The position numbers were made by a program, and so were the translations under genes. Positions 1-64,000 of a DNA stretch of 64,000 bases are shown here, piece by piece. Below the pieces are notes generated by a model. That model made no database searches. It was given only the letters and a program-made list of their open reading frames with translations, and was not told the DNA's origin. How positions within the stretch are numbered: position 1 is the first letter of the stretch; each line of letters starts with the position of its first letter. Origin of the DNA: Thermoplasmata archaeon (GTDB lineage: Archaea > Thermoplasmatota > Thermoplasmata > Lutacidiplasmatales > UBA184); contig DASZAJ010000007.1 of NCBI GenBank assembly GCA_035945215.1, positions 7,264 through 71,263 of the forward strand. The letters are read 5' to 3'.

Positions 1-680
1 GCGATCGAGATCTCCTGCTGCTCGCGGAAGTAGACCCGATTCTTTTCCACAGCGAGTTCCTTGTACCGTTCGAAGAACGGCTCCCGATCCAGGTTCCTCC
101 AACCCAGCGGTGAAACCTCCGGCCAGAGGTCGTACGGGATCTTCGGTTGAGACTTCCTGTACTTCGCCCCCTTGTGAGCCCGGTGGACGCGGCCCCTTCC
201 GCGGGCCTCGATGAAAATGTAGTGAGGGGCCAGTCCGTTGACGACGATCGAGTCGAGCATGGCTATCTTCGGCACGCAGAGTAGGGTCGCGATGCCGTTC
301 TTCCGCACGATCGAGAGGGCGCCGATCAGGCCGCTGAGCTCGTCGTCGCGCGCGCCCCTTCTCGAGAGCAGACCGAGAACCGATTCGTCGTACAGGGCTG
401 CAGCACCAGGAGGTTTCGTCTCATAGACTCGGTAGAGCTCGGGAGCCGAGAAAATCACATTGTCAAGACCGAACTGAGGGTCGAGGCGACGAGCGATGTT
501 GATCGCGAGTGAGGATTTCCCGACCCCGGTCTCTCTTCCATCGATGATGATGGTTATGGGCTGGGCGCGACGGCGCCGAGCCTCCAGGTGGGCCACGAAC
601 CTCTCAAAGTTCGCCTTGAGGTCCGGCACCCGTTCCGGCGCTACCCCATAAAACCCAAGAGCGTGAGGCTCAGTCTTCAT
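1..680 (-). CDS. P-loop NTPase (Zot / viral-plasmid ATPase-like); start is inside the window and the gene runs off the window start
   Basis: Hand translation of the minus strand from ATG at 680 gives MKTEPHALGFYGVAPERVPDLKANFERFVAHLEARRRRAQPITIIIDGRETGVGKSSLAINIARRL...LYDESVLGL. It has a Walker A (GRETGVGKSS) and a Walker B-like hhhhDE (LYDES). It is missing from the ORF track because it exits the window. GC looks lower than the rest of the window. Confidence 0.6.
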   Translation of the reverse strand, partial: MKTEPHALGFYGVAPERVPDLKANFERFVAHLEARRRRAQPITIIIDGRETGVGKSSLAINIARRLDPQFGLDNVIFSAPELYRVYETKPPGAAALYDESVLGLLSRRGARDDELSGLIGALSIVRKNGIATLLCVPKIAMLDSIVVNGLAPHYIFIEARGRGRVHRAHKGAKYRKSQPKIPYDLWPEVSPLGWRNLDREPFFERYKELAVEKNRVYFREQQEISI

Positions 681-710
681 CACTAACCCGAAGGATTCGG
701 CGTGGAATAA

Positions 711-1829
711 CTACCATCCATCCCAGCTGGGCTCTGCGTCTACAGGTGCGGGGTTGACGCAACGAACTTGTGCTCTGCCCAGATCGGCTTGAATGAATTC
801 GCCTCCAATCCCCATGGTCTCGAGCAAGACTGCCCGCCACGAACTAGCGTCCGACCATGAACCATCGTCGGGAGGAGGCTCGCCGCCCAGCCAATGAAGC
901 TCCCAACACTGGTCGACCGCGAAATGCCGCTCACACTCGGGGCACCACTGGCCCTCCGGTTGCTTCCAGAAGCGCAAGAGGGGCTGGTTGTAGCCGAATG
1001 TCCCGAACCAAGTCAGTACCTCGGTCGAGCGTAGGTCGGCAGAAGGCGAGATACCCCCTACGGACCCCATATCGATCAGCCGATCCTGGACTCGGTGCTT
1101 AGGAGTCAGTCTCGTTGCGTGCGAGAGACAATAGGCCAAAGTGGCGCACAAGGAGCGCCGAAGACCTAAGTTTCGGATTATCCAGTTAGAGCGCTTCCAT
1201 CTCGCGGGCGGAACGATCCATCCGTCCCCTAGGAGATGGAAATGGGGTCCCTCTACGCACAAACCCTCCCCATGCCAGTTGACTCGCAGCCCGTGGTAGA
1301 TCGCGCAACCGCCTCTGAATCCCCACTCCTTGGAGATCTTGTAGGCGCGGCGACGCAGCTGATTGTAACCGCCTCGGGTTTCTGGGAGGTCCCAGAGCTC
1401 TGGCGGAGGAGCGACTACGACGTGAATCAGCCCGACGGGATACGCGGCCCCGTCGAAAATTGGCGCGGAGTCGAACAGTTCCCAGAGCCGCCCCCAGCGT
1501 TTTTGCTTCCCTAGGATCTCGGCGCCTGCCTGTAGCCGTTCTGCCGCGTCAGCTACTGCCCGCGAGAGCCATCCTACCCGCCAGTGAGTCGCACAGTCAA
1601 ACCGGTGACAATCGAGACGGGTCAGTTTGTAATGGATCTCTCTGAACACTCGGTTGCGAGCGTCGTGGGCGATCCGCCGATAAGCGGTCGTGCGGCCGCA
1701 CGACGTTCCGTGGCCTGGAAGCTCAGCCGGGCCAAGCTGGCCGGAATCATCGAACGAGACACCAGAACGTGGACCCGAGGGATCCGCTTGAGAAAACGGC
1801 CGGACTGCCTCGAGCGCAGCGGCGCTCAC
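711..1829 (-). CDS. Replication-initiator / HUH-endonuclease-like protein of a mobile element
   Basis: The 372-aa ORF contains a HUH-like motif (PHFHLLGDGW) preceded by a Y-x3-K motif (RRAYKISKEW), plus a C-terminal Cys pair (CPECERHF). It lies between the zinc-finger and ATPase genes, next to the tRNA 3' end. Confidence 0.5.
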   Translation of the reverse strand: MSAAALEAVRPFSQADPSGPRSGVSFDDSGQLGPAELPGHGTSCGRTTAYRRIAHDARNRVFREIHYKLTRLDCHRFDCATHWRVGWLSRAVADAAERLQAGAEILGKQKRWGRLWELFDSAPIFDGAAYPVGLIHVVVAPPPELWDLPETRGGYNQLRRRAYKISKEWGFRGGCAIYHGLRVNWHGEGLCVEGPHFHLLGDGWIVPPARWKRSNWIIRNLGLRRSLCATLAYCLSHATRLTPKHRVQDRLIDMGSVGGISPSADLRSTEVLTWFGTFGYNQPLLRFWKQPEGQWCPECERHFAVDQCWELHWLGGEPPPDDGSWSDASSWRAVLLETMGIGGEFIQADLGRAQVRCVNPAPVDAEPSWDGW

Positions 1830-2062
1830 TGGCCGACACGGACCCAGCCGGCAGGCGGAGGGACGAGGCGGGCGATTGCCTCGAGGACGCGAAGGTGGTG
1901 AGCGACCTCGATGTGACGAACCAGGCGATCAATTTGCCCGCAGGCAACGAGGAACCTGCACAGAGGGCATCGGATCTTATGGTCCTCATCCTCGAGGATG
2001 TGGATAGTCCTGCCCGAAAGTAGCGATGCGGCGGGATCCCGCCCGTCTGTCACGGGCGCCAC
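1826..2062 (-). CDS. small C2H2-type zinc-finger protein
   Basis: The 78-aa protein has C-x2-C ... H-x4-H (CPLC...HIEVAHH). Its stop overlaps the Rep-like start (ATGA-type overlap), which suggests translational coupling. Confidence 0.5.
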   Translation of the reverse strand: MAPVTDGRDPAASLLSGRTIHILEDEDHKIRCPLCRFLVACGQIDRLVRHIEVAHHLRVLEAIARLVPPPAGWVRVGQ

Positions 2063-2268
2063 CCCGAGCTGAGGCTCTGCCCGCTGGTGGGGCGCGGGGA
2101 AGCCCCCGGTCGCCCGGGGGCCGAATGGGTTGGATCCTTATCGGTGGAGGACCGAGAAGGAGGGCGTTCCGCGAGACGTAGCGCTAGGTCGAGGAACGGC
2201 GGGTCGACTACCGGGTCGAATGGCTCCGGCCCGGATTCGGTCGATTTCGGGCATTCCGGCTGACGAAC

Positions 2269-2343
2269 CGGGCGTGGGGGGATTTGAACCCCCGACCGCC
2301 GGGTTAGGAACCCGGTGCCCTATCCAGACTAGGCTACACGCCC
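2269..2343 (-). tRNA. tRNA-Arg (anticodon CCU)
   Basis: The reverse complement reads GGGCGTGTAGCCTAGTCTGGATAGGGCACCGGGTTCCTAACCCGGCGGTCGGGGGTTCAAATCCCCCCACGCCCG. It has a 7-bp acceptor stem, a GGGGG/CCCCC T-stem with a TTCAAAT loop, and an anticodon stem CCGGG/CCCGG with loop TTCCTAA, giving anticodon CCT. No CCA is encoded. Confidence 0.85.
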
Positions 2344-2458
2344 CGCGGGGACCCGGTGCTGCGATGTAATCTGGTTTGCGCCGAAGTGGGCGCGGGTCCC
2401 CCGTCGGACCGCAACGTTGGCGCCAATGCAGGCCGCGCCGAGGGCGGGGGTGGACCCA

Positions 2459-3517
2459 TCAACTGGGTCCGGCCCGTCGAGGGAGGAGGCGATCGTACCG
2501 ATGGTCCACCCGGATCGGAAGCGAAGGTGCCGGCTCTTGGATGAGCTCAATGCCCGAGATCGCGTCTTGGAGTATCGGCATGACCGCGCGACGCGGCCCC
2601 CCTTCAGGCAGCTCGGGGGGACGCGGCCGGCCGGAAGCCCCCATCGCGCCGATGAGGACTCGCTCCGGGCTGACGGTGTACAGAAACGGGAACACTCCGG
2701 AATCGCGGACCAAGGTCTGAAACAGCTCTTCGGGTCGGAACCCGGCCTTCGGGGTGCCGGATATGAAGACGTACTGGTCGGCGGCATTCCCCCGGTACGA
2801 CGACAGCCGGGATGGATCTAGGAAGACCCGGTGGGTGATCCAGCCCCGCGCCACCAAGCGCTGCTGGGAGAACGGCAGGCCGAGGGGCCCGACCAACCGG
2901 CCCCCATCGCCGGTCGTGACGAACGGTCGGCCCAACAGCTCGCCGGCCGCCCACCGAACGTGTTCCGTGAGAGGGACGGGTGGCGCGGGGACCGCGCCGG
3001 CGGCCCCGCCGCCCCCCAGGCCGCGAGGGTACGCCACGGTGCCCAGGGTGCCGGAAAGGTGGGCCCAGACGCCTTCGAAATCGAAGTAGACGGGCACGCT
3101 CGCCCTTCGGAGATCGGCGACCACGGCCCCGGCGGAGCCCGCCAGATCCCGCCACCCGTCCCCCGACGCCAGGGTCTTCGCCGCCTCCTCGGTCCGGTGG
3201 AGGAACGTCCCGAGGACCGCCGGCGCGCCGCCGAGGAGCATCACGTTTCCCGGGTGGGCCGTCCAGCGACGCAGGAGCTCGTCGACCCGTTCGGCGAACG
3301 GACGGGCGATCAGGAACGTGGCGAACGAAAATCCGAGGCAATCCGGCTCGGGAACGTAGCGGTCCCGCAACCAGCCTTCGTCGTAGGCCCGACGTCGCGC
3401 CGCATGGTACGTGGAGCGGGGAAGACCGCTTCGGGCCAGCCGCTCCCGCTCCGGGGCGGCCGCCGAACCCAGCAGGACCGCGATGGTCTTGGCCTCGGCA
3501 TCGGTGAGGGCCCTCAT
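2459..3517 (-). CDS. hypothetical protein with N-terminal HTH-like region
   Basis: The 352-aa ORF has protein-like composition and consistently high GC at third positions. The N-terminus (AEAKTIAVLLG...GLPRSTYHAARRRAYDEGWL) looks like an HTH. The overlapping 412-aa ORF in another frame is Arg-rich and looks like junk. Confidence 0.5.
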   Translation of the reverse strand: MRALTDAEAKTIAVLLGSAAAPERERLARSGLPRSTYHAARRRAYDEGWLRDRYVPEPDCLGFSFATFLIARPFAERVDELLRRWTAHPGNVMLLGGAPAVLGTFLHRTEEAAKTLASGDGWRDLAGSAGAVVADLRRASVPVYFDFEGVWAHLSGTLGTVAYPRGLGGGGAAGAVPAPPVPLTEHVRWAAGELLGRPFVTTGDGGRLVGPLGLPFSQQRLVARGWITHRVFLDPSRLSSYRGNAADQYVFISGTPKAGFRPEELFQTLVRDSGVFPFLYTVSPERVLIGAMGASGRPRPPELPEGGPRRAVMPILQDAISGIELIQEPAPSLPIRVDHRYDRLLPRRAGPS

Positions 3518-3584
3518 CTCGCGTTGGAACTCCCGGGACGGTGTAGCATGAGGTCCAGTGTCGGATTGCGAGCGATGAACATGG

Positions 3585-3594
3585 CCTTATAGAA
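3585..3594. promoter_or_regulatory. TATA-like element in the divergent intergenic region (ccttatagaa)
   Basis: It is the only AT-rich patch between the divergent genes 2459..3517(-) and 3610..5115(+). It sits about 20 nt upstream of the + gene start, which would fit a leaderless transcript. Confidence 0.3.
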
Positions 3595-3609
3595 CATGGT
3601 GAGCCTCCT

Positions 3610-5115
3610 GTGGGACGGAGGCAACACCAGGCTTCAGCGATGTTCGGGCGGGGACGGTCCCTCCTCGGAGGGCTGGTCGTAGGAATGTTCCTAGCGTACC
3701 TTCTCATCGCTCCGGGCGCGGTGGCAAGCGCCGCGCCGAACGCCGCCGCGAATGCCGGGCCCGCGGCGGGGACGACCCAATGGGCGTACGGCGGCGGGAG
3801 GTCCATCTCCGCGTCCGGGATCGCCGCGGGGGGAAACGCCACCTACAGTCTCTCCGCGACCTACGGTTGGAACACCGTCCTCTCCCAACAGAACGGATCC
3901 CATGGCTCGATCGAGGTCGAGGTCAATCGGACGGTGGGCGCGACCTTGACCGCCGAATACTGTCGGCCCAACTGCACCGCGGCCACCCGTTCGCTGAACA
4001 TCAGCGAGCGAGTGTGGGAGACCGTCGTAGCGTTCGCCAATTTCACTTCCAGCGCGACGGTCTACACCGCCGGCACCGCGGTCCCTGCGATCGGTCTCGA
4101 GAACTCGAGCATTCAGGAGAAGGCGAACCTCACGGAATCGGGGAATGCCGTGGTGAACACCCTCCACGGCAAAGTCACTGCCTCGGAGCAGTTGACCGTC
4201 GCATCGTCCGGCTCGGCGTCGGTCAGTTTCCAGCCGGCCCTCGGGTTGTTTCCCCTCGATCTGAGCCGGTCCCCGTGGAACTCGTCGGCCGCCTATTCGG
4301 CCACCGGTTCCTGGCTGGTGTCGACGTGGTTCGACTCGACCTCCTTCTTGGGGGTCCATCAGGCGGCGGCCCACCAATATCCGGGGGGTTTCGCGGGGAT
4401 CGGGGGCATCGTCACGCTGACCGGGTCCTCGTATGGCGCCGAGGAGTTGAACGGCGGGCTTCCCACGACCCAGGTCGGGATTGCGGTCACCGGACCGTTC
4501 ACCACGTGGGAAGGCTTCCTGCTGGTCCCGAACACCTCCGACCTGCTCGCGTCCAGCCAGGCACCCTGGTCCTCGAACTCGTGCGGGAGCCAGTTGGCGA
4601 GCACCCAGCTGATCGACCTCGACCACGGGCCCTCGTCCGGCCACTTCCCGGTCCGCGCCTCGGCCGCCCTCTACCAGCCCGGCGTTTCGGACACTGGGCC
4701 GGTCTCGCTGAACTCGAGGTTGACCACCGCGCTCGGAAGTTCCCCTCCGATCGGCAACGGCAGCGCGACCCCGACGGACGGCCCGGCCGCCTCGACGATC
4801 CAGGCCCAGCCCGAATCGGTGGCCACGGCCCAACAGAGTTCGCACTGCCTGATCGCGATCTGCGGGTCCGGTGCAGGCTCCTCGGTCCTCGGACGCGGCG
4901 TCTGGATCTTGGCCGGGGCCGCTGTCGCCGCCGTCTTGGTGGCGGCGCTCGTGATCGCCAAGCGACAGCCCCCCCGTCGGGATCCTCCATCCCGTAACGC
5001 CGCACTGTATCCGCCGGTCGGTCTTCGACCGCCCGCCCCGCTGCCGAAGGAAAATGGCAACGGCAAACCCATCGTCGGGCCAGACCCCACCGACCCGCTC
5101 GGCAACCTCTGGTAG
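3610..5115 (+). CDS. secreted surface glycoprotein (signal peptide, many N-x-S/T sequons, C-terminal TM anchor)
   Basis: The N-terminus carries a signal peptide (SLLGGLVVGMFLAYLLIAPGAVASA). The Ser/Thr/Asn/Gly-rich body has more than 15 NxS/T sequons. The C-terminal TM helix is WILAGAAVAAVLVAALVIA, followed by a Pro-rich tail. Confidence 0.7.
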   Translation: MGRRQHQASAMFGRGRSLLGGLVVGMFLAYLLIAPGAVASAAPNAAANAGPAAGTTQWAYGGGRSISASGIAAGGNATYSLSATYGWNTVLSQQNGSHGSIEVEVNRTVGATLTAEYCRPNCTAATRSLNISERVWETVVAFANFTSSATVYTAGTAVPAIGLENSSIQEKANLTESGNAVVNTLHGKVTASEQLTVASSGSASVSFQPALGLFPLDLSRSPWNSSAAYSATGSWLVSTWFDSTSFLGVHQAAAHQYPGGFAGIGGIVTLTGSSYGAEELNGGLPTTQVGIAVTGPFTTWEGFLLVPNTSDLLASSQAPWSSNSCGSQLASTQLIDLDHGPSSGHFPVRASAALYQPGVSDTGPVSLNSRLTTALGSSPPIGNGSATPTDGPAASTIQAQPESVATAQQSSHCLIAICGSGAGSSVLGRGVWILAGAAVAAVLVAALVIAKRQPPRRDPPSRNAALYPPVGLRPPAPLPKENGNGKPIVGPDPTDPLGNLW

Positions 5116-5158
5116 TCGCCGCCCGATCGGGACGGTTCCGGGCATCCCCGACCCGGAT

Positions 5159-5767
5159 TCAGAGGTAGATCATATCCGGATAACAGAACCAGCGGGCGTA
5201 CTGCGGTATCCAAGTCGTCGGGCGGCCGCAGCGGGGGCAGGCCGGAGTGCCCGGTGCCCCCGACGACCCCACGGGCGCGACGCCGGACCGAGCGACCGCG
5301 CTCCCGGACGGCCCCGCCGACAAGGGTGCGGTCGGGTTTCGTGAGGAATCGGGGCGGAACGGGACGGTCGGAGCGGCCATCTTCGCCTGGACTTGAAGAA
5401 GTCCGGCATATCGCCGGTACGCCAGGAACAACAGGACGCCGATGATTAGCCAGGAGAAGATGAACCCGAGGACCATCCAAGACCGGGTCCGCGCCTGGGC
5501 CGCGACGTACTGCCGCGCATCGACGAAGTCCTGGATCGGTCCGATCTCGATGAACAGGAGTAGATTGACGATCGACCCGACCAGGAGGAATCCCCCGAAC
5601 CAGGAGAATCCGAATCCCAGCAGCGCGAACACGACTGCGGCCAGGAATCCGACCAGCTCGAGGATCCCGATGACCAACGCGACGATCTTCGCCGCCGTGA
5701 GATACTCGCTAGCCGACAGGGACTCGGAAGGATCGGGCGGCCCCGTGGGAACGGGGGATCCCATCAT
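5159..5767 (-). CDS. membrane protein with C-terminal Cys-rich (zinc-ribbon-like) tail
   Basis: Starting at MMGSPVP, the protein has 3 predicted TM helices (IVALVIGILELVGFLAAVVFALLGF, GGFLLVGSIVNLLLF, WMVLGFIFSWLIIGVLLFLAY). The C-terminus reads CPRCGRPTTWIPQYARWFCYP. The upstream in-frame extension is Arg/Gly-rich and overlaps aRF1, so I exclude it. Confidence 0.5.
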   Translation of the reverse strand: MMGSPVPTGPPDPSESLSASEYLTAAKIVALVIGILELVGFLAAVVFALLGFGFSWFGGFLLVGSIVNLLLFIEIGPIQDFVDARQYVAAQARTRSWMVLGFIFSWLIIGVLLFLAYRRYAGLLQVQAKMAAPTVPFRPDSSRNPTAPLSAGPSGSAVARSGVAPVGSSGAPGTPACPRCGRPTTWIPQYARWFCYPDMIYL

Positions 5768-5901
5768 ACCGCTGCCGGGGGGATCGGAAGTTCGGGTCGC
5801 CCGTCCCACAGCCGGTCCACCTGGGCCGGGAAGCGCGCGGACCGAATATAACCGAATTCGCCATTGGGGGGTGGTTGGGGGCCCGCCGCCGATGGGTGGA
5901 C

Positions 5902-7167
5902 TCACCCCCTTCGACTGAGCGGGTAGCGAAGTATCGCCGCCACGCCGCCGAACGCCTTGGCGAGCATCTCCCCTTCTTCGCTCTCCGCCGAGACCATGCG
6001 GACCGCGGCGCCCGACCCGGTCGCCTGCCCATAGAGCTTCTCGACGTAGTCTTCGTTCGATGCCGTGCTCAGCGCGACCGCGTGGCAATTCGGACAGGGC
6101 TGTTCTCGCAGCGCATCGACCGCGTCATCGGTGACGATCCGGGTGAACCCCTGTCCGCAGTTCCCGCACGTCAGGCCCACGATGCGCCGCCGCAGCCCTT
6201 CCGACAAAAGGAGGGTCGCGACCGCCCCGGCTTCGAGCGATCGGGTCACGTCCCGCTCGCCATACGCCGCGAGGCCGCTCTCGGCCTTGCGGATCTCGAC
6301 GAGGAGCCGCTGGACGAGCTGTTTTTCCTCCGTCAGTTCGAGGCCGTGCAGCGTCTGGGTCGCCTTCTCGACGAGCTCCTTGAGCCCGTAATCGTCGGTG
6401 TACCCGACGTCGAAGAGGGGCTGGACCACCTTCTGCTGGAGTTCGTAATGCATGTAGGCCTCCTTGTAGAAGTACTCCTTCGTCGCCCCAGGCCCGCCGA
6501 TCAGGATCCCCTTCAGTTCCTCCTTCTTCGGGAGAAACAGCTCGTTGGCCATCTCCCCGCACTTGACGAAGAACTCGTGCGCCGCGTGCTCGATCATCCG
6601 CTCGAAGCGGTGGGCGGATTGCCCGCCGCGCCCGTGCTTGCTCGGCACCAGCGACTGGCGATTCCGAAGGACATCGATCCGCTTGCCCCGGAGGAAGCCG
6701 ATCGTGACCTCGGCGCGGTCCATGACGATAAGGCCCCAGATCTCGGGCTCGTGGACCATGGCGAGCAGCGGGTCGAGGAAGAAGGTCGAATCGCACCGGT
6801 ACAGGTACGTGTTGAGCGGTTCCGGCGGTTCCACGATGAAGGTGACCGACTCGGATTTGTCGGCGCCGACGGCTTTGCTCCCGACGAAGAACGCGACGCC
6901 GGTCGGGGGAGGTTCCTTGAACGCGCGTACCCGCCCCATCAGCGATTCGATCGCCCACATCACGTTCTTGCGGGTCGTCCGGCTCTTGATGTTCGAGCTC
7001 TGCGCGTATTCGTTCCGAAGGTACGACATCGCGTCGGAGATCTGCTTGCCCGGCGGGACGTACAGGGAGATGAGCTCGGTCGCCCGACCCTTCGCGGCGG
7101 CGATCTCCTCGAGCTTACGGCGGAACGAGTACCGTGCGAGCTGCGGGTCGGAGGGGGCGGCGCTCAC
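5902..7167 (-). CDS. prf1: peptide chain release factor aRF1
   Basis: 421 aa. The N-terminus (YSFRRKLEEIAAAKGRATELISLYVPPGKQISD), the NIKS motif (QSSNIKSRTT) and the GGQ motif (HGRGGQSAHRF) match aRF1/eRF1. Confidence 0.9.
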   Translation of the reverse strand: MSAAPSDPQLARYSFRRKLEEIAAAKGRATELISLYVPPGKQISDAMSYLRNEYAQSSNIKSRTTRKNVMWAIESLMGRVRAFKEPPPTGVAFFVGSKAVGADKSESVTFIVEPPEPLNTYLYRCDSTFFLDPLLAMVHEPEIWGLIVMDRAEVTIGFLRGKRIDVLRNRQSLVPSKHGRGGQSAHRFERMIEHAAHEFFVKCGEMANELFLPKKEELKGILIGGPGATKEYFYKEAYMHYELQQKVVQPLFDVGYTDDYGLKELVEKATQTLHGLELTEEKQLVQRLLVEIRKAESGLAAYGERDVTRSLEAGAVATLLLSEGLRRRIVGLTCGNCGQGFTRIVTDDAVDALREQPCPNCHAVALSTASNEDYVEKLYGQATGSGAAVRMVSAESEEGEMLAKAFGGVAAILRYPLSRRG

Positions 7168-7214
7168 AACGAGTCTCGCCGATCGCCCTGGTCAGGACGG
7201 GGGGGTCGGGGCGA

Positions 7215-7235
7215 GGGTCTCCCGAGGCGAGACCC
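7215..7235. other. perfect 7-bp hairpin (GGGTCTC-ccgaggc-GAGACCC) between trx and prf1
   Basis: It is an inverted repeat seen directly. It lies downstream of the thioredoxin gene and upstream of prf1 on the minus strand, so it is a possible terminator or RNA structure. Confidence 0.3.
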
Positions 7236-7253
7236 GTTCCCCGGGCGATACAG

Positions 7254-7568
7254 TCAGAGCAGCTTGCGAACGTGCTCGTCGATGACCTCTTCCGGATAGG
7301 CCCCGACGATGCGATCGACGAGCTTTCCTTCTTTGTAAAAGAGCAAGGTGGGGATGCTCATGATCCCCAATTGTCCGGCCTTTTCCCCGTGGTCGTCACT
7401 GTTGAGCTTGCCGAAGCTCACCTTGCCATGGTACCGTTCGGAGAGCCGCTCGACGATCGGAGAGACCATGCGGCAGGGGCCGCACCAAGGGGCCCAAACG
7501 TCGACCACCGCTGCGGGGCTCTTGGAGAGTCGGTCGAACCCGGCCCCGTCCAACTCCTCTACACCCAT
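7254..7568 (-). CDS. trxA: thioredoxin
   Basis: 104 aa with a WCGPC active site (VVDVWAPWCGPCRMVSP) and a thioredoxin-fold layout. Confidence 0.9.
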   Translation of the reverse strand: MGVEELDGAGFDRLSKSPAAVVDVWAPWCGPCRMVSPIVERLSERYHGKVSFGKLNSDDHGEKAGQLGIMSIPTLLFYKEGKLVDRIVGAYPEEVIDEHVRKLL

Positions 7569-7708
7569 TTTGCGCCCTCGGTACGCTTCGAAGTTTTCGC
7601 CGGTATTAAACGGTCGCGGGCGACGGAGCCGTCGATTCTCCGGATCGCACGGTTCCGGGCCGCGCGCGCGAGAGTCGGGTATTTCTAATCCGACGCCCTA
7701 CCCCGGAC

Positions 7709-8533
7709 GTGGCGCGTTCTTCTGATTTGATGGTCCCACCTGACACCGCCCCGCTTACCCTGCCCGCCGGATCCTCGGTGCCCTCGGCCTCCCGTCCGGG
7801 CCGGACCCCGAACTTGGTCACCCCGGCCGTACGACGGGCGATCCTGCACCGGATGCTGATGTTCCGGCAAGCCTCCCTCGACCGGGTCGCGGCGATGACG
7901 GGAGCCTCGCCAGAGGCGCTGCGAGGCTTCCGTCAGGAGCTCTCGCATAGCGACCTTCCGGAGCGGCTCCTGCAACGGGGCGCGGGTCTCGCGTTCACGC
8001 GAGAGCTCCCGCAGGCGGGACTACTATACCTGCTCCTCCGCACGTTGCGCCCCCGTCGGATCGTCGAGACCGGTGTCCGGCCCGGATACTCGACGGCTTG
8101 GATGCTGGCGGCGCTCGAGCAGAACCGTCAGGGCGAGCTCTTTTCGATCGGTCCGGGCACCGTGGCCGGTCGGGCGGCAGGCGTGCCCATGGGTAGCGTA
8201 GGGGAGCTGGTCCCACCGCCGCTGCGGGCGCGTTGGACCCTGGTCCTCGGGAACTCGCAAGACCGGCTCGAAGAGGTGCTCGCCAAGGCCGGTCCCATCG
8301 ACCTGTTCTTCTCGGACAACGGACCCGACCTCGACCGCGCGCAGTGGGAGCTTCGTCGGGCTTGGAGTGCGATGGCCCCCGGCGGGGTCGTGGTGGCCCA
8401 TCACGTGGACGCGAATCCGGCGTGGGCCGAGTTCTGCCGCTGGCAGGGGTTGCCCACCCAGGTCCTCGATCCCGGCCCGCCCCCGATGGGGGCGCTGTCG
8501 GTCCGGACCGACCCTCGATCGCGATCGATCTAA
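7709..8533 (+). CDS. class I SAM-dependent (O-)methyltransferase
   Basis: It has the motifs IVETGVRPGYSTAWML, LVLGNSQDRL and DLFFSDNGPD. The true start may be downstream, at the internal MLMFRQ. Confidence 0.6.
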   Translation: MARSSDLMVPPDTAPLTLPAGSSVPSASRPGRTPNLVTPAVRRAILHRMLMFRQASLDRVAAMTGASPEALRGFRQELSHSDLPERLLQRGAGLAFTRELPQAGLLYLLLRTLRPRRIVETGVRPGYSTAWMLAALEQNRQGELFSIGPGTVAGRAAGVPMGSVGELVPPPLRARWTLVLGNSQDRLEEVLAKAGPIDLFFSDNGPDLDRAQWELRRAWSAMAPGGVVVAHHVDANPAWAEFCRWQGLPTQVLDPGPPPMGALSVRTDPRSRSI

Positions 8534-9048
8534 CGTTCGAGCTCTTCGACGAGGTGCTGGACCGACGGAAGGATCAACCGTTCGACCGCCATCCGGACCG
8601 CCCGCTCGGAACCGGGCAGCGCGAAGACGGGCTTGAGCTTCACGACGTAGAGTCCGGCCCGACTCAGCGTGGCCAGTGGCCCGACCTCGGCATAGCTGAG
8701 CGCCCGATAGATCTCGCCAAAACCGGGGAGCAGGCGACCGCCCATCCCCTCGAGGGCGTTGATGGTGAGGTCGCGGGAGCTCGCGCCGGTCCCCCCGACC
8801 GTGATGGCGATCTCAGCTTCACGACCCTCGAGCAGGGGTTCGAGCGCCTCGCGCACGTCGGCGACGGAGTTGGCCACGAGATGGTATCGGACGAGGTGGT
8901 GTCCGCTCGCGACGAGCAGGTCGCGCGCCAAGTGCCCCGAAGGGTCGTCCTCCTCGGTGTGGGTATCGGAGACGGATAGGACCACGACGCCGAGCGAACG
9001 GGTACCCCCGAGGTGGTGGCGTCGGGGTGGGGAATCCGCTTCGGTCAC
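8530..9048 (-). CDS. moaB: molybdenum cofactor biosynthesis protein MoaB/MogA family
   Basis: Motifs: LGVVVLSVSDTHTEEDDPSGHL, ITVGGTGASSRD and GMGGRLLPGFGE. I place the start at GTG 9048, overlapping the moaC stop (GTGA). The rest of the long ORF upstream would run into moaC. Confidence 0.7.
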   Translation of the reverse strand: MTEADSPPRRHHLGGTRSLGVVVLSVSDTHTEEDDPSGHLARDLLVASGHHLVRYHLVANSVADVREALEPLLEGREAEIAITVGGTGASSRDLTINALEGMGGRLLPGFGEIYRALSYAEVGPLATLSRAGLYVVKLKPVFALPGSERAVRMAVERLILPSVQHLVEELER

Positions 9049-9494
9049 GCCGGTCCCTCCGCCGCCTTGCGCTTCTCGGTGAGGCGGACGGGGCCCAATC
9101 GCACGTTGGGATACAATCCCCGTTCGTCCTTTTCGAGGTACTTCACCATGTCCCAAACCGTGAGGAGGGCGACGGTAGCTCCGACGAGGGCCTCCATCTC
9201 GACTCCCGTGCGGCCCATCGTCTCCGCTTCCGCCACCACCTCGACGGCGCGCGCGCCCGGCCGCACGTCGACCCGGCTCCCCGTAAGTGGGACGATATGG
9301 CAATGGGGGATCAACTCGGAGGTCCGCTTCATCGCCTGCAGGCCCGCGATCTCGGCCGCCGAGATCGGATCGCCCTTCCCGACCGTGCGGGCGCCGATCG
9401 CGGCCAAGGTCGGGTTCGAAACAGTGAGCTCGCCGACCGCCCGGGCCCTTCGGAACACCGGCGGCTTGGCGTCGACGGAACGCTGTCGGGCCAT
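9045..9494 (-). CDS. moaC: cyclic pyranopterin monophosphate synthase accessory protein MoaC
   Basis: 149 aa. The regions VGELTVSNPTLAAIGARTVGKGD, TSELIPHCHIVPLT and GVEMEALVGATVALLTVWDMVK match MoaC. Confidence 0.85.
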   Translation of the reverse strand: MARQRSVDAKPPVFRRARAVGELTVSNPTLAAIGARTVGKGDPISAAEIAGLQAMKRTSELIPHCHIVPLTGSRVDVRPGARAVEVVAEAETMGRTGVEMEALVGATVALLTVWDMVKYLEKDERGLYPNVRLGPVRLTEKRKAAEGPA

Positions 9495-9497
9495 CGG

Positions 9498-10481
9498 CTA
9501 CGGCCTCGCCGGCCGCAAGGAGCCAAGGTGCGCCAGGACCGTTTCCATTTGGAGCCGTTCGGAAGCGCCCATGGCCAATCGAAAGTCGACCTCGCCGAGG
9601 AGTTCGACGATCCGGATCTTCATGGCGTCGGGCACGCTGGACTCCGGAAGATCGGGCACGTAGGCGTGGATCGACCGGAGGATATCCTCCCCGCTGGCCC
9701 CCCGGTCAGTGAAAAGCCGATAGAGCCGGTCCCGCGCCGCGAGGAAATCGGGGCGTAGCGCCAGTTCGAGCATCTCCTTGATCTCATCGCGCATCGGGAT
9801 CGTCGTGCATCGCCGGACGGTCTCGAGGGTTACGGGGTTCGCGAACGTCGCGGTCAGCTGCAGCGTATTCGTGGCCCGGCGGAGATCGCCCGCGGCGGCG
9901 ACGAGGATCGCCTCGAGCGCATCCGCGTCCAGGCGCACCCCCTCACCCTTGGCGACGCGGTCGAGCTGACCTTTCACCTGCGCGGGCGTGAACGCGCGGA
10001 ACCGGAACACCGCGCATCGGGATTGGATGGGGTCGATGATCCGGGAGGAGTAGTTGCAGGAGAGTACGAACCGACACGCTCCTGAGTATCGTTCCATCAT
10101 CCGGCGCAGCGACGCCTGCGCCTCGGCGGTCAGATTGTCCGCCTCGTCCAGGAAGAGGAGCTTGAATCCCACCCCCCCGATCGGCGCGCTGCGCGCATAC
10201 TCCTTGATCGTCGTCCGTACGGTCTCGATCCCCCGCTCGTCCGAGGCATTGAGCTCGAGGAAATTCTGCCGCCACTCCTCGCCGAACAGGTCCCGTGCCA
10301 AGGCCAGCGCCGCGGTGGTCTTTCCCGTGCCGGGGGGTCCGGCGAACAATAGGTGGGGGAGCGAGTGCTTCTGCGCGTAGGCCTGCAGGAGCGGGACGAT
10401 CCCCTCCTGGCCCACCATCTCCGAGAGGGTCCGAGGGCGGTATTTCTCCACCCAAACAGCGGACGGTCGAGCCTCCCCCAT
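9498..10481 (-). CDS. rfcS: replication factor C small subunit
   Basis: The gene starts at internal ATG 10481 (MGEARPSAVWVEKYRP). The Walker A is PHLLFAGPPGTGKTT. The DEAD-type box (LLFLDEADNLTAEAQ), a SRC-type region and CNYSSRIIDPIQSRC follow. 327 aa is the typical length. Confidence 0.9.
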   Translation of the reverse strand: MGEARPSAVWVEKYRPRTLSEMVGQEGIVPLLQAYAQKHSLPHLLFAGPPGTGKTTAALALARDLFGEEWRQNFLELNASDERGIETVRTTIKEYARSAPIGGVGFKLLFLDEADNLTAEAQASLRRMMERYSGACRFVLSCNYSSRIIDPIQSRCAVFRFRAFTPAQVKGQLDRVAKGEGVRLDADALEAILVAAAGDLRRATNTLQLTATFANPVTLETVRRCTTIPMRDEIKEMLELALRPDFLAARDRLYRLFTDRGASGEDILRSIHAYVPDLPESSVPDAMKIRIVELLGEVDFRLAMGASERLQMETVLAHLGSLRPARP

Positions 10482-10549
10482 GGCGCACCGACTCCGGGGA
10501 CGATGCCCCGCAGAAAAGCGTATTGGAAGCTCGGGGGCAGCGTTTCGGT

Positions 10550-10810
10550 TTACGGACGCCCAAACCCCGAATCCAGCAGGTCCTCTTCCTCTGTGACATG
10601 GCGGGCCAGCGCCTCCCAAACCAACCGCCAGTACTGGCCCAGGGCCTGGCGATTGCCCCCATGGCCGTCCCGGCGTACGATCTCGCGGAGCGCTCGAAGC
10701 TCGAGGATCGATTCGCCGAATTGTTCGTGGTCGGCTAGCAGCCTTTCGGCTCGACGGCGGCTGGCCGGATGGGCGTCCATGGAGGTCGCCAGCCAAAGAT
10801 CGAGCCGCAT
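10550..10810 (-). CDS. hemerythrin/HHE-like small protein, start uncertain
   Basis: The C-terminal 87 aa (MRLDLWLATSMDAHPASRRRAERLLADHEQFGESILELRAL...ARHVTEEEDLL) carry H...HE and HxxxE spacing. The N-terminal 130 aa of the track ORF are Arg/Pro-rich and would overlap the neighbouring gene. Confidence 0.35.
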   Translation of the reverse strand: MRLDLWLATSMDAHPASRRRAERLLADHEQFGESILELRALREIVRRDGHGGNRQALGQYWRLVWEALARHVTEEEDLLDSGFGRP

Positions 10811-11022
10811 CCGGTGCCGTTCGAAGGCCGACGCCAGCTCCCGGGCGGCTCGGTCGAGCTCATCGGCCGGGATGGGCTCCAGGTGAACGAGGTCGTCCGG
10901 CAGCCGGCGCCAGGTGGCGAGGAGTCGGCGGATCCGCTCGATCTCCTCGGGCGCCTCGCGCCGGAGGACCTGAGCGCCGTGAGCTCCGGGTGGTGCCCGG
11001 TCGGGGCGCACCGTGGGGGTGG

Positions 11023-11439
11023 TCACGGATCGAATGCCGGCCGCGCCGGGGTCCGATGGGATCGCAGAGCGCCCCACCCTGCCGTCAGGGTCCCCAAGAT
11101 CAGGTAGACAACAGCGAGCGTGGCGGACGCACCGGGAAGATAGAGCAGGGATCGGTTCGCGGCGAAGAGCACGAAACCCGCGAGGATCATTGAGGCGGGT
11201 ACCAACCACATCCCGATCGCGAAGTAGGCGATGGCTCCCCCGACGATGAACGTCACGGCCAGCAAGAACGCGAGGTCCAACGCCTCGGATCGGTGGCCCT
11301 CGGCCAGGATCAGCAATCCCCCGGCGACGATCGCCGCCGCTCCGACGATCAGCGGGAGGGCGACCGACCGATCGTACAGCACGATCGCCGTCGCCCGATC
11401 ATCCTCCCCACCCGGCGGTGGACCGATCGATTCGCTCAT
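11023..11439 (-). CDS. small membrane protein (4 predicted TM helices)
   Basis: 138 aa with hydrophobic helices LPLIVGAAAIVAGGLLIL, LAFLLAVTFIVGGAIAYFAIGMWLV, ILAGFVLFAA and TLAVVYLILGTLTAGW. Confidence 0.55.
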   Translation of the reverse strand: MSESIGPPPGGEDDRATAIVLYDRSVALPLIVGAAAIVAGGLLILAEGHRSEALDLAFLLAVTFIVGGAIAYFAIGMWLVPASMILAGFVLFAANRSLLYLPGASATLAVVYLILGTLTAGWGALRSHRTPARPAFDP

Positions 11440-11471
11440 TCGGACCGGACCGCACCGTCGGACGATTCTTT

Positions 11472-12296
11472 ATGCTACTCGGGGTTCGCCGCGACGGTAG
11501 GAAAGAGATGCGAGAGCTCCTGGCCCACGTCCAGTTCCGCGGCATCATACGGGAGCGGTCCGTGGAGCCGTTCCTCGCCCTTCTGCGGACCCTCCGGGAA
11601 AGGCGTCGGGTCCGGGGGGTTCTCCTCGACATCTCGAGCGGGGGCGGGGGCGACATTCCGTCGACCGACCTGCACCTGGCGATCAAGCGACTGGACGCGG
11701 TGAAGCCCGTCGTCGCGAGCATCGGCTCGATCGGGGCCTCCGGCGCCTATATGGCGGCCCTGGGCGCCCGGAAGCTGTTTGCCTATCCGGACTCGGCCGT
11801 CGGATCGATCGGTGTCGTGGTCCCACACGTCGCCGTCCAGAAGCTCCTCGACAAGCTCGGCATCCAAGTGGACCTGCTCCACGAGGGCCGCCACAAGGAT
11901 GCCTATCAGGGGCTTCGACCGCTCTCCGAGGAGGAGCGGGCGAAACTGCAGGCGGTGGCCCACGATTCATACGAGTCGTTCGTGGCGATGGTCGCGCGGG
12001 AGCGACATCGGCCGTTGGACGAGATCCGCGCGCTGGCGACCGGGGAGTTTTGGAGTGGCACGCGGGCACTCGAGCTCGGCCTGATCGACGCCCTCGGCGA
12101 TCGCGAAACCGCCCTCGAGGAACTCGCCCGTATGACCTCGGTCCCCGCTCGGAAGACCCTCCGAGTGGCTCCGCCGCGACCGTTCCTCGAGCGCTTCTTC
12201 CAAAGCGGCCTGTCGCTTGCGCCCGGGCTGGTCGTTGGGCTCCGGGACGCCATCGAGGATTCGATACTCGAGCTGAGCGGGCCGGGGCGCCTGTAG
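11472..12296 (+). CDS. sppA: signal peptide peptidase SppA (S49 family)
   Basis: Features: GVLLDISSGGGGDIPSTDL, VVASIGSIGASGAYMAALGARKLFAYPDSAVGSIGVV and a Ser/Lys dyad region. The start is either ATG 11472 or ATG 11508. Confidence 0.8.
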   Translation: MLLGVRRDGRKEMRELLAHVQFRGIIRERSVEPFLALLRTLRERRRVRGVLLDISSGGGGDIPSTDLHLAIKRLDAVKPVVASIGSIGASGAYMAALGARKLFAYPDSAVGSIGVVVPHVAVQKLLDKLGIQVDLLHEGRHKDAYQGLRPLSEEERAKLQAVAHDSYESFVAMVARERHRPLDEIRALATGEFWSGTRALELGLIDALGDRETALEELARMTSVPARKTLRVAPPRPFLERFFQSGLSLAPGLVVGLRDAIEDSILELSGPGRL

Positions 12297-12310
12297 CGCC
12301 CGTCCGCATC

Positions 12311-12319
12311 GATAAATAG
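12311..12319 (+). promoter_or_regulatory. TATA-like box (gataaatag) about 29 nt upstream of the Sec61-beta ATG
   Basis: It is an AT-rich octamer in an otherwise GC-rich spacer. The spacing fits a leaderless archaeal transcript. Confidence 0.4.
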
Positions 12320-12343
12320 CCCGGCGGGGCTGCTGGATCGGCG

Positions 12344-12505
12344 ATGCCCGACAGCAGCAAACGCGGATTCTCCTCCGCGGCCGGACTCATCCAGTATTAC
12401 GACATGGAAGAGTCTCGGGCGCTCAAGATCGACCCGTACATCGTGATCATCCTCGGCCTCGGGGCTGCCGTGGTCGTAGAGATCCTCAGCTGGAAGGTCG
12501 TCTGA
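12344..12505 (+). CDS. preprotein translocase subunit Sec61-beta (SecG-type), unannotated small ORF
   Basis: Hand translation gives MPDSSKRGFSSAAGLIQYYDMEESRALKIDPYIVIILGLGAAVVVEILSWKVV (53 aa). It has the conserved GLIRYY-like motif and a single C-terminal TM. It falls below the 60-aa cutoff of the ORF track. Confidence 0.75.
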   Translation: MPDSSKRGFSSAAGLIQYYDMEESRALKIDPYIVIILGLGAAVVVEILSWKVV

Positions 12506-12509
12506 TCCC

Positions 12510-12920
12510 TCACTCGCCGAGAACCTTCACGATCACCCGCTTCCGGCGCTGGCCGTCGAATTCGGCGTAGAAGACCTGCTCCCACGGCCCGAGGTCCAGC
12601 CGGCCCTGGGTCACCGGGAGGACGACTTGGTGGCCCAGCAGGAGGTTCTTCAGGTGGGCGTCGCCATTCGATTCGCCCGTGCGGTGGTGGGCGTAGTCCA
12701 TTTCCGGGACCAAACGTGCGGCCCAGCGCTCGATGTCCTCGAGGAGACCCGCCTCGTTATCGTTCACGTAGACGGCCGCGGTGATGTGCATCGCCGAGAC
12801 CAGGCAGAGACCCTCCCGGATGCCACTTCTTTCGACGATGTCGGCGACGGCATTCGTGAGGTTGACGAACCCCCGGTGGCCGGGGGTGTGCATCCACAGG
12901 TACTCGGTCGCCGCCTTCAT
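12510..12920 (-). CDS. YjbQ/UPF0047 family (secondary thiamine-phosphate synthase-like) protein
   Basis: 136 aa. The regions [36 protein letters not shown] and [15 protein letters not shown] match the YjbQ family. Confidence 0.8.
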
Positions 12921-12932
12921 CGCGGTCGGCGG

Positions 12933-13898
12933 TCAGGCGATCCCCTCGATCGGGGTGGGACCCAGGCCCGGCAGATACCGGTCCTCGTCCGGCCGGCCGA
13001 GGAGCAGCACTTTCGACTCGGGGGACTCATCGAGCACCGTGAGGCCGGTCTGGCGGGCGAGCGCCCGCGCGAATCCGGCGATCTCGGCATGCTCGGGCAC
13101 GTGGGCCCGACCCAGCCGCTGGCGGGACTTACCCATGTACACGTATCCTTTCGGCTCGATGAAGTTCGGGCGGGCCCGCTCATCCAGCGCGGCATACTGG
13201 TCGACCCAACCAAGGTTCCAGCCCCGCACCAAGGTGTGGCGAACGACCCGACGCGTTCGCAACCCGCGAACGATCTCCAGGGATTCGAGCAGCCGCTCCC
13301 AAGCGTCCGGTTGGGCCGGCATGGTCAATCGCCGAAAGACCTCGGGATTCGGGGCAGTTACCGACACGTAGAGTTGGGTCGGCAGAGGGTCCATATGCCG
13401 GAGGGCGTCCGGATTCGTCCCGTTGGTCACCAGGAAGGTGGTGATCCCCCGCGCCTCGCAAAGGCTGAGGAATCGGTTCATCTTCGGGTACAACGTGGGT
13501 TCCCCCGTCAGGGAGATCGCCACGTGGCGGGGGGACTGGGACGCCTCCCACCGATCGCGCGGGATCGTCGGATCGCCTTTGAAGCCGGAGAGGATCCTCT
13601 GTTGCGCCTCGATCGACCGGTCCAGAAGGGTCTCCGGATCGTCGAATTCCGGCATCAATTCGTCGTTCTCCCAGCCCTGGTTCCGCCAGCAGAACCGGCA
13701 ATGCAAATTGCACGAGTCGATCGCCGGCGACATCTGGAGGCACCGATGGCTTTCGATCCCGTAGAAGCGTCCCTTGTAGCAGTCCCGACCTTTCGTCAAC
13801 GACTGTCGGGTCCAATAGCATAACTTGACGGCGCTGTGCCGACCGACCAGCTGATAGCCTTGGCCGACAAGTTCCCCGGCCAGGTCCTGGTCCCCCAT
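12933..13898 (-). CDS. taw1: tRNA 4-demethylwyosine synthase (Taw1/TYW1), radical SAM
   Basis: The N-terminus reads HSAVKLCYWTRQSL. The radical-SAM Cys motif is CNLHCRFCWR. 321 aa is the archaeal Taw1 length. Confidence 0.85.
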   Translation of the reverse strand: MGDQDLAGELVGQGYQLVGRHSAVKLCYWTRQSLTKGRDCYKGRFYGIESHRCLQMSPAIDSCNLHCRFCWRNQGWENDELMPEFDDPETLLDRSIEAQQRILSGFKGDPTIPRDRWEASQSPRHVAISLTGEPTLYPKMNRFLSLCEARGITTFLVTNGTNPDALRHMDPLPTQLYVSVTAPNPEVFRRLTMPAQPDAWERLLESLEIVRGLRTRRVVRHTLVRGWNLGWVDQYAALDERARPNFIEPKGYVYMGKSRQRLGRAHVPEHAEIAGFARALARQTGLTVLDESPESKVLLLGRPDEDRYLPGLGPTPIEGIA

Positions 13899-14090
13899 GC
13901 CCAGCGGGACCTCTATCGACCGGCCCTTATCCTCCTTTGGACCCCGCCCAATCGGGACCCCGACCCGCCATCCCCTCGACGGCGACCGATGCGGGCCGGA
14001 CTTCGACGGCGACGCGATAGCCGAGCGCGCGGGCCCGGCTCCGGGGGGCGGCCATCGTTATCCCCGTCCGTTCTAGTCGACCGATCCGGC

Positions 14091-14414
14091 ATGGTCGAGC
14101 AACTGCGTCCGGAGGATGTCGCTCGTCGACTCTCCGAGCATCCCGAGGGGATCGTTCTGCTCGACGTGCGCGAGGATTGGGAGAGGACCACGGCGCGGAT
14201 CGAACCCTCCCTGCACATTCCCATGCAACAGGTCCCCGATCGCTTGGGCGAACTGCCCAAGCGGGGGCTGATCGTGGTGTATTGCCATTCCGGCGTCCGT
14301 TCGGCGATGGTGGCGGCGTACCTCGCTGGCCACGGGTTCCGCTCCGTGGCCAACCTCTCGGGGGGAATCGACGCCTGGTCCACGGAGCTGGACGCGACCA
14401 TCCCGCGATACTAG
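14091..14414 (+). CDS. rhodanese-domain sulfurtransferase (single domain)
   Basis: The catalytic loop is VVYCHSGVRSAMVAAYL. There is an ATG at 14091. The upstream in-frame extension is Pro/Arg-rich and unlikely to be coding. Confidence 0.75.
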   Translation: MVEQLRPEDVARRLSEHPEGIVLLDVREDWERTTARIEPSLHIPMQQVPDRLGELPKRGLIVVYCHSGVRSAMVAAYLAGHGFRSVANLSGGIDAWSTELDATIPRY

Positions 14415-14424
14415 GGGCGGCCTC

Positions 14425-15177
14425 GTGTCCGACTCGCTCGAATCCCTCCGTCGAGAAGTGATCGGTTGTGGGCGATGCCCCCGACTCGTCGCATACCGTC
14501 AGCGTGTGGCGATCGAAAAGAAGCGCGAGTTCCGGGGGCAGGAGTACTGGGGGCGGCCGGTCCCCGGGTTCGGGGATCCGCAGGCCGCGCTCGTCCTGGT
14601 CGGCCTCGCCCCGGCCGCGCATGGCTCGAACCGGACCGGCCGCGTATTCACCGGGGACCGTTCGGCCGCCTTCCTCGTGCGCGCCCTGTACGAGGCGGGA
14701 TTTTCCAATCAACCGACATCCGTGGGTCGGGGGGACGGGCTGCGCTACACGGGGGTGTACGTGACGGCGGCCGTGCGATGCGTCCCACCGGACAACCGGC
14801 CCTCGCCGGCGGAGCTCGACCACTGCCTGCCCTACCTCGAGCGCGAGCTGCGCCTGCTTCCGAACGCCCGCGCGGTGCTCGCGCTCGGGGGGTTCGCTTG
14901 GGAGGCCACCCTGAGGGCCCTGGCCGCCGTGTACGGGTCCCCCCTTCGCAAGGTGCCGTTCGCGCACGGGCTGGCCCTGCCCCTCGGGCCGGGGCGGCCG
15001 ATCGCGTGGGCGTCCTATCATCCAAGTCCCCAGAACACGAACACCGGACGGTTGACCGCCCCGATGTTGATCGGACTCCTCCGTCAGATCCGCGGTTCTT
15101 GGACCGGGGGCCCCCGGCTCGGAGGTTCCCCGCCCGCATCCCTCGGTCCCGCGAGGGCGTCGGGCCGCCAAAGGTAA
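14425..15177 (+). CDS. uracil-DNA glycosylase, family 4/5 (UdgB-like, GLAPAAHG motif)
   Basis: The N-terminus has the Fe-S Cys cluster CGRCPRL. Motif A is LVGLAPAAHG (family-5-like). HPSPQN lies near the C-terminus. Confidence 0.8.
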   Translation: MSDSLESLRREVIGCGRCPRLVAYRQRVAIEKKREFRGQEYWGRPVPGFGDPQAALVLVGLAPAAHGSNRTGRVFTGDRSAAFLVRALYEAGFSNQPTSVGRGDGLRYTGVYVTAAVRCVPPDNRPSPAELDHCLPYLERELRLLPNARAVLALGGFAWEATLRALAAVYGSPLRKVPFAHGLALPLGPGRPIAWASYHPSPQNTNTGRLTAPMLIGLLRQIRGSWTGGPRLGGSPPASLGPARASGRQR

Positions 15178-15205
15178 TCCGAGGGCCGTCACCTCCGCGG
15201 CCCGG

Positions 15206-17158
15206 ATGGCCGACTTCGAGCTCGTCGAGCGGGACGGCCTCGCGCGCATCGGTCGACTGCCCACCCCGCATGGGGTCGTCGAGACCCCGGCGCTGCTGCC
15301 GGTGGTCCACCCGGATCCGGCGCGCCAGCCGATCCCCCCAAAGGAGATCCGGACCCGGTTCGGGTTGGGTGCGGTGATCACCAGTGCGTACATCACCTGG
15401 CGGACGCCCCCGCTGCGGGAGGTCGCCGAATCTCGCGGCATTCACGGACTGCTCGATTTCGATGGGCCGGTGATGACCGACTCGGGGGCTTTCCAACAAC
15501 ACGCCTACGGGCACATCGAGGTGTCCGACGAGGCGATCTTTTCGTTCGAACGGCGGATCGGGGCGGACATCGCCACCGTCCTCGACATCTTCACCGAACC
15601 CGACGCGCGCGCCGACGAAGCGCTGCGGGCCCTGGAGGAAACGAGCGCCCGCGCCAAGCGGGCCCGGGAGCTCCACAAGGGGCTGCTGGCCGTCCCAGTC
15701 CAGGGGGGCCTCCACGCAACGCTCCGGTACCGCTCGGCTTGTGAGGCGTCGGAGATCGGGGACGTGCTGGCGGTCGGAGGGGTGGTGCCCCTCATGGAGC
15801 GCTACCGGTTCGCCGACCTGGCGAGGGTTCTGATCGCGGCGCGGCCCGGCTTGGCGCCGGGGGGCGTGGTGCACCTCTTCGGGAGCGGGCACCCGATGGC
15901 CTTTGCCTTCGCCGCTCTCTTCGGGGTCGATCTGTTCGACTCGTCCTCGTACCTAAAGTTCGCCCGGCGGGGGGCGCTCATGTTCCCGGACGGGACGGTC
16001 GCGCTCGAGGAAATCCGGGAACCGATCTGCCGATGCGCCCTGTGTGAGCGGCTCCCGCTCCACGAGGTCGCCCGCCTGGATCGCCCCGAACAACTGGTTC
16101 GGATCGCGGAACACAATCTGCTCCAGTGTGCCCAAGAGCTCAGCCAAGTACGCCAGGCGATCCGGGACGGCACGCTCTGGGAGCTCGCCGAGCGACGGGC
16201 CGCGGGCCACCCGGCGTTGCAAGCCGGCATGCGGACGGTGGTTCGGGGGGTACGGACGTTCCTCCCCACGGAACCCGAGAGTCGCCGCGCGTTCCGGGTG
16301 GTCGGGGCCACGAGCGGCCTTCGACCCTCCGTCATCCGATTCCTCGCCCAGGTCGCCCGTTGGAAGGCCGGCCGCGGCCCGTACCGGGACCATCCCAGGG
16401 TCCCGCTCACCCCGGCCGGGATCGGCCGGACACCCACCCAGACCCGTTCGGGGACGGTCCTCCACTGGGCGGTGAACACGCCGATCGGCGCGGTCCCCCT
16501 CGAGCTGACGGAGATCTATCCGATCGGCTGCTACCTGGGACTCGAGGAATTCGAAAGCGCGGCGGATCAAGCCGCCCCCGCCACGCCGGAGGAGGCGCCG
16601 GACGTCGATCCGGGCCGGGAGTACATCGCCGAGTGGACCCACCGGCAGATCCGGGGCCTCCTGGAGTGGGTCCACGGTTCCGAAGGGGCGGACGCCCTCC
16701 AGCCGGACGGGCTTGTCGGGGAGCGGTCGCGGCGGACCGGCCGGCTGCGCCGTGTGCTGCGCGACGGCGAGCGGCTCTTCACCCTAGGAAACGATGGGAT
16801 CCCCCGGCCGACGTGGAAGGGGGCCGAGCTCGTCCATCGAACCCGCCCGTTTCCCGCGCAGCGGATCATCGCCGACGCCGACGCCGTGCCATTTGTCGAG
16901 GCGGGGCGCAGTCTGTTCTCCCGGTTCGTTCGCGGGGGCGACTCTTCCCTGGTTCCCGGCGCGAGCGCGCTCGTCGTCGACGGAGCCGACCGCCTCCTCG
17001 CGGTGGGGCGCCTCGTCCTGGCGCCGCCCGAGATGGGTCGGGTCCCCCGGGCCGTCGCGGTCCGGATCGTCGCGCATCGGCACCGTCCCGACGGAGAAGC
17101 GGACCCGGAACCCGCCAGGTCGGGCGACCCCGGCTCGTCGGAGGCCGGTGAGCTTTAA
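15206..17158 (+). CDS. tgtA: archaeosine tRNA-guanine transglycosylase (ArcTGT) with C-terminal PUA region
   Basis: The N-terminus matches a TGT TIM barrel (GRLPTPHGVVETPALLPVV...VMTDSGAFQ). The Zn site is CRCALCE. The 650-aa length includes the extra C-terminal domains. Confidence 0.85.
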   Translation: MADFELVERDGLARIGRLPTPHGVVETPALLPVVHPDPARQPIPPKEIRTRFGLGAVITSAYITWRTPPLREVAESRGIHGLLDFDGPVMTDSGAFQQHAYGHIEVSDEAIFSFERRIGADIATVLDIFTEPDARADEALRALEETSARAKRARELHKGLLAVPVQGGLHATLRYRSACEASEIGDVLAVGGVVPLMERYRFADLARVLIAARPGLAPGGVVHLFGSGHPMAFAFAALFGVDLFDSSSYLKFARRGALMFPDGTVALEEIREPICRCALCERLPLHEVARLDRPEQLVRIAEHNLLQCAQELSQVRQAIRDGTLWELAERRAAGHPALQAGMRTVVRGVRTFLPTEPESRRAFRVVGATSGLRPSVIRFLAQVARWKAGRGPYRDHPRVPLTPAGIGRTPTQTRSGTVLHWAVNTPIGAVPLELTEIYPIGCYLGLEEFESAADQAAPATPEEAPDVDPGREYIAEWTHRQIRGLLEWVHGSEGADALQPDGLVGERSRRTGRLRRVLRDGERLFTLGNDGIPRPTWKGAELVHRTRPFPAQRIIADADAVPFVEAGRSLFSRFVRGGDSSLVPGASALVVDGADRLLAVGRLVLAPPEMGRVPRAVAVRIVAHRHRPDGEADPEPARSGDPGSSEAGEL

Positions 17159-17178
17159 TCGCCGTCCGCGACTAGCGG

Positions 17179-17445
17179 GTGGGTCCCGGCGGCCCACGAC
17201 CGGGATCGGAAGCGATGCGGACCTATCTCCTACTGCACCTCGATAGTGAGGGCGGCACGTATTCGGAGATCGCGGAGACCTTGGTCGACCTAGGGTTCCG
17301 CCCCCACACAGACGGCGGATACGATTTCGTGTACGATTGGGGCCGCGAAGCGACGGTCCAGGAATCGCTCGCGTTCGCCGACCGGGTCCAGGCCGCGATG
17401 CAAGGCCAACGGACCTACTTCCGCATCGAATCGATCGAAGACTGA
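17179..17445 (+). CDS. small hypothetical protein
   Basis: The 88-aa ORF lies between tgtA and kae1 and has balanced composition (MRTYLLLHLDSEGGTYSEIAETLVDLGF...). I could not assign a family. Confidence 0.4.
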   Translation: MGPGGPRPGSEAMRTYLLLHLDSEGGTYSEIAETLVDLGFRPHTDGGYDFVYDWGREATVQESLAFADRVQAAMQGQRTYFRIESIED

Positions 17446-17532
17446 GCGCGCGGCGCGCGGGCGGGACCCGGTCTGCTCCGGCGATCTCGGTGGACCCCGC
17501 GGCCTTTTACCGAGGACGCGCAGTACGGCCCG

Positions 17533-18534
17533 ATGGTCGTCCTCGGGGTCGAGTCGACCGCCCACACGGCCTCGGTCGGGATCGTCGGCGAACACGCCGA
17601 GGTGCTGGGCCTGAGCTCCGACATGTACCGTCCCCCGGCCGGCGGGATCCACCCCCGGGAGGCCGCCAACCACCACGTCGAATGGCTGCCCGGCCTGGTG
17701 GCGAAGGCGCTCGCCGAGGCGAACGTATCCCCCCGCGAGGTCGAGGCCGTCGCGTTCGCCCAAGGACCCGGACTCGGCCCATGCCTGCGCGCGGGCGCGA
17801 CCGTCGCCCGGATGCTCGCCCTCGCCTGGGACCGACCGCTCGTCGCGGTGAACCACTGCGTCGCCCACGTTGAGATCGCCCGGGCCCTGAGCGGCCTCGA
17901 CGAGGCGCTCTTGTTGTACGCGAGCGGCGGGAACACCCAGGTCATCGCCTACGGCGCCGGCCGATACCGCGTGCTCGGCGAGACGCTCGACGTGGGGATC
18001 GGCAACTTCCTCGACAAGCTTTGGATCGGCCTCGGCGGGACGTTCCCGGGAGGCCCGGCGATCGAGGCCGCGGCCCGGGGACGCTCGCACCTCCTTCGAC
18101 TTCCATACAGCGTCCACGGGATGGACGTCGCGTTCTCGGGCATCCTCACGGCCGCCCTCGAGCTCGCCCGAAAGGGGGCCAACCGGGCCGACCTCGCCTA
18201 CTCCGTGGAAGCCACCACGTACGCGATGCTGACCGAGGTCACCGAGCGGGCCCTCGCGCATCTCGGCCGCACCGACGTGGTGCTGGGCGGCGGGGTCGCC
18301 TGCAACGGGCGGCTCCAGGCGATGGTGCGCGCGATGGCCGAGGCCCGGGGGGGGACCAGCTTCGCCCCGCCGAAGCGCCTGTGCGTGGACAACGGGGCGA
18401 TGATCGCGTGGACCGGCCTTCTCGCCCTGCGGGCCGGCCGGACCACCGAGATCGAGCGATCGACCGTGCGCCCGCGCCAGCGGACGGACCTGGTGGACGT
18501 CCCCTGGCGATCGCTACCCGAGCAGCCCTCGTAG
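17533..18534 (+). CDS. kae1: tRNA N6-adenosine threonylcarbamoyltransferase Kae1
   Basis: The N-terminus is MVVLGVESTAHTASVGIV (ASKHA fold). The HxxxH-type metal site is NHCVAHVEIA. Kae1/TsaD-type regions follow through the C-terminus. No Bud32 fusion is present. Confidence 0.9.
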   Translation: MVVLGVESTAHTASVGIVGEHAEVLGLSSDMYRPPAGGIHPREAANHHVEWLPGLVAKALAEANVSPREVEAVAFAQGPGLGPCLRAGATVARMLALAWDRPLVAVNHCVAHVEIARALSGLDEALLLYASGGNTQVIAYGAGRYRVLGETLDVGIGNFLDKLWIGLGGTFPGGPAIEAAARGRSHLLRLPYSVHGMDVAFSGILTAALELARKGANRADLAYSVEATTYAMLTEVTERALAHLGRTDVVLGGGVACNGRLQAMVRAMAEARGGTSFAPPKRLCVDNGAMIAWTGLLALRAGRTTEIERSTVRPRQRTDLVDVPWRSLPEQPS

Positions 18535-19494
18535 CGCGAGCCAGGGGCTCGAGAAGTGAGCGACCTTGGCCGACTCCTGAAGGAACGGGGTCAGGAAACC
18601 ATAGTGCGGGAGAGGCCCGAAGAACAGGAGGCCGTCGGCGTAGGGATTCGCCAGACCCGTGGCATCGAGGGATGGGATCGAGGCCGGGCCAAAGGAGGTG
18701 GTCGCCGTGCTCGAGAAGGTGATCGCGATGGTGTGGCCGGTCCCGTAGAGCTTCGCGAGGCAGGAGGGGTACGGCGGGACCGTGTTGTCGAGCGTGCTGA
18801 TCTCGAGCAGGGGTCCCTTCGAGGAGAGCTGGTTGTCCACCCAGAGCCGGACAACGTCGGTGGCGTTCGTCCGAAAGCCGAGGATATCGTCCGGTTGGTA
18901 GATGATCGGTTGGCTGGGATGGGCCGCGGAGACGAACACATTCGAGTACGATCCGGACCAGACGTTGAAGAACGTCGAGAGGTTGTACTGGTAGTTCCAA
19001 TCGGATAGGATATTGATCGTGTTCGGGGTGAACCCGAACGCCGCAGGCTCGGTACGGATGGGGAGATCGCATTCGTAGCCTCCGGGGAAGCTGTTGTTCC
19101 GGCCGATCGCGGGGGGGAGGTTGACGACGGTGCCGTTGATCGTGATCGTCAAAAGCGGCGCCGTCCCGTACACCTCGGTGGCGCTCGGGCACCAGGTCCC
19201 CCCGAAATTCGTTGTGCCCGCGGGCGGGTACGCGGGCACGCCGCTCGAGTTGGGGACTGGGACAAGCGTGATGCATGGAGTGGGCAGATTCGAAACCACG
19301 AGATAGATGGCGACCACGGCGATCACCCCCACGGGGACTCCGACCACGAGCCCGCGACGCCACGGATTCCGGCTCGAGCTTTCTCGGCCCGCCTTCCGGC
19401 GGACGCGGTCGCGCCGCCGCTTGAGCCGCCGGTCCTCGGGGGTGAGCTCCTCGGGCCGGGCCTCCTCGACCTCGCGCCCGCGGCGTTTCGACAC
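18514..19494 (-). CDS. type II membrane glycoprotein (charged cytoplasmic N-terminus, signal-anchor, N-glycan-sequon-rich ectodomain)
   Basis: The N-terminus is KRRGREVEEARPEEL...RRKAGRE, followed by the TM helix LVVGVPVGVIAVVAIYLVV. The ectodomain has sequons NSS, NGT, NLS, NAT and NTV. Confidence 0.55.
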   Translation of the reverse strand: MSKRRGREVEEARPEELTPEDRRLKRRRDRVRRKAGRESSSRNPWRRGLVVGVPVGVIAVVAIYLVVSNLPTPCITLVPVPNSSGVPAYPPAGTTNFGGTWCPSATEVYGTAPLLTITINGTVVNLPPAIGRNNSFPGGYECDLPIRTEPAAFGFTPNTINILSDWNYQYNLSTFFNVWSGSYSNVFVSAAHPSQPIIYQPDDILGFRTNATDVVRLWVDNQLSSKGPLLEISTLDNTVPPYPSCLAKLYGTGHTIAITFSSTATTSFGPASIPSLDATGLANPYADGLLFFGPLPHYGFLTPFLQESAKVAHFSSPWLALRGLLG

Positions 19495-19575
19495 GTCGCG
19501 TCGACAGTGCCCTTGCCCTTAAATTCGACCCTTGGACGGCAGCCGAACTGACTGAAAAGTCGCCCGGGAGGGCGC

Positions 19576-19795
19576 TCAGAAACTGGAGGGCCCGTTCTGT
19601 TCGATGAACGTCGCGAGTTCGGTCCAATTGCGCCGCCGCGCGTATCGGATGAGGTGCCCGGGATGGAAACACAACCCGGCGAGTTCGGGTCGATCGGCCG
19701 GGGGTACCAGATCGCTTTCAAACCGGACCCCCATCGGGTTCCCCTCGAACGACTGGTTGCAACCGAAGCAGATCGCGCCCTTGGGCGCGGTCACC
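19576..19795 (-). CDS. small Cys-containing protein (CxxC ... C-x-H-x-x-H), start uncertain (GTG)
   Basis: The C-terminal 73 aa read VTAPKGAICFGCNQSFEGNPMGVRFESDLVPPADRPELAGLCFHPGHLIRYARRRNWTELATFIEQNGPSSF. The upstream part of the track ORF is Arg-rich. Confidence 0.35.
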
Positions 19796-19972
19796 GGTTT
19801 CTTTGTGAGCGTCAATCGGATCGTCCTAGTAGGCGCGCGACGGGAAATCCAACTCCTGGGGGCTAAAATTCGTATCGTTCGAGTCGGCGCCCAGGCCCCT
19901 TGGGGAACCCGGGCACGGCCCCCCCGAAAGGTCAGGGGACGACGTGCCGGCGAGCGTCCCCGCACGATGAGA

Positions 19973-20113
19973 TCAATCGTACCTGGGATCGGCGTCCATC
20001 CGCGTCGCCGGGTGGCCGCACTTCGGGCACTCGACGACCCTCCAATCCGGCGGGACCGGGACCAGGGCACCGCAGGCCTCGCAGCGGACCTCGGAGGCCT
20101 CCGGCTCGGGCAT
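19973..20113 (-). CDS. small zinc-ribbon protein
   Basis: MPEPEASEVRCEACGALVPVPPDWRVVECPKCGHPATRMDADPRYD has two CxxC pairs. It lies divergently upstream of GGR. The longer 89-aa form carries a Pro/Arg-rich N-terminus of doubtful coding value. Confidence 0.45.
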   Translation of the reverse strand: MPEPEASEVRCEACGALVPVPPDWRVVECPKCGHPATRMDADPRYD

Positions 20114-20318
20114 CGTCTCCTCGGGGATGGACAGGCCCGGCTTCGTAAGACGTTGCCCGGGAGGGGTCTTCCCCACCGAAACGGGGGCGAACCTTCCGGG
20201 GCGGTACCGAGGCGTACGAGGCGAAGCGCCCGTCGGGGGCAAGTACCCGCAGGGTCGACCTTCCCGTCGGGCGCCGTCGGCCCACTCCTAATGAGGTGGT
20301 CACGCCGTCCCCACGCCG

Positions 20319-21569
20319 GTGCGAGAGGTCGAGGCGCTCATCGTCGGTGCGGGCCCGGCCGGCAGCACCGTGGCCCGCCGGCTCGCCGAACGGGCCCACC
20401 ACGTCCTCGTCCTCGAGGAGCATGACCGGATCGGACAGCCGGTCCAGTGCGCAGGACTCGTATCCCAGCGCGTCCTCGACCTGGCCGGCCCGGACGGCTA
20501 CCGGATCGGGCCGGTCCTCGGCGCCACGGTCTTCGGACCGGGGCGTCCCTCGGTCAAGTTCCGGGCCGAAGGGTCGCGGGCGTTCGTCATCGATCGCGCC
20601 GGCCTCGACCGACACCTCGCCGACCGGGCGGCTCGCGCCGGCGCCGAATTCGAGGTCGGTTCGAAGTTCGACCGTCTCGTGGGTTTCGAGGGGGACGCCC
20701 CGGTGGCGGAGATCGTGCGTTCGGACGGGGTCCGAAGCCGCGTCCGAGCGAAGGTGATCATCGGCGCCGATGGGGTCACCAGCGCCGTGGCCCGTGCCTT
20801 CCGATTGCGTCGGCCGGTCGAGATCCTCCCCGCCTTCGAGGCCGAATTCCCTTCCGAAGGAGGGGACCCGCAGGAGGTCGAGGTATACCTGGGACGCACG
20901 ATCGCGCCGGGCCTGTTCGGCTGGTCGATCCCCGATCAGTCGGGCGGGGCGCGGGTCGGCGTGGCGGCGAACGCCGATGGGACGAGCGCCCGAATCTACT
21001 TTGAGCGGCTCGTGGAGCGGATCGGAAAGGTCCGAGGGCGCCGATTGCGTTCGCCGACTTCGTTCATCGTCTCCGGGATCCCCATCGGGAGGCTGCCTCG
21101 AACCTCCGCCCGGGGGGTCATGCTCGTCGGCGACGCGGCGGCGCAGGTCAAGCCACTCTCTGGGGGGGGCATCTACACGGGGATGCGCTGCGCCGAGATC
21201 GCGGCGGAGGTCGCCCACAGCGCCCTCGGCGCGCAGGACCTTGGCGCGTCCTCGCTCGCCCGGTACGATGTCCGATGGCGCGAAGAGCTCGGTGGCGAAT
21301 TCGACCGGGCCATGTACCTGCGGCGCCTGTTCGTTCGTCTGACCGACCGCGAGCTCGACGCGATCGTCGGCTCCCTCGACCGGGCGGAGCTTCGGGGTAC
21401 GATCGTGGCCTTCGGGGATATCGACTTCCCGAGCGGCGTCGCCCGGGCCCTGCTCGTTCAGTCCCCGTCCTTGATGCGGCTTTTCCCGAAGGCCTTGGGG
21501 GCGCTCGTCGGATCGCCGGGCGTCCACTTGCGCGACCTCGATCCCGGGCCCCGCCGATACGAAACGTAG
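20319..21569 (+). CDS. geranylgeranyl reductase (digeranylgeranylglycerophospholipid reductase family, FAD-dependent)
   Basis: A GTG start gives MREVEALIVGAGPAGSTVARRLAERAHHVLVLE (Rossmann GxGxxG). LVGDAAAQVKPLSGGGIYTGMRC matches archaeal GGR. Confidence 0.85.
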   Translation: MREVEALIVGAGPAGSTVARRLAERAHHVLVLEEHDRIGQPVQCAGLVSQRVLDLAGPDGYRIGPVLGATVFGPGRPSVKFRAEGSRAFVIDRAGLDRHLADRAARAGAEFEVGSKFDRLVGFEGDAPVAEIVRSDGVRSRVRAKVIIGADGVTSAVARAFRLRRPVEILPAFEAEFPSEGGDPQEVEVYLGRTIAPGLFGWSIPDQSGGARVGVAANADGTSARIYFERLVERIGKVRGRRLRSPTSFIVSGIPIGRLPRTSARGVMLVGDAAAQVKPLSGGGIYTGMRCAEIAAEVAHSALGAQDLGASSLARYDVRWREELGGEFDRAMYLRRLFVRLTDRELDAIVGSLDRAELRGTIVAFGDIDFPSGVARALLVQSPSLMRLFPKALGALVGSPGVHLRDLDPGPRRYET

Positions 21570-22297
21570 CCGCCGGCCGCGGCCAGGGCCAGGCTCGCGC
21601 CTAGGACCCCGTATAACACCGTCGGGGTCCCGTTCGATCGGATCAGGATCGCGGTCTCCGGGAGTACTCCCGAGACCCCGAGCCGGCTCGCGTTGACGGT
21701 CGGCGTACCGTTGGCGAGTTCGGTCCCGTTCGCCCAGACGGCCGCGGAGAAGTAGCCCCGGGAGGCCAGGTGGAACGACTGGGCGCCTTCCTGGAAGGTG
21801 AGCTCGGCCCGGATGGCGAACGTCCCGGACGGCGCCGACGCGGGGATGGAGAAGGGAAGCGATAGGTTGCCCGGCGCCCCGAACGATCCCGACGCGGCGA
21901 GGCGAGCGATCGGTACCACGACCGCGGATCCGTTCGCCCCCAAACCCGAGAACACCGGCGAACCCCCGGCCGGAAGGCCCGAGGTCGAACCGCCGGGGTA
22001 GGCCGAGAAGGCGTACAACTCGAAGGTGAGTGAGATCGACGTGATCGAGCCGGCCAGGGTGTCGGTCAAGAGGAAGGATAACGCCCCGCTGCCTCCCGGG
22101 GCCAGCGCCGGCGCGGCGAGGCCGGAGAGCAATCCGTCCGAGATCCCGACGGGCAGGACCGGCGGGGCGGCCGCGCCCGCCGTGGCGGGCATGGCGAGGC
22201 CGACCAAGAGTCCGACCAGGAGCAGTACAATGAACGATATGCGGGGTCGCCTACCCACCCCACGCCTCCGGCTCCTGTCGAGCCTCGGCCATCGCAA
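21458..22297 (-). CDS. secreted/membrane-anchored glycoprotein (signal peptide, C-terminal TM)
   Basis: The signal peptide is RRPRISFIVLLLVGLLVGLAMPATAGAAAPP. There are sequons NGS, NLS, NGT and NAS. The C-terminal TM helix is VLYGVLGASLALAAAGGYVSY, followed by a basic tail. The 3' end overlaps the GGR 3' end convergently. Confidence 0.55.
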   Translation of the reverse strand: MRWPRLDRSRRRGVGRRPRISFIVLLLVGLLVGLAMPATAGAAAPPVLPVGISDGLLSGLAAPALAPGGSGALSFLLTDTLAGSITSISLTFELYAFSAYPGGSTSGLPAGGSPVFSGLGANGSAVVVPIARLAASGSFGAPGNLSLPFSIPASAPSGTFAIRAELTFQEGAQSFHLASRGYFSAAVWANGTELANGTPTVNASRLGVSGVLPETAILIRSNGTPTVLYGVLGASLALAAAGGYVSYRRGPGSRSRKWTPGDPTSAPKAFGKSRIKDGD

Positions 22298-23162
22298 CGA
22301 GCCGCCGGATCCGGGCGATCGCCTGGGGGTGGCCGGCCGACCCCCGGGTCCCCAGGAACCCGACGGCCCAGAACCGACGGGGCACCGGCGCCCCGGCGAT
22401 CGCCTTGTAGAGCGCCCGGGCCAGCGCGAGGGGGAGGCCGGTCGCCCGGACCGCGTCGTCGTCGGCTCGGAACTCCTCGCGGTCCGTCAACCGAGCGGCG
22501 ATGAACGCCATGAGCGGGTCCCAGCGCATCATCCTCGACAGGGTCCGAAGGTAGGTCAGATACCGGCCGTCGAGGCCCCGCAGATGGCCTACCTCATGCG
22601 CCACCACCGCGGCGACCTCGGGTTCCGAAAGCAATTCGACCAATCCTCCGGAGAGGATGATCACCTCCAACCGGTGCGGATGCCATCGTCCCCCCGCGAA
22701 GGAGAGCAGGGTGAACGAGAACGCCTCCCGCTCCAGGGACCGGGATTGAAGGAGCTGGACCGGAAAGGCGGGCCAAGCGAGCCCCCGGGGCCACGGCATC
22801 TCCGAAGGGTTGAGCAGACGGAGCGTTCCCCGGCCGACCGCCTGGTTCAGCAGGAAGGCCACCAGCAGGATCGTGAACGCCCCGAGCGCTCCCTCGGCCC
22901 ACATCGATGGATCCGAGAGGATCGTGGCCGCGAGCAGGCTTGGGGGGGTGTGGGAGATCCGAACGAGGCCCATCCATCCGCCGTTTTCGAGGACCCAAAC
23001 GAGAAATGTCGTGGCGAGCAGCGACCATAGCGCGAGGAACGCGGACGCCAAGCGAAGGACCGTCGTGGGCGCGGATTTCCGGAACGCGTAGACGAGGCCG
23101 GCGCCCGAGGCGACCCAGACGACGACCGGGGCGTACAGTACGAGGGCGAGCAGGGCCAACAC
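22251..23162 (-). CDS. M56/M48-family membrane metalloprotease (BlaR1-like peptidase domain, no sensor domain)
   Basis: It has 4 N-terminal TM helices. The HExxH motif is VVAHEVGHLRG, and the downstream Glu is in EEFRADDDAV. This topology and motif spacing match BlaR1/HtpX-type peptidases. Confidence 0.7.
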   Translation of the reverse strand: MLALLALVLYAPVVVWVASGAGLVYAFRKSAPTTVLRLASAFLALWSLLATTFLVWVLENGGWMGLVRISHTPPSLLAATILSDPSMWAEGALGAFTILLVAFLLNQAVGRGTLRLLNPSEMPWPRGLAWPAFPVQLLQSRSLEREAFSFTLLSFAGGRWHPHRLEVIILSGGLVELLSEPEVAAVVAHEVGHLRGLDGRYLTYLRTLSRMMRWDPLMAFIAARLTDREEFRADDDAVRATGLPLALARALYKAIAGAPVPRRFWAVGFLGTRGSAGHPQAIARIRRLVAMAEARQEPEAWGG

Positions 23163-23174
23163 GACGGGTCCCCG

Positions 23175-23531
23175 CTACAACCGGAGCCGACGGCGGAGCT
23201 CGCGCTCCTCCGACGGGTCAAGCTTCGCGAGTTCCTCGTTCAGGTGCACCACGCCGGCCGGACCGAATAGCGACACCACGCCCTTGAGCAGATTCACCAG
23301 GTACTTATGCTCAAAGTCGACGGACTGGTAGACGTATCGTTCCCCGCCGCGGCACGGTTCCCGGTCGCGCCGAACCAGGCCCTTCTCGTGGAGCCGCCCG
23401 AGGACGGTGGCGATGGTGGTGTACGCCAAGTCTTCCCCGCCACGCGCGAGCGCATCGCGCACCCTCCGCGCCGGCGCCTTCTTCAACCGACGGAGGGCGA
23501 GCAGCACCTCCGCCTCGAGGGAACCGATCAA
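23175..23531 (-). CDS. BlaI/MecI/CopY-family transcriptional repressor (winged helix)
   Basis: 118 aa: LEAEVLLALRRLKKAPARRVRDAL...YTTIATVLGRLHEKGLVRRDREPCRGGERYVYQSV, then a C-terminal dimerisation helix. It sits immediately upstream of the M56 protease. Confidence 0.7.
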   Translation of the reverse strand: MIGSLEAEVLLALRRLKKAPARRVRDALARGGEDLAYTTIATVLGRLHEKGLVRRDREPCRGGERYVYQSVDFEHKYLVNLLKGVVSLFGPAGVVHLNEELAKLDPSEERELRRRLRL

Positions 23532-23685
23532 CGGGCACCCATGCCAGCGATTCGATGGGGACGGGGGTTCTTGAACCTGCGGCCTGAACCGTTCGAACGA
23601 GACGGACCGATCGTCACCGGCCCTCGGCGGTTCCCCCCGGTCGCGAAGGGAAGCCCATTAAACGGCCCCCCGATTCCCTCGGCGT

Positions 23686-25086
23686 GTGGTAGAACGGGGC
23701 GGCCCTCCGCAATCGATCCTCGACCTCATCGGGCATACCCCGGCGATCCCGCTGCCCCGGGTGGGACGGGGGGTGCCGTACCGGATCTTGGCCAAGCTCG
23801 AGTTCCTCAACCCGGGGGGTTCCGTGAAGGACCGCATCGGCACCCGGATGATCGAGGAGGCGGAGGCGCGCGGTTGGCTCAAGCCGGGCGGCACGATCGT
23901 GGAAGCGACCAGTGGGAACACCGGGGTCGGGCTCGCCCTGGTGGGCGCGGTCCGCGGGTATCGGACGGTCTTTGTGATCCCCGACAAGATGAGCGCCGAG
24001 AAGATCCGGCTCCTGCGGGCGTACGGAGCTCGGGTGGTCGTCACCCCGAGCCAGCTCCCACCGGACCACCCGATGAGCCACTACTCCGTCGCCCGACGAT
24101 TGGCCCGCGAGATCCCGAATGCCTACTACCCCAATCAGTACGAGAACCAGCAAAACCCCGAGGCGCACTATCGGACCACCGGGCCCGAGATCGAAGCGGA
24201 CGGGGGTCCGGAGCTGGCCGCCGTGGTCGCGACCGTCGGGACCGGCGGGACCCTGAGCGGGGTGGGCCGGTACTTCAAGGAACACCGGCCCTCCGTCCGG
24301 ATCGTGGCGGTCGATCCGCTCGGCTCCGTACTGGGACCCTACTTCCGGACCCGGCAGCCGGCGCAGGCGCACCCGTACCTCGTCGAAGGGATCGGGGAGG
24401 ACATCGTTCCGCGATCGATCCATTTCGAATGGATCGACGAATTCGTCGAGGTCGGGGACCGGGAATCGTTCGACATGGCACGCCGACTCGCCCGCGAGGA
24501 GGGTCTGCTGGCGGGCGGCTCGTCCGGAGCGGCGGTGGCCGGCGCGCTGCGTTGGCTGGCCGGCCGCCCTATCCCGAGCGGCGGCACGGTCCTCGTCGTC
24601 CTTCCGGACTCGGGCGACCGATACCTATCGAAATTCTACTCCGACGAATGGATGCGGGAGAAGGGGCTTCTCGACGACGTCGGGTCGGCCCGGGGTCTAC
24701 TGACCGCCAAATCCGGCGTGCCGGCGCTCGTCAGCGTCGACCCGACCTCCCGGGTCCGCGATGCGCTCGAGCTGCTCCACCGCTACGAGATCTCGAGCAT
24801 CCCGGTGCTGGATGGGGTCGCCAATGTCGGTTGCGCTCAGGAGGACGAGATCCTGCGGCGCGCCCTGGAGGACGGGACCGTCCTCGATCGGACCGTTTCG
24901 GCGGTGCTGGGGCCGCCGTTCCCGGAGATCTCGGCGGACGACCCGGTCGGCGAGGTCATCCACCGCCTTCGGGAGGAGCGGGCGCTGCTCGTCCGCGAGC
25001 GCGAGGGAGGTCCGGCGGTGGGGGTCTTGACCCGGCACGACCTAATGGCCTTCCTGTCCTCCCAGGGGGAACCCCATGCGATTTAG
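23686..25086 (+). CDS. cystathionine beta-synthase (PLP domain plus tandem CBS domains)
   Basis: The start is GTG. The PLP-fold motifs are LNPGGSVKDRIG and EATSGNTGVGLA. The C-terminus carries a CBS pair (ISSIPVLDG...VGVLTRHDLM). Confidence 0.85.
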   Translation: MVERGGPPQSILDLIGHTPAIPLPRVGRGVPYRILAKLEFLNPGGSVKDRIGTRMIEEAEARGWLKPGGTIVEATSGNTGVGLALVGAVRGYRTVFVIPDKMSAEKIRLLRAYGARVVVTPSQLPPDHPMSHYSVARRLAREIPNAYYPNQYENQQNPEAHYRTTGPEIEADGGPELAAVVATVGTGGTLSGVGRYFKEHRPSVRIVAVDPLGSVLGPYFRTRQPAQAHPYLVEGIGEDIVPRSIHFEWIDEFVEVGDRESFDMARRLAREEGLLAGGSSGAAVAGALRWLAGRPIPSGGTVLVVLPDSGDRYLSKFYSDEWMREKGLLDDVGSARGLLTAKSGVPALVSVDPTSRVRDALELLHRYEISSIPVLDGVANVGCAQEDEILRRALEDGTVLDRTVSAVLGPPFPEISADDPVGEVIHRLREERALLVREREGGPAVGVLTRHDLMAFLSSQGEPHAI

Positions 25087-26218
25087 CACCAAGGCGATCC
25101 ACGCCGGGCAGCCCCCGGATCCGTCGACCGGCGCGGTGAACGTCCCGGTCTACCTTTCGAGCACCTTCGCCCAGTCCGCGCCGAACCGCTCTCGCGGCTA
25201 CGTCTACAGTCGATCGGCGAACCCGACCCGGACGGTTCTCGAGCGGGCCCTCGCCCAGGTGGAGGAGGGACGGACGGGCCTCGCTTTCGCCTCCGGCCTG
25301 GGCGCCCTGACGACGCTGCTCGGACGGCTGCGATCCGGGAGCCGGATCGTGGCCATCGACGACCTGTACGGGGGGAGCTGGCGGCTGTTCGAGCATTGCC
25401 GTCGACAGTACGACATCACCACTTCCTATGTCGACATGACCCGTCTGGACCGGTTGCGCACGGCCCTCGAGGAGCCGACCGATCTCGTCTTCGTCGAATC
25501 CCCCACGAATCCGCTGATGCGCCTCGCGGACCTCTCCTCGATCGCCCGCATCGCGCACCGGGCCGGCGCGCTCGTGGCGGTCGACAACACCTTCGCGACC
25601 CCGGCGCTCCAGCGCCCTCTCGAACGGGGGGCCGACGTGGTCTTGCACTCGACCACCAAGTACCTGGGTGGGCATTCCGATGTGGTGGGGGGGGCGCTCG
25701 TGGTGAAGGATGCCCCCTTGGGCGAGGAGCTTCGGTGGCTGCAGAACGCGGTGGGGGCCGTCCCGAGCCCGTTCGATTCGTTCCTCGTACTTCGGGGACT
25801 CCATACGCTCGCCCTGCGGATGCGCGCCCACGAGGAGAGCGCGCGCGCCGTCGCGGAGGTCCTCGTCAAGAGTCCGGCCGTGCGATCCGTGCACTATCCG
25901 GGGCTTCGCTCCCACCCTCAGCATGCCCTCGCCCGCCGGCAGATGGATGGATTCGGCGGGATGCTCAGCGCCGAGCTGGAGGGGGGGCTGCCCGCGGCCC
26001 GGCGATTCCTCAAGCGACTGAGGATCTTCACGCTCGCCGAGAGCCTCGGCGGGGTCGAATCGCTCATCGACCACCCCGCGCTGATGACCCATTCGTCGGT
26101 TCCGCGGGCCGAGCGAGAGTCCCGCGGCATCACCGGCGGGTTGCTGCGGTTCTCCTGCGGGGTCGAGGATCCGACGGACCTGGCCGACGACGTCCGGTCG
26201 GCGCTCGCCGGGCGGTAA
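25076..26218 (+). CDS. cystathionine gamma-lyase / gamma-synthase family (Cys/Met metabolism PLP enzyme)
   Basis: Matching regions: STKAIHAGQPPDPSTGAVNVPVYLSSTF, DNTFATP and STTKYLGGHSDVVGG (PLP Lys region). The gene overlaps CBS by 11 nt. Confidence 0.85.
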   Translation: MRFSTKAIHAGQPPDPSTGAVNVPVYLSSTFAQSAPNRSRGYVYSRSANPTRTVLERALAQVEEGRTGLAFASGLGALTTLLGRLRSGSRIVAIDDLYGGSWRLFEHCRRQYDITTSYVDMTRLDRLRTALEEPTDLVFVESPTNPLMRLADLSSIARIAHRAGALVAVDNTFATPALQRPLERGADVVLHSTTKYLGGHSDVVGGALVVKDAPLGEELRWLQNAVGAVPSPFDSFLVLRGLHTLALRMRAHEESARAVAEVLVKSPAVRSVHYPGLRSHPQHALARRQMDGFGGMLSAELEGGLPAARRFLKRLRIFTLAESLGGVESLIDHPALMTHSSVPRAERESRGITGGLLRFSCGVEDPTDLADDVRSALAGR

Positions 26219-26222
26219 GAGG

Positions 26223-27671
26223 ATGCGGCGGTTCACGGTCTACGATTCGTTGAGCCGGGAGACCCGGCTGTTCGTGCCGATCACGCCCCCCAAGGTGGGC
26301 CTGTTCGTCTGCGGCCTCACCCCGTACGACGATGCGCACATCGGCCACGGTCGGACGGCCGTCGTCTTCGACGTCGTCGCGCGGGCCCTCACCCGCTGGG
26401 GGTACCGGGTGTTCTACATCCAGAACGTGACCAACCTCGACGACCGCTTGATCGCCCGCGGCGCCGAGTCGGGGATCGACCCGATGCGGCTCGCCGACCG
26501 GCACTTCCTCGCCTGGCGGATCGCGATGGAGGCGCTGGCGGTGCGCTCGGTGAACTTCTACCCCCACGCGACCGACTACCTGCCCGAGATCATCGAACAG
26601 ATCCGCGCCTTGGTCGACAAGGGGTTCGCCTACGCCTCCGCGGGCTCGGTGTACTACGAGGCGGCCCGGTTCCCCGAGTACGGGAAGCTGTCGGGCCAAC
26701 GGCTCGATCAGACCAAGCCGGGGACCCGGGTCGAGGCCGAGCCGGGCAAACGCGCCCCCGAGGACTTCGTGCTCTGGAAGGCCGCTCGGCCGGGGGAGCC
26801 CACGTGGGACTCCCCGTGGGGTCCGGGCCGCCCGGGCTGGCACATCGAAGATACGGCGATCACGGGTCGCATCCTCGGCCCTCGCTACGACCTGCATGGG
26901 GGCGGGGTCGACCTGAAGTTCCCGCACCACGAGGCGGAGATCGCGCAGGCCGAGGCCGCGTCGGGGGAGGCCCCCCTCGTCCGGGCCTGGATGCACGCCG
27001 GGATGCTGCAGATGCGCGGCGAGAAGATGTCGAAATCCCTTGGGAACGTGATCCCGCTCCAGACGGCGCTCGAGCAGTTCGGCGCGATGGTGCTGAGATT
27101 CTACTACCTTAATGCCCAATACCGCAGCCCGCTGAACTTCGTGGACGGGGAGAGCCTACCGGAAGCTCGGGAGGCCTACGAGCGTCTCGTGGGCCCTTTC
27201 CTGCGGTTGAGCCGGGTGTTCGACCGAGTCGGCCCGGACGGTCCGGGTCGAGAGCTGCCGGCCGATATCCTCGCCGCATCGAGCACCCTGGTCGACCAGT
27301 TGGATACTACACTGGCCGAGGATTTCGCGACGCGCGAGGTGCTCGCGGCGCTGTTCGGATGGTCGCGAACGGTGCAGGAGTGGGCCCCCCATTTCGAGTC
27401 GCTCACCGGCAGCTCCCTCGCCGCTCTCGGCGCCCCGTACCGGTGGGGCCGCGAGGTGCTCGGCCTGTTCGAGACCCCGACCGATTCGAACGATGCGCAG
27501 ACGTTGGGTCCGGTGGTCGCGGTCGCCTTGGAGGCGCGTCGGCGGGCGCGGGATCGAGGGGACTACGAGGAGGCCGATCGGATCCGCGACGCGCTCAAGT
27601 CGGCCGGGATCGTCGTGGAGGACGACGGGACCCGGACGCGCTGGGAACGGGCCCCGGGGGCGCTTCCCTGA
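26223..27671 (+). CDS. cysS: cysteinyl-tRNA synthetase
   Basis: The HIGH motif is [20 protein letters not shown] is present, and FPHHE and a Zn-binding Cys are also seen. 482 aa. Confidence 0.9.
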
Positions 27672-28708
27672 ACGGATTCGGCTTTCAGGAGCACGGAGGG
27701 CTCGAAGGGACGGGCTTCGTCTCCATCCCGGAGCCGGTCCCCGGGCCGGGCGAGATCCGCGTTCGGATCCGTGCGGCCGCGTTCAACCACCTCGATCAGT
27801 TCACCCTTCAAGGAATTCCCGGCGTGTCGATCGAACGGCCCCACGTTCTGGGGTCCGATGGGGCCGGGGTGATCGATCGCCTCGGGCCCGGGCTCGACGG
27901 CCCCCCCGTGGGGACCGCCGTCCTGCTGAACCCCGGGATCTGGGACGGGACGTGCGAGGCTTGCCGAAGGGGCCAGGAGTCGTACTGCCGCGCCTATCGG
28001 ATCCTCGGGGAGCATACGCAAGGCACTGCCACTGAGCTCGTGGTCGTGCCCGCCCGCAACGTCCACCCCATCCCGGCGGGACTTTCCTTCGAACAGGCGG
28101 CCTCGGTGCCCTTGGTCTTCCAGACGGCTTGGCGGGCGCTTTGTACCGTGGGCCAGCTTTCGGCCGGTGAGACCTGCGCGATCATCGGGGCGGGGGGAGG
28201 GGTGGCGACCGCGGCGGTTCAGATCGCCCAGCGTTCCGGGGCCCGGGTGGTCGTGGCGGCCCGTTCGGATCGCCATGCCGAACGGGTTCGGGCCCTCGGC
28301 GCGGAAGAACTGCTCGTCTTCAGCCCCGAAGTTCCTCTCGACCGCCTCCTTTGGCAGTGGAGCGGCAAGCGAGGGGTCGACGTGATCTTCGACTCGGTCG
28401 GCCAGCCCACCGTCCCGCGATCGGTTCAAGCCCTTGCCCGGGGGGGCCGGCTGGTGGTCATCGGGGCAACCGCCGGCCCCAAGGTCGAGATCGATCTTCG
28501 CACCCTGTTCTGGCGCCAAGCCTCCATCCGGGGCAGCACGATGGCCGATCCCCGGGAGTTCGCTCAGGTGCTCGAGCAGATCGCCCTGGGCTCGCTCCAT
28601 CCCGTCATCGATTCGACGTACCCGTTCGAGCGCGCCCGGGAGGCGTTCGAGCGGTCCTGCGCGCCGGGCCTGTTCGGAAAGGTCGTGGTCAGCGCCCCGG
28701 TCCCGTGA
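27668..28708 (+). CDS. zinc-type alcohol dehydrogenase / quinone oxidoreductase (MDR superfamily); start uncertain (no ATG)
   Basis: Motifs: GPGEIRVRIRAAAFNHLD, the GSDGAGV catalytic region, GETCAIIGAGGGVATAAVQIA (Rossmann) and C-x2-C-x2-C (CEACRRGQESYC). It follows the cysS stop directly. CTG 27668 is only a guess for the start. Confidence 0.7.
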   Translation: MNGFGFQEHGGLEGTGFVSIPEPVPGPGEIRVRIRAAAFNHLDQFTLQGIPGVSIERPHVLGSDGAGVIDRLGPGLDGPPVGTAVLLNPGIWDGTCEACRRGQESYCRAYRILGEHTQGTATELVVVPARNVHPIPAGLSFEQAASVPLVFQTAWRALCTVGQLSAGETCAIIGAGGGVATAAVQIAQRSGARVVVAARSDRHAERVRALGAEELLVFSPEVPLDRLLWQWSGKRGVDVIFDSVGQPTVPRSVQALARGGRLVVIGATAGPKVEIDLRTLFWRQASIRGSTMADPREFAQVLEQIALGSLHPVIDSTYPFERAREAFERSCAPGLFGKVVVSAPVP

Positions 28709-28763
28709 GGGGAACTCGGCGCACCCGGAACGGTACGAACTCTCGAGATTGGCGCGGCCATCA

Positions 28764-28772
28764 TTTTTATAC
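28764..28772 (+). promoter_or_regulatory. TATA box (TTTTTATAC) about 27 nt upstream of the GTG start of the giant surface-protein gene
   Basis: It is a clear AT-rich box in a GC-rich spacer, and the spacing suits a leaderless transcript. Confidence 0.5.
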
Positions 28773-28794
28773 CGGGACCACACCATTTGCGAAC

Positions 28795-31700
28795 GTGAAC
28801 CGCTCTCATGGCAACCCTTGGGCCCCCCAAGGCGATGGGAACCGCCGCGAACGATCCCCCCATGTGTTTCTGCTCGGTCTGCTCCTCCTGATCACCGTAC
28901 TCGGGGCCCTCACGGTCCTGGGGGCGGGCCGGACCATCGCGATCGCCCCCTCCCACCTGGCCGCGCCTTCGTCCCCCGCCCATCCGACGCCCATGGCGAC
29001 GACCCAGTACGGGGGGGACCTCACCGTGCCCTCCGGGGTCAACCTGACCTTGGGACCGGCGACCGGTCGGCTGACGTACTACGAGGGGGGCAACCTCACC
29101 GTCGCCGCCGGCGGGACCCTGAATGTCCGCAATACCACGATCGTCTTCGTCGAATTCATCGGCAACGGAGGCTCCGTGGCGAGCCAGCTCTCCCACATCT
29201 ACCACCTCCTCGACGCCGGCACGATGGTCCTGACCAACTCGTCGATCACCACCCTCGTGACCCAGATCGATCCCTATCCGATCCTCACCGTGACCATCAC
29301 CGGATCGTTCCAGATGACCAACGGAGCGCTCGCCTTCCCCGGGTCGATCACCGTCAACGGGAGCTCGGCGAGCCTCTGGCTTTCCCATAGCACGGTCGGA
29401 CGCAATCCCGCGACGAGCGCCCTCGTGGGCAACGCGAGTTCGAACTCGTCCACGCCCGCCTCGAAGGCGTTCGGGGCCGACGTCGCGTACGCGCCGGTCC
29501 TCAGCGTGATCGGGGGGGGCCAGGCCACCTTCCTCGCCTCGTTGCTGAACAACTCCTTCCGAGACCCGCTGAACGGGTCGACTCTGCCCGGGGTCCCCCC
29601 GAGCACCGCCAGTCCAACGCCCGGTAACGCTGTACTGGGGGGCACCGCGCCCGCCCCGCTCGTCCTGCCGCCCCCGGGTAACTCCTCGGACGCGCTCGCG
29701 CTCGCGGCGGCCTACCCTACGGTCGCCTCCGGTAGCCTGAGCATCTCGTACAACTCCACCGCGGCTTCCACCACGTCCAACTCCCGGATCGTGATCGGCC
29801 CGAACTCCTGGACTTTCAGCCCGATCCACTTCGCGGCCTCGACCGGCACCACCAGCGTGGATGCGCCGGTCCCGGCGGCGGCGATCGCGTCGATCGACCA
29901 GGGGGGGGTCCCCGCCTTCCTCGCCGCCCTGGGATCGGGCCAGGTCGCGATCGCCTTCGGAACCGCGTCGACCCCCACCACGATCCACTCCGTGACCCTG
30001 AGCTTCGTCGCCCCGTGGAGCTTCAACCTGACCGTCTCGGGTTCGGGGAGCACCCTGACCGCCGCGGACACCACGTTCGATGAGAACTGGAACGCGACCC
30101 CGGGGCTGCCCGGCACCCTCCCCTACGTACCCTGGCATTCGAACAAAATCGTGCTCACGGGCGGCGCCCGGGCGTTCCTCGCCAACGTTTCGGTACCCCC
30201 CGCCGCGCCCGTCAACTTCGCCCACCAGTCCTTCGTCGTCCCCGACGCCACGAGCTCGGCGGCGTTCTACCGGTGGCTCAACGTTCCGGTCCGCGGCGCC
30301 CAGGGGATCATCGTCCAGGGGGCGACGGTCCAGGCCCCCTACGCTTATTCGGGCGCCACGAGCGAGAATGCGACCGTCTCCGCGCTCAACGGGCTCTCCA
30401 CGGCCGACCCGAGCCTCGCCGCCTACGTGGCGGCCTGGGACCGGGCCGCGGGCGTGGCGAACTACGGCGAGGTCGATGCCTCGGGGAACGCGAGCCTCCT
30501 GCTCGCCTCCGACCAGCTTACGAATGCCTCCTTGCCCGACGGGAACTTCCTGGGCAGCTACCACGTCGGCGTCACGGCCAACCCGGGGAGCCAGGGGATC
30601 ACCCAATGGTTCTACGCGTCGCTCCCGGCGTACCCTTCCGAGATGCAGCCGACGGGGCCGAACGCCACGGGGCCAATTCCCACGTCCTACGTGATCTTCC
30701 CGCAGTACCGCGTGTCGGTAATCGCGGGTTCCCCGACGTTCGCCATCGGCGCCACGCCCGTCACGAACGGATCGACCGCCATCGGCGAGAACCTGAGCGT
30801 GATCGAGAACGTCCAGAGCACCGGCACCGGGACCGTGTCGAGCTTCACGGCGACGCTCTTGCTCTCGGCGGCGGGCAAGCCCCCCGTGCAGATCGGCCGC
30901 CCACAGGTCTACGGTCCCCTGGCGCCCGGGGCGAGCCACCCGGTCCGCTTCGACTGGATCGTCAACGGGAGCCTTGTTGGGTACGCGACCGGCGGGGTCC
31001 TGAGCACTTTCACCGTCGTCATCAATTGGAGCCCCGGGGCCGGCGCGGCGAGCGCCGCGCAGAGTCTGACGATCTATCCCCCGTACATCGCCTTCAGCAC
31101 GACGGGCCCCTCGGGGACGCTTACGATCGGCAATAGCTACCTATTGCACGCCTTTGTGAGCTACGCCGGGAACGGCTCGGCGCAGCTCAACATCACGGCG
31201 CGTTCCTCGACGGGCGGATTCCTGCAGATCGCCAGCGGTCGGGTCATTTCGGGCGGGGAGACGAACGTCAGCGTCCTCATCGAGAGCTCCGCCGTGCCGG
31301 GGACGTATACCCTCTACGCGAGCGTCTTCCACGACGGTCGGACCGTTCACTACAACGTCACGAACGCCTTCATCATCCCGTCGACGGCGCCCCCGACCAC
31401 GACGCCCTGGTACGACCAATCGTTCCTCGGCCTTGCGCTGTGGCTGTGGCTCGTGATCGCCGCCGCCATCGCCGCGGGGATCGTCTTGTTCCTGTTCGTG
31501 TCGGTCCAGAAGGCCAAGGGCAAGGTCGTCGAGTGCGGCGAGTGCGGGGCGATGATCCCGGAGACCGCCGTCGCCTGCCCCGAGTGCGGCGCCGAGTTCG
31601 AGTCGGACCGAGTCCGCTGCAGCCGATGCGGATCGACGATCCCGGGCAACTCGGCGGTCTGCCCGGAGTGCGCCGCAACGCTGTTGGGCCGCGCCGGCGA

Positions 31701-32145
31701 GGAGAAGGACGATCCGGAGCGGCAGGGCTACGCTGACTTCGTCGAGCGGTTCCGGGCCGAGGGCCGCAAGGCGCTGGGCGACAGCTATTCCGAGAGCGCC
31801 TTCTGGGACTGGTGGAAGCGCCAGTCGACGTACGTTCCGTTCGGCCAGTGGAAGATGCAGCAGGCCCAAGGCTCCCGGGCCGGCATGAGCGCGCCCCGGG
31901 AGACCGCTACGAAGGAGGAGACCCCGCCGCCGGGTCGGGGCACCCCGCCCCGTCGTCCTCCCGCGGCGCGCCCGCCGCCCGCCGCAGCCCCCGCGCGCCC
32001 GGCGACCCCGCCGCCCGCGGCCGTCGAGCCGGCGGCCCCGGCGGCGGCCCCCGCCGATAGCGGGATGATCACCTGTTCGAACTGTCACAAGGAGATCCCC
32101 GCGACCTATCTGGTCTGTCCGTTCTGCGGGGCGGTCACCCAATAG
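28795..32145 (+). CDS. giant membrane-anchored surface glycoprotein with beta-helix-like repeats and three cytoplasmic zinc ribbons
   Basis: I place the start at in-frame GTG 28795, which gives a signal peptide (VNRSHGNPWAPQGDGNRRERSPH-VFLLGLLLLITVLGALTVLGAGRTIAIA). About 900 aa are Thr/Ser/Asn/Gly-rich, with tens of NxS/T sequons and repeated G-N-LT-V motifs. A single TM helix follows (LALWLWLVIAAAIAAGIVLFLFV). The cytoplasmic tail has three zinc ribbons (CGECG...CPECG; CSRCG...CPEC; CSNCH...CPFCG) and a Pro/Ala-rich linker. The track ORF start at 28351 would overlap the upstream ADH. Confidence 0.7.
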   Translation: MNRSHGNPWAPQGDGNRRERSPHVFLLGLLLLITVLGALTVLGAGRTIAIAPSHLAAPSSPAHPTPMATTQYGGDLTVPSGVNLTLGPATGRLTYYEGGNLTVAAGGTLNVRNTTIVFVEFIGNGGSVASQLSHIYHLLDAGTMVLTNSSITTLVTQIDPYPILTVTITGSFQMTNGALAFPGSITVNGSSASLWLSHSTVGRNPATSALVGNASSNSSTPASKAFGADVAYAPVLSVIGGGQATFLASLLNNSFRDPLNGSTLPGVPPSTASPTPGNAVLGGTAPAPLVLPPPGNSSDALALAAAYPTVASGSLSISYNSTAASTTSNSRIVIGPNSWTFSPIHFAASTGTTSVDAPVPAAAIASIDQGGVPAFLAALGSGQVAIAFGTASTPTTIHSVTLSFVAPWSFNLTVSGSGSTLTAADTTFDENWNATPGLPGTLPYVPWHSNKIVLTGGARAFLANVSVPPAAPVNFAHQSFVVPDATSSAAFYRWLNVPVRGAQGIIVQGATVQAPYAYSGATSENATVSALNGLSTADPSLAAYVAAWDRAAGVANYGEVDASGNASLLLASDQLTNASLPDGNFLGSYHVGVTANPGSQGITQWFYASLPAYPSEMQPTGPNATGPIPTSYVIFPQYRVSVIAGSPTFAIGATPVTNGSTAIGENLSVIENVQSTGTGTVSSFTATLLLSAAGKPPVQIGRPQVYGPLAPGASHPVRFDWIVNGSLVGYATGGVLSTFTVVINWSPGAGAASAAQSLTIYPPYIAFSTTGPSGTLTIGNSYLLHAFVSYAGNGSAQLNITARSSTGGFLQIASGRVISGGETNVSVLIESSAVPGTYTLYASVFHDGRTVHYNVTNAFIIPSTAPPTTTPWYDQSFLGLALWLWLVIAAAIAAGIVLFLFVSVQKAKGKVVECGECGAMIPETAVACPECGAEFESDRVRCSRCGSTIPGNSAVCPECAATLLGRAGEEKDDPERQGYADFVERFRAEGRKALGDSYSESAFWDWWKRQSTYVPFGQWKMQQAQGSRAGMSAPRETATKEETPPPGRGTPPRRPPAARPPPAAAPARPATPPPAAVEPAAPAAAPADSGMITCSNCHKEIPATYLVCPFCGAVTQ

Positions 32146-32214
32146 GCCGCGCCGGTCCGCCGGGCGCCCCAACCGATTTATCCCCGGCCGGGCCCTCGAG
32201 GGGCCGGGCGCAGG

Positions 32215-33447
32215 ATGGTAGGGGACGGGACCGTCGGGCGACTCAAGGTCGATTGGGCCCGTGCCCACATGCCGGTCCTCGAAGGGATCCGGGCCCGGTT
32301 CCAGTCCGAACGGCCGTTCGCCGGCCTGACCTTATCGCTCGTCCTTCATGTCGAGGCGAAGACCGCGGCGCTCGCGCTGGCGCTCCAGGCCGGCGGGGGC
32401 GAGGTCCACGTGGCCGCCGGGAACCCGCTGTCCACCGATGACGACGCCGTCGCGGCCCTCATCGCCGAAGGCGTGGATGCCCACGCCCGCAAGGGCGAGA
32501 CGGTCGCCGAGTACCGGACCGGGGTCCGCGCGATGCTCGAGGCGGACCCGGACGTGATCGTCGACGACGGCGCCGACCTCGTCGCGCTCGCCCATACGGA
32601 GCGGCCCGACCGCGGGTCGATCCGGGGTTCGACGGAGGAGACGACGACGGGGGTCACCCGGTTACGGGCCCTCGAGAAGGCCGGCCGTCTGAGATTCCCG
32701 GCGATCGATGTGAACGACGCGCGGATGAAACACCTGTTCGACAACCGCTACGGCTGCGGCCAGTCGGTCCTCGACGGGCTCTTCGGCGCAACGAACCTGC
32801 TCATCGCCGGTCGAGTGGCCGTGGTCGCCGGCTACGGCTGGTCGGGCCAGGGGATCGCGACCCGGCTCCGGGGCCTGGGGGCCGAGGTCATCGTGACCGA
32901 GGTCGATCCCGTCCGCGCCCTCGAGGCCCGCCTCGAAGGGTTCCAGGTCCGGTCGATGCTCGATGCGGCCCCGGTCGCCGACCTCATCGTCACGGCGACC
33001 GGGAACCGCGACGTGGTCCGGACCGAGCATTTGCGCGTGCTCAAGGACGGCTGCCTGCTCGCCAATGCCGGCCACTTCGACGTGGAGGTCTCCCGGCCCG
33101 ATCTCGAGGGCCTCGCGGTGGAGCATCGACGGGTTCGGCCGCTGGTCGAGGAGTACCGGTTCGCCGATGGCCGCCGCGCCTACCTCATCGCCGAGGGGCG
33201 GCTCGTCAACCTGGCGGCCGGGCAAGGCCATCCCGTCGAGATCATGGACCTGAGCTTCGCGCTCCAGGCGCTGTGCGCCGAGCGGATCGCACAGCACGGG
33301 CTGCGCCTACCGGCCCAGGTCCTGCCCGTCCCGGAGGAGATCGATCTCGCGGTGGCCCGCGCCGCCCTCGCCCCGATGGGCGCCACGGTCGACGACCTCA
33401 CCGAGGGGCAACGTAAGTACGCCGAGAGCTGGGAGGGGGGGACATGA
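32215..33447 (+). CDS. ahcY: S-adenosyl-L-homocysteine hydrolase
   Basis: Motifs: NRYGCGQS, GYGWSGQGIA (NAD Rossmann) and HFDVE. 410 aa. A TATA-like gatttatc lies about 35 nt upstream. Confidence 0.9.
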   Translation: MVGDGTVGRLKVDWARAHMPVLEGIRARFQSERPFAGLTLSLVLHVEAKTAALALALQAGGGEVHVAAGNPLSTDDDAVAALIAEGVDAHARKGETVAEYRTGVRAMLEADPDVIVDDGADLVALAHTERPDRGSIRGSTEETTTGVTRLRALEKAGRLRFPAIDVNDARMKHLFDNRYGCGQSVLDGLFGATNLLIAGRVAVVAGYGWSGQGIATRLRGLGAEVIVTEVDPVRALEARLEGFQVRSMLDAAPVADLIVTATGNRDVVRTEHLRVLKDGCLLANAGHFDVEVSRPDLEGLAVEHRRVRPLVEEYRFADGRRAYLIAEGRLVNLAAGQGHPVEIMDLSFALQALCAERIAQHGLRLPAQVLPVPEEIDLAVARAALAPMGATVDDLTEGQRKYAESWEGGT

Positions 33448-33842
33448 GCGCGACGCCGACGGATCGACGGTACACCTCGAGCCACGAATGGGTCCGGGTC
33501 GACGGCCCGGATCTCGTCGTGGGGATCACCGACCATGCCCAGTCGGAGCTGACGGACATCGTGTTCGTCGACCTCCCGAAGCCCGGGCGAACGGTCCGCC
33601 GCGGGGAGTCGGTTTTGGTCCTCGAATCCGTGAAGACCGTGGCGGACGTCTACGCACCGGCCGACGGGACGATCGGGGCCGTGAACGAATCGCTCAAGAC
33701 GACGCCGGGCCAGGTGAACCAGGACCCGTTCGGCGCCGGCTGGATCTACCGATTGACGCCGGCGGGCCCGTTCGACCCGCAGGCCCTGCTCTCGGCCGAG
33801 CAGTACGACGCCCTGGTCGCCGGCGGCCCGCCGCCGCACTAG
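33444..33842 (+). CDS. gcvH: glycine cleavage system H protein (lipoyl carrier)
   Basis: It has YTSSHEWVRVDG and the lipoyl-Lys region ESVKTVADVYAPADG. It shares an ATGA start/stop overlap with ahcY. Confidence 0.85.
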   Translation: MSATPTDRRYTSSHEWVRVDGPDLVVGITDHAQSELTDIVFVDLPKPGRTVRRGESVLVLESVKTVADVYAPADGTIGAVNESLKTTPGQVNQDPFGAGWIYRLTPAGPFDPQALLSAEQYDALVAGGPPPH

Positions 33843-33856
33843 CGGGCCCGCCCCGC

Positions 33857-35812
33857 CTAGCGCCCCTCGAACTTCGGGGGGCGTCGCTCTCGGAACGCTC
33901 GCATCCCCTCGGTGCGGTCCGCGGTCGCGAAGGTGTGGGCCGCCGACTCCCCCTCGAGCCGCAGCGCGGTCTCCAGGGGCGCGTCGGCGCCGCGGTTGAT
34001 GACCGATTTCACCCAGGCGAGGGCGAGCGGCGCCCGAGCGGCGATCTGGGTGGCCAGGGCTTGCACTTCCTGCCGACCGGTCTCGGGGGCGACGGTCCGC
34101 GCGACCAGGCCGATCTCGAGGGCCTCGGTCGCCGGGATCGGCTCGGCGGAGAAGATCAGGAGCTTCGCGCGCCCCGCCCCGATGAGGCGCGTCAGGCGGC
34201 TCGCGCCCCCGAAGCCCGGATGAATGCCTACCGTGGCCTCGGGCAGGCCCAAGCGGGCGGAGTTCGCCGCGATGATGAAGTCGGCGGCGAGCGCGAGCTC
34301 CAGGCCGCCGCCGAGGGCATAGCCCTCGACGAAGGCGAGGACCGGCGCCTTGAACTCCTCGATGCGTCGGCACACCGCCTGGCCGGCGAACCCGAATCGG
34401 CGGCCCTCGGCGAGGTCCTTGCCCTCCATCTCGCCGATATCCGCCCCCGCGGCGAACACCGGGGAGGAACCGCTGAGGACCACGCACCGCACGGTCGGAT
34501 CCGCCTCGAGCGTGCGGAACGACCGATCGAGATCGGACAGGAGGTCGGAGTTCAGCGAGTTCAGCACCTCGGGGCGATCGAGCAGGACCCAGTCGACCGG
34601 ACCCCGACGCTCCACCCGGACGAAGGTGAGCGGCCACTTCGCCTCGCCGCGCGCGGCCCGTTCGATCAGGGTGGGGGCGATCGGGAAGGCGCCCGCCCAT
34701 CGTCCGGCGTACGCTTCGACGAGACGGCGACCCTCGGCGAGTCCGATCTCGTTGAGGAGGGTGAACGGCCCCTTCGCCCAGCGCAGCCCGACGGTCGCGC
34801 CCCGGTCGGTCGCCTCAGCGGAGGCGACCCCCTCTTCCACGAGCTGGGTGGCGATCCCGAAGACCAAGCCGAGCAGACGCGCCCGCACGCTCTCCTCCTT
34901 GGCCGGCTCCACCGAGCTGTCCCGCCAGGGCCACGGTTGGCCGGAGCGGAACTGGGCTTCGAGGGATCCAGCGGGGGCATACGACGCCCCGAAGGCGCCC
35001 GCCAGGGACGTCTCGGAATGGAAGGCGATGGGGATCCCCGTGACGTTCATGAGCTCGAACGGACCCAGCGTCGCCCCAAAGGTCCGCCGACCGACCTCCT
35101 CGATCGTCGCGAGGCTGGCCACGTTCTCTTCCGAGAGCCGCGCCGCCTCGTTCAGGTAGGGCACGAAGAACCGATTGACGGCGAATCCCGCGGAATCCCG
35201 GACCCGGATGGGCACCTTCCTCAGCCGATAGCCGAACCGCTCGAGCTCCTCGAGGGTGGCCGCATCGGTCCGCGCCCCACCGATGACCTCGAGCAGCTTG
35301 TTGATCGCCGCCGGAAAGAAAAAATGCAGGCCGGCGAACCGCCCGGGGTCCGGGAACCCCTCGGCCAGTCGAGTGACCGAAAGGCTCGACGTATTCGTCG
35401 CCACGATCGCCTCGGGCGACGCCCGCTCGCCGACCTCGCGGAACAGGGGCCGCTTGACGGCCTCCTCCTCGAAGACGGCCTCAATGACGAGGGCGGCGTC
35501 GTGCACGGCCTCCCCGACGTCCCGGGTCCAGACGATGCGCGACAGGATATCGTCGCGCCGGGACTCCGTGAGTTTCTTGCGCTGGATCCCCCCGGCCAGC
35601 GTCTTCTCGACGAGACCCCGCCCGCGGGCGAGCATTGCATCATCGACGTCCCGAACCCGTACGGCGAAACCCGCTTGGGCGCAGGCTTGGGCGATCCCGC
35701 TGCCCATGTTGCCGGCCCCCAAGACCGCCACCGGACCGGCGGCCCCGATCGTTCGCGAAGGCACCGTTCGTCCCCGTCCGGCGGGCGCGAACCCGGACCG
35801 GGATAAAGTCAT
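33857..35812 (-). CDS. bifunctional 3-hydroxyacyl-CoA dehydrogenase / enoyl-CoA hydratase (FadB-like)
   Basis: The gene starts at ATG 35812 (MTLSRSG). The N-terminal NAD-binding motif is VAVLGAGNMGSGIAQ. The C-terminal crotonase-fold region is VLSGSSPVFAAGADIGEM. The upstream extension in the track ORF is Arg-rich. Confidence 0.8.
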   Translation of the reverse strand: MTLSRSGFAPAGRGRTVPSRTIGAAGPVAVLGAGNMGSGIAQACAQAGFAVRVRDVDDAMLARGRGLVEKTLAGGIQRKKLTESRRDDILSRIVWTRDVGEAVHDAALVIEAVFEEEAVKRPLFREVGERASPEAIVATNTSSLSVTRLAEGFPDPGRFAGLHFFFPAAINKLLEVIGGARTDAATLEELERFGYRLRKVPIRVRDSAGFAVNRFFVPYLNEAARLSEENVASLATIEEVGRRTFGATLGPFELMNVTGIPIAFHSETSLAGAFGASYAPAGSLEAQFRSGQPWPWRDSSVEPAKEESVRARLLGLVFGIATQLVEEGVASAEATDRGATVGLRWAKGPFTLLNEIGLAEGRRLVEAYAGRWAGAFPIAPTLIERAARGEAKWPLTFVRVERRGPVDWVLLDRPEVLNSLNSDLLSDLDRSFRTLEADPTVRCVVLSGSSPVFAAGADIGEMEGKDLAEGRRFGFAGQAVCRRIEEFKAPVLAFVEGYALGGGLELALAADFIIAANSARLGLPEATVGIHPGFGGASRLTRLIGAGRAKLLIFSAEPIPATEALEIGLVARTVAPETGRQEVQALATQIAARAPLALAWVKSVINRGADAPLETALRLEGESAAHTFATADRTEGMRAFRERRPPKFEGR

Positions 35813-35915
35813 GTCGACAGGGTCAGGCCGGGGCGGACGGCGATCGCCGCGGGACCGCGCCACCCGGCTATCCGGTGGCCGAACGCGAGATAAGCCGCAG
35901 CGGGTCCTGCGCCGC

Positions 35916-36767
35916 GTGGACGCTTCCGCTCCCCTCGATCGCTCCGAGCGTGTGCTCTCGGCCGAGCGGGCGTTCATCCTCGCTCTTGGGGGCTTCTCGT
36001 TGGGGATCTCGGGGGCGGAGCTGGTCACCCACGAGCGGATTCCGGCGCCTCGGTTCAACTACGCGGTCGTCGGAACGGTCGGGCCCGAGCGGCAGGCCGC
36101 GTTCTTCGAGCGGACGCTCGACCACTACTTCCAAAGGGCGTTGCGGCCGGTGATCCTCACCCGCCGGCCGCCTCCGCCCCATATCGACGCGGGTCTGCGG
36201 CGGTTCGGCTTCACGCTCGCGCCCGATCCGGTCGTCCTTCTGGAGGCGGCCCGGCCCCCGGGGGGCATCGAGGATTCCGGGGCGTTCCAAGTCCAGGAAG
36301 TGCCGCCCGAGGAGCTCGACCGGATCGGCGCCTTCTGGGGCCGACCGGAGGAGCGCGCGGAGCTAGTGCGGTCCCTCGAGGTCCTCGCCCACCATCCGAA
36401 TCCGGGGGAGTCGTTCGTCCCATTGGCCGCGCAGCGCGCGGGTCGGGACGTCGCCTCCGGGATCGTATACTCGGACGGGAAGACGGCCGGCGTGCACGCC
36501 GTCGGCACGGCGGCCACCGATCGAGGTCTCGGCGCGGCGAGCGCGATCGTGCGCCATGCCCTCCTCCACGCGTTCCCCGACCGGGTGGCGACCGTCGGGA
36601 TGCTGGTCCGGGGCCCCCGGCCCGTTGTACGTCTAGCGAGCCTCGGGTTCGAGCCAGTCGGCGAGCGGGCCGAATTCGTACTGCCCCCCGAGGTGGACCT
36701 ACGGCTTCCGGCCGCCGGACCCCCGGCGCCGCCCCGGTGGCGACCCCCCCGGCACCGGCCGCAGTGA
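35916..36767 (+). CDS. GNAT-family N-acetyltransferase (start uncertain, GTG)
   Basis: The GNAT motif A-like region is GVHAVGTAATDRGLGAASAIV, and the downstream composition is consistent. The start is placed downstream of the divergent fadB start. Confidence 0.45.
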   Translation: MDASAPLDRSERVLSAERAFILALGGFSLGISGAELVTHERIPAPRFNYAVVGTVGPERQAAFFERTLDHYFQRALRPVILTRRPPPPHIDAGLRRFGFTLAPDPVVLLEAARPPGGIEDSGAFQVQEVPPEELDRIGAFWGRPEERAELVRSLEVLAHHPNPGESFVPLAAQRAGRDVASGIVYSDGKTAGVHAVGTAATDRGLGAASAIVRHALLHAFPDRVATVGMLVRGPRPVVRLASLGFEPVGERAEFVLPPEVDLRLPAAGPPAPPRWRPPRHRPQ

Positions 36768-36775
36768 GCCTTCGT

Positions 36776-39127
36776 TCAGGCGTCCGTGCGGCGCAGACCG
36801 TCGAGCTTCATCCGCTGCTCGAGGGCGGCGATCGAGCGGATCGTCGGGACGACGGTGTCCGCGTTGAGCGAGATCGAATCGATCCCCTTGCGGACCAGGA
36901 ACTCGGCGAACTCGGGGTAGACGCTCGGTCCTTGACCGCAGATCCCGACGGTGCGGCCCGCCGAATGCGCCCCCTCGATCAGCATCTCGACCGCCCGCAG
37001 CACGGCGGGGTCCCGCTCGTCGAAGTAGCCCATGCGACCGAGGATCTCCGAGTCGCGGTCGGCGCCGAGGACCAACTGGGTGAGATCGTTCGAACCGATG
37101 GAAAACCCGTCGCAATGCCGGGAGAAGTCCCGCGCCAGCAGGACGGTGGACGGGACCTCGGCCATCAGGTACAGCTGGAAATCCCGGGAGCGTTTCAGGC
37201 CGGCCGCCCGCATCATCTCGGTGATCTCCTCGAGCTCCCAGGTGTTGCGGACGAACGGGAGCATCACCATCGCGTTCTTGAGCCCCCGATCGACGCGCAC
37301 CTTCTGGATCGCCTCGAGCTCGGCCAGGAAGGCGGGCCGGTACACGGGCGAGACGTAGCGCGAGCACCCGCGCCATCCGATCATCGGGTTCTCCTCGCCG
37401 GGTTCGAACGGCTCCCCGCCGGGCATCCCGCGATATTCGTTCGTCTTGAAATCCGAGGTTCGGATGATCACGGGGCGCGGATGGAACGCCTGACAGACCA
37501 TCGCGATCCCCTCTGACAGTCGGGCGACGAGCTCGTCCTTGCGGCCCTTCTGAAGGAGGGAGAGCGGGTGCTCCCGGACATGGGCCGTGAAGATGAACTC
37601 GATGCGCATCAACCCCACCCCCTGGACCGGGAGGCGGGCGTACTCGGCGGCCTTCTCGGGGACGCCCACGTTCACGTAGATCTTTGTCGCAGTGACCGGC
37701 ACGTGGCCATGTGAGGGATCCGCCGAGCCTCCCTGGGCGGTCGGGCGAGCGGCCTTCGCCTGCTCGGCCCTCGCCAATCCCGCGTAGACCGCGCCGGCCT
37801 TCCCGTCGACGCTCACCGCCGCACCCTCGGCGATCATCTTCGTGGCCTGGCGGGTCCCGACGACACACGGCACGCCGAGTTCCCGCGACACGATCGCGGC
37901 GTGGCAGGTCATCCCGCCCTCATCGGTGACGATCGCCCCGGCCTGCGCCATCGCCGGTACCATATCCGGGGTCGTCATCGTCGTGACGAGGATCTCCCCG
38001 GCGCGCAACCGCCCCATCTCGGAGGCGGTCCGCAGGAGCCGGGCCGTGCCCCCCGCGATCCCCGGACTCGCCCCGAACCCGCGCACCAGCGCGCTGCCCG
38101 CTCCAGCTTCTTCCGGTTCGGGGGCGGTGCGCCCCTGGGGGCGATCGGCCACGAACGTGCCGGAGGGGATCGTCGTGATCGGCCGCGCCTGGACGATGTA
38201 GAGGGAGTGGGCGTCGGCGCACCATTCGACGTCCATCGGTCGGCGGTAATGCGATTCGATCACCCGCGCGAGGGATGCGAGCCGCTGGATCCGCTCATCG
38301 GACAGCTTCTGCCGATTGCGCTCGGCGGCCGGGACCTCTTCGCGTAGGTTCCCGCCATCGGGAGCCCGGACCAGCCGGAACGCCTGCTCGCTCACCTGCT
38401 TCTGGACGATGCGCTGCGACGCCCCATCCACCACATAGTGGTCGGGGGTCACCTCGCCGCCGACGATCGCCTCGCCCAGTCCCCAGCCGGCCTCGATGAT
38501 CATGTGGTTCTCGCCGGTGTTCGGGTCCCGGGTGAAGAGGATCCCGCTCGTGGACGCATCGACCATCTTCTGGACCAGGACCGCCAACTCGACCTCCGAG
38601 TGGTCGAACCCCTTCTTCGCCCGGTAGACGAGCACGCGGGGCGTGAACAGGGAACCCCAGCAACGGCGGATGGCGGCGAGGATCGCGTCGGTGCCGATCA
38701 CGTTCAGGTACGTCTCCTGGAGGCCGGCGAACGAGGCCCCTTCGAGGTCCTCCGCCGTGGCCGAGGAGCGGACGGCGCAGGCGTGCGCCTCGTGCTCCTG
38801 AACGAACGTGTCCACCGCGCCGACGAGCGCGCGGCGCAGTTCCGCGGGGAATTCGGTCTGTTCAAACAGGTCGCGGATCCTCCGGGACGCCGGTTCCACG
38901 CTCTCCGGCCGGGCCGGATCGATCTGCCCCAGCGCGGCGGTGATGGTGGGACCGATCCCCGTCCCCTCCACGAAGGCCACGAAGGCGCGGGTCGTGACGA
39001 CCATCCCCGGCGGCACCGGGAGTCCCTGCCGAACGACCTCCCCGAGCTGGCTCGCTTTGCCCCCGACCAGCGCATGGTCCCCCCGGGAGACCTCGGCTAG
39101 GCCCACGGTCAAGGGGGTGGCGTTCAC
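36776..39127 (-). CDS. ppsA: phosphoenolpyruvate synthase (pyruvate, water dikinase)
   Basis: 783 aa. The N-terminus matches PEP-utilisers (VGGKASQLGE). The phospho-His region is GGMTCHAAIVSRELGVPCVVG. The C-terminus is a PEP-binding TIM barrel. Confidence 0.9.
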   Translation of the reverse strand: MNATPLTVGLAEVSRGDHALVGGKASQLGEVVRQGLPVPPGMVVTTRAFVAFVEGTGIGPTITAALGQIDPARPESVEPASRRIRDLFEQTEFPAELRRALVGAVDTFVQEHEAHACAVRSSATAEDLEGASFAGLQETYLNVIGTDAILAAIRRCWGSLFTPRVLVYRAKKGFDHSEVELAVLVQKMVDASTSGILFTRDPNTGENHMIIEAGWGLGEAIVGGEVTPDHYVVDGASQRIVQKQVSEQAFRLVRAPDGGNLREEVPAAERNRQKLSDERIQRLASLARVIESHYRRPMDVEWCADAHSLYIVQARPITTIPSGTFVADRPQGRTAPEPEEAGAGSALVRGFGASPGIAGGTARLLRTASEMGRLRAGEILVTTMTTPDMVPAMAQAGAIVTDEGGMTCHAAIVSRELGVPCVVGTRQATKMIAEGAAVSVDGKAGAVYAGLARAEQAKAARPTAQGGSADPSHGHVPVTATKIYVNVGVPEKAAEYARLPVQGVGLMRIEFIFTAHVREHPLSLLQKGRKDELVARLSEGIAMVCQAFHPRPVIIRTSDFKTNEYRGMPGGEPFEPGEENPMIGWRGCSRYVSPVYRPAFLAELEAIQKVRVDRGLKNAMVMLPFVRNTWELEEITEMMRAAGLKRSRDFQLYLMAEVPSTVLLARDFSRHCDGFSIGSNDLTQLVLGADRDSEILGRMGYFDERDPAVLRAVEMLIEGAHSAGRTVGICGQGPSVYPEFAEFLVRKGIDSISLNADTVVPTIRSIAALEQRMKLDGLRRTDA

Positions 39128-40149
39128 GGGGACCGCCGGAGGGCGTAGGCGATGAGTTCCTGGGAGGGCGAATAGGCGTGCACCCGTCGGCCCTGGGCCG
39201 GCTCCCAGGTACCACCGGAACCTTCCCGAAGCACGCGGGCCAACTCCTCCGGGCGACGGTCCTTCGCCACCGATTCCGTCACCTCGTAATAGTGCAGCCA
39301 GCCGCCGGGCCCGACGGAGTTTCCCACCTCGGCGAGATACTTAATCCCTTCGCGGGGAAGATTGAAGATCACCCGATCGGCCGTCCCCGCGACGGGAATG
39401 AACTCGTCCAAAGAGGCATGCCGGAACTCCACGCGCCCGGCCAATCCGAGTCGCTTCGCATTCCCGAGTCCCAAGGCGACGGCCGCGCCGTTCAGGTCGA
39501 TGCCGACCACCTTGGAAGCTCGCCCGTCCCGGGCGATCTGGAGCGAGAAGGGGCCGATGCCGCAGCAGAGGTCGAACACCGTCTCCCCGTACTGCACCAG
39601 CCGGGCGATGCGCGCATGTTCCCGGGCCAGTCGGGGCGAGAAGTACGCGGCTTCCAGGTCCACGTCCATCGTCAGGCCGTTCTCCGAGTGCCGGGTGTGC
39701 CAGTCCCCCGTCCCTGCGATGCGTAGGAGCGATCGCCGGCGTTCGGTCCCGTGGACGCCGCGATCGACGCCCACGATGCGCGCACCGGGCACGAACTGCA
39801 GGAGCGCTGATCCGATCTCGGCGTGACGTTCGGACAATCCGGGCGGCAGTCGGATCAGCACCACGTCCCCGATGACGTCGAATGCCCGTGGCAGCGCCGA
39901 AGCCCCCGCCCCCCCGGGGGCGAGGAGATCCCGATACGAGCGCGGCCCCGGCGGCGCCACCGGATCGAACTCCCATTCGCCCACCCGTCCGCCGGGGACC
40001 CCGGGGTTCGGAACCGCCGTCAGCGGGAGCGCGAGGGAGTCGGAATCGGTGGCGATCCGAAGGTCCTTCCTCAGCCAATCCCCTTCGGATAGGAGGCGGC
40101 GGATCCGCTCCCCCTCGGCTCGCGGAACGATGAGTGCGAGGCTTCTCAC
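39124..40149 (-). CDS. tRNA (guanine37-N1)-methyltransferase Trm5 / Taw2-family (Met-10+ like)
   Basis: The class I MTase core is VFDLCCGIGPFSLQIA...VVGIDLN...FNLP. 341 aa. The family includes Trm5a/b and the wyosine-pathway Taw2. Confidence 0.75.
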   Translation of the reverse strand: MRSLALIVPRAEGERIRRLLSEGDWLRKDLRIATDSDSLALPLTAVPNPGVPGGRVGEWEFDPVAPPGPRSYRDLLAPGGAGASALPRAFDVIGDVVLIRLPPGLSERHAEIGSALLQFVPGARIVGVDRGVHGTERRRSLLRIAGTGDWHTRHSENGLTMDVDLEAAYFSPRLAREHARIARLVQYGETVFDLCCGIGPFSLQIARDGRASKVVGIDLNGAAVALGLGNAKRLGLAGRVEFRHASLDEFIPVAGTADRVIFNLPREGIKYLAEVGNSVGPGGWLHYYEVTESVAKDRRPEELARVLREGSGGTWEPAQGRRVHAYSPSQELIAYALRRSP

Positions 40150-41441
40150 GAGTGATCCCTAAGGAGGAGGGGCAAGACCGCATTCCCTCGGACCGTGCCC
40201 AAAGCTCCCCTCGCACATTGGGTCTCCCCGAATTTCGGGGCGGGCTCCTCCGTCGCCGCGGCGGCGGCCGCGACACCGGCTCCGGATATCAAGAGGGGAA
40301 CCGGGTCGTCGGAGTGCGCCCGCAGGGCGCACGGGGTGGCGTGATCGGCCGTGACGGCGACCCGGTGCTCGTCCAGGTCGAGGGCCGCCAGGAACGGTCC
40401 GAAAAAGGCCCGATCGATCTCCTCGATGATCGCCGTCTTCAGCGCGACGTTTCCATCGTGGCCCGGCTCGTCGGGTCCCTTGAGATGGACGTAGACGAAC
40501 TCATGGGCCCGCATCGCCTCCGCCGTGATGCGAGCCCGCGTTTCGAGCGCGGCCCCCCGGTCCGGCCCCATCGGACCGACGAATAGGTCGGCCATCCCGA
40601 GCCACCGCGCGATCCCGCGTTCGACCGGCATCTCGGTGACCGCCGCTGCCCCGATCCCCCATCGCTCGCGAAACGTCGGGGTCGGGGAGGCGGGGAGGGC
40701 GCCGGCGCTGCGAACCAGCAGGGAGTTGGCGACGAGCTTTCCGCTCATAGCGCGTCGCGCGTTGGTCGATTGTCCCGACAGCTGGGCGGCGGCCTCCGCC
40801 AAGAATCGATCGAGGAGCTGGGCGGTTCGGGCGGCCTCCAGCGAGTCATCGAGCGGCTCGACCGGTAGCCGTCGAGGGCGTTCGACCCGGCGGGCCTGTC
40901 CGGTGCCGCCGACCTTCACGTAGAACGGATCGGAGTTCGAGACCTCCGGGGAGAGCCGACGTCCGTCCTCCGGGTGCATCCAAAGCACCCCACGGTGGCC
41001 GACGGTCGCGCGAACTTCGGCCCGAACCCCCTCGGAGGCGAGCAGATCGGCCTCGGTGAGGGAGCGGGCGAGCTCGACCGCCTCGTGGCTCGTAAGCGAT
41101 CGGCCGACGCGCGCGTCCCGGATGACACCCTCGCCGTCGGACGTGGCGAAGTTGAGCCTCCAGGCGACATCCCCGGGCGCCAACGGGACCCCCGCTCCGA
41201 GGGCCTCGAGCACCCCCCGCCCCGGGGATTGTAGCCGCGGGTCGATGCCGAGCAGGGCGAGGACCCCGGCGTCCGACTCGGGGGCGATGCCGCGCCCGAG
41301 CAGATCGACCTGACCCGTCCGACCCGCCCGGGCGATCCGGTCGAGCTGCGGCGTCGCCGCGGCCTCCAGCGGAGTCCGTCCGTCCAGGTGCGGGTCGGGC
41401 CGGTCGCCAAGGCCGTCGAGGACAATCAGCGCGTGCGGCAT
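40146..41441 (-). CDS. apgM: 2,3-bisphosphoglycerate-independent phosphoglycerate mutase, archaeal type
   Basis: The gene starts at internal ATG 41441 (MPHALIVLDGLGDRP). The sequence resembles the alkaline-phosphatase-superfamily aPGM throughout. The C-terminus has TADHATP. Confidence 0.85.
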   Translation of the reverse strand: MPHALIVLDGLGDRPDPHLDGRTPLEAAATPQLDRIARAGRTGQVDLLGRGIAPESDAGVLALLGIDPRLQSPGRGVLEALGAGVPLAPGDVAWRLNFATSDGEGVIRDARVGRSLTSHEAVELARSLTEADLLASEGVRAEVRATVGHRGVLWMHPEDGRRLSPEVSNSDPFYVKVGGTGQARRVERPRRLPVEPLDDSLEAARTAQLLDRFLAEAAAQLSGQSTNARRAMSGKLVANSLLVRSAGALPASPTPTFRERWGIGAAAVTEMPVERGIARWLGMADLFVGPMGPDRGAALETRARITAEAMRAHEFVYVHLKGPDEPGHDGNVALKTAIIEEIDRAFFGPFLAALDLDEHRVAVTADHATPCALRAHSDDPVPLLISGAGVAAAAAATEEPAPKFGETQCARGALGTVRGNAVLPLLLRDHS

Positions 41442-41481
41442 CTCCGTCGTCGAACTCGCCTCATGCCTTATATGCCGTACC

Positions 41482-42546
41482 ATGCTCGCGGCCCCGTCGA
41501 TGGCCCCGGGAGGGTGGAAACAGTTCGGAACCCGCCGGATCGGGCGAGCGGTCCTGATGGCTGTGGCCATCTTGACCCTGGTCGGGAGCCTCGTCTACCT
41601 CGGCCCGTATGTGGCGATCGCGGTCCTGTTGCTGTTCGGGGCCGCCGTACCGATCTATCTCGGCTGGAAGCGGCCCCGCCAGCTCGCCATCGCCGGCCTG
41701 GCGGTTCTCCTGATCAGTGCCCCGATCTTTTCGGTCATCTACGCGAATGAACTGCGCCTTCCGAGCCCGTCGGCGAGTTCGAACCCGGCGAGCCCGTACG
41801 GCAACGGCGGGGCCGTCATCCAGGACGCGAAGGTGACCCCGTTCGACGGGGCCCAGGGGGGGACCTACAATTTCAGCGCCTCGATCGACCCGCAGTACCT
41901 GCCCCAAAGAGAGCAGGCCCGCTTCTTGACGCTGTACATCTCCGACTGCCCCGGGGCCACCGGGAATCGATCGCCCAATTGTCCGTCGGGGTATGCCTTC
42001 TTCGAGCTCAATCACACCTTCGCGTCGAATCTCTCCACCGCGTCGACGGTAACCTTCGCCCGATCGCTGCCCGGGGCCGACATCTGGTGGTGGAACCTCG
42101 CGCTCGCGATATCGAACAGCTCGTCACCGAAGAACCTCACGTGGGTCTGGCTCTACACCAACGGGAGCTACTCGGGGGTGGAAGGGCCGGTCTCCGGCGA
42201 TTTCCTATCGACCACGGAGCTCATCCTGCCCGCGGCGTACGAGGTGATCTTCATCTATCCGGGCCTCGTCTTTTTCATCGGCATTCTCGTCTACGTCCTG
42301 CTGAAGAACCGCGAGAGCGCTCGGAGGGCCCGAGCCCCGGGCTCCCTACCGCCTTCCGGGGGGACGGCCGAGCCACCTTCCGGGACCACCGAGAAGACGA
42401 TGCCGACCCCGGCAGGAAAGCAGGAGAGCGCCTGCCCGAACTGCGGCGCCGTCGTCTACCCAAATGAGCGAGCGTGCTGGAAGTGTGGCAAGAGCCTGGT
42501 CGTTCCGGTGGCCGCCGCCAACGAGCCGCTTGCGTCGACGAAGTGA
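41482..42546 (+). CDS. polytopic membrane glycoprotein with C-terminal cytoplasmic zinc ribbon
   Basis: It has N-terminal TM helices, an extracellular segment with sequons NFS, NRS, NHT, NLS, NSS, NLT and NGS, a further TM helix (VIFIYPGLVFFIGILVYVLL), and then CPNCGAVVYPNERACWKCG. Confidence 0.6.
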   Translation: MLAAPSMAPGGWKQFGTRRIGRAVLMAVAILTLVGSLVYLGPYVAIAVLLLFGAAVPIYLGWKRPRQLAIAGLAVLLISAPIFSVIYANELRLPSPSASSNPASPYGNGGAVIQDAKVTPFDGAQGGTYNFSASIDPQYLPQREQARFLTLYISDCPGATGNRSPNCPSGYAFFELNHTFASNLSTASTVTFARSLPGADIWWWNLALAISNSSSPKNLTWVWLYTNGSYSGVEGPVSGDFLSTTELILPAAYEVIFIYPGLVFFIGILVYVLLKNRESARRARAPGSLPPSGGTAEPPSGTTEKTMPTPAGKQESACPNCGAVVYPNERACWKCGKSLVVPVAAANEPLASTK

Positions 42547-42784
42547 TCGGTCGAGAGGCGCCCGCTCTCCCGCACGTGTCGTATCGTCCGACGGAGCTTT
42601 TGCCTCACGGGGCAGGGATCCGGACCGAAGCGCCGAAGAGCGCGGGAAAGCGACCTCGCGCGGCAAGTTATACTGCGGGTTCCGCCCGGGGCGGACGAAT
42701 TCGCGACCTTCGGGTTTGTTCGACACGACGATTCACCTCGTGTTCCAACCTGAGCGATGGCTCCGACGCCATCGGACGCCTTGG

Positions 42785-42792
42785 TTTAAGTA
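42785..42792 (+). promoter_or_regulatory. TATA-like box (tttaagta) about 30 nt upstream of the RHH gene start
   Basis: It is an AT-rich patch (ggtttaagtagaggaaatttccatag) in the 274-nt spacer. Confidence 0.35.
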
Positions 42793-42820
42793 GAGGAAAT
42801 TTCCATAGTTCGGACCCGTC

Positions 42821-43324
42821 GTGTTCGACAAACAGCTCCGACCGAAGAACTCGGGGGTTGCGCCCCGGGCTCTGAAGGTCGGCCCCGAGGACGAGCGGAT
42901 CGCACTACGGTGCAACCGCCGGGAGCTCCAGCTGGTGGACTCGTTCGTTGCCACGGGCGAGTTCCGAAACCGCTCTGAGCTCGTCCGGCAGGCGCTCCGC
43001 GCGTTCCTTCGAGGCCGAGCCCAATCGGCCGTCGAGCCGCCCGCTCCCGTCGCCAACGAACCGGAACTCGTCGAGGTCCGGGTCCGACTGCGATCGGGGG
43101 AAGTGGAGACCTATCGGGCCTACGGGGAACTCGTCGCGAACGGCCAGCAGCTCGAGGATCTCCTCGCCCTGCTCGTTCGACGGGGGGAACTCGAGCTCAA
43201 GGTCTCGGAAACGGTCGCCCGGTCTCGCGCCGCGATCCGCGACGCCACCGAAGCGAAACACCGTATCCGCGAGCTCGAACGGAGTGCGGAGGAGCTGGAG
43301 CGTCGGGGGGTCGTCGGGCGGTAG
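42821..43324 (+). CDS. ribbon-helix-helix (CopG/Arc-like) DNA-binding protein with C-terminal coiled-coil
   Basis: A GTG start is assumed. IALRCNRRELQLVDSFVATGEFRNRSELVRQALRAFL has the RHH beta-strand plus two helices. The C-terminus is heptad-like and charged (EAKHRIRELERSAEELERRG). Confidence 0.55.
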   Translation: MFDKQLRPKNSGVAPRALKVGPEDERIALRCNRRELQLVDSFVATGEFRNRSELVRQALRAFLRGRAQSAVEPPAPVANEPELVEVRVRLRSGEVETYRAYGELVANGQQLEDLLALLVRRGELELKVSETVARSRAAIRDATEAKHRIRELERSAEELERRGVVGR

Positions 43325-43357
43325 CCTCCGACGTGCGTCGAATCGGACGAAAAAGGG

Positions 43358-44272
43358 GTGGGTGCGGTGTACGAGGGAGAGGGACGAACGGGAGAGCGCG
43401 TCGAGGAATTCGGCACCGGCGAGGGGTACGAATCGGTGGGTGTCGAGTCCGTCCGGCTCGGCCAGGACATCCGCTTCGTGCTCGCCGCGGTGGGCGGCGG
43501 TGGGATCCGTGTAGCCCGAGCCGTGGCCCGACAGCACCTGCCCTACCTCGAAACCGTCGCGATCAATTGTGACCCGAGGGTCCAGGAGCTGGAGGAGTTC
43601 GACCGGCGGATCTGCCTAGGACCCGAGAACGGCGACCCCCCGGAGACCGGCGGGTCGGCGTCGGTCGGCGGACGACTCGCCCGTTCCGCCGAACCGGTCC
43701 TGCAGCGTCTCTTCGAAGGGGCCCATTTCATCACCATCGTTGCCAGCCTGGGGGGCGGCACCGGGAGCGGGGCGCTGCCGTTCGTCGTCGAGGCCGCCGC
43801 CCGCAACGCCTCCGTCCTCAAGGTCTTCGCGATCCGTCCGTTCGAATGCGAGGCCGAGCGACGCGCGCTCGCGGACCGGACCTTGGCGCGATTGCACTTC
43901 CTGGACGCGTTCGTCGAGCGACAACAGCGCGGCCACGCGACGCTCCAGGTCCTCGACAACGAGACCCTCGCCCGCCAGGATCGGAAGCTTCCGATCGCGC
44001 AGGTCGACCGGTACTGGGCCGGGATCGTGGCCCGGTTGATCGAGCGCGAGCTCATCCAGCCGGCCGAAGCGGTCCTCCACGCCGAGCGAATGCGCGCCTA
44101 CACCCCCGAGGCGGCGCTGATCCGACCGGCGCCGGTCGATCTGGGGATCACGGAGCGCGAACCATTGCTGCCCGCCGGGCCTCGACTCGCCCCCGCGGTC
44201 GCCGCGGAATCGCCGATCACCGGCGTCGAACTGACCTTGGAGATACTGCCCCCGGGAAGCGGTCCGGCCTGA
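43358..44272 (+). CDS. divergent FtsZ/tubulin-superfamily GTPase
   Basis: All N-domain GTP-binding loops are visible with FtsZ-like spacing: T1 AAVGGGGIRVA, T3 AINCDPRVQ, T2-like GGSAS, T4 signature SLGGGTGSGALP and T5 IRPFECEAERR. The N-terminus has an acidic 35-aa extension. No canonical NxDxxD T7 loop was recognised by eye. The alternative start GTG 43367 lies 10 nt after an aaaaagggg purine tract. Confidence 0.65.
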   Translation: MGAVYEGEGRTGERVEEFGTGEGYESVGVESVRLGQDIRFVLAAVGGGGIRVARAVARQHLPYLETVAINCDPRVQELEEFDRRICLGPENGDPPETGGSASVGGRLARSAEPVLQRLFEGAHFITIVASLGGGTGSGALPFVVEAAARNASVLKVFAIRPFECEAERRALADRTLARLHFLDAFVERQQRGHATLQVLDNETLARQDRKLPIAQVDRYWAGIVARLIERELIQPAEAVLHAERMRAYTPEAALIRPAPVDLGITEREPLLPAGPRLAPAVAAESPITGVELTLEILPPGSGPA

Positions 44273-44293
44273 TCGGACCCCCGCGAGCGGGGG
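44261..44293 (+). other. two adjacent hairpins spanning and following the stop of the FtsZ-like gene
   Basis: The hairpins are GGTCCG-gcctgat-CGGACC and CCCCCGC-ga-GCGGGGG, both perfect inverted repeats. No T-tract follows. Confidence 0.3.
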
Positions 44294-44464
44294 ATGGCGG
44301 CCCTCTTGGGATAGGGAGGCATTGTCGAGCGAGCGGCCCCCCGAAGTGTCCGATAGGATCATTCCGAGGCCACGGGTTCCCGACTCCGGTCGAACGGGCT
44401 AACGGCGGCACCCCGCGGCCGACCCCCAATCAAACGTTATCTGGTCGACGGCGTCGGGCCGGCG

Positions 44465-44635
44465 ATGGACGGGCGCTTGGTGACCGCGCTGACGACGCTG
44501 CTCGTCCCGGCGGTCCTCATCGGCATCACGGTATGGAAGTTCGCGGCGAACCCGCTCGCGATGCTGATCTTGATCTCCACGATGGTCGCCGGCACGCTGT
44601 ACCTGCTGACGTATCGGGAAACGTTCGGCGCGTAG
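44465..44635 (+). CDS. small 2-TM membrane protein (56 aa)
   Basis: Hand translation gives MDGRLVTALTTLLVPAVLIGITVWKFAANPLAMLILISTMVAGTLYLLTYRETFGA. It falls below the ORF-track cutoff. Confidence 0.35.
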   Translation: MDGRLVTALTTLLVPAVLIGITVWKFAANPLAMLILISTMVAGTLYLLTYRETFGA

Positions 44636-44644
44636 GGGAGGGCT

Positions 44645-45424
44645 TCACCCGTAGATCGTCGGTTCCGAGGGGGGAGCGGGGGTCTCGGCGGGACCGGCCG
44701 CCTTGCGGTCCCGACCCTTGAGCGCCGCTCGAAGCGCCCGCTCGATGGCCTCGGCCTGGGAGCGTAGAGGACCGGTATCGATCTTTAGGGACGGGAGCAT
44801 TCGATCCAGCGCTTCGATGAGCGCGGCCCCGGCCCGATGGTCCGGGAAACCCTCCTCCGAAGGATGCGCGCTGACGAGCAAAACCGCCACCGGTACGGTC
44901 TTCCGGATGCCCTCGACGAGCAGGGCCCCGGAGACCCCGCCGATCACCCCGTCCTCGAGCAGGCGGGCCTTGGACGATCGCAGCTGGTCGGCCAGCCGTT
45001 CGTCCGGTCGCGATAGCGCGGCCCACACGTACTCCTCGTTCGCGTCCTCGCTCGGGGCGCTCGTGGGGTGGGGAACGACCCCCTCGAGGCCGATCACCAA
45101 CTTCGCTTGCCGCGCCTCCGCCCCGTTTAGGATCATCCGCGCGATCTCCGGCCCGGCGGACGGAGCCACCGGCAGTTCGGACAGGACGACGCCGAGGTCG
45201 GGTCGGCCGTGGATGCGGACCGCCGGCTGGACTCGGCCCGATTGCACGATCGCGATGGAGGAGCCGTCGGGGCTGTCGACGAGGCCGATGCGCGGGAGCG
45301 CGAGGGTCTGAACGATGTAGTGGGCGGCGACCGTCGCCGCGAGGCCGGCGCTCGGGAAGCTCGTCAGGACGATGGCCCCGGCCTGTAGGACCGGACGCTC
45401 CTCATCGATCCAGCGGGCGGCCAT
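44645..45424 (-). CDS. PAC2-family protein (proteasome assembly chaperone-like)
   Basis: 259 aa. The N-terminus AIVLTSFPSAGLAATVAAHYIVQTLAL...IGLVDSPD, the length and the layout fit archaeal PAC2/COG1938. Confidence 0.65.
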   Translation of the reverse strand: MAARWIDEERPVLQAGAIVLTSFPSAGLAATVAAHYIVQTLALPRIGLVDSPDGSSIAIVQSGRVQPAVRIHGRPDLGVVLSELPVAPSAGPEIARMILNGAEARQAKLVIGLEGVVPHPTSAPSEDANEEYVWAALSRPDERLADQLRSSKARLLEDGVIGGVSGALLVEGIRKTVPVAVLLVSAHPSEEGFPDHRAGAALIEALDRMLPSLKIDTGPLRSQAEAIERALRAALKGRDRKAAGPAETPAPPSEPTIYG

Positions 45425-45543
45425 CGGAACCTTGGGGACGCCTATCGTCGCCCCTACTTATCGAAGGAGAGGGGCCGGCGGCGCCGCAGGGTTCGGCGCG
45501 GCTCCTTGCCCCCGACAACCGACAAGTACTGCCCCCCGTTCCG

Positions 45544-46572
45544 ATGCCCGTGGGGCTCCCGTTCGGCGACATCGTCCATCCCCGGGAGATTCCGTGGTCG
45601 ACGCTCGCCGGTCGACTTCTAGCCGTGGACGGCAACAATGCCGTCTACCAATTCCTCGCCACGATCCGTCAGCACGATGGTCAGCCGTTCTCCGATCCCA
45701 ATGGCCACGTCACAAGCCACCTCATCGGCGTGTTGTATCGAACGACCTCCCTGCTCGGGCAGGGGATCCGCCCGATCTGGGTCTTCGACGGCAAGCCACC
45801 GGACCTGAAGGCGGGGACCCTGAGCGCCCGATTCCGGGCCAAGGAACGGGCGGAGACGCAATGGAAAGAGGCCGTCGAGCGGCAGGATTGGGAGACCGCG
45901 AAGAGGAAGGCCGCCGCTACCTCCCGATTCACGCGGCCGATGGCCGCCGAAGCGATGGAGCTGCTGCGCGCTCTCGGGGTTCCGACCGTCCAGGCCCCGT
46001 CCGAGGGGGAGGCCCAGGCGGCCCGCATGGCCTCCGACGGCGCGGTGTGGGCGGCCGCTTCCGAGGATTACGATGGATTGCTCTTCGGCGCCCCGCGCCT
46101 GGTGCGCGGTCTGGCGGCCCGGGCCCGATCCGGCAACGATCCCGCCGCCCAGTTGCTGGAGCGGGACGCCGTGCTAGCCGACCTGGGGATCAGCTCGGAG
46201 GAGCTCTTGCTCCTCGGGTTGATCGTCGGGACGGATTTTAACGACGGCGCGCGCGGGTTCGGCCCCAAGAAGGGTCTTCAGCTCGTCCGCAAGCACCTCG
46301 GCTGGGAGGCCACCCTGAACGCCGCGAAGCTCGAGGCGGCGGACGTCGAAGCGGCCGCGGCGATCTTTCGAACGCCGGAGGTCGCCGAACCCGGGCCGAT
46401 CAACTTCCAGCCGATCGATCGGGACGCGGTGGATCGGATCCTCGTCGACGGAAGGGGCTTTTCGGCCGATCGCGTCCATGCCGCGCTGCAGCGCGCCGAG
46501 CGCGCGCCCGTGGTCCTCATGCCCTCCGATGGACGGCGGCAGAGCCGGCTCGACGGGTTCGGGGGAACGTGA
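45544..46572 (+). CDS. fen: flap endonuclease 1
   Basis: The N domain is LAVDGNNAVYQFL and the I domain is GVPTVQAPSEGEAQAARMA. GTDFN is present. 342 aa. Confidence 0.9.
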   Translation: MPVGLPFGDIVHPREIPWSTLAGRLLAVDGNNAVYQFLATIRQHDGQPFSDPNGHVTSHLIGVLYRTTSLLGQGIRPIWVFDGKPPDLKAGTLSARFRAKERAETQWKEAVERQDWETAKRKAAATSRFTRPMAAEAMELLRALGVPTVQAPSEGEAQAARMASDGAVWAAASEDYDGLLFGAPRLVRGLAARARSGNDPAAQLLERDAVLADLGISSEELLLLGLIVGTDFNDGARGFGPKKGLQLVRKHLGWEATLNAAKLEAADVEAAAAIFRTPEVAEPGPINFQPIDRDAVDRILVDGRGFSADRVHAALQRAERAPVVLMPSDGRRQSRLDGFGGT

Positions 46573-48077
46573 AGCTCTTCGAAGCGGTCCCGAACTTCTC
46601 GGAAGGCCGCGATGGAGCGAAGGTCGACCGTATCGCCCAAGCGGGACGCTCCGTTTCGGGGGTCGCTCTGCTCGACGTCGAATCCGATCCCGCCCACCAC
46701 CGCTCCGTCCTGAGCCTTGCCGGCGCGGGCCCTCCGCTCGTCGAGGCCCTCGTTCGCATGTCGCGGGTCGCCCTCGAGGTCATCGACCTCAATCACCACG
46801 TCGGGGAGCACCCTCGAATGGGGGCGGTCGATGTGGTCCCGATCGTCCCGCTCGGGGAGGCGACCATGGCCGAAGCGGTGGCCCTCTCCGAGCAGCTCGC
46901 GCAGCGGGTATGGACCGAGCTGGGGATCCCCGTGTACCTTTACGCCGCTTCGGCCCGGCGGCCGGAGCGCTCCGATCTCGCAAAGCTGCGCCGGGGGGAG
47001 TTCGAGGGCATCCGGGCCGAGATCGCAACGAACCCGGACCGCGCCCCGGACTTCGGATCGGCGCAGGTGCACCCCACGGCGGGCATCGTGGCGATCGGGG
47101 CGCGTCCGATCCTCATCGCCTTCAACGCCTACCTCGCCACGCCGGACGTCGGGATCGCGAAACAGATCGCCCATTCGGTTCGGGAGCGCGACGGGGGATT
47201 GCCGGCCGTGAAGGCCCTCGGATTCACGATCGAGGGCCGCGGGCAGGCGCAAGTTTCGATGAACCTGGTCGACTATCATATGACCCCGATCCACGCCGCA
47301 CTCGAGGCGGTCCGGGCCGAGGCGGGTCGGCGAGGCACGAAGGTCGTGGCATCGGAGGTCGTCGGCCTGGTCCCGACGGACGCCCTCGTGGATGCCGCCG
47401 AGCACTACCTTGAGCTCGAGAAGTTCGACCGGACCGCCCTCCTGGAACGGCGGCTCGAGCGGCTCGAGCGGCTCGACCAGGGCACTCCCTCCGGCGCCGA
47501 CGCGCCCTTGCGCGAAAACTCTCTCTCCGAGTTCTCCGACCGCGTGGCCGCCCGCACGCCGACGCCCGGCGGCGGCAGCGTTTCGGCCGCAGCCGGGGCG
47601 TTCGGGGCGGCCCTCGGGGTGATGGTGCTACGGTACTCGCGCCCGGCCGAGGGACCGGATCCGGAGCTCGACGAGGGGATCGCCGAGCTCGATCGGGCCC
47701 GGAGTCGATTGCTCGAACTGGTGGACGCGGACGCGGCCTCGTACGAGGCGGTGCGTTCCGCGCGCAAGGCCCGGAAGGCCCGACCCGAAGACGTGGAGGC
47801 CCGCCAGGCCCATCGCGCCGCGCTGCGGACCGCGACGGAGGTGCCGTTGGAGACCGCGCGGGTCGCACGCGGGGCCGCGGACCTGCTCGACCGGGTACGC
47901 GGCCGGGTCAAGCCGGCGATCCTCAGCGACCTGGTGACCGGCTCCGCGCTGCTGCGAGCCTCCGTGGTGGGAGCGGCAGCGAACGTGCGGGTGAACCTCA
48001 AGGACCTCGCGCTTGAGGGGATCGACCCCCGGGGGTTAGAGCAGGAGCTCGCGAGCGTGACCGAAGGGCTGCCGTGA
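46569..48077 (+). CDS. glutamate formimidoyltransferase fused to formiminotetrahydrofolate cyclodeaminase (FTCD-like)
   Basis: The N-terminus MKLFEAVPNFSEGRD is the hallmark start of formiminotransferase. The C-terminal domain PTPGGGSVSAAAGAFGAALGVMV is cyclodeaminase-like. Confidence 0.75.
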   Translation: MKLFEAVPNFSEGRDGAKVDRIAQAGRSVSGVALLDVESDPAHHRSVLSLAGAGPPLVEALVRMSRVALEVIDLNHHVGEHPRMGAVDVVPIVPLGEATMAEAVALSEQLAQRVWTELGIPVYLYAASARRPERSDLAKLRRGEFEGIRAEIATNPDRAPDFGSAQVHPTAGIVAIGARPILIAFNAYLATPDVGIAKQIAHSVRERDGGLPAVKALGFTIEGRGQAQVSMNLVDYHMTPIHAALEAVRAEAGRRGTKVVASEVVGLVPTDALVDAAEHYLELEKFDRTALLERRLERLERLDQGTPSGADAPLRENSLSEFSDRVAARTPTPGGGSVSAAAGAFGAALGVMVLRYSRPAEGPDPELDEGIAELDRARSRLLELVDADAASYEAVRSARKARKARPEDVEARQAHRAALRTATEVPLETARVARGAADLLDRVRGRVKPAILSDLVTGSALLRASVVGAAANVRVNLKDLALEGIDPRGLEQELASVTEGLP

Positions 48078-48742
48078 ACGCCGACCGCCCCGAGATCCTC
48101 GTCAACTGCGCCGTCTCCCTCGACGGTCGACTGGCGTGCGCGGGGGGCCGCCGCGCGCTCCTGTCCGGTCCCGAAGACCTGGTCCGCGTCCAACGGATGC
48201 GTGCCTCCGCCTCGGCGATCGTCGTGGGCGCCGGCACGGTGATCTCGGACGACCCGTCCCTGCGGGTCCACTGGGACATGCTAGGCGAGGCGGAACGCGC
48301 CGGACCGGTGCGGGTCGTGCTCGATTCGATGGGGCGGATCCCCGACGGCGCCCGGGTTCTTGATGGGACGCAGCCGACCCTCATCGTCACGGCCGAGCGG
48401 TGCCGCCGTCGGTTCCCCCCGACGGTCGAGACGGTCGTCGGGGGCGCGGATCGCGTCGAGCTCCCCCAGCTATGGACCCTTCTCAGCGCCCGGGGGATGC
48501 GTTCGGTGATGGTCGAGGGGGGCGGCAATGTCATCGCGAGCGTGCTGCGTTCGGGGGAGTTCGACCGGATGACCGTGTACGTCGCCCCGGTCGTCATCGG
48601 CGGTCGGACGGCCCCGAGCCTGGCGATCGGTCCGGAGTGTGCCGACGAGTCCGGGCTCCAGCCCGTGGTCTTCCTCGAAGCGCGGCCGTTGGGGACCGGC
48701 GTGCTGCTTACGTACGGCCCGCCCCGGGCAGGGCCGAGCTAG
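48074..48742 (+). CDS. 2,5-diamino-6-ribosylamino-4(3H)-pyrimidinone 5'-phosphate reductase (RibD C-terminal-type reductase)
   Basis: ILVNCAVSLDGRLA, VVGAGTVISDDPSL and MVEGGGNVIASVL are DHFR-like reductase-fold motifs. Confidence 0.75.
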   Translation: MNADRPEILVNCAVSLDGRLACAGGRRALLSGPEDLVRVQRMRASASAIVVGAGTVISDDPSLRVHWDMLGEAERAGPVRVVLDSMGRIPDGARVLDGTQPTLIVTAERCRRRFPPTVETVVGGADRVELPQLWTLLSARGMRSVMVEGGGNVIASVLRSGEFDRMTVYVAPVVIGGRTAPSLAIGPECADESGLQPVVFLEARPLGTGVLLTYGPPRAGPS

Positions 48743-48787
48743 CCGAGGGCTTATCTTTCGGGCCGCGTCGCCCCACGGAGGTCTGCC

Positions 48788-49771
48788 GTGCGGCTCGTGC
48801 ATTTCGTCCTGTCCGATCAGTTCCACTTCGGCATGATCACCGACCAGAACGAGTTCATCGACCTCGACACCGCCTGCCGCGATTACTTCGGCGTGAATCC
48901 GATCAAAGGGGCCGATCCGAGCCGGTTCCGCGACATGCGGGCGTTCTTCCAGGGCGGCCCCGAGTCGGTCGAGATCACCCGGAAGATCCTCGAGTACATC
49001 GAGCGGCGTCGGAAGGCCGGCTGGACCCCGAGGGCGGCGACGGGGGCCCGCTTCCTTTTCAAACCCGAAGAGGGGGTCCGGCTCCTCGCGCCCATCGTCG
49101 CCGGCTCGAAGATCTACTGCCTGGCGGCGAACTCCCGCTCGCACGTGGCGGAGCAGGCGAAGCCCGCCCCGAGCCAGCCGTTCGCCTTCACGCGCTTCTT
49201 CAACAGCCTGGTCGGCCCGAGCGAGCCCCTCGTGCTCCACGCCGCCGGGAGCTTCCCCGACGTCGAACTCGAGCTCGCGGCCGTCGTCGGACTGCGCGGC
49301 AAGCATGTCAGCGCAGCGAAGGCGATGGACCACGTGGCCGGCTACACGATCGCCCTCGACATGGGCTACCGGGACCTCCAGTATCCGGCCGCGGGCTCGG
49401 TCGACTGGGTCATGGGCAAGGGGTTCGACGCGACGATGGCCGTCGGGCCCTGGGTGGTCCCGAAGGAGGAGGTCGGGGAACCGTACCCGCTACGGATGGA
49501 GCTGAAGGTCGGGGGCGTCCTGCGGCAGGCCGGGGACACCTCCGACTACATCTTCCGGATCCCGCAGGTGATCGAGCATCTGACGAAGGGGATCACGCTC
49601 GAGCCCGGGGACTTGATCTCGCTCGGGAGCCTGGGTGGAACGAAGGGATTCGAGTTCGGCCAGGAGTCCCGCAAGCTCAAGGCCGGGGACAGCATCGAGG
49701 GTTCCATCGAGAAGATCGGTCGCCTCGTCGTCCCCGTCACACCGGAAGCTCCGCCTCCCCCCGCAGGATAA
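48788..49771 (+). CDS. fumarylacetoacetate hydrolase (FAH) family protein
   Basis: The C-terminal domain carries FAH-fold motifs (GDLISLGSLGGTKGFEFG...LKAGDSIEGSIEKIGRL). 327 aa. Confidence 0.75.
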   Translation: MRLVHFVLSDQFHFGMITDQNEFIDLDTACRDYFGVNPIKGADPSRFRDMRAFFQGGPESVEITRKILEYIERRRKAGWTPRAATGARFLFKPEEGVRLLAPIVAGSKIYCLAANSRSHVAEQAKPAPSQPFAFTRFFNSLVGPSEPLVLHAAGSFPDVELELAAVVGLRGKHVSAAKAMDHVAGYTIALDMGYRDLQYPAAGSVDWVMGKGFDATMAVGPWVVPKEEVGEPYPLRMELKVGGVLRQAGDTSDYIFRIPQVIEHLTKGITLEPGDLISLGSLGGTKGFEFGQESRKLKAGDSIEGSIEKIGRLVVPVTPEAPPPPAG

Positions 49772-50942
49772 GGAACAGGCCGACCGGCTCGGGGACCCCG
49801 AGCGTCTCCCCCGCGGAGCCGCGCACGATCGGATCGAACGGGTAATCCACCGCTTCGGTCAGTCGGACCGAGACGTCCCCCCCTCCAGGGGAAGCGGTCA
49901 GGGCGTCGCGCATCGGGTCGAACGCGTCGAGCTCGTCCCGGTTGAGCGGGAGAACGCGGAATCCCGTCCCCCCGTGCAGCGACCCGGGCAACCGGATGAG
50001 CCGGTGGATGTCGGTGGTGACGGGCGCGTCGGTCTCCCCTTGGACCTCGACGGCCGCGCTGCGCAGGACGGCGGCGAGCAGGTCGGTCGGGACCTTGATC
50101 GGGAACGCCTCCAGGCTCAGCCCGTCGCGCACCCGCGCGGCCCCGTGCTGCTCGACGAGGTAGCGGGCGAGCCGACGGGCCGTCGCCGGGTCGGCCCCGG
50201 CGCGGCGGAGGTCGGCGTCGGCCACCTCGAGCCCCTCCGATTCCCATCGGTGGAGTAGCTCGAGCCAGCCCCGGGTCGTCCGCCCGCGCCAACCGGGGGC
50301 GTCCGGTCGGGCGAGGCTGCGGAACGGCCGGGTCCTCTGCGTCGCCTCGTCGCGGTGGCGTTCCTCTCGGATGAACGCCGTGACATCGACCTCCGCTCCG
50401 GACAGGTAGTCGACGAGTTCGCGTCGCTCCCCGCTCGAAAGCTCGCGGAACCGCTCGTCGCGCACGTGGACGTGGTAGCCGCGTCCGCCGGAGAACACGA
50501 TCTGCATTCGGGCCGGGTCGACACCGAAATCCTGCTCGAGGAAGTCATCGTACAGTCGTTTGAGCTGCTGCTTGACGAGCGCGAGCTGGACGGCGTAGCT
50601 GAGGGCCCCGGCGCCGCGGAGGTGATCCGCGTCCAGGTCGAAGATGAGGTCGGCCCCCCGCCACGCCTTGGCCGCCATCGTCGGATGGGCCGGATGGGTG
50701 TAGTACGCCGAGGAATAGTAGATGTGCCGGGGAACGGTCGTTCCGAGGTACTCTCGCAGCGCCGCCGGGGTCGGGAGGGCGGCGTGCCGCCGCATCATCG
50801 TCTCTTGGGCGAACGGGAACGCCGCGAATTCCCGCTGCGCCATCTCCGGGGGCGGGTCGATCGGCGGGTCCCGGTAGTAGGTGGCGAACCTTGCGCGCGC
50901 CCATCCGAGCGCCGGTTCGTGCAACGCGACGATCTTCGCCAT
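49737..50942 (-). CDS. priS: DNA primase small (catalytic) subunit
   Basis: The catalytic Asp motif is DLIFDLDADH and SGGRGYHVHV is present. 401 aa. This is the archaeo-eukaryotic primase fold. Confidence 0.85.
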   Translation of the reverse strand: MAKIVALHEPALGWARARFATYYRDPPIDPPPEMAQREFAAFPFAQETMMRRHAALPTPAALREYLGTTVPRHIYYSSAYYTHPAHPTMAAKAWRGADLIFDLDADHLRGAGALSYAVQLALVKQQLKRLYDDFLEQDFGVDPARMQIVFSGGRGYHVHVRDERFRELSSGERRELVDYLSGAEVDVTAFIREERHRDEATQRTRPFRSLARPDAPGWRGRTTRGWLELLHRWESEGLEVADADLRRAGADPATARRLARYLVEQHGAARVRDGLSLEAFPIKVPTDLLAAVLRSAAVEVQGETDAPVTTDIHRLIRLPGSLHGGTGFRVLPLNRDELDAFDPMRDALTASPGGGDVSVRLTEAVDYPFDPIVRGSAGETLGVPEPVGLFLILRGEAELPV

Positions 50943-50951
50943 CGGTCCCCG

Positions 50952-51527
50952 CTACTCCGGGAACTCCTCCACGGGAGCCGATTCCGAGGCCGCGTCTCGT
51001 GCGTCGTCGCGCCGCTGGCGCGCGAGCAGGTGGAAGACGGTGGAGTGTTCGCTGCCGCGCAGGAGAAGTTCGACCGCATGCGTCGCGCGCTCCAGCTCCC
51101 GCTCGCGGCCGATGATCGCCACGGTCGATCCGTACACGCTCAGGGAGCAGCCCGAGAGCTCCTCGATCCGCGTGCGCGCCATTCCCTGGCTCCCGATCAG
51201 GCGCGACCGGATCCGCCACAGCTGCGATTTCCCCCGCTTGCCGCTGACGAGCTTGATGTCGATCACCGCGAGGTAGGTGTCGTCCCGGAGCAGACGGCGA
51301 GCGCGTTCGGGGGAGAAGCCCCGGCCGATCGCGAGCAGGACGTCCCGCGCCTTCAGCACGGCGAGCGGATCCCCGTCGTCCGGTCCGGCGATCCGGAACT
51401 CCCCTTCATCCGGACCCGACTCGATCTGCGTCCGGGTGCTGGCGGCCAGGGCCCGTTTCACCGAGCCACCGGGGCCGATCGCCGCGCCGATGCGGTCCTC
51501 CGGGATGCGAACGTGGAGTACCGGCAT
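50952..51527 (-). CDS. KH-domain RNA-binding protein (Dim2/Pno1-like)
   Basis: The gene starts at internal ATG 51527 (MPVLHVRIPEDRIGAAIGPGGSVKRAL, with a GxxG KH loop) and carries a second KH-like segment. The start shares one base with the RIO kinase stop (TGATG). Confidence 0.7.
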   Translation of the reverse strand: MPVLHVRIPEDRIGAAIGPGGSVKRALAASTRTQIESGPDEGEFRIAGPDDGDPLAVLKARDVLLAIGRGFSPERARRLLRDDTYLAVIDIKLVSGKRGKSQLWRIRSRLIGSQGMARTRIEELSGCSLSVYGSTVAIIGRERELERATHAVELLLRGSEHSTVFHLLARQRRDDARDAASESAPVEEFPE

Positions 51528-52339
51528 CAGGCGGCTCCGTCCGGCCAGATCTCCGGGACCCCGATCGCCTCGAGCATCGCTTGGGGCGTCGTCGCCACCC
51601 CCAGTCGGGCGAAGTACCGGGCGAAATTCTTGACGTCTCGCTCGAGGAGAGACCGGGCTTGCGGATGATCGGAGGAGATCGATTGCGCGACGTCGATGAG
51701 CACCGGGCGGCCCTCGTGCAGAAGGACATTGTACGGGGAAAGGTCCCCATGCACGAAACGGGCATCGCGAACCATGCGTCCGATCTCTCCGACCAGGTCT
51801 CGGTAGAGGCGCTCGGGGTCCTCCACCGCCGATTCCTGTAGCGTCGGCGCGGGTAGCCCCTCCGTCCCGATTAGGTCCATGACGAGAACGTTGCGAAGGT
51901 AACCGTACGGTTGGGGGCAACGTACCTTCGCGGCCGCCATCTTTCGGAGGATCGTGTGCTCGCGGCGGGTCCAGGCGAAAATGAGCTGGGACCGGTTCCG
52001 GGCGCTCGCCTCCTTCAGGAGCTCCTCGAGGACGTAGGCGGGTAGATGTCGGAACATCGTATTGCCGACCCGATAGACCTTGACGGCCCGGTACCCCCCG
52101 GCGATCGTCGCTCGGAAGACCCCTCCCTCCTTGCCCGTGGAGATCGGATAGTCGAGCGAATCGAACTGGCCCTGCGTAACTAGGCGAGATACCGCCAGCA
52201 GGGTGGGGTGGTCGAAGAACTCATCGAGTAACTTGCGGTGCCGGGCATCCTTCCGCCGGTCCTCGACGCGCTCCTTCTTGGTGGGGTAGAGCAACTCCAT
52301 CGGGTCGGGCATGCGACGGTCGGCGTACGCCGCTTCCAC
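51527..52339 (-). CDS. RIO-type serine/threonine protein kinase
   Basis: The catalytic loop is FVHGDLSPYNVLL, the VAIK-like motif is YRAVKVYR, and DVAQS is the DFG-equivalent. 270 aa. Confidence 0.85.
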   Translation of the reverse strand: MEAAYADRRMPDPMELLYPTKKERVEDRRKDARHRKLLDEFFDHPTLLAVSRLVTQGQFDSLDYPISTGKEGGVFRATIAGGYRAVKVYRVGNTMFRHLPAYVLEELLKEASARNRSQLIFAWTRREHTILRKMAAAKVRCPQPYGYLRNVLVMDLIGTEGLPAPTLQESAVEDPERLYRDLVGEIGRMVRDARFVHGDLSPYNVLLHEGRPVLIDVAQSISSDHPQARSLLERDVKNFARYFARLGVATTPQAMLEAIGVPEIWPDGAA

Positions 52340-52458
52340 CTAAAGGCGCCGCCCGTCCGAATCCGGCGGTGGAGGAAGGTCCCTCCGTCCAGCGTCGGGT
52401 TACGGAGCCGTAACCAACCCCTCATAAGGCGCTCGAAACATGTACTCCGGGGAGAACC

Positions 52459-53028
52459 ATGCTCACGGCGACGATAGGTCCGGGCGGTCGGCCGCGTTTG
52501 TCGGCGAACCCGGCGCCCGGCGCGATATCGGGCTCGCCCCACCCGCCGTTTGAATCTGCCCTCGACGAGGCGATGGACTACGATCAGATCTTCCGAGTCG
52601 TCCGCGCCACCACCCGGTCCGCCCTTGGGCTGGAACGAACCGGTTTGGGACTCGCCTTGTCCGATCTGCCCCCCTCCCTGGGAGCGTATTGGCCGGTGAC
52701 GGGGAACCTCATCGTGCTGAACGAAGGCCTAGTGCAGACGATGCGATCGAACGCCCGCACCCAGCAGGAGTTCAACTCGTTCGTATTCGTCGTTCTGGCC
52801 CATGAGTACCTCCACGCCCTTGGGTACCTATCGGAGCGTGAGGTTCGGCCGGTCACCGCCCGGGTCTCCCGATTTGCCTTCGGCCCGCACCACCCGGCGA
52901 CCCGGATGGCGGAAGGCGACATGTGGAGGATGTATCCGTTCCTCCAATCGGCACCCCCCGGTCGGGGTCAGCGCCTCAAGATCGTCTCCGGCTTCGACCG
53001 GGCGGCCACGTCGCAATACATCCGCTAG
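52459..53028 (+). CDS. putative HExxH zinc metallopeptidase-like protein
   Basis: FVFVVLAHEYLHALG has HExxH in a hydrophobic context. The start is either 52459 or internal ATG 52573 (MDYDQIF). I could not place it in a family. Confidence 0.4.
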   Translation: MLTATIGPGGRPRLSANPAPGAISGSPHPPFESALDEAMDYDQIFRVVRATTRSALGLERTGLGLALSDLPPSLGAYWPVTGNLIVLNEGLVQTMRSNARTQQEFNSFVFVVLAHEYLHALGYLSEREVRPVTARVSRFAFGPHHPATRMAEGDMWRMYPFLQSAPPGRGQRLKIVSGFDRAATSQYIR

Positions 53029-53099
53029 GCCCGAGGGCCCGCGGCGCGGCGCGTCCCGACTAGGCTTTATCGGGCACGCGGCCTGTCCTGACCCGATCG

Positions 53100-53570
53100 A
53101 TGGTCGTCGTGGACGTCTTTGTGGGGGCCGCCCTCATCGTCGTGGGGCTCATCCTGTTCGCGCTGGAATTCGCCCACCCAGGGGTGTTACTCTTCATCCC
53201 CGGCTCGGTGCTATTGGTGGGCGGCTTCCTGTACCTGTACCTTCCCTCGGTGCTCTTGGACAGCCCCGCCGGTCCGCTCGCTGTTCTGCTGGCCGCGGTA
53301 GCGGCCGGCCTCCTCGAGATCCCGTACTATCGATGGGTCGCGCCAACGCACAAGCCGATGACGACGACGTCGGCGGGTCTCCAGGGTGAGCTCGCCATCG
53401 TTACGAGCCCCATCGTGCCAAACACCCTGAAGGGAAAGATCCGGGTACGGTCGGAGATCTGGTCGGCCTCAGCGGATCGACCGATCGCAATCGGGACCCG
53501 GGTTCGGGTCGTTCGCGGAGAGGGCGTGTCGGTGTGGGTCGAGCCGGCGGATCCTCCCGCCGAAGCCTAA
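53100..53570 (+). CDS. NfeD-family membrane protein (stomatin operon partner, C-terminal OB-fold)
   Basis: It has 3 TM helices followed by LQGELAIVTSPIVPNTLKGKIRVRSEIWSASADRPIAIGTRVRVVRGEGVSVWVEP (NfeD beta-barrel). Confidence 0.8.
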   Translation: MVVVDVFVGAALIVVGLILFALEFAHPGVLLFIPGSVLLVGGFLYLYLPSVLLDSPAGPLAVLLAAVAAGLLEIPYYRWVAPTHKPMTTTSAGLQGELAIVTSPIVPNTLKGKIRVRSEIWSASADRPIAIGTRVRVVRGEGVSVWVEPADPPAEA

Positions 53571-53642
53571 CCTCGGGCGAGGCCGCGCCGTACCTCGACT
53601 CCGAGGAAACCTCTTATCCTAAGGTCGCAGTCGAACCCTTGG

Positions 53643-54326
53643 ATGCGGCGGTCCCGGGGTGTGTTCCTCGCGGCTTCGACGCTCCTTGTCCTGTCCGGGC
53701 TCCTGGCGGGCGGCGTGGCCCCCGCGGTCGGTCTCTCTCACGCCCCCGCTCGAGTCGGGACGATCACGCTCGCGTCGGCCGCCCCACCGGGCCCGGTGCA
53801 CGCCTTTGTAACCTGGGACGGGACGAATGTCTCCACCGCCACGAGCGATAGCTCGGCCCGCTCGGTCAATCTAGCCTCCACCATCACCCTGAGGTACATC
53901 TGGTCGAGTGCCGGGCTCCATACTATCAGCGACGCGCGGTTGCAGATGTTCTACTTCGGCTTCGCACTCTCGACGCGCGATGTCCTCGATGAGAACCCCC
54001 AGCCGGCCAACAATGGCTCGTTCACCATGACCTGGCAGGCCGGCACGATCGCCTACCTTCTCGAAGGGACGTTCCGGCTCACTGCGAGTCTTCTGGACCC
54101 GGCGGGCAATACCATGTGGTCGGAAGATTTCTTCATCCACGCAAATGCCCCGTTCAGCCTCCTCGCGGCCATCCCCATCGTCCTGGTGCTGATCGCGGTA
54201 TACGAGGTATACGGCCTCCTTACCTCGGGTCGCGAACCACCGCTGTCCAAGCCCGCGAGCCGGCCCCCCAAGTCGCCCCCATCGGGCGGCAAGGGCGCCG
54301 AACCGACCCCGGAGGAACCCAAATGA
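53643..54326 (+). CDS. secreted glycoprotein with C-terminal TM anchor, inserted in the NfeD-stomatin operon
   Basis: The signal peptide is GVFLAASTLLVLSGLLAGGVAPAVG. Sequons NVS and NGS are present. The TM helix is LLAAIPIVLVLIAVYEVYGLL, followed by a Pro/Lys-rich tail. Confidence 0.55.
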   Translation: MRRSRGVFLAASTLLVLSGLLAGGVAPAVGLSHAPARVGTITLASAAPPGPVHAFVTWDGTNVSTATSDSSARSVNLASTITLRYIWSSAGLHTISDARLQMFYFGFALSTRDVLDENPQPANNGSFTMTWQAGTIAYLLEGTFRLTASLLDPAGNTMWSEDFFIHANAPFSLLAAIPIVLVLIAVYEVYGLLTSGREPPLSKPASRPPKSPPSGGKGAEPTPEEPK

Positions 54327-54550
54327 GCGCCACGACGCGGGGGCTCAGCTCGGGGGTCATCCTTGGCGTCGTGCTGGTGCTGCTCGGTCAGCAGTTCGGG
54401 CTTTTCGACATGAGCGAGCTCTCCAATGCCCTGATCTACTTGATTGTCGGAGCGGTGGCATTCGGCGTTCTCGGGGGCCTGGTCGGGGCCCGCCTCGGCC
54501 GCCGGAACATCGCGCGCGTGCCGCCAAAGACGCCCGACCCGTCCGGCTGA
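54323..54550 (+). CDS. small 2-TM membrane protein
   Basis: The ATG overlaps the upstream stop (ATGA). The sequence is MSATTRGLSSGVILGVVLVLLGQQFGLFDMSELSNALIYLIVGAVAFGVLGGLVGARLG... Confidence 0.5.
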   Translation: MSATTRGLSSGVILGVVLVLLGQQFGLFDMSELSNALIYLIVGAVAFGVLGGLVGARLGRRNIARVPPKTPDPSG

Positions 54551-54712
54551 ATTCGCCGGGCCGGCGGGGCCGCTCCGCGGCGTTCGATCCGAGTCGATGG
54601 ACCGAGCAAACCGGACCTCCGCCTGGACCGAATGCAGTCCAGAAACAGTAAGTAGGGTCGCAAGCCTGCCGACGCCGGCTCGCCGTCGGGCGGGCAGGAC
54701 CCTTGAATCAAC

Positions 54713-55984
54713 ATGGCGGACTACACCTGGGTGATCCTCGGCGCGATCGTAGCCATCCTTTTCGTTTTCATCCTCCTGAGCCGCGTTTTCTACCAGATCC
54801 TGCCCTACCAGCAGGGGATCGTCACGGTCCTCGGCTCGTACAAGCGCCTGTTGAATCCGGGGCTGAACCTGGTCAGCCCGATCGCGGCCGTCGTCAAGCT
54901 CGACCTCCGGACCCAGGTTCTCGAAGTCCCCCGGCAGGAGGTCATCACGAAGGATAACTCGCCGACCAATGTCGACGCGATCATCTACATCAAGGTCGTC
55001 GACGCGCCGAAGTCGTTGTTCCAAGTTCAGGACTACCATGTGGCGACGGTGGCTCTTGCCCAAACCACCCTGCGTTCGGTCATCGGCGACATGGAACTCG
55101 ACGAGGTGCTGTACAACCGCGAGCGGATCAATACGCGACTCCGGGACATCCTCGATGAATCGACCGACCGGTGGGGGGTGCGCGTCGAAGCGGTCGAGAT
55201 CAAGGAAGTCGACCCGGTCGGGCCGGTCAAAGCCGCAATGGAAGAGCAGACCTCCGCCGAGCGGCAACGGCGGGCCGCCGTCCTGCGCGCCGACGGCGAG
55301 AAGCGCTCCGCCATCCTCGTCGCGGAGGGGAACAAGCGCTCCCGGATCCTGCAGGCGGAAGGGGTCCGTCAGTCCAAGATCCTCGAGGCGGAAGGTGGGC
55401 GGGTGGCCACCATCCTGGAGGCGCAGGGCGAGGCCCAGCGGCTGCGCATCCTCTCGCTCGGCGCGGGCACCCTCGACGCCAAGGCGCTCACGGTGATCTC
55501 CCTGGACACGATCGCGACGCTCGGGGACGGCCAGGCGACCAAGATCCTGTTCCCCTTCGAATTCTCCCGGCTCATGGAGGGCGCCTCGGAGTATCTCGGG
55601 ACCTCGAGAACGGTACCCGATCGGAGCCTGAACACCCTCGATGAGCTTCAGAAACAGGTCGGGACGATGGACGACATCCTCGGGCCGATCCCGCGGCAGG
55701 AGGAGCTGATGACCGAGATCAAGACGATCGAGGAGGAGATCAAGGCGGAGTCGGATGCCTCCACGGCGATGATCGACCGGACCGGCGCGAGCGCGGTCGC
55801 GTCCCCGTCGATCCCCGAACTCGACGACTCGATCCCGACCCGGCGACCCTCAACGACCCCGGCGCTCGGTGGGGTCCCCCCACCCGCGTCTCCCTCGCCC
55901 AGCGCCGGCACTCCACCGCCCGGTTCCGCTCCGCCGAGCACCGCCCCGGACCCTCCCTCGAAACGCAAGGCGGACTCAGCGTGA
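54713..55984 (+). CDS. SPFH/band-7 protein (stomatin/prohibitin family) with long C-terminal low-complexity tail
   Basis: An N-terminal TM helix is followed by an SPFH core (QGIVTVLGSYKRLLNPGLNLVSP...VEIKEVD) and a coiled-coil (AEGNKRSRILQAEGVRQSKILEAEG). The C-terminus is Pro/Ser/Ala-rich. Confidence 0.85.
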   Translation: MADYTWVILGAIVAILFVFILLSRVFYQILPYQQGIVTVLGSYKRLLNPGLNLVSPIAAVVKLDLRTQVLEVPRQEVITKDNSPTNVDAIIYIKVVDAPKSLFQVQDYHVATVALAQTTLRSVIGDMELDEVLYNRERINTRLRDILDESTDRWGVRVEAVEIKEVDPVGPVKAAMEEQTSAERQRRAAVLRADGEKRSAILVAEGNKRSRILQAEGVRQSKILEAEGGRVATILEAQGEAQRLRILSLGAGTLDAKALTVISLDTIATLGDGQATKILFPFEFSRLMEGASEYLGTSRTVPDRSLNTLDELQKQVGTMDDILGPIPRQEELMTEIKTIEEEIKAESDASTAMIDRTGASAVASPSIPELDDSIPTRRPSTTPALGGVPPPASPSPSAGTPPPGSAPPSTAPDPPSKRKADSA

Positions 55985-55999
55985 GCCGCCGATAGTCCG

Positions 56000-56827
56000 A
56001 TGCGACGGCGGGGTCCCAGCGAAATGGACACCCCGGAGCACGACGCAGTGCGCGTCCGCACCGTAGCATCCGTCCGGGAGATCCGAATCAACCGGCCGGA
56101 TCGTCGCAACGCCCTCGACGTCCCGACGTTCCGGATGCTCCGTTCGCACTTGCAGGACGCGGGGCTCGACCCATCCATACGCGCGGTAATCCTCACGGGA
56201 ACCGGTCCGGCCTTCTGCGCGGGCGGCGACATCTCGGCGATGGACCGCGCCCGCGAGGCGGGGACGCTCGCCCAGCTATTCCACGAGCTCACCGGCGAGC
56301 AGGAGCTCGCCGTTCGGGAGATCATCGGCATGCGCAAACCGGTCCTCGCCGCCCTCCCCGGCGTGGCGGCCGGCGGCGGCCTCTCCCTCGCGCTCGCCGC
56401 GGACTGGAGGATCGCCTCCGAGTCCGCGACCCTCGTCCCGGCGTTCCCGGCGCTCGGCGCGGTCCCGGATGGCGGCCTGACGTATTTCCTGCCGCATTAC
56501 CTCGGAATCGGGCTAGCCCAGGAGCTCCTATACACGCCGGCGAAGGTCTCCGCGGTCCGCGGCCAGGCGCTCGGCCTCCTCCATGAGGTCGTGCCCCCGG
56601 CCCGGTTGGAGGCCCGAAGTTGGGAACGGGCCCGGGAACTCGCAGAGGGACCTATCGCCGCTTACGGATGGATGAAGCGATTGCTGGCGAGCGCGTTCTC
56701 CGAAAGCCTCGAGGGTCAGCTCGCCTGGGAGCGACGCGGGGCGGTGGAAGCGACGCATGGCGCCGAGCTTCCCGAAGGGATCCGGGCGTTCCGGGAAAAG
56801 CGCACCCCGAGATTCGCCCCGGATTGA
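56000..56827 (+). CDS. enoyl-CoA hydratase/isomerase (crotonase) family
   Basis: IRINRPDRRNAL and ILTGTGPAFCAGGDISAM (oxyanion hole) match the family. The start may be ATG 56024. Confidence 0.8.
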   Translation: MRRRGPSEMDTPEHDAVRVRTVASVREIRINRPDRRNALDVPTFRMLRSHLQDAGLDPSIRAVILTGTGPAFCAGGDISAMDRAREAGTLAQLFHELTGEQELAVREIIGMRKPVLAALPGVAAGGGLSLALAADWRIASESATLVPAFPALGAVPDGGLTYFLPHYLGIGLAQELLYTPAKVSAVRGQALGLLHEVVPPARLEARSWERARELAEGPIAAYGWMKRLLASAFSESLEGQLAWERRGAVEATHGAELPEGIRAFREKRTPRFAPD

Positions 56828-57050
56828 GGCTTCTCCGGAGATCGGGCGCCCCCCGGCCAAGTTTCTGACCTACCCCCGCGTCGGTCCGTTCGAGGCGGCG
56901 AGCCCCGCGTGCTTCCGACGCGCTCCCACGGTTCGAACTGCGTGCCGGAAAGTCAATTTCCCTGTGCTGTGGTGCGACACGGATGCGCTCGCCGAGCGAG
57001 CGTTAAATACGCTCCGAGGGTCGCAGAGTCGACGGTTGTACGGTCAGCCG

Positions 57051-57060
57051 TAGGAGGGAG
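57051..57060 (+). promoter_or_regulatory. Shine-Dalgarno-like purine tract (aggagggagg) 5-14 nt upstream of the nuoA TTG start; a TATA-like ttaaata lies at 57002..57008
   Basis: GGAGG is seen directly. It supports the TTG 57065 start. The operon promoter lies in the 237-nt spacer. Confidence 0.45.
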
Positions 57061-57064
57061 GGAA

Positions 57065-57430
57065 TTGGCCGCGGACACCCTTACTTTTCTCGTATTTGTG
57101 GCGATCGCGGGCGCGTTCGGAGTCGGGTCGCTGATCGCCAACCGGCTCCTCGGCGCCAAGGCCCGCCGCTCCTACCTTCGCCTGACGACCTACGAATGCG
57201 GAGAGGAGGCCGAGGGAGAGGCCCAGATCGACTTCCCGACCCAACATTACACGTTCGCGATCGTCTTCGTCGCGGTCGACATCCTCGGTTTTGTCCTCGC
57301 GTTGTGGGCGCTGACGTTCCGGGGCGGGAACTCTTCCTTCTACCCGGTCGTCGTCGCGTTCGGATTTACGGCGCTCGCCCTCGCGGGGATCTACTACGCG
57401 CTCTCGGGCGAGAAACGCTGGGTGGTATGA
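57065..57430 (+). CDS. nuoA: NADH-quinone oxidoreductase subunit A
   Basis: A TTG start gives 121 aa with 3 TM helices and the conserved TYECGEE motif. Confidence 0.8.
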
Positions 57431-58032
57431 GCGCCCCCAAGCCGACCGGGATGCCGAGCAACTCGGCCACCGAGGTCGTCGAGTTCCCCATGGTCACCGA
57501 GGCAGCGGTCCCGTTCGTGGAGATCGAGGGCCTTCGCACGGAGCAGTTCATTCCTGCGGCCAAGGAGGCCCTTTCTTCACTCCTCGCGGAGCAAGCGCAG
57601 GGCAAGCTCATTCGACCCGTCTTCAATTGGGCGGGTCGGAACTCCCTGTTCCCGCTCCATTGGGGGCTGGCTTGCTGTGCCATCGAATTCGCCAGCGCGT
57701 TCGGCGCGCGGTTCGATGCCGAGCGGTTCGGGGTCGTGCCCCGCTCCTCGCCGCGACAGTGCGATCTACTGATCGTCAATGGCACCGTCACGTGGAAGGT
57801 CGCGCACAAGCTCATCACGCTCTACGAGCAAATGCCCGAGCCGAAGTGGGTGATCGCCATGGGCAATTGCGCGACGGGGGGCGGGCCGTTCCGGACCGCC
57901 TATTCCGTGGTGCCCGGGGTCGACAAGCTCGTTCCGGTGGACATCTATATCGCGGGATGCCCCCCCCGTCCCGAGGCCCTTCTCGACGGGATCCTGAAAC
58001 TCGAAGAATTGATCCGGGAGCGCGGCGAGTAG
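57427..58032 (+). CDS. nuoB: NADH-quinone oxidoreductase subunit B
   Basis: The start has an ATGA overlap with nuoA. The sequence has [18 protein letters not shown] and CPPRPE, the N2 cluster ligands. Confidence 0.9.
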
Positions 58033-58070
58033 CCAGGGCGTTGGGCCCCGCCGGCATCCGAGGAGATCGA

Positions 58071-58547
58071 ATGGCGACCGAGGAGCTCGCGGCACGGCTC
58101 AAGGAACGATTCCCCGACGGATCGGTCGGGTGGGAGCCGTTCGAGGGGATCGCGGGTCGCGTCGTATTCCCCGCGGCGCTCGCCCTCGACCTGTTCCGGT
58201 ACCTCCGCGACGAGCTCGGGTTCCGCCACCTGTCGCTCGTCGGGGGCGTCGACTGGGAGAAGGAGCGAGAGGTCGTCTACCTGCTCTGGTCCGATGCGGA
58301 ACGCGCCTACCTGTTGCTCAGCACGCGCGTGGACGCGATCGATCCCCACCTCGAAAGTGCCACCGCGGTATGGCCTTCCGCGAACTGGCATGAGCGCGAG
58401 ACCTGGGAGATGGTCGGGATCCGCTTCGATCACCATCCGGACCTGCGGCATCTGCTGATGCCCGATGGCTACGAATTTCACCCGCTCCTCCGATCGTTCA
58501 AGCTGCACGAGCCCGAAGATCTCGAGGTGAAGGTCCGCCATGTCTGA
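58071..58547 (+). CDS. nuoC: NADH-quinone oxidoreductase subunit C
   Basis: 158 aa. ERETWEMVGIRFDHHPDLR is the NuoC signature. A GAGGAG tract lies upstream. Confidence 0.85.
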   Translation: MATEELAARLKERFPDGSVGWEPFEGIAGRVVFPAALALDLFRYLRDELGFRHLSLVGGVDWEKEREVVYLLWSDAERAYLLLSTRVDAIDPHLESATAVWPSANWHERETWEMVGIRFDHHPDLRHLLMPDGYEFHPLLRSFKLHEPEDLEVKVRHV

Positions 58548-59685
58548 GATGTGGATCAACATGGGGCCACAACACCCCATGACCCATGGGCTGTGGAATC
58601 TGCGCGTCCGTATCGAGGGAGAGATCATCCTCGACGCGGACCCGGAGATGGGCTATCTCCACCGGGGGATCGAGAAGATCAGCGAGGACCGCCACTACAA
58701 CGAGGTGATCACGCTGATGGACCGGACCTGCTACGTCGCGGGGATCGCCTGGGAGCATCTGTACATCCAGGCGGCGGAACAGGCGCTCCATGTCGAGCCC
58801 CCGGAACGGGCCGAGTACCTGCGCGTCCTCGTCGAGGAGATGCAGCGGCTCGCCTCGCATATCATGTGGTACGCCGCGTTCGTCCAGGACCTCGGTCTGA
58901 TGAGCCCGTTCCTGTACGGGATGCGAGACCGGGACCTGCTCCTCGACCTCTTCCAGAGTTTCACCGGGGGACGGTTGACGTACGAGTACCTTCGGGTCGG
59001 CGGAGTTCGTAGCGACCTCCCCCCCGGCACGACGACCCAGGTGCGGCGCACGCTCGATTGGTTGATGGACCGATTCGTCGAATACGACCGTCTGTGCCTT
59101 GGATCGGACATCTTCCGTCGCCGCTGCGACGGTATCGGGGTCCTGAAGGCCAACGACTGCGTGGACTATGGGGTCACCGGCCCGATGCTGCGGGCGGCCG
59201 GCGTCAAGCGCGATCTCCGCAAGGATCGCCCCTACGCCGCGTACGACCGTGTGGAGTTCGATGTGGCTTCGGCCGACACCGCGGATGTCACCGGACGCTA
59301 CCTCGTGCGGCTCGAGGAGATGCGCCAATCGGTGCGGATCCTCCGGCAGGTCGTCGACTGGCTCGATGCCCACCCGGGGCCGGTGATGGCCGAACGGGTG
59401 CCGCGCTGGCTCGGTGCGCCCTACGCGCCGATCGGTCGGGAGGGCTACCTGCTCAAGCGGAGCTATCCGAAGGGGCTCGGACTCGCCGCGATCGAAGAGC
59501 CCCATGGCGAAGCGGTGGCCTACGTCGTGAACGAAGGGGGCGAGCATCCCTACCGCGTCAAGTTCCGATCCCCGGTGTTCGCGAACCTGAGCGCCGCCCG
59601 GAAGTACCTCATCGGGTACCGGGTGGCCGACATTCCGCCGATCCTGGGCAGCGTGGACGTCTGCGTCGGCGAGGTCGATCGCTAG
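58540..59685 (+). CDS. nuoD: NADH-quinone oxidoreductase subunit D
   Basis: MSEMWINMGPQHPMTHG and RVGGVR match a 49-kDa/NiFe-hydrogenase-large-subunit-like fold. The gene overlaps nuoC by 8 nt. Confidence 0.9.
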   Translation: MSEMWINMGPQHPMTHGLWNLRVRIEGEIILDADPEMGYLHRGIEKISEDRHYNEVITLMDRTCYVAGIAWEHLYIQAAEQALHVEPPERAEYLRVLVEEMQRLASHIMWYAAFVQDLGLMSPFLYGMRDRDLLLDLFQSFTGGRLTYEYLRVGGVRSDLPPGTTTQVRRTLDWLMDRFVEYDRLCLGSDIFRRRCDGIGVLKANDCVDYGVTGPMLRAAGVKRDLRKDRPYAAYDRVEFDVASADTADVTGRYLVRLEEMRQSVRILRQVVDWLDAHPGPVMAERVPRWLGAPYAPIGREGYLLKRSYPKGLGLAAIEEPHGEAVAYVVNEGGEHPYRVKFRSPVFANLSAARKYLIGYRVADIPPILGSVDVCVGEVDR

Positions 59686-59703
59686 AGGGGACCTGATCGA
59701 CCG

Positions 59704-60798
59704 ATGGCGCTCCAGAGCCTCTATGGCGTGGCCCAATTGCTCGCCTCCACCCTCGTGGGCCCAATCGCGCCTGGCTGGCCCGTCCTCCTCGTAGCGGACC
59801 TGATCTTCGGCGCGATCCTGCTCGCCGCGAGCATGCTCAACACCATCCTGCTGATCTGGTACGAACGCAAACTGCTAGGACGTTTCATGGACCGCCGGGG
59901 CGCGATGCACGTCGGCTACGCGGGCCTCTTGCAGAACTTCGCCGACGGCCTCAAGCTGTTCCGGAAGAACACCTACCCGCCTCGAGAGGCCGATCTTCTC
60001 GGGTTCTACGCCGGTCCAACGGCGTACATGGTCAGCTCGCTCGTCATCTTCGGGATCCTCCCGATCTCCACGGGTTGGGACAACGGATCCCTTCCCCTAT
60101 CCCTCCTCCTCGCGCTTGTCATCTTCTCCTTCGCGCCGCTGTTCATCTTCGTCAGTGCCTGGTCCTCGAACAACAAGTACTCGCTGATGGGCGGGATGCG
60201 CTCCGCGGCCCAGATGATCGCCTATGAGGTTCCGATCCTCATCGCCGTCGTCGCGGTGGTCGTCCTCTCCGGAAGCTTTGACCTGACGACGATCGTCGCC
60301 GAGCAGCGGAATTACTGGTTCGGACTCCCCCTCTTCCTCGCCCTCATCGTCTTCGTGGCCGGGATGCTCGCCGAGATGGAGCGGATCCCCTTCGATCTAC
60401 CCGAGGCGGAGGCCGAGCTCGTCGAAGGCTGGAACACCGAGTACGGCGGGATGCTGTTCGCCTTCTTCATGCTCGCCGACTACCTGCGGGCGCTTATCGG
60501 CAGTATTCTCATCGTGCTGCTGTTCCTCGGGGGGTGGACCCTGCCCGGGTACGTCCCGGCGGCGCTCACGGGTTTCCCGCTTGCCGGGATCTTCTGGTTC
60601 ATGGTGAAGACCTATCTGGTCTTCGGGCTCTTCGTCTGGGTGCGGGCATCGCTCCCCCGGGTCCGGACGGATCAGCTCCTGCGGATCGGCTGGATGCGAA
60701 TGGTCCCCCTCTCCCTTTTCGCGGTCTTCCTGGCCGCGCTGCTCGTCGTTCAGAACTGCCTGCCCGTGATCGGGTGCGTCCCGGGGATGGGAGGGTAA
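59704..60798 (+). CDS. nuoH: NADH-quinone oxidoreductase subunit H
   Basis: 364 aa, polytopic. YERKLLGRFMDRRG and the NuoH/ND1 pattern are present. Confidence 0.9.
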   Translation: MALQSLYGVAQLLASTLVGPIAPGWPVLLVADLIFGAILLAASMLNTILLIWYERKLLGRFMDRRGAMHVGYAGLLQNFADGLKLFRKNTYPPREADLLGFYAGPTAYMVSSLVIFGILPISTGWDNGSLPLSLLLALVIFSFAPLFIFVSAWSSNNKYSLMGGMRSAAQMIAYEVPILIAVVAVVVLSGSFDLTTIVAEQRNYWFGLPLFLALIVFVAGMLAEMERIPFDLPEAEAELVEGWNTEYGGMLFAFFMLADYLRALIGSILIVLLFLGGWTLPGYVPAALTGFPLAGIFWFMVKTYLVFGLFVWVRASLPRVRTDQLLRIGWMRMVPLSLFAVFLAALLVVQNCLPVIGCVPGMGG

Positions 60799-60805
60799 GC
60801 CGGAG

Positions 60806-61585
60806 ATGGCGGCCGAATCGAAGGGTGCGAACCCCGAGGGTCCGAACGCCGCACTGTGGATCGCGAAGCCCCTCGCCACCGCCGCCCGCCAGTTCCTGAA
60901 GAGCCTCGTCCGGCCCTCGACGATCGTCTATCCGTTCGAACGGCTCGAGGACCCAGCGTTCCGCGACCGCGTCCAGGTGGCGGCGGGGGCCCCGATCGGG
61001 ATCGGCCACGTCTGGGACAACTATCGGGGCGTTCACGCGCTCAACATCGCCACCTGCATCTCCTGCAATCTGTGCGCCTTCAGTTGCCCGGACCTGTGCA
61101 TCGAGATGGTCACCGTGCCCGGCGGCGACCCCAAGCACCCGAAGAAATGCCCGGAGATCGACTACGGGAAGTGCAGCTACTGCGGGTTCTGCTCCGACGC
61201 GTGCCCCGAAGGTTGTCTGACGATGACCACCCGCTACGAGCTCGCCACGTCGAAGCGGGCGGAGATGGTCTACTCCCCGCAGAAGCTCTACGAGGTGTTC
61301 GAGCGGAAGCTCCCGATGAATCCCATCCGGGTCGAGCGGCCCGTGAACGAGGACGCCATCCTCCTCGATGGGCCCTTGTGCATCGGCTGCAACGCGTGCG
61401 CCCGCGATTGCCCCACGCAATGCATCACCATGCTCGACATCCCGAAACCCGGCGCCAAGCCCGGCGAGAAGCTGCCGAAGCGGATCTGGAAGGAACCCGT
61501 GGTCAACGACTCCGACTGCGTCCGCTGCGGCACCTGCATCTCCGTCTGTCCGAAGGAGTGCCTGTTCTGGGGGACCCACCCGTGA
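60806..61585 (+). CDS. nuoI: NADH-quinone oxidoreductase subunit I, extended form with four CxxCxxCxxxCP motifs
   Basis: The four motifs are CISCNLCAFSCP, CSYCGFCSDACP, CIGCNACARDCP and CVRCGTCISVCP. This implies two 2x[4Fe-4S] ferredoxin modules. 259 aa. Confidence 0.8.
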   Translation: MAAESKGANPEGPNAALWIAKPLATAARQFLKSLVRPSTIVYPFERLEDPAFRDRVQVAAGAPIGIGHVWDNYRGVHALNIATCISCNLCAFSCPDLCIEMVTVPGGDPKHPKKCPEIDYGKCSYCGFCSDACPEGCLTMTTRYELATSKRAEMVYSPQKLYEVFERKLPMNPIRVERPVNEDAILLDGPLCIGCNACARDCPTQCITMLDIPKPGAKPGEKLPKRIWKEPVVNDSDCVRCGTCISVCPKECLFWGTHP

Positions 61586-62070
61586 TCCTCGAGGAACTCG
61601 CGTTCCTCGCGATCGCGCTCGTGGCGGTCGGGACCGCGCTCCTCGCCCTGCTCACCCGAGAGCTCGTCCACACGATCATGTGGATCGCCCTGTTCTTCAT
61701 CGATCTCGCCGTCCTGTACTTCCTCCTCCAGGCCCCCTTCCTCGGCGTCCTCCAGCTCGGCGTCTACGCCGGAGCCGTGACGATCCTTCTGATGTTCGGC
61801 GTCATGGTCACGCGCAAGCGGATCTTCTCCAGGGAGGCGGCCACGGGGATCGGCCCAGCGCCGATCGTCCTGGCCGGGCTGACCCTCGCCTTCCTTGCGC
61901 TCGGCACCGAGGAGCTCCCCGCGACCGGAACGACCGTCCACGCCTACGACCCGGCGCTGCTGTCCGGGCTGCTCTTCTCGACGGACGGGGCCTGGCTTCT
62001 CCTCCTCGGGCTCGTCATGCTGAGCGCGCTGGCGGGGGCGATCTACCTCGTCCGGGAGGGCCGGGAGTGA
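61582..62070 (+). CDS. nuoJ: NADH-quinone oxidoreductase subunit J
   Basis: The GTG start overlaps the nuoI stop (GTGA). It has 5 TM helices in an ND6-like layout. Confidence 0.75.
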   Translation: MILEELAFLAIALVAVGTALLALLTRELVHTIMWIALFFIDLAVLYFLLQAPFLGVLQLGVYAGAVTILLMFGVMVTRKRIFSREAATGIGPAPIVLAGLTLAFLALGTEELPATGTTVHAYDPALLSGLLFSTDGAWLLLLGLVMLSALAGAIYLVREGRE

Positions 62071-62384
62071 GCGCATTCTCCCCCGAGGGCCTGCTCGCGC
62101 TCTCCGGAACCCTGCTCGCCATCGGCCTGTTCGGCATCCTGACCCGGCGCAATTTCATCCTGCTGTTGATCTCCATCGAGATCGCGATCAATGCGGCGGT
62201 CCTCAACTTCGTCTACTTCGCCGCCTTCGCCGGGGCCCAAGGGGGTCTGAGCGGACAGGCGATCGCCGTGGTCGTCATCGGCCTGGCGGCGACGGAGGTC
62301 GCCGTGGGCCTCGCGATCGTCCTCGCCCTCAATCGACTCCGGGGCTCGATCAACGTCGCGGAGGCCGCGACGTTGAAGCTGTAG
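62067..62384 (+). CDS. nuoK: NADH-quinone oxidoreductase subunit K
   Basis: The GTG start overlaps the nuoJ stop (GTGA). 105 aa with 3 TM helices. ISIEIAINAAVLNFV and LAATEVAVGLAIVLAL are ND4L-like. Confidence 0.8.
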   Translation: MSAFSPEGLLALSGTLLAIGLFGILTRRNFILLLISIEIAINAAVLNFVYFAAFAGAQGGLSGQAIAVVVIGLAATEVAVGLAIVLALNRLRGSINVAEAATLKL

Positions 62385-62394
62385 GGGGAAACCG

Positions 62395-64000
62395 GTGGGA
62401 TCGCTCGATTTCGCGTTCGGATGGGCCTGGCTGGTCCCGGCCCTGACCGCCGCCGCCTTCGTGATCGTCGGGGGGGCCGGTCGTCGGATGCCGAAGCTCG
62501 AGTGGGGCGGCTGGGTCGCCGTCGCGTTCGCCTTCGCGGCGATGGTCGTCGGCGCGCTCGTCGCCGCCGCGGAGATGTTAGCGCCGGGATCGTACTCGGA
62601 CGCCTCGTTCACGTGGCTATCCATCCCGGGTTCGCCGGGCACCTTCCCGAACGGTTTCCAGCTGACGATCGGGATCCTCGTCGATCCGATCTCGGCGTTG
62701 ATGCTGCTCGTGGTGACGAGCGTCGGATTCCTCGTGCTCCTCTATTCGATCGAGTACATGCACCGCGACGCCGGTCTCGCGCGCTACTACGCCGAGCTCT
62801 CCCTGTTCCTGACGGCGATGACCGGATTGGTCCTCTCCGACAACCTGCTGGAGTTCTTCCTCTTCTGGGAGCTCGTGGGGGTCTGCTCCTACTTCCTCAT
62901 CGGGTTCTACTACGAGAAACCGAGCGCGGCGAGCGCCGCCAAGGAGGCGTTCCTGGTCACCCGGGTCGGTGACGTCCTGTTCCTGCTCGGGATCTTCATT
63001 TATTTCGCGGTCTACGCAACGAGCGGCCCCGGGCCCGGGTGGGCCGCCGGGGGATTCAAGTTCGCCCAAGGAAGCAGCCCGTTCCTCGCCGGCGCGATGG
63101 GCGGGAACACCCCCCTGCTCACGGCGGCCGGCCTGCTGATGCTCGGGGGCGCGGCGGGCAAGTCGGCCCAGTTCCCCCTGCACGTCTGGCTGCCCGACGC
63201 GATGGAGGGCCCGACGACCGTGAGCGCGCTCATCCACGCGGCGACGATGGTGGCGGCCGGCGTCTACCTGCTCGCCGTCGTTTCCGTCTTCCTTGGCTTC
63301 ACGCCAACCGACCAGTTGGCGATCGTCGGTGTCGGCGGCTTTACGACGTTCTTCGCGGCGTCGATGGCGGTGGTGAACCCGGACATCAAGCGGGTGATCG
63401 CCTACTCGACGATCTCCCAGCTCGGCTACATGGTCCTCGCCGTCGGGGCGGGGTTCACGATGGTGGGGCTGTTCCACCTGTTCACGCATGCGTTCTTCAA
63501 GGCCCTCCTGTTCCTCGCCGCCGGCTCGGTCATCCATGCCGTCGGGACGCAGGATCTGTTCAAGATGGGCGGTCTGCGACGGTCGATGCCGCTGACCGCT
63601 ACCGCGTTCGCGGTCGGGGCCCTATCGCTCTCCGGTTTCCCCGGCTTCGCCGGCTTCTTTTCGAAGGACGACGTGCTCGGCTCGGTGTACAGCGCCTTGG
63701 GCGCGAATCCCGCGTACTGGCCGTTCTTCCTGCTCGCGCTCGTCACGGTCTTCTTGACCGCCTACTACATCTTCCGGGCCTGGTTCCTCGCCTTCGGCGG
63801 CGACCACCCTCGCGACGACACCTTGCCCCATGCCCACGAGCCCGGGTGGACGATGCGCGTGCCGATGATCGTGCTGTCGGCGCTCGCCGTCGGGGGCGGG
63901 GCGTTCGTCTTCCTGCCCCCGTTCGCCCATCTGCTACCGGGCACGGGGGTCCCGCCGGTCTTCGGCGCCACCGACCTCGCCCTGTCGGCCGTGTCGGTCG
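62395..64000 (+). CDS. nuoL: NADH-quinone oxidoreductase subunit L (start inside the window, 3' end beyond the window)
   Basis: Hand translation from GTG 62395 gives VGSLDFAFGWAWLVPALTAAAF...LFWELVGVCSYFLIGFYYEK...AGKSAQFPLHVWLPDAMEGPTTVSALIHAATMV (ND5/NuoL antiporter-like motifs) with no stop to 64000. It is missing from the ORF track. Confidence 0.85.
   Translation, partial: MGSLDFAFGWAWLVPALTAAAFVIVGGAGRRMPKLEWGGWVAVAFAFAAMVVGALVAAAEMLAPGSYSDASFTWLSIPGSPGTFPNGFQLTIGILVDPISALMLLVVTSVGFLVLLYSIEYMHRDAGLARYYAELSLFLTAMTGLVLSDNLLEFFLFWELVGVCSYFLIGFYYEKPSAASAAKEAFLVTRVGDVLFLLGIFIYFAVYATSGPGPGWAAGGFKFAQGSSPFLAGAMGGNTPLLTAAGLLMLGGAAGKSAQFPLHVWLPDAMEGPTTVSALIHAATMVAAGVYLLAVVSVFLGFTPTDQLAIVGVGGFTTFFAASMAVVNPDIKRVIAYSTISQLGYMVLAVGAGFTMVGLFHLFTHAFFKALLFLAAGSVIHAVGTQDLFKMGGLRRSMPLTATAFAVGALSLSGFPGFAGFFSKDDVLGSVYSALGANPAYWPFFLLALVTVFLTAYYIFRAWFLAFGGDHPRDDTLPHAHEPGWTMRVPMIVLSALAVGGGAFVFLPPFAHLLPGTGVPPVFGATDLALSAVSV

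Follow-up and report, generated by a model that had tools for sequence, protein, structure and literature searches.

The locus, its promoter and its slot

The window, that is, the whole stretch of 64,000 nucleotides that was analysed, contains on its forward strand a single intact open reading frame (28795-32145) that opens with an in-frame GTG at 28795, stops at 32143-32145 and encodes a protein of 1116 amino acids. It is flanked by cysS and an ADH gene upstream and by ahcY and gcvH downstream; the cysS-ADH and ahcY neighbours had already been named in an earlier note on this DNA. The reading frame is a genuine and intact gene whose product is a very large cell-surface protein of uncultured archaea from acid soil. 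The features of the gene and of the encoded protein are as follows.

28765..28772, + strand: TATA box (TTTTTATA) of the gene's own promoter, read directly from the sequence
28773..28794, + strand: TATA-to-GTG spacer, kept between relatives, with an A/T patch (ATTT, 28785-28788) about 10 nt 5' of the GTG
28795..32145, + strand: coding sequence of the 1116-aa protein (GTG start, TAG stop at 32143-32145), with full-length orthologues and dN/dS 0.12
28795..28929, + strand: N-terminal export or anchor segment, predicted from hydropathy peaks: a basic n-region (aa 1-23, ...GNRRERSPH), then a run of hydrophobic residues (aa 24-45)
29011..29559, + strand: predicted N-terminal beta-solenoid (beta-helix-like) domain, aa 73-255 (AF2 strands of 3-6 residues, about five three-strand rungs, pLDDT ~70-89)
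29560..30744, + strand: central ectodomain, aa 256-650, predicted mixed alpha/beta (AF2 pLDDT 30 to 85), aligning with the homologue P0072 to about aa 590
30745..31404, + strand: predicted membrane-proximal Ig-like beta-sandwich domains, divergent CARDB-like, aa 651-870 (AF2 strands, pLDDT 60-75)
31426..31509, + strand: predicted transmembrane (TM) helix, aa 878-905, flanked by an FLGLxLW interface motif on its N-terminal side and a basic juxtamembrane KAKGK on its C-terminal side
31528..31674, + strand: double zinc ribbon with four CxxC, aa 912-960, beginning about 8 residues after the TM helix (DZR match, AF2 pLDDT ~80)
31708..31884, + strand: predicted three-helix domain, aa 972-1030 (DPERQGYADFVERFR...FWDWWKRQ..Y.PF.QW; AF2 pLDDT 92-97)
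31885..32064, + strand: Pro/Ala-rich, predicted disordered linker, aa 1031-1090 (pLDDT < 50), variable in length and sequence, with TRF low-complexity arrays at 31944-32056
32065..32142, + strand: third, C-terminal zinc ribbon, aa 1091-1116 (ITCSNCHKEIPATYLVCPFCGAVTQ-COOH), kept to the last residue (pLDDT ~94), with the best Zn_Ribbon_1 stretch at aa 1094-1113

The position 28764, at which the earlier note began the gene, marks the TATA box and not the start of the coding sequence. Its proposal of a TATA box belonging to the gene itself and of a leaderless GTG start holds in all eight loci compared, each of which has a TATA-like element and, 30-32 nt from the first base of that element, an in-frame GTG. 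The stretch that begins with the TATA box and ends with the GTG differs at a single position amongst the window and the loci L001 and L002, the spacer being nearly identical in three species, while the DNA upstream of the TATA box is unrelated; a CCAxxTTTC-like patch is retained in the spacer of more distant loci. To judge from this conservation, the spacer (28773-28794) may function as an operator or a proximal promoter element. The window, with 70% GC, has many long shadow ORFs, one of them an antisense ORF of 791 amino acids at 28564-30939.

The genomic setting was compared amongst species-representative Thermoplasmata MAGs, including those of Candidatus Lutacidiplasmatales. Each of the 80 best species-representative loci carries the gene once, in a fixed slot, and its product is nearly constant in size (about 1100 amino acids). 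Of the loci that could be evaluated, 51 of 52 have ahcY downstream and 60 of 64 have the ADH gene upstream; some species have another gene between the giant-protein gene and ahcY. About 19 kb around the gene are collinear across genomes, and this stretch includes the unrelated PPDK and Trm5/TYW2 genes and a BlaI/M48 pair. The earlier view of the gene as inserted or wedged into its neighbourhood, possibly in single strains, has to be given up, since essentially all species representatives of the clade have it in the same slot within this collinear region. The gene is a fixed feature of the whole order and not a recent insertion.

Architecture of the protein

The layout read in the earlier note from the sequence, namely an export segment, a sequon-rich and charge-poor ectodomain, one TM helix and, in the cytoplasm, a tail that combines three zinc ribbons with a Pro/Ala linker, was borne out by hydropathy, sequon shuffles and Pfam. 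The protein has only two hydrophobic segments (about aa 24-45 and 878-905), both with basic residues on the cytoplasmic side. Amongst orthologues the N-terminal segment keeps its hydrophobicity and not its sequence, and in the distant homologue P0010 the N-terminus resembles a classic signal peptide and ends in ARA-G. In the ectodomain 5.7% of the residues are charged (K 0.4%), versus about 24% in the tail, which holds all 12 cysteines and no sequon. No archaeosortase-type sorting signal (PGF-CTERM and related) is present: 211 residues follow the TM helix, and no NCBIfam sorting-signal model matched. At the level of prediction, the export segment, the sequon enrichment and the C-terminal TM helix correspond to the export signal, glycosylated ectodomain and anchorage by which S-layer-type proteins are recognised.

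The ectodomain, about 800 amino acids long (~820), contains 26 N-x-S/T sequons, against 9.3 +/- 2.7 expected from 2000 shuffles, none of which reached 26. This is a density of 32 per 1000 amino acids, compared with 0-7.6 (about 2) in seven cytoplasmic neighbours. Orthologues carry 20-32 sequons each, and eight sequons are common to at least five of seven orthologues. The surface protein is probably sugar-coated. The full-length AF2 model is of moderate quality (mean pLDDT 59), and its Foldseek matches are limited to tandem Ig, MG or FnIII-type folds, i.e. generic ones. The beta-helix proposed for the ectodomain survives in part: the model shows the strand pattern at about aa 73-255, a region homologous to the N-termini of P0072 and P0010, but not in the rest of the ectodomain, whose membrane-proximal part is Ig/CARDB-like; Pfam gave no beta-helix family match in the ectodomain. 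CARDB (PF07705) scores 12.4 bits (E = 0.19) at about aa 655-724, with a gathering threshold of 22.7 bits, and is matched by three of nine orthologues (best E = 2.7e-5). The supposed 900 amino acids of repeats were not recovered, as self-BLAST of the protein found no internal repeat and TRF on the DNA reports only the Pro/Ala linker. Nothing in Pfam, NCBIfam or the PDB sequences, known S-layer families included, gave a hit to the ectodomain.

The tail of 211 amino acids carries three C4 zinc ribbons, their 12 cysteines forming six CxxC pairs with a spacer of 10 in each ribbon (C914/917-C928/931, C942/945-C956/959 and C1094/1097-C1108/1111). All 12 are invariant amongst orthologues. Pfam Zn_Ribbon_1 (PF13240) matches in three stretches with 45.8 bits (cut-off 25) and DZR (PF12773) covers the first two ribbons, aa 914-959, with 36.7 bits (cut-off 27.3); from the CxxC pattern and these matches all three ribbons are predicted to bind zinc. 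The three-helix domain, whose F and W residues vary hardly or not at all over 32 diverse members of the family described below, found no match in Pfam, NCBIfam, PDB sequences or Foldseek, and for the tail structure no Foldseek match was significant (best E = 0.12).

Purifying selection acts on all regions of the protein. Relative to a 96% twin, dN/dS is 0.12 overall, 0.16 in the central ectodomain, which is the fastest-evolving part, and 0.027 in the TM helix and tail core. The earlier suggestion that the tail couples the protein to something cytoplasmic is supported by its conservation, as the median identity in the tail core is 72%, like that of housekeeping enzymes (73% for AhcY), versus 34% in the ectodomain.

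A family defined by its tail, and its nearest analogues

A profile search identified the tail module at the end of at least 210 clusters (E <= 1e-30) of Thermoplasmata surface proteins of 900-3800 amino acids. The family proposed on this basis comprises those proteins that possess, in this order and C-terminal on a large secreted protein, a TM helix, a DZR, the three-helix domain, a linker and a zinc ribbon, and the 1116-aa protein has all five elements. The TM helix directly precedes the tail in 96% of 181 members, the third ribbon is found in 84% of members of at least 900 amino acids, and a G-x-P-x-W motif lies at a fixed distance of 33 amino acids from VECGECG in 50 of 159. The ectodomains of distant members contain 3-6 CARDB stretches plus MG2 or CarboxypepD_reg domains, and some members are named subtilase by their source. 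JGI names for relatives refer to RPABC4/Spt4 or L40E ribbons; these identities amount to generic ribbon similarity only, with scores far under the family cut-offs.

Several known systems share some of these traits. Like the Haloferax/Halobacterium S-layer glycoprotein and Sulfolobus SlaA, the 1116-aa protein is large, apparently secreted and dense in N-glycosylation sequons. The haloarchaeal S-layer glycoprotein is likewise anchored through a C-terminal hydrophobic segment, and the beta-rich, Ig-like ectodomain of archaeal S-layer glycoproteins recurs here in the model. The present protein differs in that its TM helix is followed by a cytoplasmic tail of 211 amino acids with three ribbons and not by a short basic stub or PGF-CTERM; it also has no sequence similarity to S-layer families. 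For the mature form of SlaA, 31 N-glycosylation sites are predicted, as given in PMC2948927, compared with 26 in about 820 amino acids here. CARDB surface proteins are met amongst distant tail-family members, whereas the 1116-aa protein stays under the threshold; the Pfam CARDB model moreover describes an extracellular domain only, without a conserved cytoplasmic tail. The DZR and Zn_Ribbon_1 models are generic and include neither the three-helix domain nor the fixed position next to the TM helix nor the tethered third ribbon.

On the cytoplasmic side, the nearest parallel is Haloferax volcanii CdpC, the membrane anchor of the FtsZ1 ring, which has a membrane-proximal ribbon, a long disordered linker and an FtsZ1-binding C-terminal ribbon, and whose authors report distant multi-zinc-ribbon relatives in all Thermoplasmatota classes (bioRxiv 10.64898/2026.07.16.738847). 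The order of ribbon, disordered linker and ribbon is an analogy of design only: CdpC is a cytoplasmic protein of 346 amino acids attached by an amphipathic helix, without ectodomain or TM helix, and its N-terminal ribbon is of the C3H type. Finally, Thermoplasmatales without an S-layer (Cuniculiplasma, Oxyplasma) have a dense, non-crystalline 'exterior protein layer' about 20 nm thick of membrane-associated surface proteins, the components of which were not identified (PMC12448462). This layer comes from a related order in the same class as the host of the 1116-aa protein.

A putative envelope glycoprotein with a docking tail

The occurrence of one tail on hundreds of giant proteins of the class, together with its housekeeping-level conservation, suggests a systematic link between surface proteins and the cell interior. 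The explanation that we favour, at somewhat better than even confidence, is that the protein is an envelope glycoprotein anchored in the membrane, with a tail that serves to dock a conserved partner in the cytoplasm. The host would be a Thermoplasmata archaeon of the Lutacidiplasmatales (TMEG) type, uncultured and of high GC. The gene would be transcribed from its own TATA promoter into a leaderless GTG mRNA, as the comparison of loci supports, and the N-terminal hydrophobic segment would direct passage through Sec, giving a single-pass (or N- and C-anchored) glycoprotein of the envelope. The ectodomain would lie outside the cell, with a beta-solenoid as its cap, a middle part that varies and a stalk of Ig/CARDB-like domains, and would be N-glycosylated at many of its 26 sequons, to judge from their statistics and conservation. 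One TM helix would serve as membrane anchor, and the tail, in the cytoplasm and with three Zn ions bound, would act as a docking module: a double ribbon against the membrane, then the rigid three-helix domain, then the last ribbon on a flexible tether of about 60 amino acids. Jointly these parts would grip either a conserved partner in the cytoplasm or the tails of neighbouring molecules.

Three extensions of this explanation can be graded separately. It is quite possible, at less than even confidence, that the protein is a main component of the outer protein coat, which would resemble either an S-layer or the non-lattice exterior protein layer of Thermoplasmatales. That the tethered ribbon binds a cytoskeletal or division protein, by analogy with the binding of FtsZ1 by the C-terminal ribbon of CdpC, is rather unlikely. 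The boldest extension, to which we give only a small chance, is that the tail is a new transmembrane coupling device of wall-less or S-layer-less Thermoplasmata, tying coat glycoproteins to a cytoplasmic scaffold through the three-helix domain and the tethered ribbon, with FtsZ/division proteins (as for CdpC), ESCRT-like proteins or other cytoskeletal proteins as candidates; the 1116-aa protein would then be an order-wide core member of the system and the first identified component of an exterior protein layer. Were this coupling real, it would coordinate the organisation of the coat, the shape of the cell or its division across the membrane. To our knowledge no such surface-to-cytoplasm link has been described for archaeal envelope proteins, and literature searches turned up none.

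Two other functions were weighed, each of which we regard as improbable. The protein might be a transmembrane sensor or signal transducer whose ectodomain detects an external cue (a surface, a polymer or a virus) and whose tail captures or sets free a regulator in the cytoplasm (a transcription factor or polymerase-associated protein, for example), in the manner of zinc-binding anti-sigma factors or membrane-tethered regulators. The tail being far more conserved than the ectodomain would suit this role, as would the common use of zinc ribbons as protein- and nucleic-acid-binding modules, the JGI names of relatives and a promoter spacer conserved enough for an operator. However, an anchoring or docking module better fits a tail found on ectodomains of such different size and composition (900-3800 amino acids, CARDB arrays, subtilase-named members); no signalling or DNA-binding domain is recognisable in the protein by Pfam or NCBIfam, and the RPABC4, Spt4 and L40E names carry no more than the generic similarity noted above. 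Alternatively, it might be a cell-tethered adhesin or extracellular enzyme, for example one binding or cleaving polysaccharides through a beta-helix, that attaches to or degrades soil polymers, the tail serving only for membrane retention or clustering. A beta-solenoid-like domain, a fold common in glycan-binding proteins, lyases and adhesins, is predicted at the N-terminus in the AF2 model, and distant members have CARDB, MG2 and CarboxypepD_reg domains or are named subtilases. Lutacidiplasmatales are also predicted to be organoheterotrophs with extracellular peptidases (PMC9287336). Yet the protein matches no catalytic or carbohydrate-binding family, its fixed slot, single occurrence per locus and near-constant length are more like those of a core structural component than of an accessory hydrolase, and the strongest constraint, that on the tail, would be left unexplained.

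Very little weight is given to a functional coupling with the sulfur-amino-acid neighbours (CBS, cystathionine lyase, cysS, ahcY), for instance as a sensor or uptake accessory. Synteny would here reflect co-function, and the slot is indeed kept between ADH and ahcY; but the whole 19 kb is collinear, unrelated genes included, so that the linkage to sulfur genes is not specific. The giant-protein gene moreover has its own promoter, the extra gene before ahcY in some species interrupts the arrangement, and relatives with the same tail and the same N-terminal ectodomain occupy unrelated gene contexts in other Thermoplasmata lineages. Least probable, and in practice disproved, is an artefact: either a surface-protein gene joined to a separate zinc-ribbon gene by a frameshift or in the assembly, a possibility that the earlier note had itself raised, or a spurious ORF of the kind frequent in GC-rich DNA. 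Databases do hold 'tail-only' proteins of 170-360 amino acids, which speaks in its favour. Against it, orthologues of 1092-1116 amino acids have the same architecture, which recurs uninterrupted in independent assemblies and species, every region is under purifying selection, and the two 'tail-only' entries on long contigs that were examined (P0016 and P0019) both occupy the same slot and represent pieces of the full gene broken by a frameshift.

Most Thermoplasmata are uncultured, and we know of no envelope data for their uncultured orders. Lutacidiplasmatales is an order without a cultured member (PMC9287336), for which the gene provides a concrete envelope-protein candidate, being order-wide and having its own conserved TATA promoter and predicted glycosylation. 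For annotation, at least some of the short entries named 'zinc ribbon domain' represent pieces of the giant-protein gene cut off by a frameshift.

Reading frame, promoter and intactness of the giant gene

The giant gene, which encodes a predicted surface glycoprotein, lies just behind its promoter element:

28765-28772, + strand: TATA box TTTTTATA, 5' of the giant gene start
28795 (GTG) to the TAG stop at 32143-32145, + strand: giant gene CDS, a single unbroken frame of 1116 aa

Intergenic DNA is short at both ends: the upstream neighbour, an ADH-like gene, stops at 28708, and ahcY begins at 32215 on the downstream side. The GC content of the window is about 70%, and the long ORFs that overlap the gene in other frames, among them an antisense one of 791 aa (28564-30939), are of the shadow type common in GC-rich DNA. 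The earlier note placed the start at 28764, which marks the TATA box and not the CDS start, the in-frame GTG being at 28795. Its proposal of a leaderless GTG start is backed by the TATA box and by the position of the in-frame GTG, 30-32 nt past the first base of a TATA-like box in all eight loci compared. This GTG stays in frame where gene callers picked a later ATG, and starting there rather than at the later ATG adds a basic n-region ahead of the hydrophobic stretch. Between TATA box and GTG, only one position differs among the window and two loci bearing relatives, L001 and L002, and the DNA 5' of the TATA box is unrelated among the three. In more distant loci, an A/T patch about 10 nt 5' of the GTG is retained. 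The 22-nt spacer (window 28773-28794) is near-identical in L001 and L002 though the proteins are only 65-69% identical; it could serve as an operator or as a proximal element of the promoter. The spacing and the conservation of the spacer suggest that the promoter is constrained, being either strong or regulated.

The whole architecture is common to nine full-length-type homologues of 945-1116 aa (37-96% identity), each with 12-13 Cys and 20-32 sequons. Some database entries of 170-360 aa, named 'zinc ribbon domain-containing proteins', resemble free tails. Two of these, both on long contigs, were checked: P0016 (331 aa) and P0019 (241 aa) are each a piece of the full gene cut off by a frameshift, and both sit in the same genomic slot in long-read assemblies. 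A fusion or frameshift as the source of the architecture, named by the earlier note as a possible refutation of its reading, is thus itself refuted, and the probability that the giant gene is an artefact is negligible. In the long-read MAG contigs L008 (6333-9996) and L009 (6359-9726), frameshifts divide the giant gene into 3-4 called pieces, which gives rise to tail-like database entries of this kind.

The gene is under purifying selection. Compared with its 96%-identical twin on L092, dN/dS is 0.12 for the giant gene, 0.13 for the ectodomain and 0.027 for the TM helix with the tail core; the neighbouring enzymes range from 0.03 to 0.27, spanning the giant gene values. Positive selection on the ectodomain is not seen at this short range, 0.13 being inside the range of the neighbours.

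Genomic slot and neighbourhood

Synteny was followed on seven contigs with homologues down to 37% identity. The longer ones share the order CBS (PALP+CBS), cystathionine lyase (Cys_Met_Meta_PP), cysS, ADH, giant gene, ahcY and gcvH, and the shorter ones show the covered part of it. When the tail profile was run over GTDB, each species being represented by a single genome, 317 relatives emerged. The 80 best loci among these 317 are all in Thermoplasmata MAGs, for the most part acid-soil and peat ones, among them Candidatus Lutacidiplasma silvani and Lutacidiplasmatales, an uncultured order with a GC content of about 69% (PMC9287336) that matches the window. Among the same best 80 loci, ahcY lies downstream on the same strand in 51 of the 52 with enough downstream DNA (immediately in 48), and ADH lies upstream in 60 of the 64 with enough upstream DNA. 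The giant gene had been described as an insertion, perhaps strain-specific; finding the same slot across species rejects both this and a mobile element. An extra gene separates it from ahcY in a few species (loci L003, L016, L022 and L031). In L003 (11332-14103, - strand) this is a 923-aa fn3-domain protein gene on the strand opposite the giant gene, possibly a second surface protein.

Collinearity extends over the wider 19 kb, which includes a BlaI-like/M48 pair, 3HCDH-ECH, PPDK and Trm5/TYW2. Linkage to the sulfur-amino-acid genes is therefore not specific, and a functional coupling of the giant gene to sulfur-amino-acid metabolism is very improbable. In this clade, a BlaI/Penicillinase_R-like repressor and an M48 (BlaR1-like) peptidase form a conserved pair that directly precedes the CBS gene and points away from it (window 22251-23162, - strand, with a small regulator gene alongside in relatives, at L002 2309-2665). 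At the cysS/ADH junction, the ADH start overlaps the cysS stop as TTGA or GTGA in relatives. The window (27668-27671) and L092 have CTGA, so that the homologous start position is CTG, and no in-frame ATG, GTG or TTG for ADH is found between 27600 and 27800 of the window. The ADH of the window either starts at CTG, or is translationally coupled, or is a shorter protein; in L092 the gene caller gave a shorter product of 329 aa.

Outside the clade, relatives occupy other contexts. The gene of P0072, a homologue that shares the tail and the N-terminal ectodomain (31% identity across 547 aa), is flanked by an aldehyde dehydrogenase/aminotransferase pair and a sugar epimerase/dehydratase, and that of P0010 is near a Pilin_N gene. 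On L091 (12034-13233 and 5076-7754), the P0072 flanks are an epimerase/GDP-mannose-dehydratase-type gene and a DegT-type aminotransferase with the aldehyde dehydrogenase. This sugar-nucleotide context might be related to glycosylation of P0072, a widely sampled distant homologue present in 108 blocks of the sequence collection.

Ectodomain and tail

Hydropathy identifies only two hydrophobic segments in the 1116-aa protein, at about aa 24-45 and 878-905, and the regions on the two sides of the second differ in composition. The ectodomain (aa 61-878) consists of 13% Ala, 11.7% Ser, 10.9% Thr, 10.5% Gly and 5.5% Asn, with 5.7% charged residues (K 0.4%) and no Cys. In the tail (aa 906-1116), the charged share rises to about 24%, and every one of the 12 Cys is found here, in six CxxC pairs that make up three ribbon motifs. 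Sequons (N-x-S/T) are enriched in the ectodomain, with 26 observed against 9.3 +/- 2.7 expected (26 was attained by none of 2000 shuffles). Their density is 32 per 1000 aa, where seven neighbouring cytoplasmic proteins have 0-7.6. They are also conserved: eight are common to at least five of seven orthologues, and N113 and N525 occur in all seven.

Internal repeats, which the earlier note had seen across the ectodomain, are rejected, as self-BLAST gave no off-diagonal match and the low-complexity arrays found by TRF are confined to the Pro/Ala linker of the tail. In a full-length AF2 model (9-sequence alignment; moderate mean pLDDT of 59), aa 76-202 form about five three-strand rungs typical of a beta-solenoid (pLDDT about 70-89), aa 310-430 a better-defined alpha/beta part, and aa 660-860 Ig-like beta-sandwich domains (pLDDT 60-75). 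A Foldseek search of PDB with this model gave no more than generic tandem Ig-like folds, at TM-scores of about 0.1 (macroglobulin MG, FnIII, transglutaminase barrels, RbmA and arrestin-like). Sequence searches of Pfam, NCBIfam and PDB with the ectodomain gave nothing except a CARDB match, weak and sub-threshold in the 1116-aa protein (E = 0.19); three of nine orthologues have one too, down to E = 2.7e-5. The ectodomain is probably a novel, divergent representative of the well-known archaeal class of beta-helix/CARDB-type surface glycoproteins.

The only Pfam matches above cut-off in the 1116-aa protein are ribbons, namely Zn_Ribbon_1 (45.8 bits across three stretches) and DZR (36.7 bits, aa 914-959), and NCBIfam and PDB sequence searches added nothing to them. 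In an AF2 model of the tail (20-sequence alignment, mean pLDDT 74), the two membrane-proximal ribbons reach about 80, the three-helix domain (aa 974-1027) 92-97 and the last ribbon about 94, and the linker is disordered. Foldseek of this model gave no significant neighbour, the best hit (E = 0.12) aligning isolated small ribbons only. The three-helix domain is without a Pfam, NCBIfam or PDB-sequence match, including searches of NCBIfam and PDB sequences with its own profile, A4, and a word-indexed homologue search with the helical-domain profile returned short unnamed fragments only and no cultured carrier.

The tail is conserved across the class, with a core as well conserved as the neighbouring enzymes.

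Table. Median identity to the window protein, best 80 of 317 loci
Ectodomain: 34%
Tail core: 72%
AhcY: 73%
Cystathionine lyase: 72%
ADH: 65%
CysS: 63%

Near-invariant blocks in the alignment are GK(V/L)VECGECGxxIPE, CPxCGAEFE, RCSRCxSTIP, CPECAAxLLG, DPERQxYxDF, FWDWWKRQxxYxxFxQW and CxxCGKEIPxxYLVCPFCGAVTQ-COOH. Profile A3, built on the tail core, matched 210 clusters at E <= 1e-30 and 393 at E <= 1e-10 among 1.84 billion representative proteins. The matched proteins are mostly 900-3800 aa long, and the match is close to the C-terminus, usually 200-250 aa from the end. A TM helix stands directly ahead of the tail in 96% of 181 family members, a further CxxC...CxxC ribbon follows the tail core in 84% of members of at least 900 aa, and a G-x-P-x-W interface motif is found at a fixed 33 aa N-terminal to VECGECG in 50 of 159. 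Every member with a name comes from a MAG, labelled as Thermoplasmata, Thermoplasmatota, Methanomassiliicoccales or unclassified Methanobacteriota. Four of five distant members scanned have 3-6 CARDB stretches, some also with MG2 or CarboxypepD_reg, and the fifth, P0072, has zinc-ribbon matches only. JGI names some members subtilase. To the giant membrane proteins P0004, P0011, P0028, P0086 and P0089, JGI gives names such as 'RNA polymerase subunit RPABC4/transcription elongation factor Spt4' or 'ribosomal protein L40E'; these look like mis-annotations that stem from the generic likeness of zinc ribbons. With no family model, and no description of the tail or of the family it defines in literature searches, the module of TM helix, double ribbon, three-helix domain, linker and terminal ribbon appears undescribed.

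Elsewhere in the window, a 354-aa ORF (41482-42546, + strand) has a sub-threshold C-terminal zinc-ribbon/DZR match (about 19.7 bits, aa 315-339), and a weak ribbon-like tblastn match lies at 20015-20137 (- strand), in an ORF with no Pfam family.

Proposed role

The finding on the giant gene is solid as anatomy and evolution. The protein would be exported by Sec, with a putatively N-glycosylated ectodomain facing outward and a probably zinc-loaded tail in the cytoplasm, where it may serve as a module that docks a conserved partner or other tails beside it. An envelope building block fits the single copy per species-representative locus, the fixed slot, the near-constant length, the strongly constrained promoter, the heavy sequon load and the extreme scarcity of charged residues, suited to an acidic exterior. 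The cell surface of the related Thermoplasmatales carries a dense, non-lattice layer some 20 nm thick (PMC12448462).

Two other roles are each rather unlikely. A sensor, or a receptor that sequesters a regulator, is at odds with the very different ectodomains that bear the same tail. A tethered adhesin or enzyme, to which we give about the same low chance, would leave unexplained that constraint is greatest on the tail. The sole functional precedent that turned up for an archaeal zinc ribbon tethered at the membrane is CdpC of Haloferax, in which a disordered linker of 243 aa carries the C-terminal ribbon that binds FtsZ1 (bioRxiv 10.64898/2026.07.16.738847); both place a ribbon on a disordered linker, and the likeness would be an analogy of design.

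Follow-up and report, generated by a model that had tools for sequence, protein, structure and literature searches.

A truncated FtsZ2-like GTPase paired with a CdrS-like ribbon-helix-helix gene in Lutacidiplasmatales: a putative derived cdrS-ftsZ2 operon

Judged from its sequence, the gene pair described here is a derived form of the archaeal cdrS-ftsZ2 operon and not a DNA segregation system of the plasmid kind. It lies in a 64 kb stretch of DNA (the window) taken from the MAG of a soil archaeon in the Lutacidiplasmatales (UBA184/TMEG) group of Thermoplasmata, and consists of a gene for a ribbon-helix-helix (RHH) protein followed by one for an FtsZ-family GTPase that has only the nucleotide-binding half of the FtsZ fold. 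A first-pass annotation had placed the RHH frame at 42821-43324 and the FtsZ-like frame at 43358-44272, and both genes are real. The TubR/TubZ logic that it saw in them is now unsupported, because a CdrS-like RHH gene also stands upstream of full-length FtsZ2 genes and of the short FtsZ genes of five other truncated lineages; moreover the GTPase leans to archaeal FtsZ2 and the RHH protein finds its best match in CdrS. Taken as a whole, the account favoured here, and considered rather probable, is of a Lutacidiplasmatales cdrS-ftsZ2 division operon in which a half-FtsZ acts as a monovalent capper or anchor.

The setting is that of a housekeeping chromosome of uniform GC, the GTPase gene having the RHH gene, PAC2 and FEN1 for neighbours, and searches of PLSDB and IMG/VR returned no relatives of the GTPase family; a defence-system, phage or plasmid origin was rejected. 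The two genes are separated by 33-42 nt depending on the GTPase start. A 304-aa frame does exist from GTG 43358, as first annotated, but the start is probably GTG 43367, giving 301 aa and the N-terminus MYEGEG, since this is the start in the public database (P0001) and in most orthologues and the SD-like AAGGGGTG lies 7-14 nt upstream of it. A GGGGTGG or GGGGGGG run precedes the GTPase start at nearly all orthologous loci, and beyond this purine/G run no conserved motif was seen in the intergenic gap of the loci compared. At the 3' end the twin hairpins reported earlier could not be upheld, the sequence folding no better than shuffled sequence (z = +1.14), and a terminator scan there gave nothing. 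An Rfam scan of the entire 64 kb window found a single tRNA, and a structured RNA in the spacer upstream of the RHH gene was rejected.

Features of the RHH-GTPase locus, in coordinates of the window; residue numbers are those of the 304-aa frame
Feature	Position	Strand	Remarks
9-mer TGTTCGACA, upstream copy	42717..42725	+	~104 nt upstream of the start codon; candidate RHH operator sub-site; consensus, when extended, TTGTTCGACACGTCAG
Archaeal TATA box GTTTAAGTA	42784..42792	+	-37 to -29 from the start codon; TTTAAGTA at 42785-42792
Proximal element GnAnTTTSCAT, here GAAATTTCCAT	42796..42806	+	between TATA box and start codon; position-specific conservation in 76 loci
CdrS-like RHH gene	42821..43324	+	GTG start, 167 aa
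9-mer TGTTCGACA, second copy	42822..42830	+	overlaps RHH codons 1-4 (GTG TTC GAC AAA); candidate operator sub-site
SD-like purine/G run AAGGGGTGGGTG	43353..43364	+	within the intergenic gap
Truncated FtsZ2-like GTPase gene	43367..44272	+	301 aa; alternative GTG 43358 gives 304 aa
FtsZ-type nucleotide-binding domain	43460..43993	+	residues 35-212, loops T1-T6
Extended helix H7	43994..44101	+	residues 213-248; AlphaFold helix; invariant W220 and P235-x-E237; replaces the H7-T7-H8 segment
Pro/Ala-rich disordered linker	44102..44224	+	residues 249-289; pLDDT 45-55; length and sequence variable among homologues
Conserved C-terminal peptide VELTLEI	44225..44245	+	family consensus ELTFEV; tail otherwise unalignable

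Conservation of the RHH-GTPase pair among relatives, a point that the first-pass annotation had left for checking, is strict. The RHH gene is adjacent and upstream in 79 of 79 loci (the species-level genomes having upstream DNA; the promoter comparison used 76 orthologous loci), with a gap of 25-50 nt, and the pairing recurs across six independent truncated-FtsZ lineages. Thus an RHH gene with a short FtsZ gene is also found in at least five other lineages, Methanomassiliicoccales among them, amid unrelated flanking genes, and in other Thermoplasmata an RHH gene of this kind immediately precedes full-length FtsZ2 genes. Across these lineages the RHH protein grows as the FtsZ shortens. The GTPase family itself occurs in at least 121 species-level genomes and evolves under strong purifying selection (dN/dS 0.03-0.16), and among the matches listed 119 of 120 homologues are 288-323 aa long, the exception of 251 aa being on a 977-bp contig. 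It is also compact, an exhaustive search giving 21 clusters below 1e-30 and then a gap up to generic FtsZ.

The truncated GTPase

The nucleotide-binding domain of the GTPase is of the FtsZ type. Residues 43-178 match Pfam Tubulin (PF00091) at 51.5 bits, above its cut-off of 33, and the full-length ftsZ model TIGR00065, with a cut-off of 295, matches at 65.5 bits over model positions 20-161 only, both models covering the nucleotide-binding half alone; FtsZ_C (PF12327) gave no match in the Pfam search. The loops noted at first reading are all in place, namely GGGG (T1), AINCD, GGGTGSG (T4) and RPFECEAERR (T5), to which LDNE (T6) can be added, and across 24 aligned homologues none of their glycines or other key residues varies, the invariant columns being concentrated in the GTP-binding loops. 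The acidic N-terminal extension is likewise present.

AlphaFold models a folded part, residues 30-248, with pLDDT mostly over 90 (90-98 in the nucleotide-binding domain); it is made up of the GTPase domain and a 36-residue H7. Residues 250-304 are disordered. The T7 loop (NxDxxD), of which the first-pass annotation had seen no recognisable form, is indeed missing, the chain running from H7 straight into disorder, and the C-terminal subdomain has gone with it, as Pfam, alignment and the AlphaFold model all indicate. Because both are absent, the protein is not a canonical division FtsZ, just as had been suspected, and of an FtsZ subunit's faces it can offer the nucleotide ("top") one alone. H7 is modelled with high confidence at about 10 residues longer than usual, and in a hand alignment with the FtsZ2 proteins P0422 and P0378 its P235 falls where the T7 loop starts. 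Four positions after E237 most family members have an acidic residue, which is H, N or R in the window protein and its closest relatives. The guanine-reading H7 aspartate of FtsZ is not evident in the family. Beyond the linker E291, L292, T293 and E295 are each at least 90% conserved, making the terminal peptide, by analogy, a candidate partner-binding motif and counterpart of the FtsZ C-terminal peptide. In archaeal FtsZ2 a GID-type C-terminal peptide binds SepF, and ELTFEV does not fit that motif (PMC8178401).

By sequence and fold the GTPase is nearest to FtsZ, and it leans to the archaeal FtsZ2 type specifically and not to TubZ, PhuZ, CetZ or FtsZl1. Its PDB sequence matches are all FtsZ, with no CetZ, TubZ or tubulin at E < 0.01, and the top 50 Foldseek matches of its model are all FtsZ; neither the two-domain tubulin fold of TubZ/PhuZ nor the CetZ-type fold with its tubulin-like C-terminal domain was found, and Tubulin_2 (PF13809) reached just 12.7 bits (E = 0.078). 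The classification by HMM and structure proposed at first reading therefore gave FtsZ matches leaning to FtsZ2, with nothing that would place the protein in TubZ/PhuZ, CetZ or FtsZl1. In BLAST, against a small and narrow FtsZ1 reference set, the core of the window protein scored at best 58 bits with FtsZ2-type versus 48 with FtsZ1 or bacterial sequences (medians 46 versus 35). The affinity is modest, at about 30% identity to FtsZ2, and the preference is sharper in the sister truncated families (178 versus 130, 134 versus 112 and 82 versus 56 bits). The T6 motif reads LDNE here, xLDNN or LDNN in FtsZ2-type proteins and IPND in FtsZ1 or bacterial ones. A neighbour-joining tree, made with the same narrow FtsZ1 set, puts every truncated family within the FtsZ2-type clade, with weak support for the window protein's place there, and groups the truncated families together at about 51% bootstrap, a clustering that could reflect long-branch attraction.

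The RHH protein and the promoter region

The assignment of the first gene to the RHH class finds support. Pfam RHH_8 and RHH_1 match just below threshold, and the best NCBIfam match is CdrS (NF058555; 31 bits against a cut-off of 100, E = 1.5e-7), which is also the best or near-best NCBIfam match for all RHH proteins adjoining an FtsZ or short FtsZ. In hhalign the window RHH family matches the RHH proteins beside full-length FtsZ2 at 97% probability. At 167 aa the protein is nearly three times as long as CdrS, and so is no single-domain protein of ~60 aa. The first RHH repeat covers residues ~25-66; after it come what is probably a degenerate second repeat (~82-125) and a long helix (130-161). 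The coiled-coil tail named in the first-pass annotation is unproven; part of that region resembles the degenerate repeat followed by one long helix. Relatives have clearly tandem RHH proteins of 105-162 aa, and hhalign detected no internal RHH repeat in the window protein. The single-sequence structure model is poor (pLDDT 45.6). The protein's termini (MFD... and ...GVVGR) are invariant, and its length is 165-168 aa, in the 79 orthologous loci. Of the models of other RHH regulators, aCcr1 matches the relatives' proteins weakly (25-30 bits) and the window protein not at all, and ParR gives some relatives a very weak NCBIfam match (E 0.03-0.08).

The spacer upstream of the RHH gene was correctly given as 274 nt (42547-42820). 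The TATA-like box TTTAAGTA within it has proved real, as 75 of 76 loci carry it equally far from the start codon, with 1.65-1.9 bits at each position, and TTTAAGTA occurs nowhere else in the window. Downstream of it the GnAnTTTSCAT element, with one further match in the window at 13701 within a coding region, is possibly a promoter-proximal element, or else a second site of protein binding. A palindromic operator between TATA box and start codon was considered and rejected, the dyad being weak and free of covariation beyond column composition.

A short repeat on either side of the TATA box stood out as meaningful only after the 76 orthologous loci had been compared. There are three exact copies of TGTTCGACA in the 64 kb window, and two of them are at this locus, where they form a direct repeat 105 nt apart, about 10 helical turns. 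The sequence GTTCGAC lies at -102 to -105 in 75 of the 76 loci, with an extra copy 21 nt upstream (-125) in 39 of them, and at the RHH start GTGTTCGAC is nucleotide-invariant in all 76, wobble bases included. The same geometry is seen at another RHH-FtsZ2 locus (L091), where TGTCCGAC occurs three times with spacings of 104 and 22 nt. From their placement we read the TGTTCGACA copies flanking the TATA box as autoregulatory operators, that is as candidate sites, the second being a candidate for sitting at or near the transcription start. The first-pass annotation had suggested that the spacer might hold iterated RHH operators in the manner of a centromere: repeated, conserved short motifs of the RHH-binding kind are indeed there, but in only two to three copies and without centromere-like iteration. 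Iterated centromere repeats in the 274-nt spacer were thus rejected, a repeat search of it having given only short two-copy matches.

A proposed role and its alternatives

In the favoured account a single promoter would yield a bicistronic transcript with a very short or absent leader, the second gene being served by its own SD-like site. The first product would be a CdrS-type RHH transcription factor, enlarged from ~60 to 167 aa by the degenerate second repeat and the long helix, which may bind the TGT-N3-ACA 9-mers, one at -104 and one across the start codon, and so autoregulate the operon; the further 9-mer at -125 in half of the relatives would be an additional site, and by analogy with CdrS the protein may control other division genes as well. 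The second product appears to be an FtsZ2 descendant that has kept the GTP-binding domain, H7, a flexible linker and a C-terminal peptide. Such a half-FtsZ should be incapable of forming a canonical head-to-tail polymer or of activating GTP hydrolysis in a neighbouring subunit, and in division it would most likely work as a monovalent, GTP-dependent FtsZ subunit. Its nucleotide face could dock on the T7 face exposed at the end of a full-length FtsZ filament, and so cap, limit or tether that filament, its C-terminal peptide might join it to an anchor such as SepF, and its dosage would be set by the co-transcribed RHH regulator. Were there no canonical FtsZ in these genomes, capping would be left without a filament to act on. 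Neither full-length FtsZ nor SepF is encoded in the 64 kb window and canonical FtsZ is also absent from the fetched loci; a search with a Thermoplasmata FtsZ (P0199) gave no match of Lutacidiplasmatales-like high-GC composition, and no high-GC archaeal canonical FtsZ is among the matches listed. Neither FtsZ nor SepF is mentioned in the supplementary material of the Lutacidiplasmatales paper, and no paper on a truncated archaeal FtsZ2 was found in the literature.

That no canonical FtsZ for Lutacidiplasmatales was seen in the window, the fetched loci or the listed matches also speaks for a self-assembling minimal FtsZ2, which would still be the constriction FtsZ and would use a new longitudinal interface, the P-x-E of the extended H7 and an acidic residue replacing T7. 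P235 and E237 are invariant where T7 begins, a second acidic residue follows four positions on in most members, H7 is confidently predicted to be some 10 residues too long, and the gene stands where ftsZ2 belongs in the operon and evolves under strong purifying selection. In the window protein and its closest relatives, however, that second acidic residue is replaced by H, N or R, and in every characterised tubulin-superfamily polymer that we know of the bottom subunit face is the C-terminal subdomain. Self-assembly is considered unlikely. That the gene is a decaying, pseudogene-like ftsZ2 relic with no function might be supposed from the loss of ~100 residues of a normally essential domain, and is effectively refuted by a length that stays within 288-323 aa for all but one of the 120 homologues listed, by the spread over at least 121 species-level genomes, by dN/dS of 0.03-0.16, and by the invariant GTP-loop residues and conserved C-terminal peptide.

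Other explanations give more weight to the RHH partner. The GTPase could be a GTP-sensing co-regulator that binds the enlarged RHH protein and tunes its DNA binding to GTP level and growth state, and so division-gene transcription, which would account for a GTP pocket kept without the polymerisation half, for the strict pairing, for RHH length tracking FtsZ truncation across lineages, and for invariant RHH termini (MFD, GVVGR) suggestive of a protein-binding role. We know of no precedent for an FtsZ-family protein as a transcription co-regulator, and the retained linker and C-terminal peptide are typical of FtsZ tethered to a membrane anchor, which makes this idea decidedly improbable. A slim chance of similar order is given to the two proteins forming a GTP-regulated complex on the TGTTCGACA sites that would physically tie a chromosomal locus to the division or segregation machinery; if it were so, an FtsZ2-derived GTPase would act through a DNA-bound adaptor and not as a ring polymer, in a minimal chromosome-encoded system, and Thermoplasmata would repeatedly have made a switch or positioning factor that does not polymerise out of a cytokinetic tubulin, perhaps in lineages whose canonical FtsZ ring has been lost. 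Very unlikely is a chromosomal module of the type III (TubRZ/PhuZ) or ParR/parC style, with the RHH protein on a mini-centromere and the GTPase tail moving or positioning DNA. Conserved repeats do stand on either side of the promoter in helical phase (-125, -104 and +2; spacings 21 and 105 nt), and the iterons of parC in plasmid R1 also flank a promoter; the GTPase resembles TubZ in its disordered tail that bears a conserved peptide; the inverse relation of RHH and FtsZ lengths could reflect direct protein-protein interaction; and there is the very weak ParR match (E 0.03-0.08) of some relatives. Yet the GTPase is FtsZ-like and not TubZ- or PhuZ-like, it is without the T7 face that a polymerising motor needs, its family has no plasmid or virus relatives in PLSDB or IMG/VR, and the two to three short sites bracket the promoter as operators would. 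In addition the same RHH gene precedes ordinary full-length FtsZ2, the arrangement being that of the haloarchaeal cell-division operon (PMC7439475, PMC8406309).

Whichever holds, a whole order (at least 121 species-level genomes) keeps the GTP-binding half of FtsZ2 under strong purifying selection, and in every truncated lineage the gene stays tied to an enlarged CdrS-like regulator. FtsZ2 is regarded as the FtsZ responsible for constriction in wall-less and S-layer archaea, and the truncated lineages are a natural experiment on which of its parts are needed. A half-FtsZ points to a filament-end capper or anchor, to a new mode of assembly, or to a non-cytoskeletal GTP switch.

Comparison with known systems

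With TubR-TubZ and PhuZ the locus shares the order of a DNA-binding gene and then a tubulin-superfamily GTPase with a flexible tail, as well as repeated motifs upstream. TubR is a winged-helix protein, whereas the adaptor here is an RHH protein, and neither a multi-iteron tubC nor a plasmid or phage context was seen. Type II partition (ParR/parC) resembles the locus in that an RHH protein has its likely sites on both sides of its own promoter, in helical phase; the locus differs in that there are two to three sites and not about ten iterons, the partner is an FtsZ-family GTPase and not an actin-like ATPase, and similarity to ParR is negligible. Truncated FtsZ paralogues are also said to occur in bacteria, A. 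tumefaciens FtsZ3 reportedly being one, and such copies reportedly lack C-terminal parts; unlike the present family they arose independently, have no link to an RHH gene and are not order-wide.

FtsZl1 and FtsZl2 are divergent FtsZ-superfamily GTPases that likewise do without the canonical FtsZ C-terminal domain (PMC2875224). FtsZl1, however, is about 1000 aa long, with a coiled coil, an alpha-helical C-terminal domain, no recognisable T6-H7 and a Tubulin_2 match (Makarova and Koonin 2010, PMC2875224), whereas the window GTPase has 301 aa, clear T6 and H7, and neighbours other than the vWA/OmpA genes of FtsZl1. The RHH protein for its part recalls aCcr1 of Sulfolobales, a member of the same class of small archaeal RHH transcription factors controlling division genes, although aCcr1 works with ESCRT-based division and has no link to an FtsZ gene (PMC9976878).

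The closest relative remains the haloarchaeal cdrS-ftsZ2 operon, whose genes are transcribed together and needed for division, with RHH proteins binding upstream of it (PMC7439475, PMC8406309). Examples are VNG0194H-VNG0192G of H. salinarum and the H. volcanii operon in which ftsZ2 is HVO_0581, counterparts exist across Euryarchaeota, and ftsZ2 frequently adjoins parD (PMC8178401). In both systems an RHH gene is directly upstream of, co-oriented with and probably co-transcribed with an FtsZ2-type gene in a chromosomal housekeeping location; CdrS is the best family match, and RHH-type symmetric motifs lie upstream of the window operon as candidate sites. The differences are that the window FtsZ has 301 aa without the T7 loop and C-terminal subdomain, whereas the FtsZ2-type proteins of full length used for comparison have 349-400 aa, that its peptide is ELTFEV and not of the GID type, and that its RHH protein has 167 and not ~60 aa, with a degenerate second repeat and a long helix where relatives are clearly tandem RHH. 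Read in this way, the locus carries the cdrS-ftsZ2 regulatory module over to Thermoplasmata and brings in a tandem-RHH form of its regulator as well as a candidate operator sequence.

The GTPase gene and its setting

The two co-oriented genes described in the first-pass annotation are present (see the table), and the chromosome around them is an ordinary archaeal one: the window also codes for eRF1, MoaC, archaeosine TGT, Kae1, CysRS, PPDK, a PAC2 proteasome chaperone, FEN1, FTCD and primase, and GC is even (0.64-0.75) over the 11 kb profiled round the pair (38000-48800). Twin hairpins had also been proposed at the 3' end, and those predicted are not significant. The start of the FtsZ-family gene is probably GTG 43367, giving 301 aa and an N-terminus MYEGEG, since this is the start of the database protein (P0001, 100% identical, from a Thermoplasmata archaeon MAG and annotated as hypothetical), the orthologues mostly begin MYE or MFE, and a Shine-Dalgarno (SD)-like AAGGGGTG lies just upstream; residues are numbered here on the 304-aa version. 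Across the orthologous loci compared the gap between the genes holds only an SD-like G-run, consistent with a single transcript.

Features of the locus and other sites in the window; negative positions are relative to the RHH start codon
Feature	Position	Strand	Remark
tRNA-Arg (CCT)	2269-2343	-	no other RNA-family match in the window
GnAnTTTSCAT, other match	13701-13711	-	within 321-aa ORF 12933-13898
1264-aa protein	28351-32145	+	sole Pfam matches: several zinc-ribbon/double-zinc-ribbon modules near C-terminus
TGTTCGACA, sole further exact copy in the 64 kb	32735-32743	+	within coding ORF 32215-33447
354-aa membrane protein	41482-42546	+	directly 5' of the pair
TTGTTCGACACGTCAG	about -104	+	75/76 loci
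9-mer TGTTCGACA, two copies	42717-42725 and 42822-42830	+	105 nt apart
GTTTAAGTA	42784-42792 (-37 to -29)	+	75/76 loci
GnAnTTTSCAT	42796-42806 (-25 to -15)	+	conserved in 76-locus alignment
GTGTTCGAC	RHH start codon	+	invariant, wobble bases too
RHH-type gene	42821-43324	+	167 aa, GTG start
FtsZ-family gene	43358-44272	+	304 aa as called
56-aa ORF	44465-44635	+	just 3' of the FtsZ-like gene

In the GTPase the Tubulin/FtsZ domain (PF00091) is matched above threshold at residues 43-178, FtsZ_C finds no Pfam match, and the NCBIfam ftsZ model aligns to positions 20-161 alone (65 bits, cut-off 295). An AlphaFold model built from 24 homologues (mean pLDDT 81.6) folds residues 30-248 confidently as the FtsZ N-terminal nucleotide-binding domain with an unusually long H7 (213-248), leaves residues 1-30 and 250-304 disordered, and has neither a T7 loop nor a C-terminal subdomain. 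Invariant residues of the family concentrate in the GTP-binding loops. The GTP pocket is intact and under selection, and the whole of T7 and the C-terminal half is lost; also conserved are an N-terminal RLGxDxRF motif, W220 and P235-x-E237 of H7, and, in an otherwise variable Pro-rich tail, a peptide of consensus ELTFEV (VELTLEI in the window).

A word-indexed search returned at least 120 homologues, 288-323 aa in all but one of those listed, and wherever a listed match names its organism, this is a Thermoplasmata archaeon. Scanning one genome per GTDB species placed the GTPase in 121 genomes, of which the 80 loci listed come from MAGs labelled Thermoplasmata or parent phyla (one 'bacterium') and include Candidatus Lutacidiplasma and UBA184, i.e. 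the order Lutacidiplasmatales (PMC9287336). When 1.84 billion representatives were searched exhaustively by HMM, just 21 clusters fell below 1e-30, followed by a gap and then generic FtsZ at about 1e-18. Together with dN/dS of 0.03-0.16 between orthologue pairs, the search gap, length and spread indicate a compact and functional family, not a gene in decay.

The RHH partner and RHH-FtsZ pairs outside the order

The 167-aa partner has sub-threshold Pfam matches to RHH_8 and RHH_1, and its top NCBIfam match is CdrS, the haloarchaeal cell-division regulator (E = 1.5e-7, 31 bits, cut-off 100). An orthologue of 165-168 aa, with invariant termini MFD... and ...GVVGR, lies 25-50 nt 5' of the GTPase in all 79 loci having upstream DNA. 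The annotation was right to see here a conserved module of two genes and, in one of them, a non-canonical FtsZ, which retains a linker and a C-terminal peptide. Synteny within the order is weak evidence by itself, because the whole neighbourhood is conserved there, and what is decisive lies outside Lutacidiplasmatales.

Exhaustive search found further FtsZ-like families lacking FtsZ_C, represented by P0151 (about 300 aa), P0188 (273 aa, Methanomassiliicoccales), P0238/P0358 (257 aa), P0172 (248 aa) and P0158 (281 aa). Directly 5' of each, on the same strand, is a gene for a 107-162 aa protein with CdrS as its best or near-best NCBIfam match, each family having its own, unrelated flanking genes. 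An RHH gene (105-112 aa) directly 5' also accompanies two full-length FtsZ of other Thermoplasmata, P0378 (349 aa) and P0422 (370 aa), each containing FtsZ_C. The RHH products are clear tandem RHH proteins (CdrS model matched twice; 96% for half against half by hhalign). The window family aligns to them with a probability of 97%, across repeat one and into the beginning of repeat two. In the window protein itself hhalign no longer picks up repeat two at a significant level, although the strand-helix-helix pattern of the region resembles repeat two of its relatives.

Across these loci (L084-L094 and the window) the RHH protein is longer as FtsZ is shorter or more diverged, at 105-112 aa beside full-length FtsZ2, 120-130 aa beside FtsZ of 248-273 aa and 136-167 aa beside the most diverged, of about 300 aa, which hints at co-evolution or direct interaction. 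The short FtsZ gene of GCA_024278375.1 (L085:6001-6924) is split between two called ORFs, of 227 and 78 aa, a sign either of a frameshift or pseudogene or of an assembly error. P0142 (826 aa) and P0143 (731 aa), each with two Tubulin and two FtsZ_C domains making two complete FtsZ units, are tandem FtsZ-FtsZ fusions in a metagenomic protein set.

Sequences were called FtsZ2-type if they combine haloarchaeal-FtsZ2-like termini with the T6 motif xLDNN; for two of them an RHH gene lying upstream anchors the call. Against these the truncated families' GTPase cores give higher scores than against FtsZ1/bacterial sequences (best scores 178 vs 130 bits for P0188, 134 vs 112 for P0238, 82 vs 56 for P0151; for the window GTPase 58 vs 48, medians 46 vs 35). 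In a neighbour-joining tree the window family is monophyletic (100%) and all truncated families group together (51% bootstrap) inside the FtsZ2-type clade. For the window GTPase itself the support is modest, and long-branch attraction may contribute.

The cdrS gene of Halobacterium and Haloferax shares a transcript with ftsZ2 and is required for division, and conservation of the locus across Euryarchaeota is reported (PMC7439475, PMC8406309); ftsZ2 also frequently adjoins parD, an RHH gene (Pende et al., PMC8178401). Given this arrangement and the pairs outside the order, the window pair is best read as a derived cdrS-ftsZ2 operon. No published description of a truncated archaeal FtsZ2 was found in the literature, and the pairing of a conserved 'half FtsZ2' with a larger RHH regulator, seen repeatedly within Thermoplasmata, is an unusual and apparently undescribed feature.

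As to neighbours, the 56-aa ORF looks like two transmembrane helices, is kept in place in nearly all 80 Lutacidiplasmatales loci and is absent where other lineages have their truncated FtsZ genes; a lineage-specific membrane partner is one possibility, no more than a conserved neighbour the other. The 354-aa membrane protein, whose gene lies 2.5-4 kb from the pair in other genomes of the order, ends in a zinc ribbon (weak Zn_Ribbon_1 and DZR matches); haloarchaeal CdrL, second regulator of cdrS-ftsZ2, has a double zinc ribbon (PMC7439475), probably a coincidence.

Candidate operator sites

CdrL and CdrS are DNA-binding RHH proteins; CdrL binding lies upstream of cdrS-ftsZ2, and the target of CdrS is a symmetric motif 41-110 nt 5' of where transcription of ftsZ1 and other genes starts (PMC7439475, PMC8406309). 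Alignment of 76 orthologous upstream regions, anchored at the RHH start codon, gave the four conserved elements tabulated. The -104 and start-codon elements have in common the 9-mer TGTTCGACA, with TGT and ACA arms about a 3-nt centre; an extra GTTCGAC 21 nt 5' of the former occurs in 39/76 loci, the window not among them. At 42821-42829 and the orthologous sites the start codon is GTG in 76/76 genomes; the proposed operator motif would account for TGTTCGAC there, not for the first G of the codon. The stray 9-mer and GnAnTTTSCAT copies in coding sequence look like chance; the ORF holding the former lines up with a partial AdoHcyase gene at the edge of locus L001.

At the RHH-FtsZ2 locus of another Thermoplasmata MAG, where FtsZ2 is full-length (L091:3505-3638), three copies of TGTCCGAC are spaced 104 and 22 nt apart, close to the 105/21-nt geometry of TGTTCGACA in Lutacidiplasmatales; this locus adjoins an IS240-family transposase and a restriction-modification pair. 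A Methanomassiliicoccales locus repeats TGTATGACA. The annotation had suggested looking for centromere-like repeats in the spacer, and conserved repeats do exist, as two or three sites and not many iterons. Such helically phased sites round promoter and start codon would better fit an autoregulatory RHH operator than a many-iteron centromere, a small centromere at the putative 9-mers being formally conceivable.

Possible roles of the truncated GTPase

The RHH protein would then autoregulate the operon through the candidate 9-mers. Of the faces of an FtsZ subunit, the GTPase may offer only the one that bears the nucleotide, and so would make no canonical polymer and not activate hydrolysis in a neighbouring subunit. 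The reading preferred is of a monovalent, GTP-dependent subunit that would dock on the terminal T7 face of a full-length FtsZ filament and cap or tether that end, its tail peptide perhaps connecting to an anchor such as SepF. No full-length FtsZ or SepF is encoded in the window or the sibling loci retrieved, nor was a full-length FtsZ of matching composition among the matches listed in sequence searches.

There are three main rivals. Self-assembly might proceed through the extended H7, the conserved P-x-E substituting for the T7 that the model lacks, or the GTPase might be a GTP-sensing partner of the RHH regulator. The third is the segregation model, whose TubR/TubZ-like interpretation is not supported. 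Instead of a capping or tethering subunit it would make the pair a DNA-partitioning system, and the pair fits cdrS-ftsZ2 instead: the known and the window operons appear to be of the same kind, the window variant having a half FtsZ2 and a larger RHH protein.
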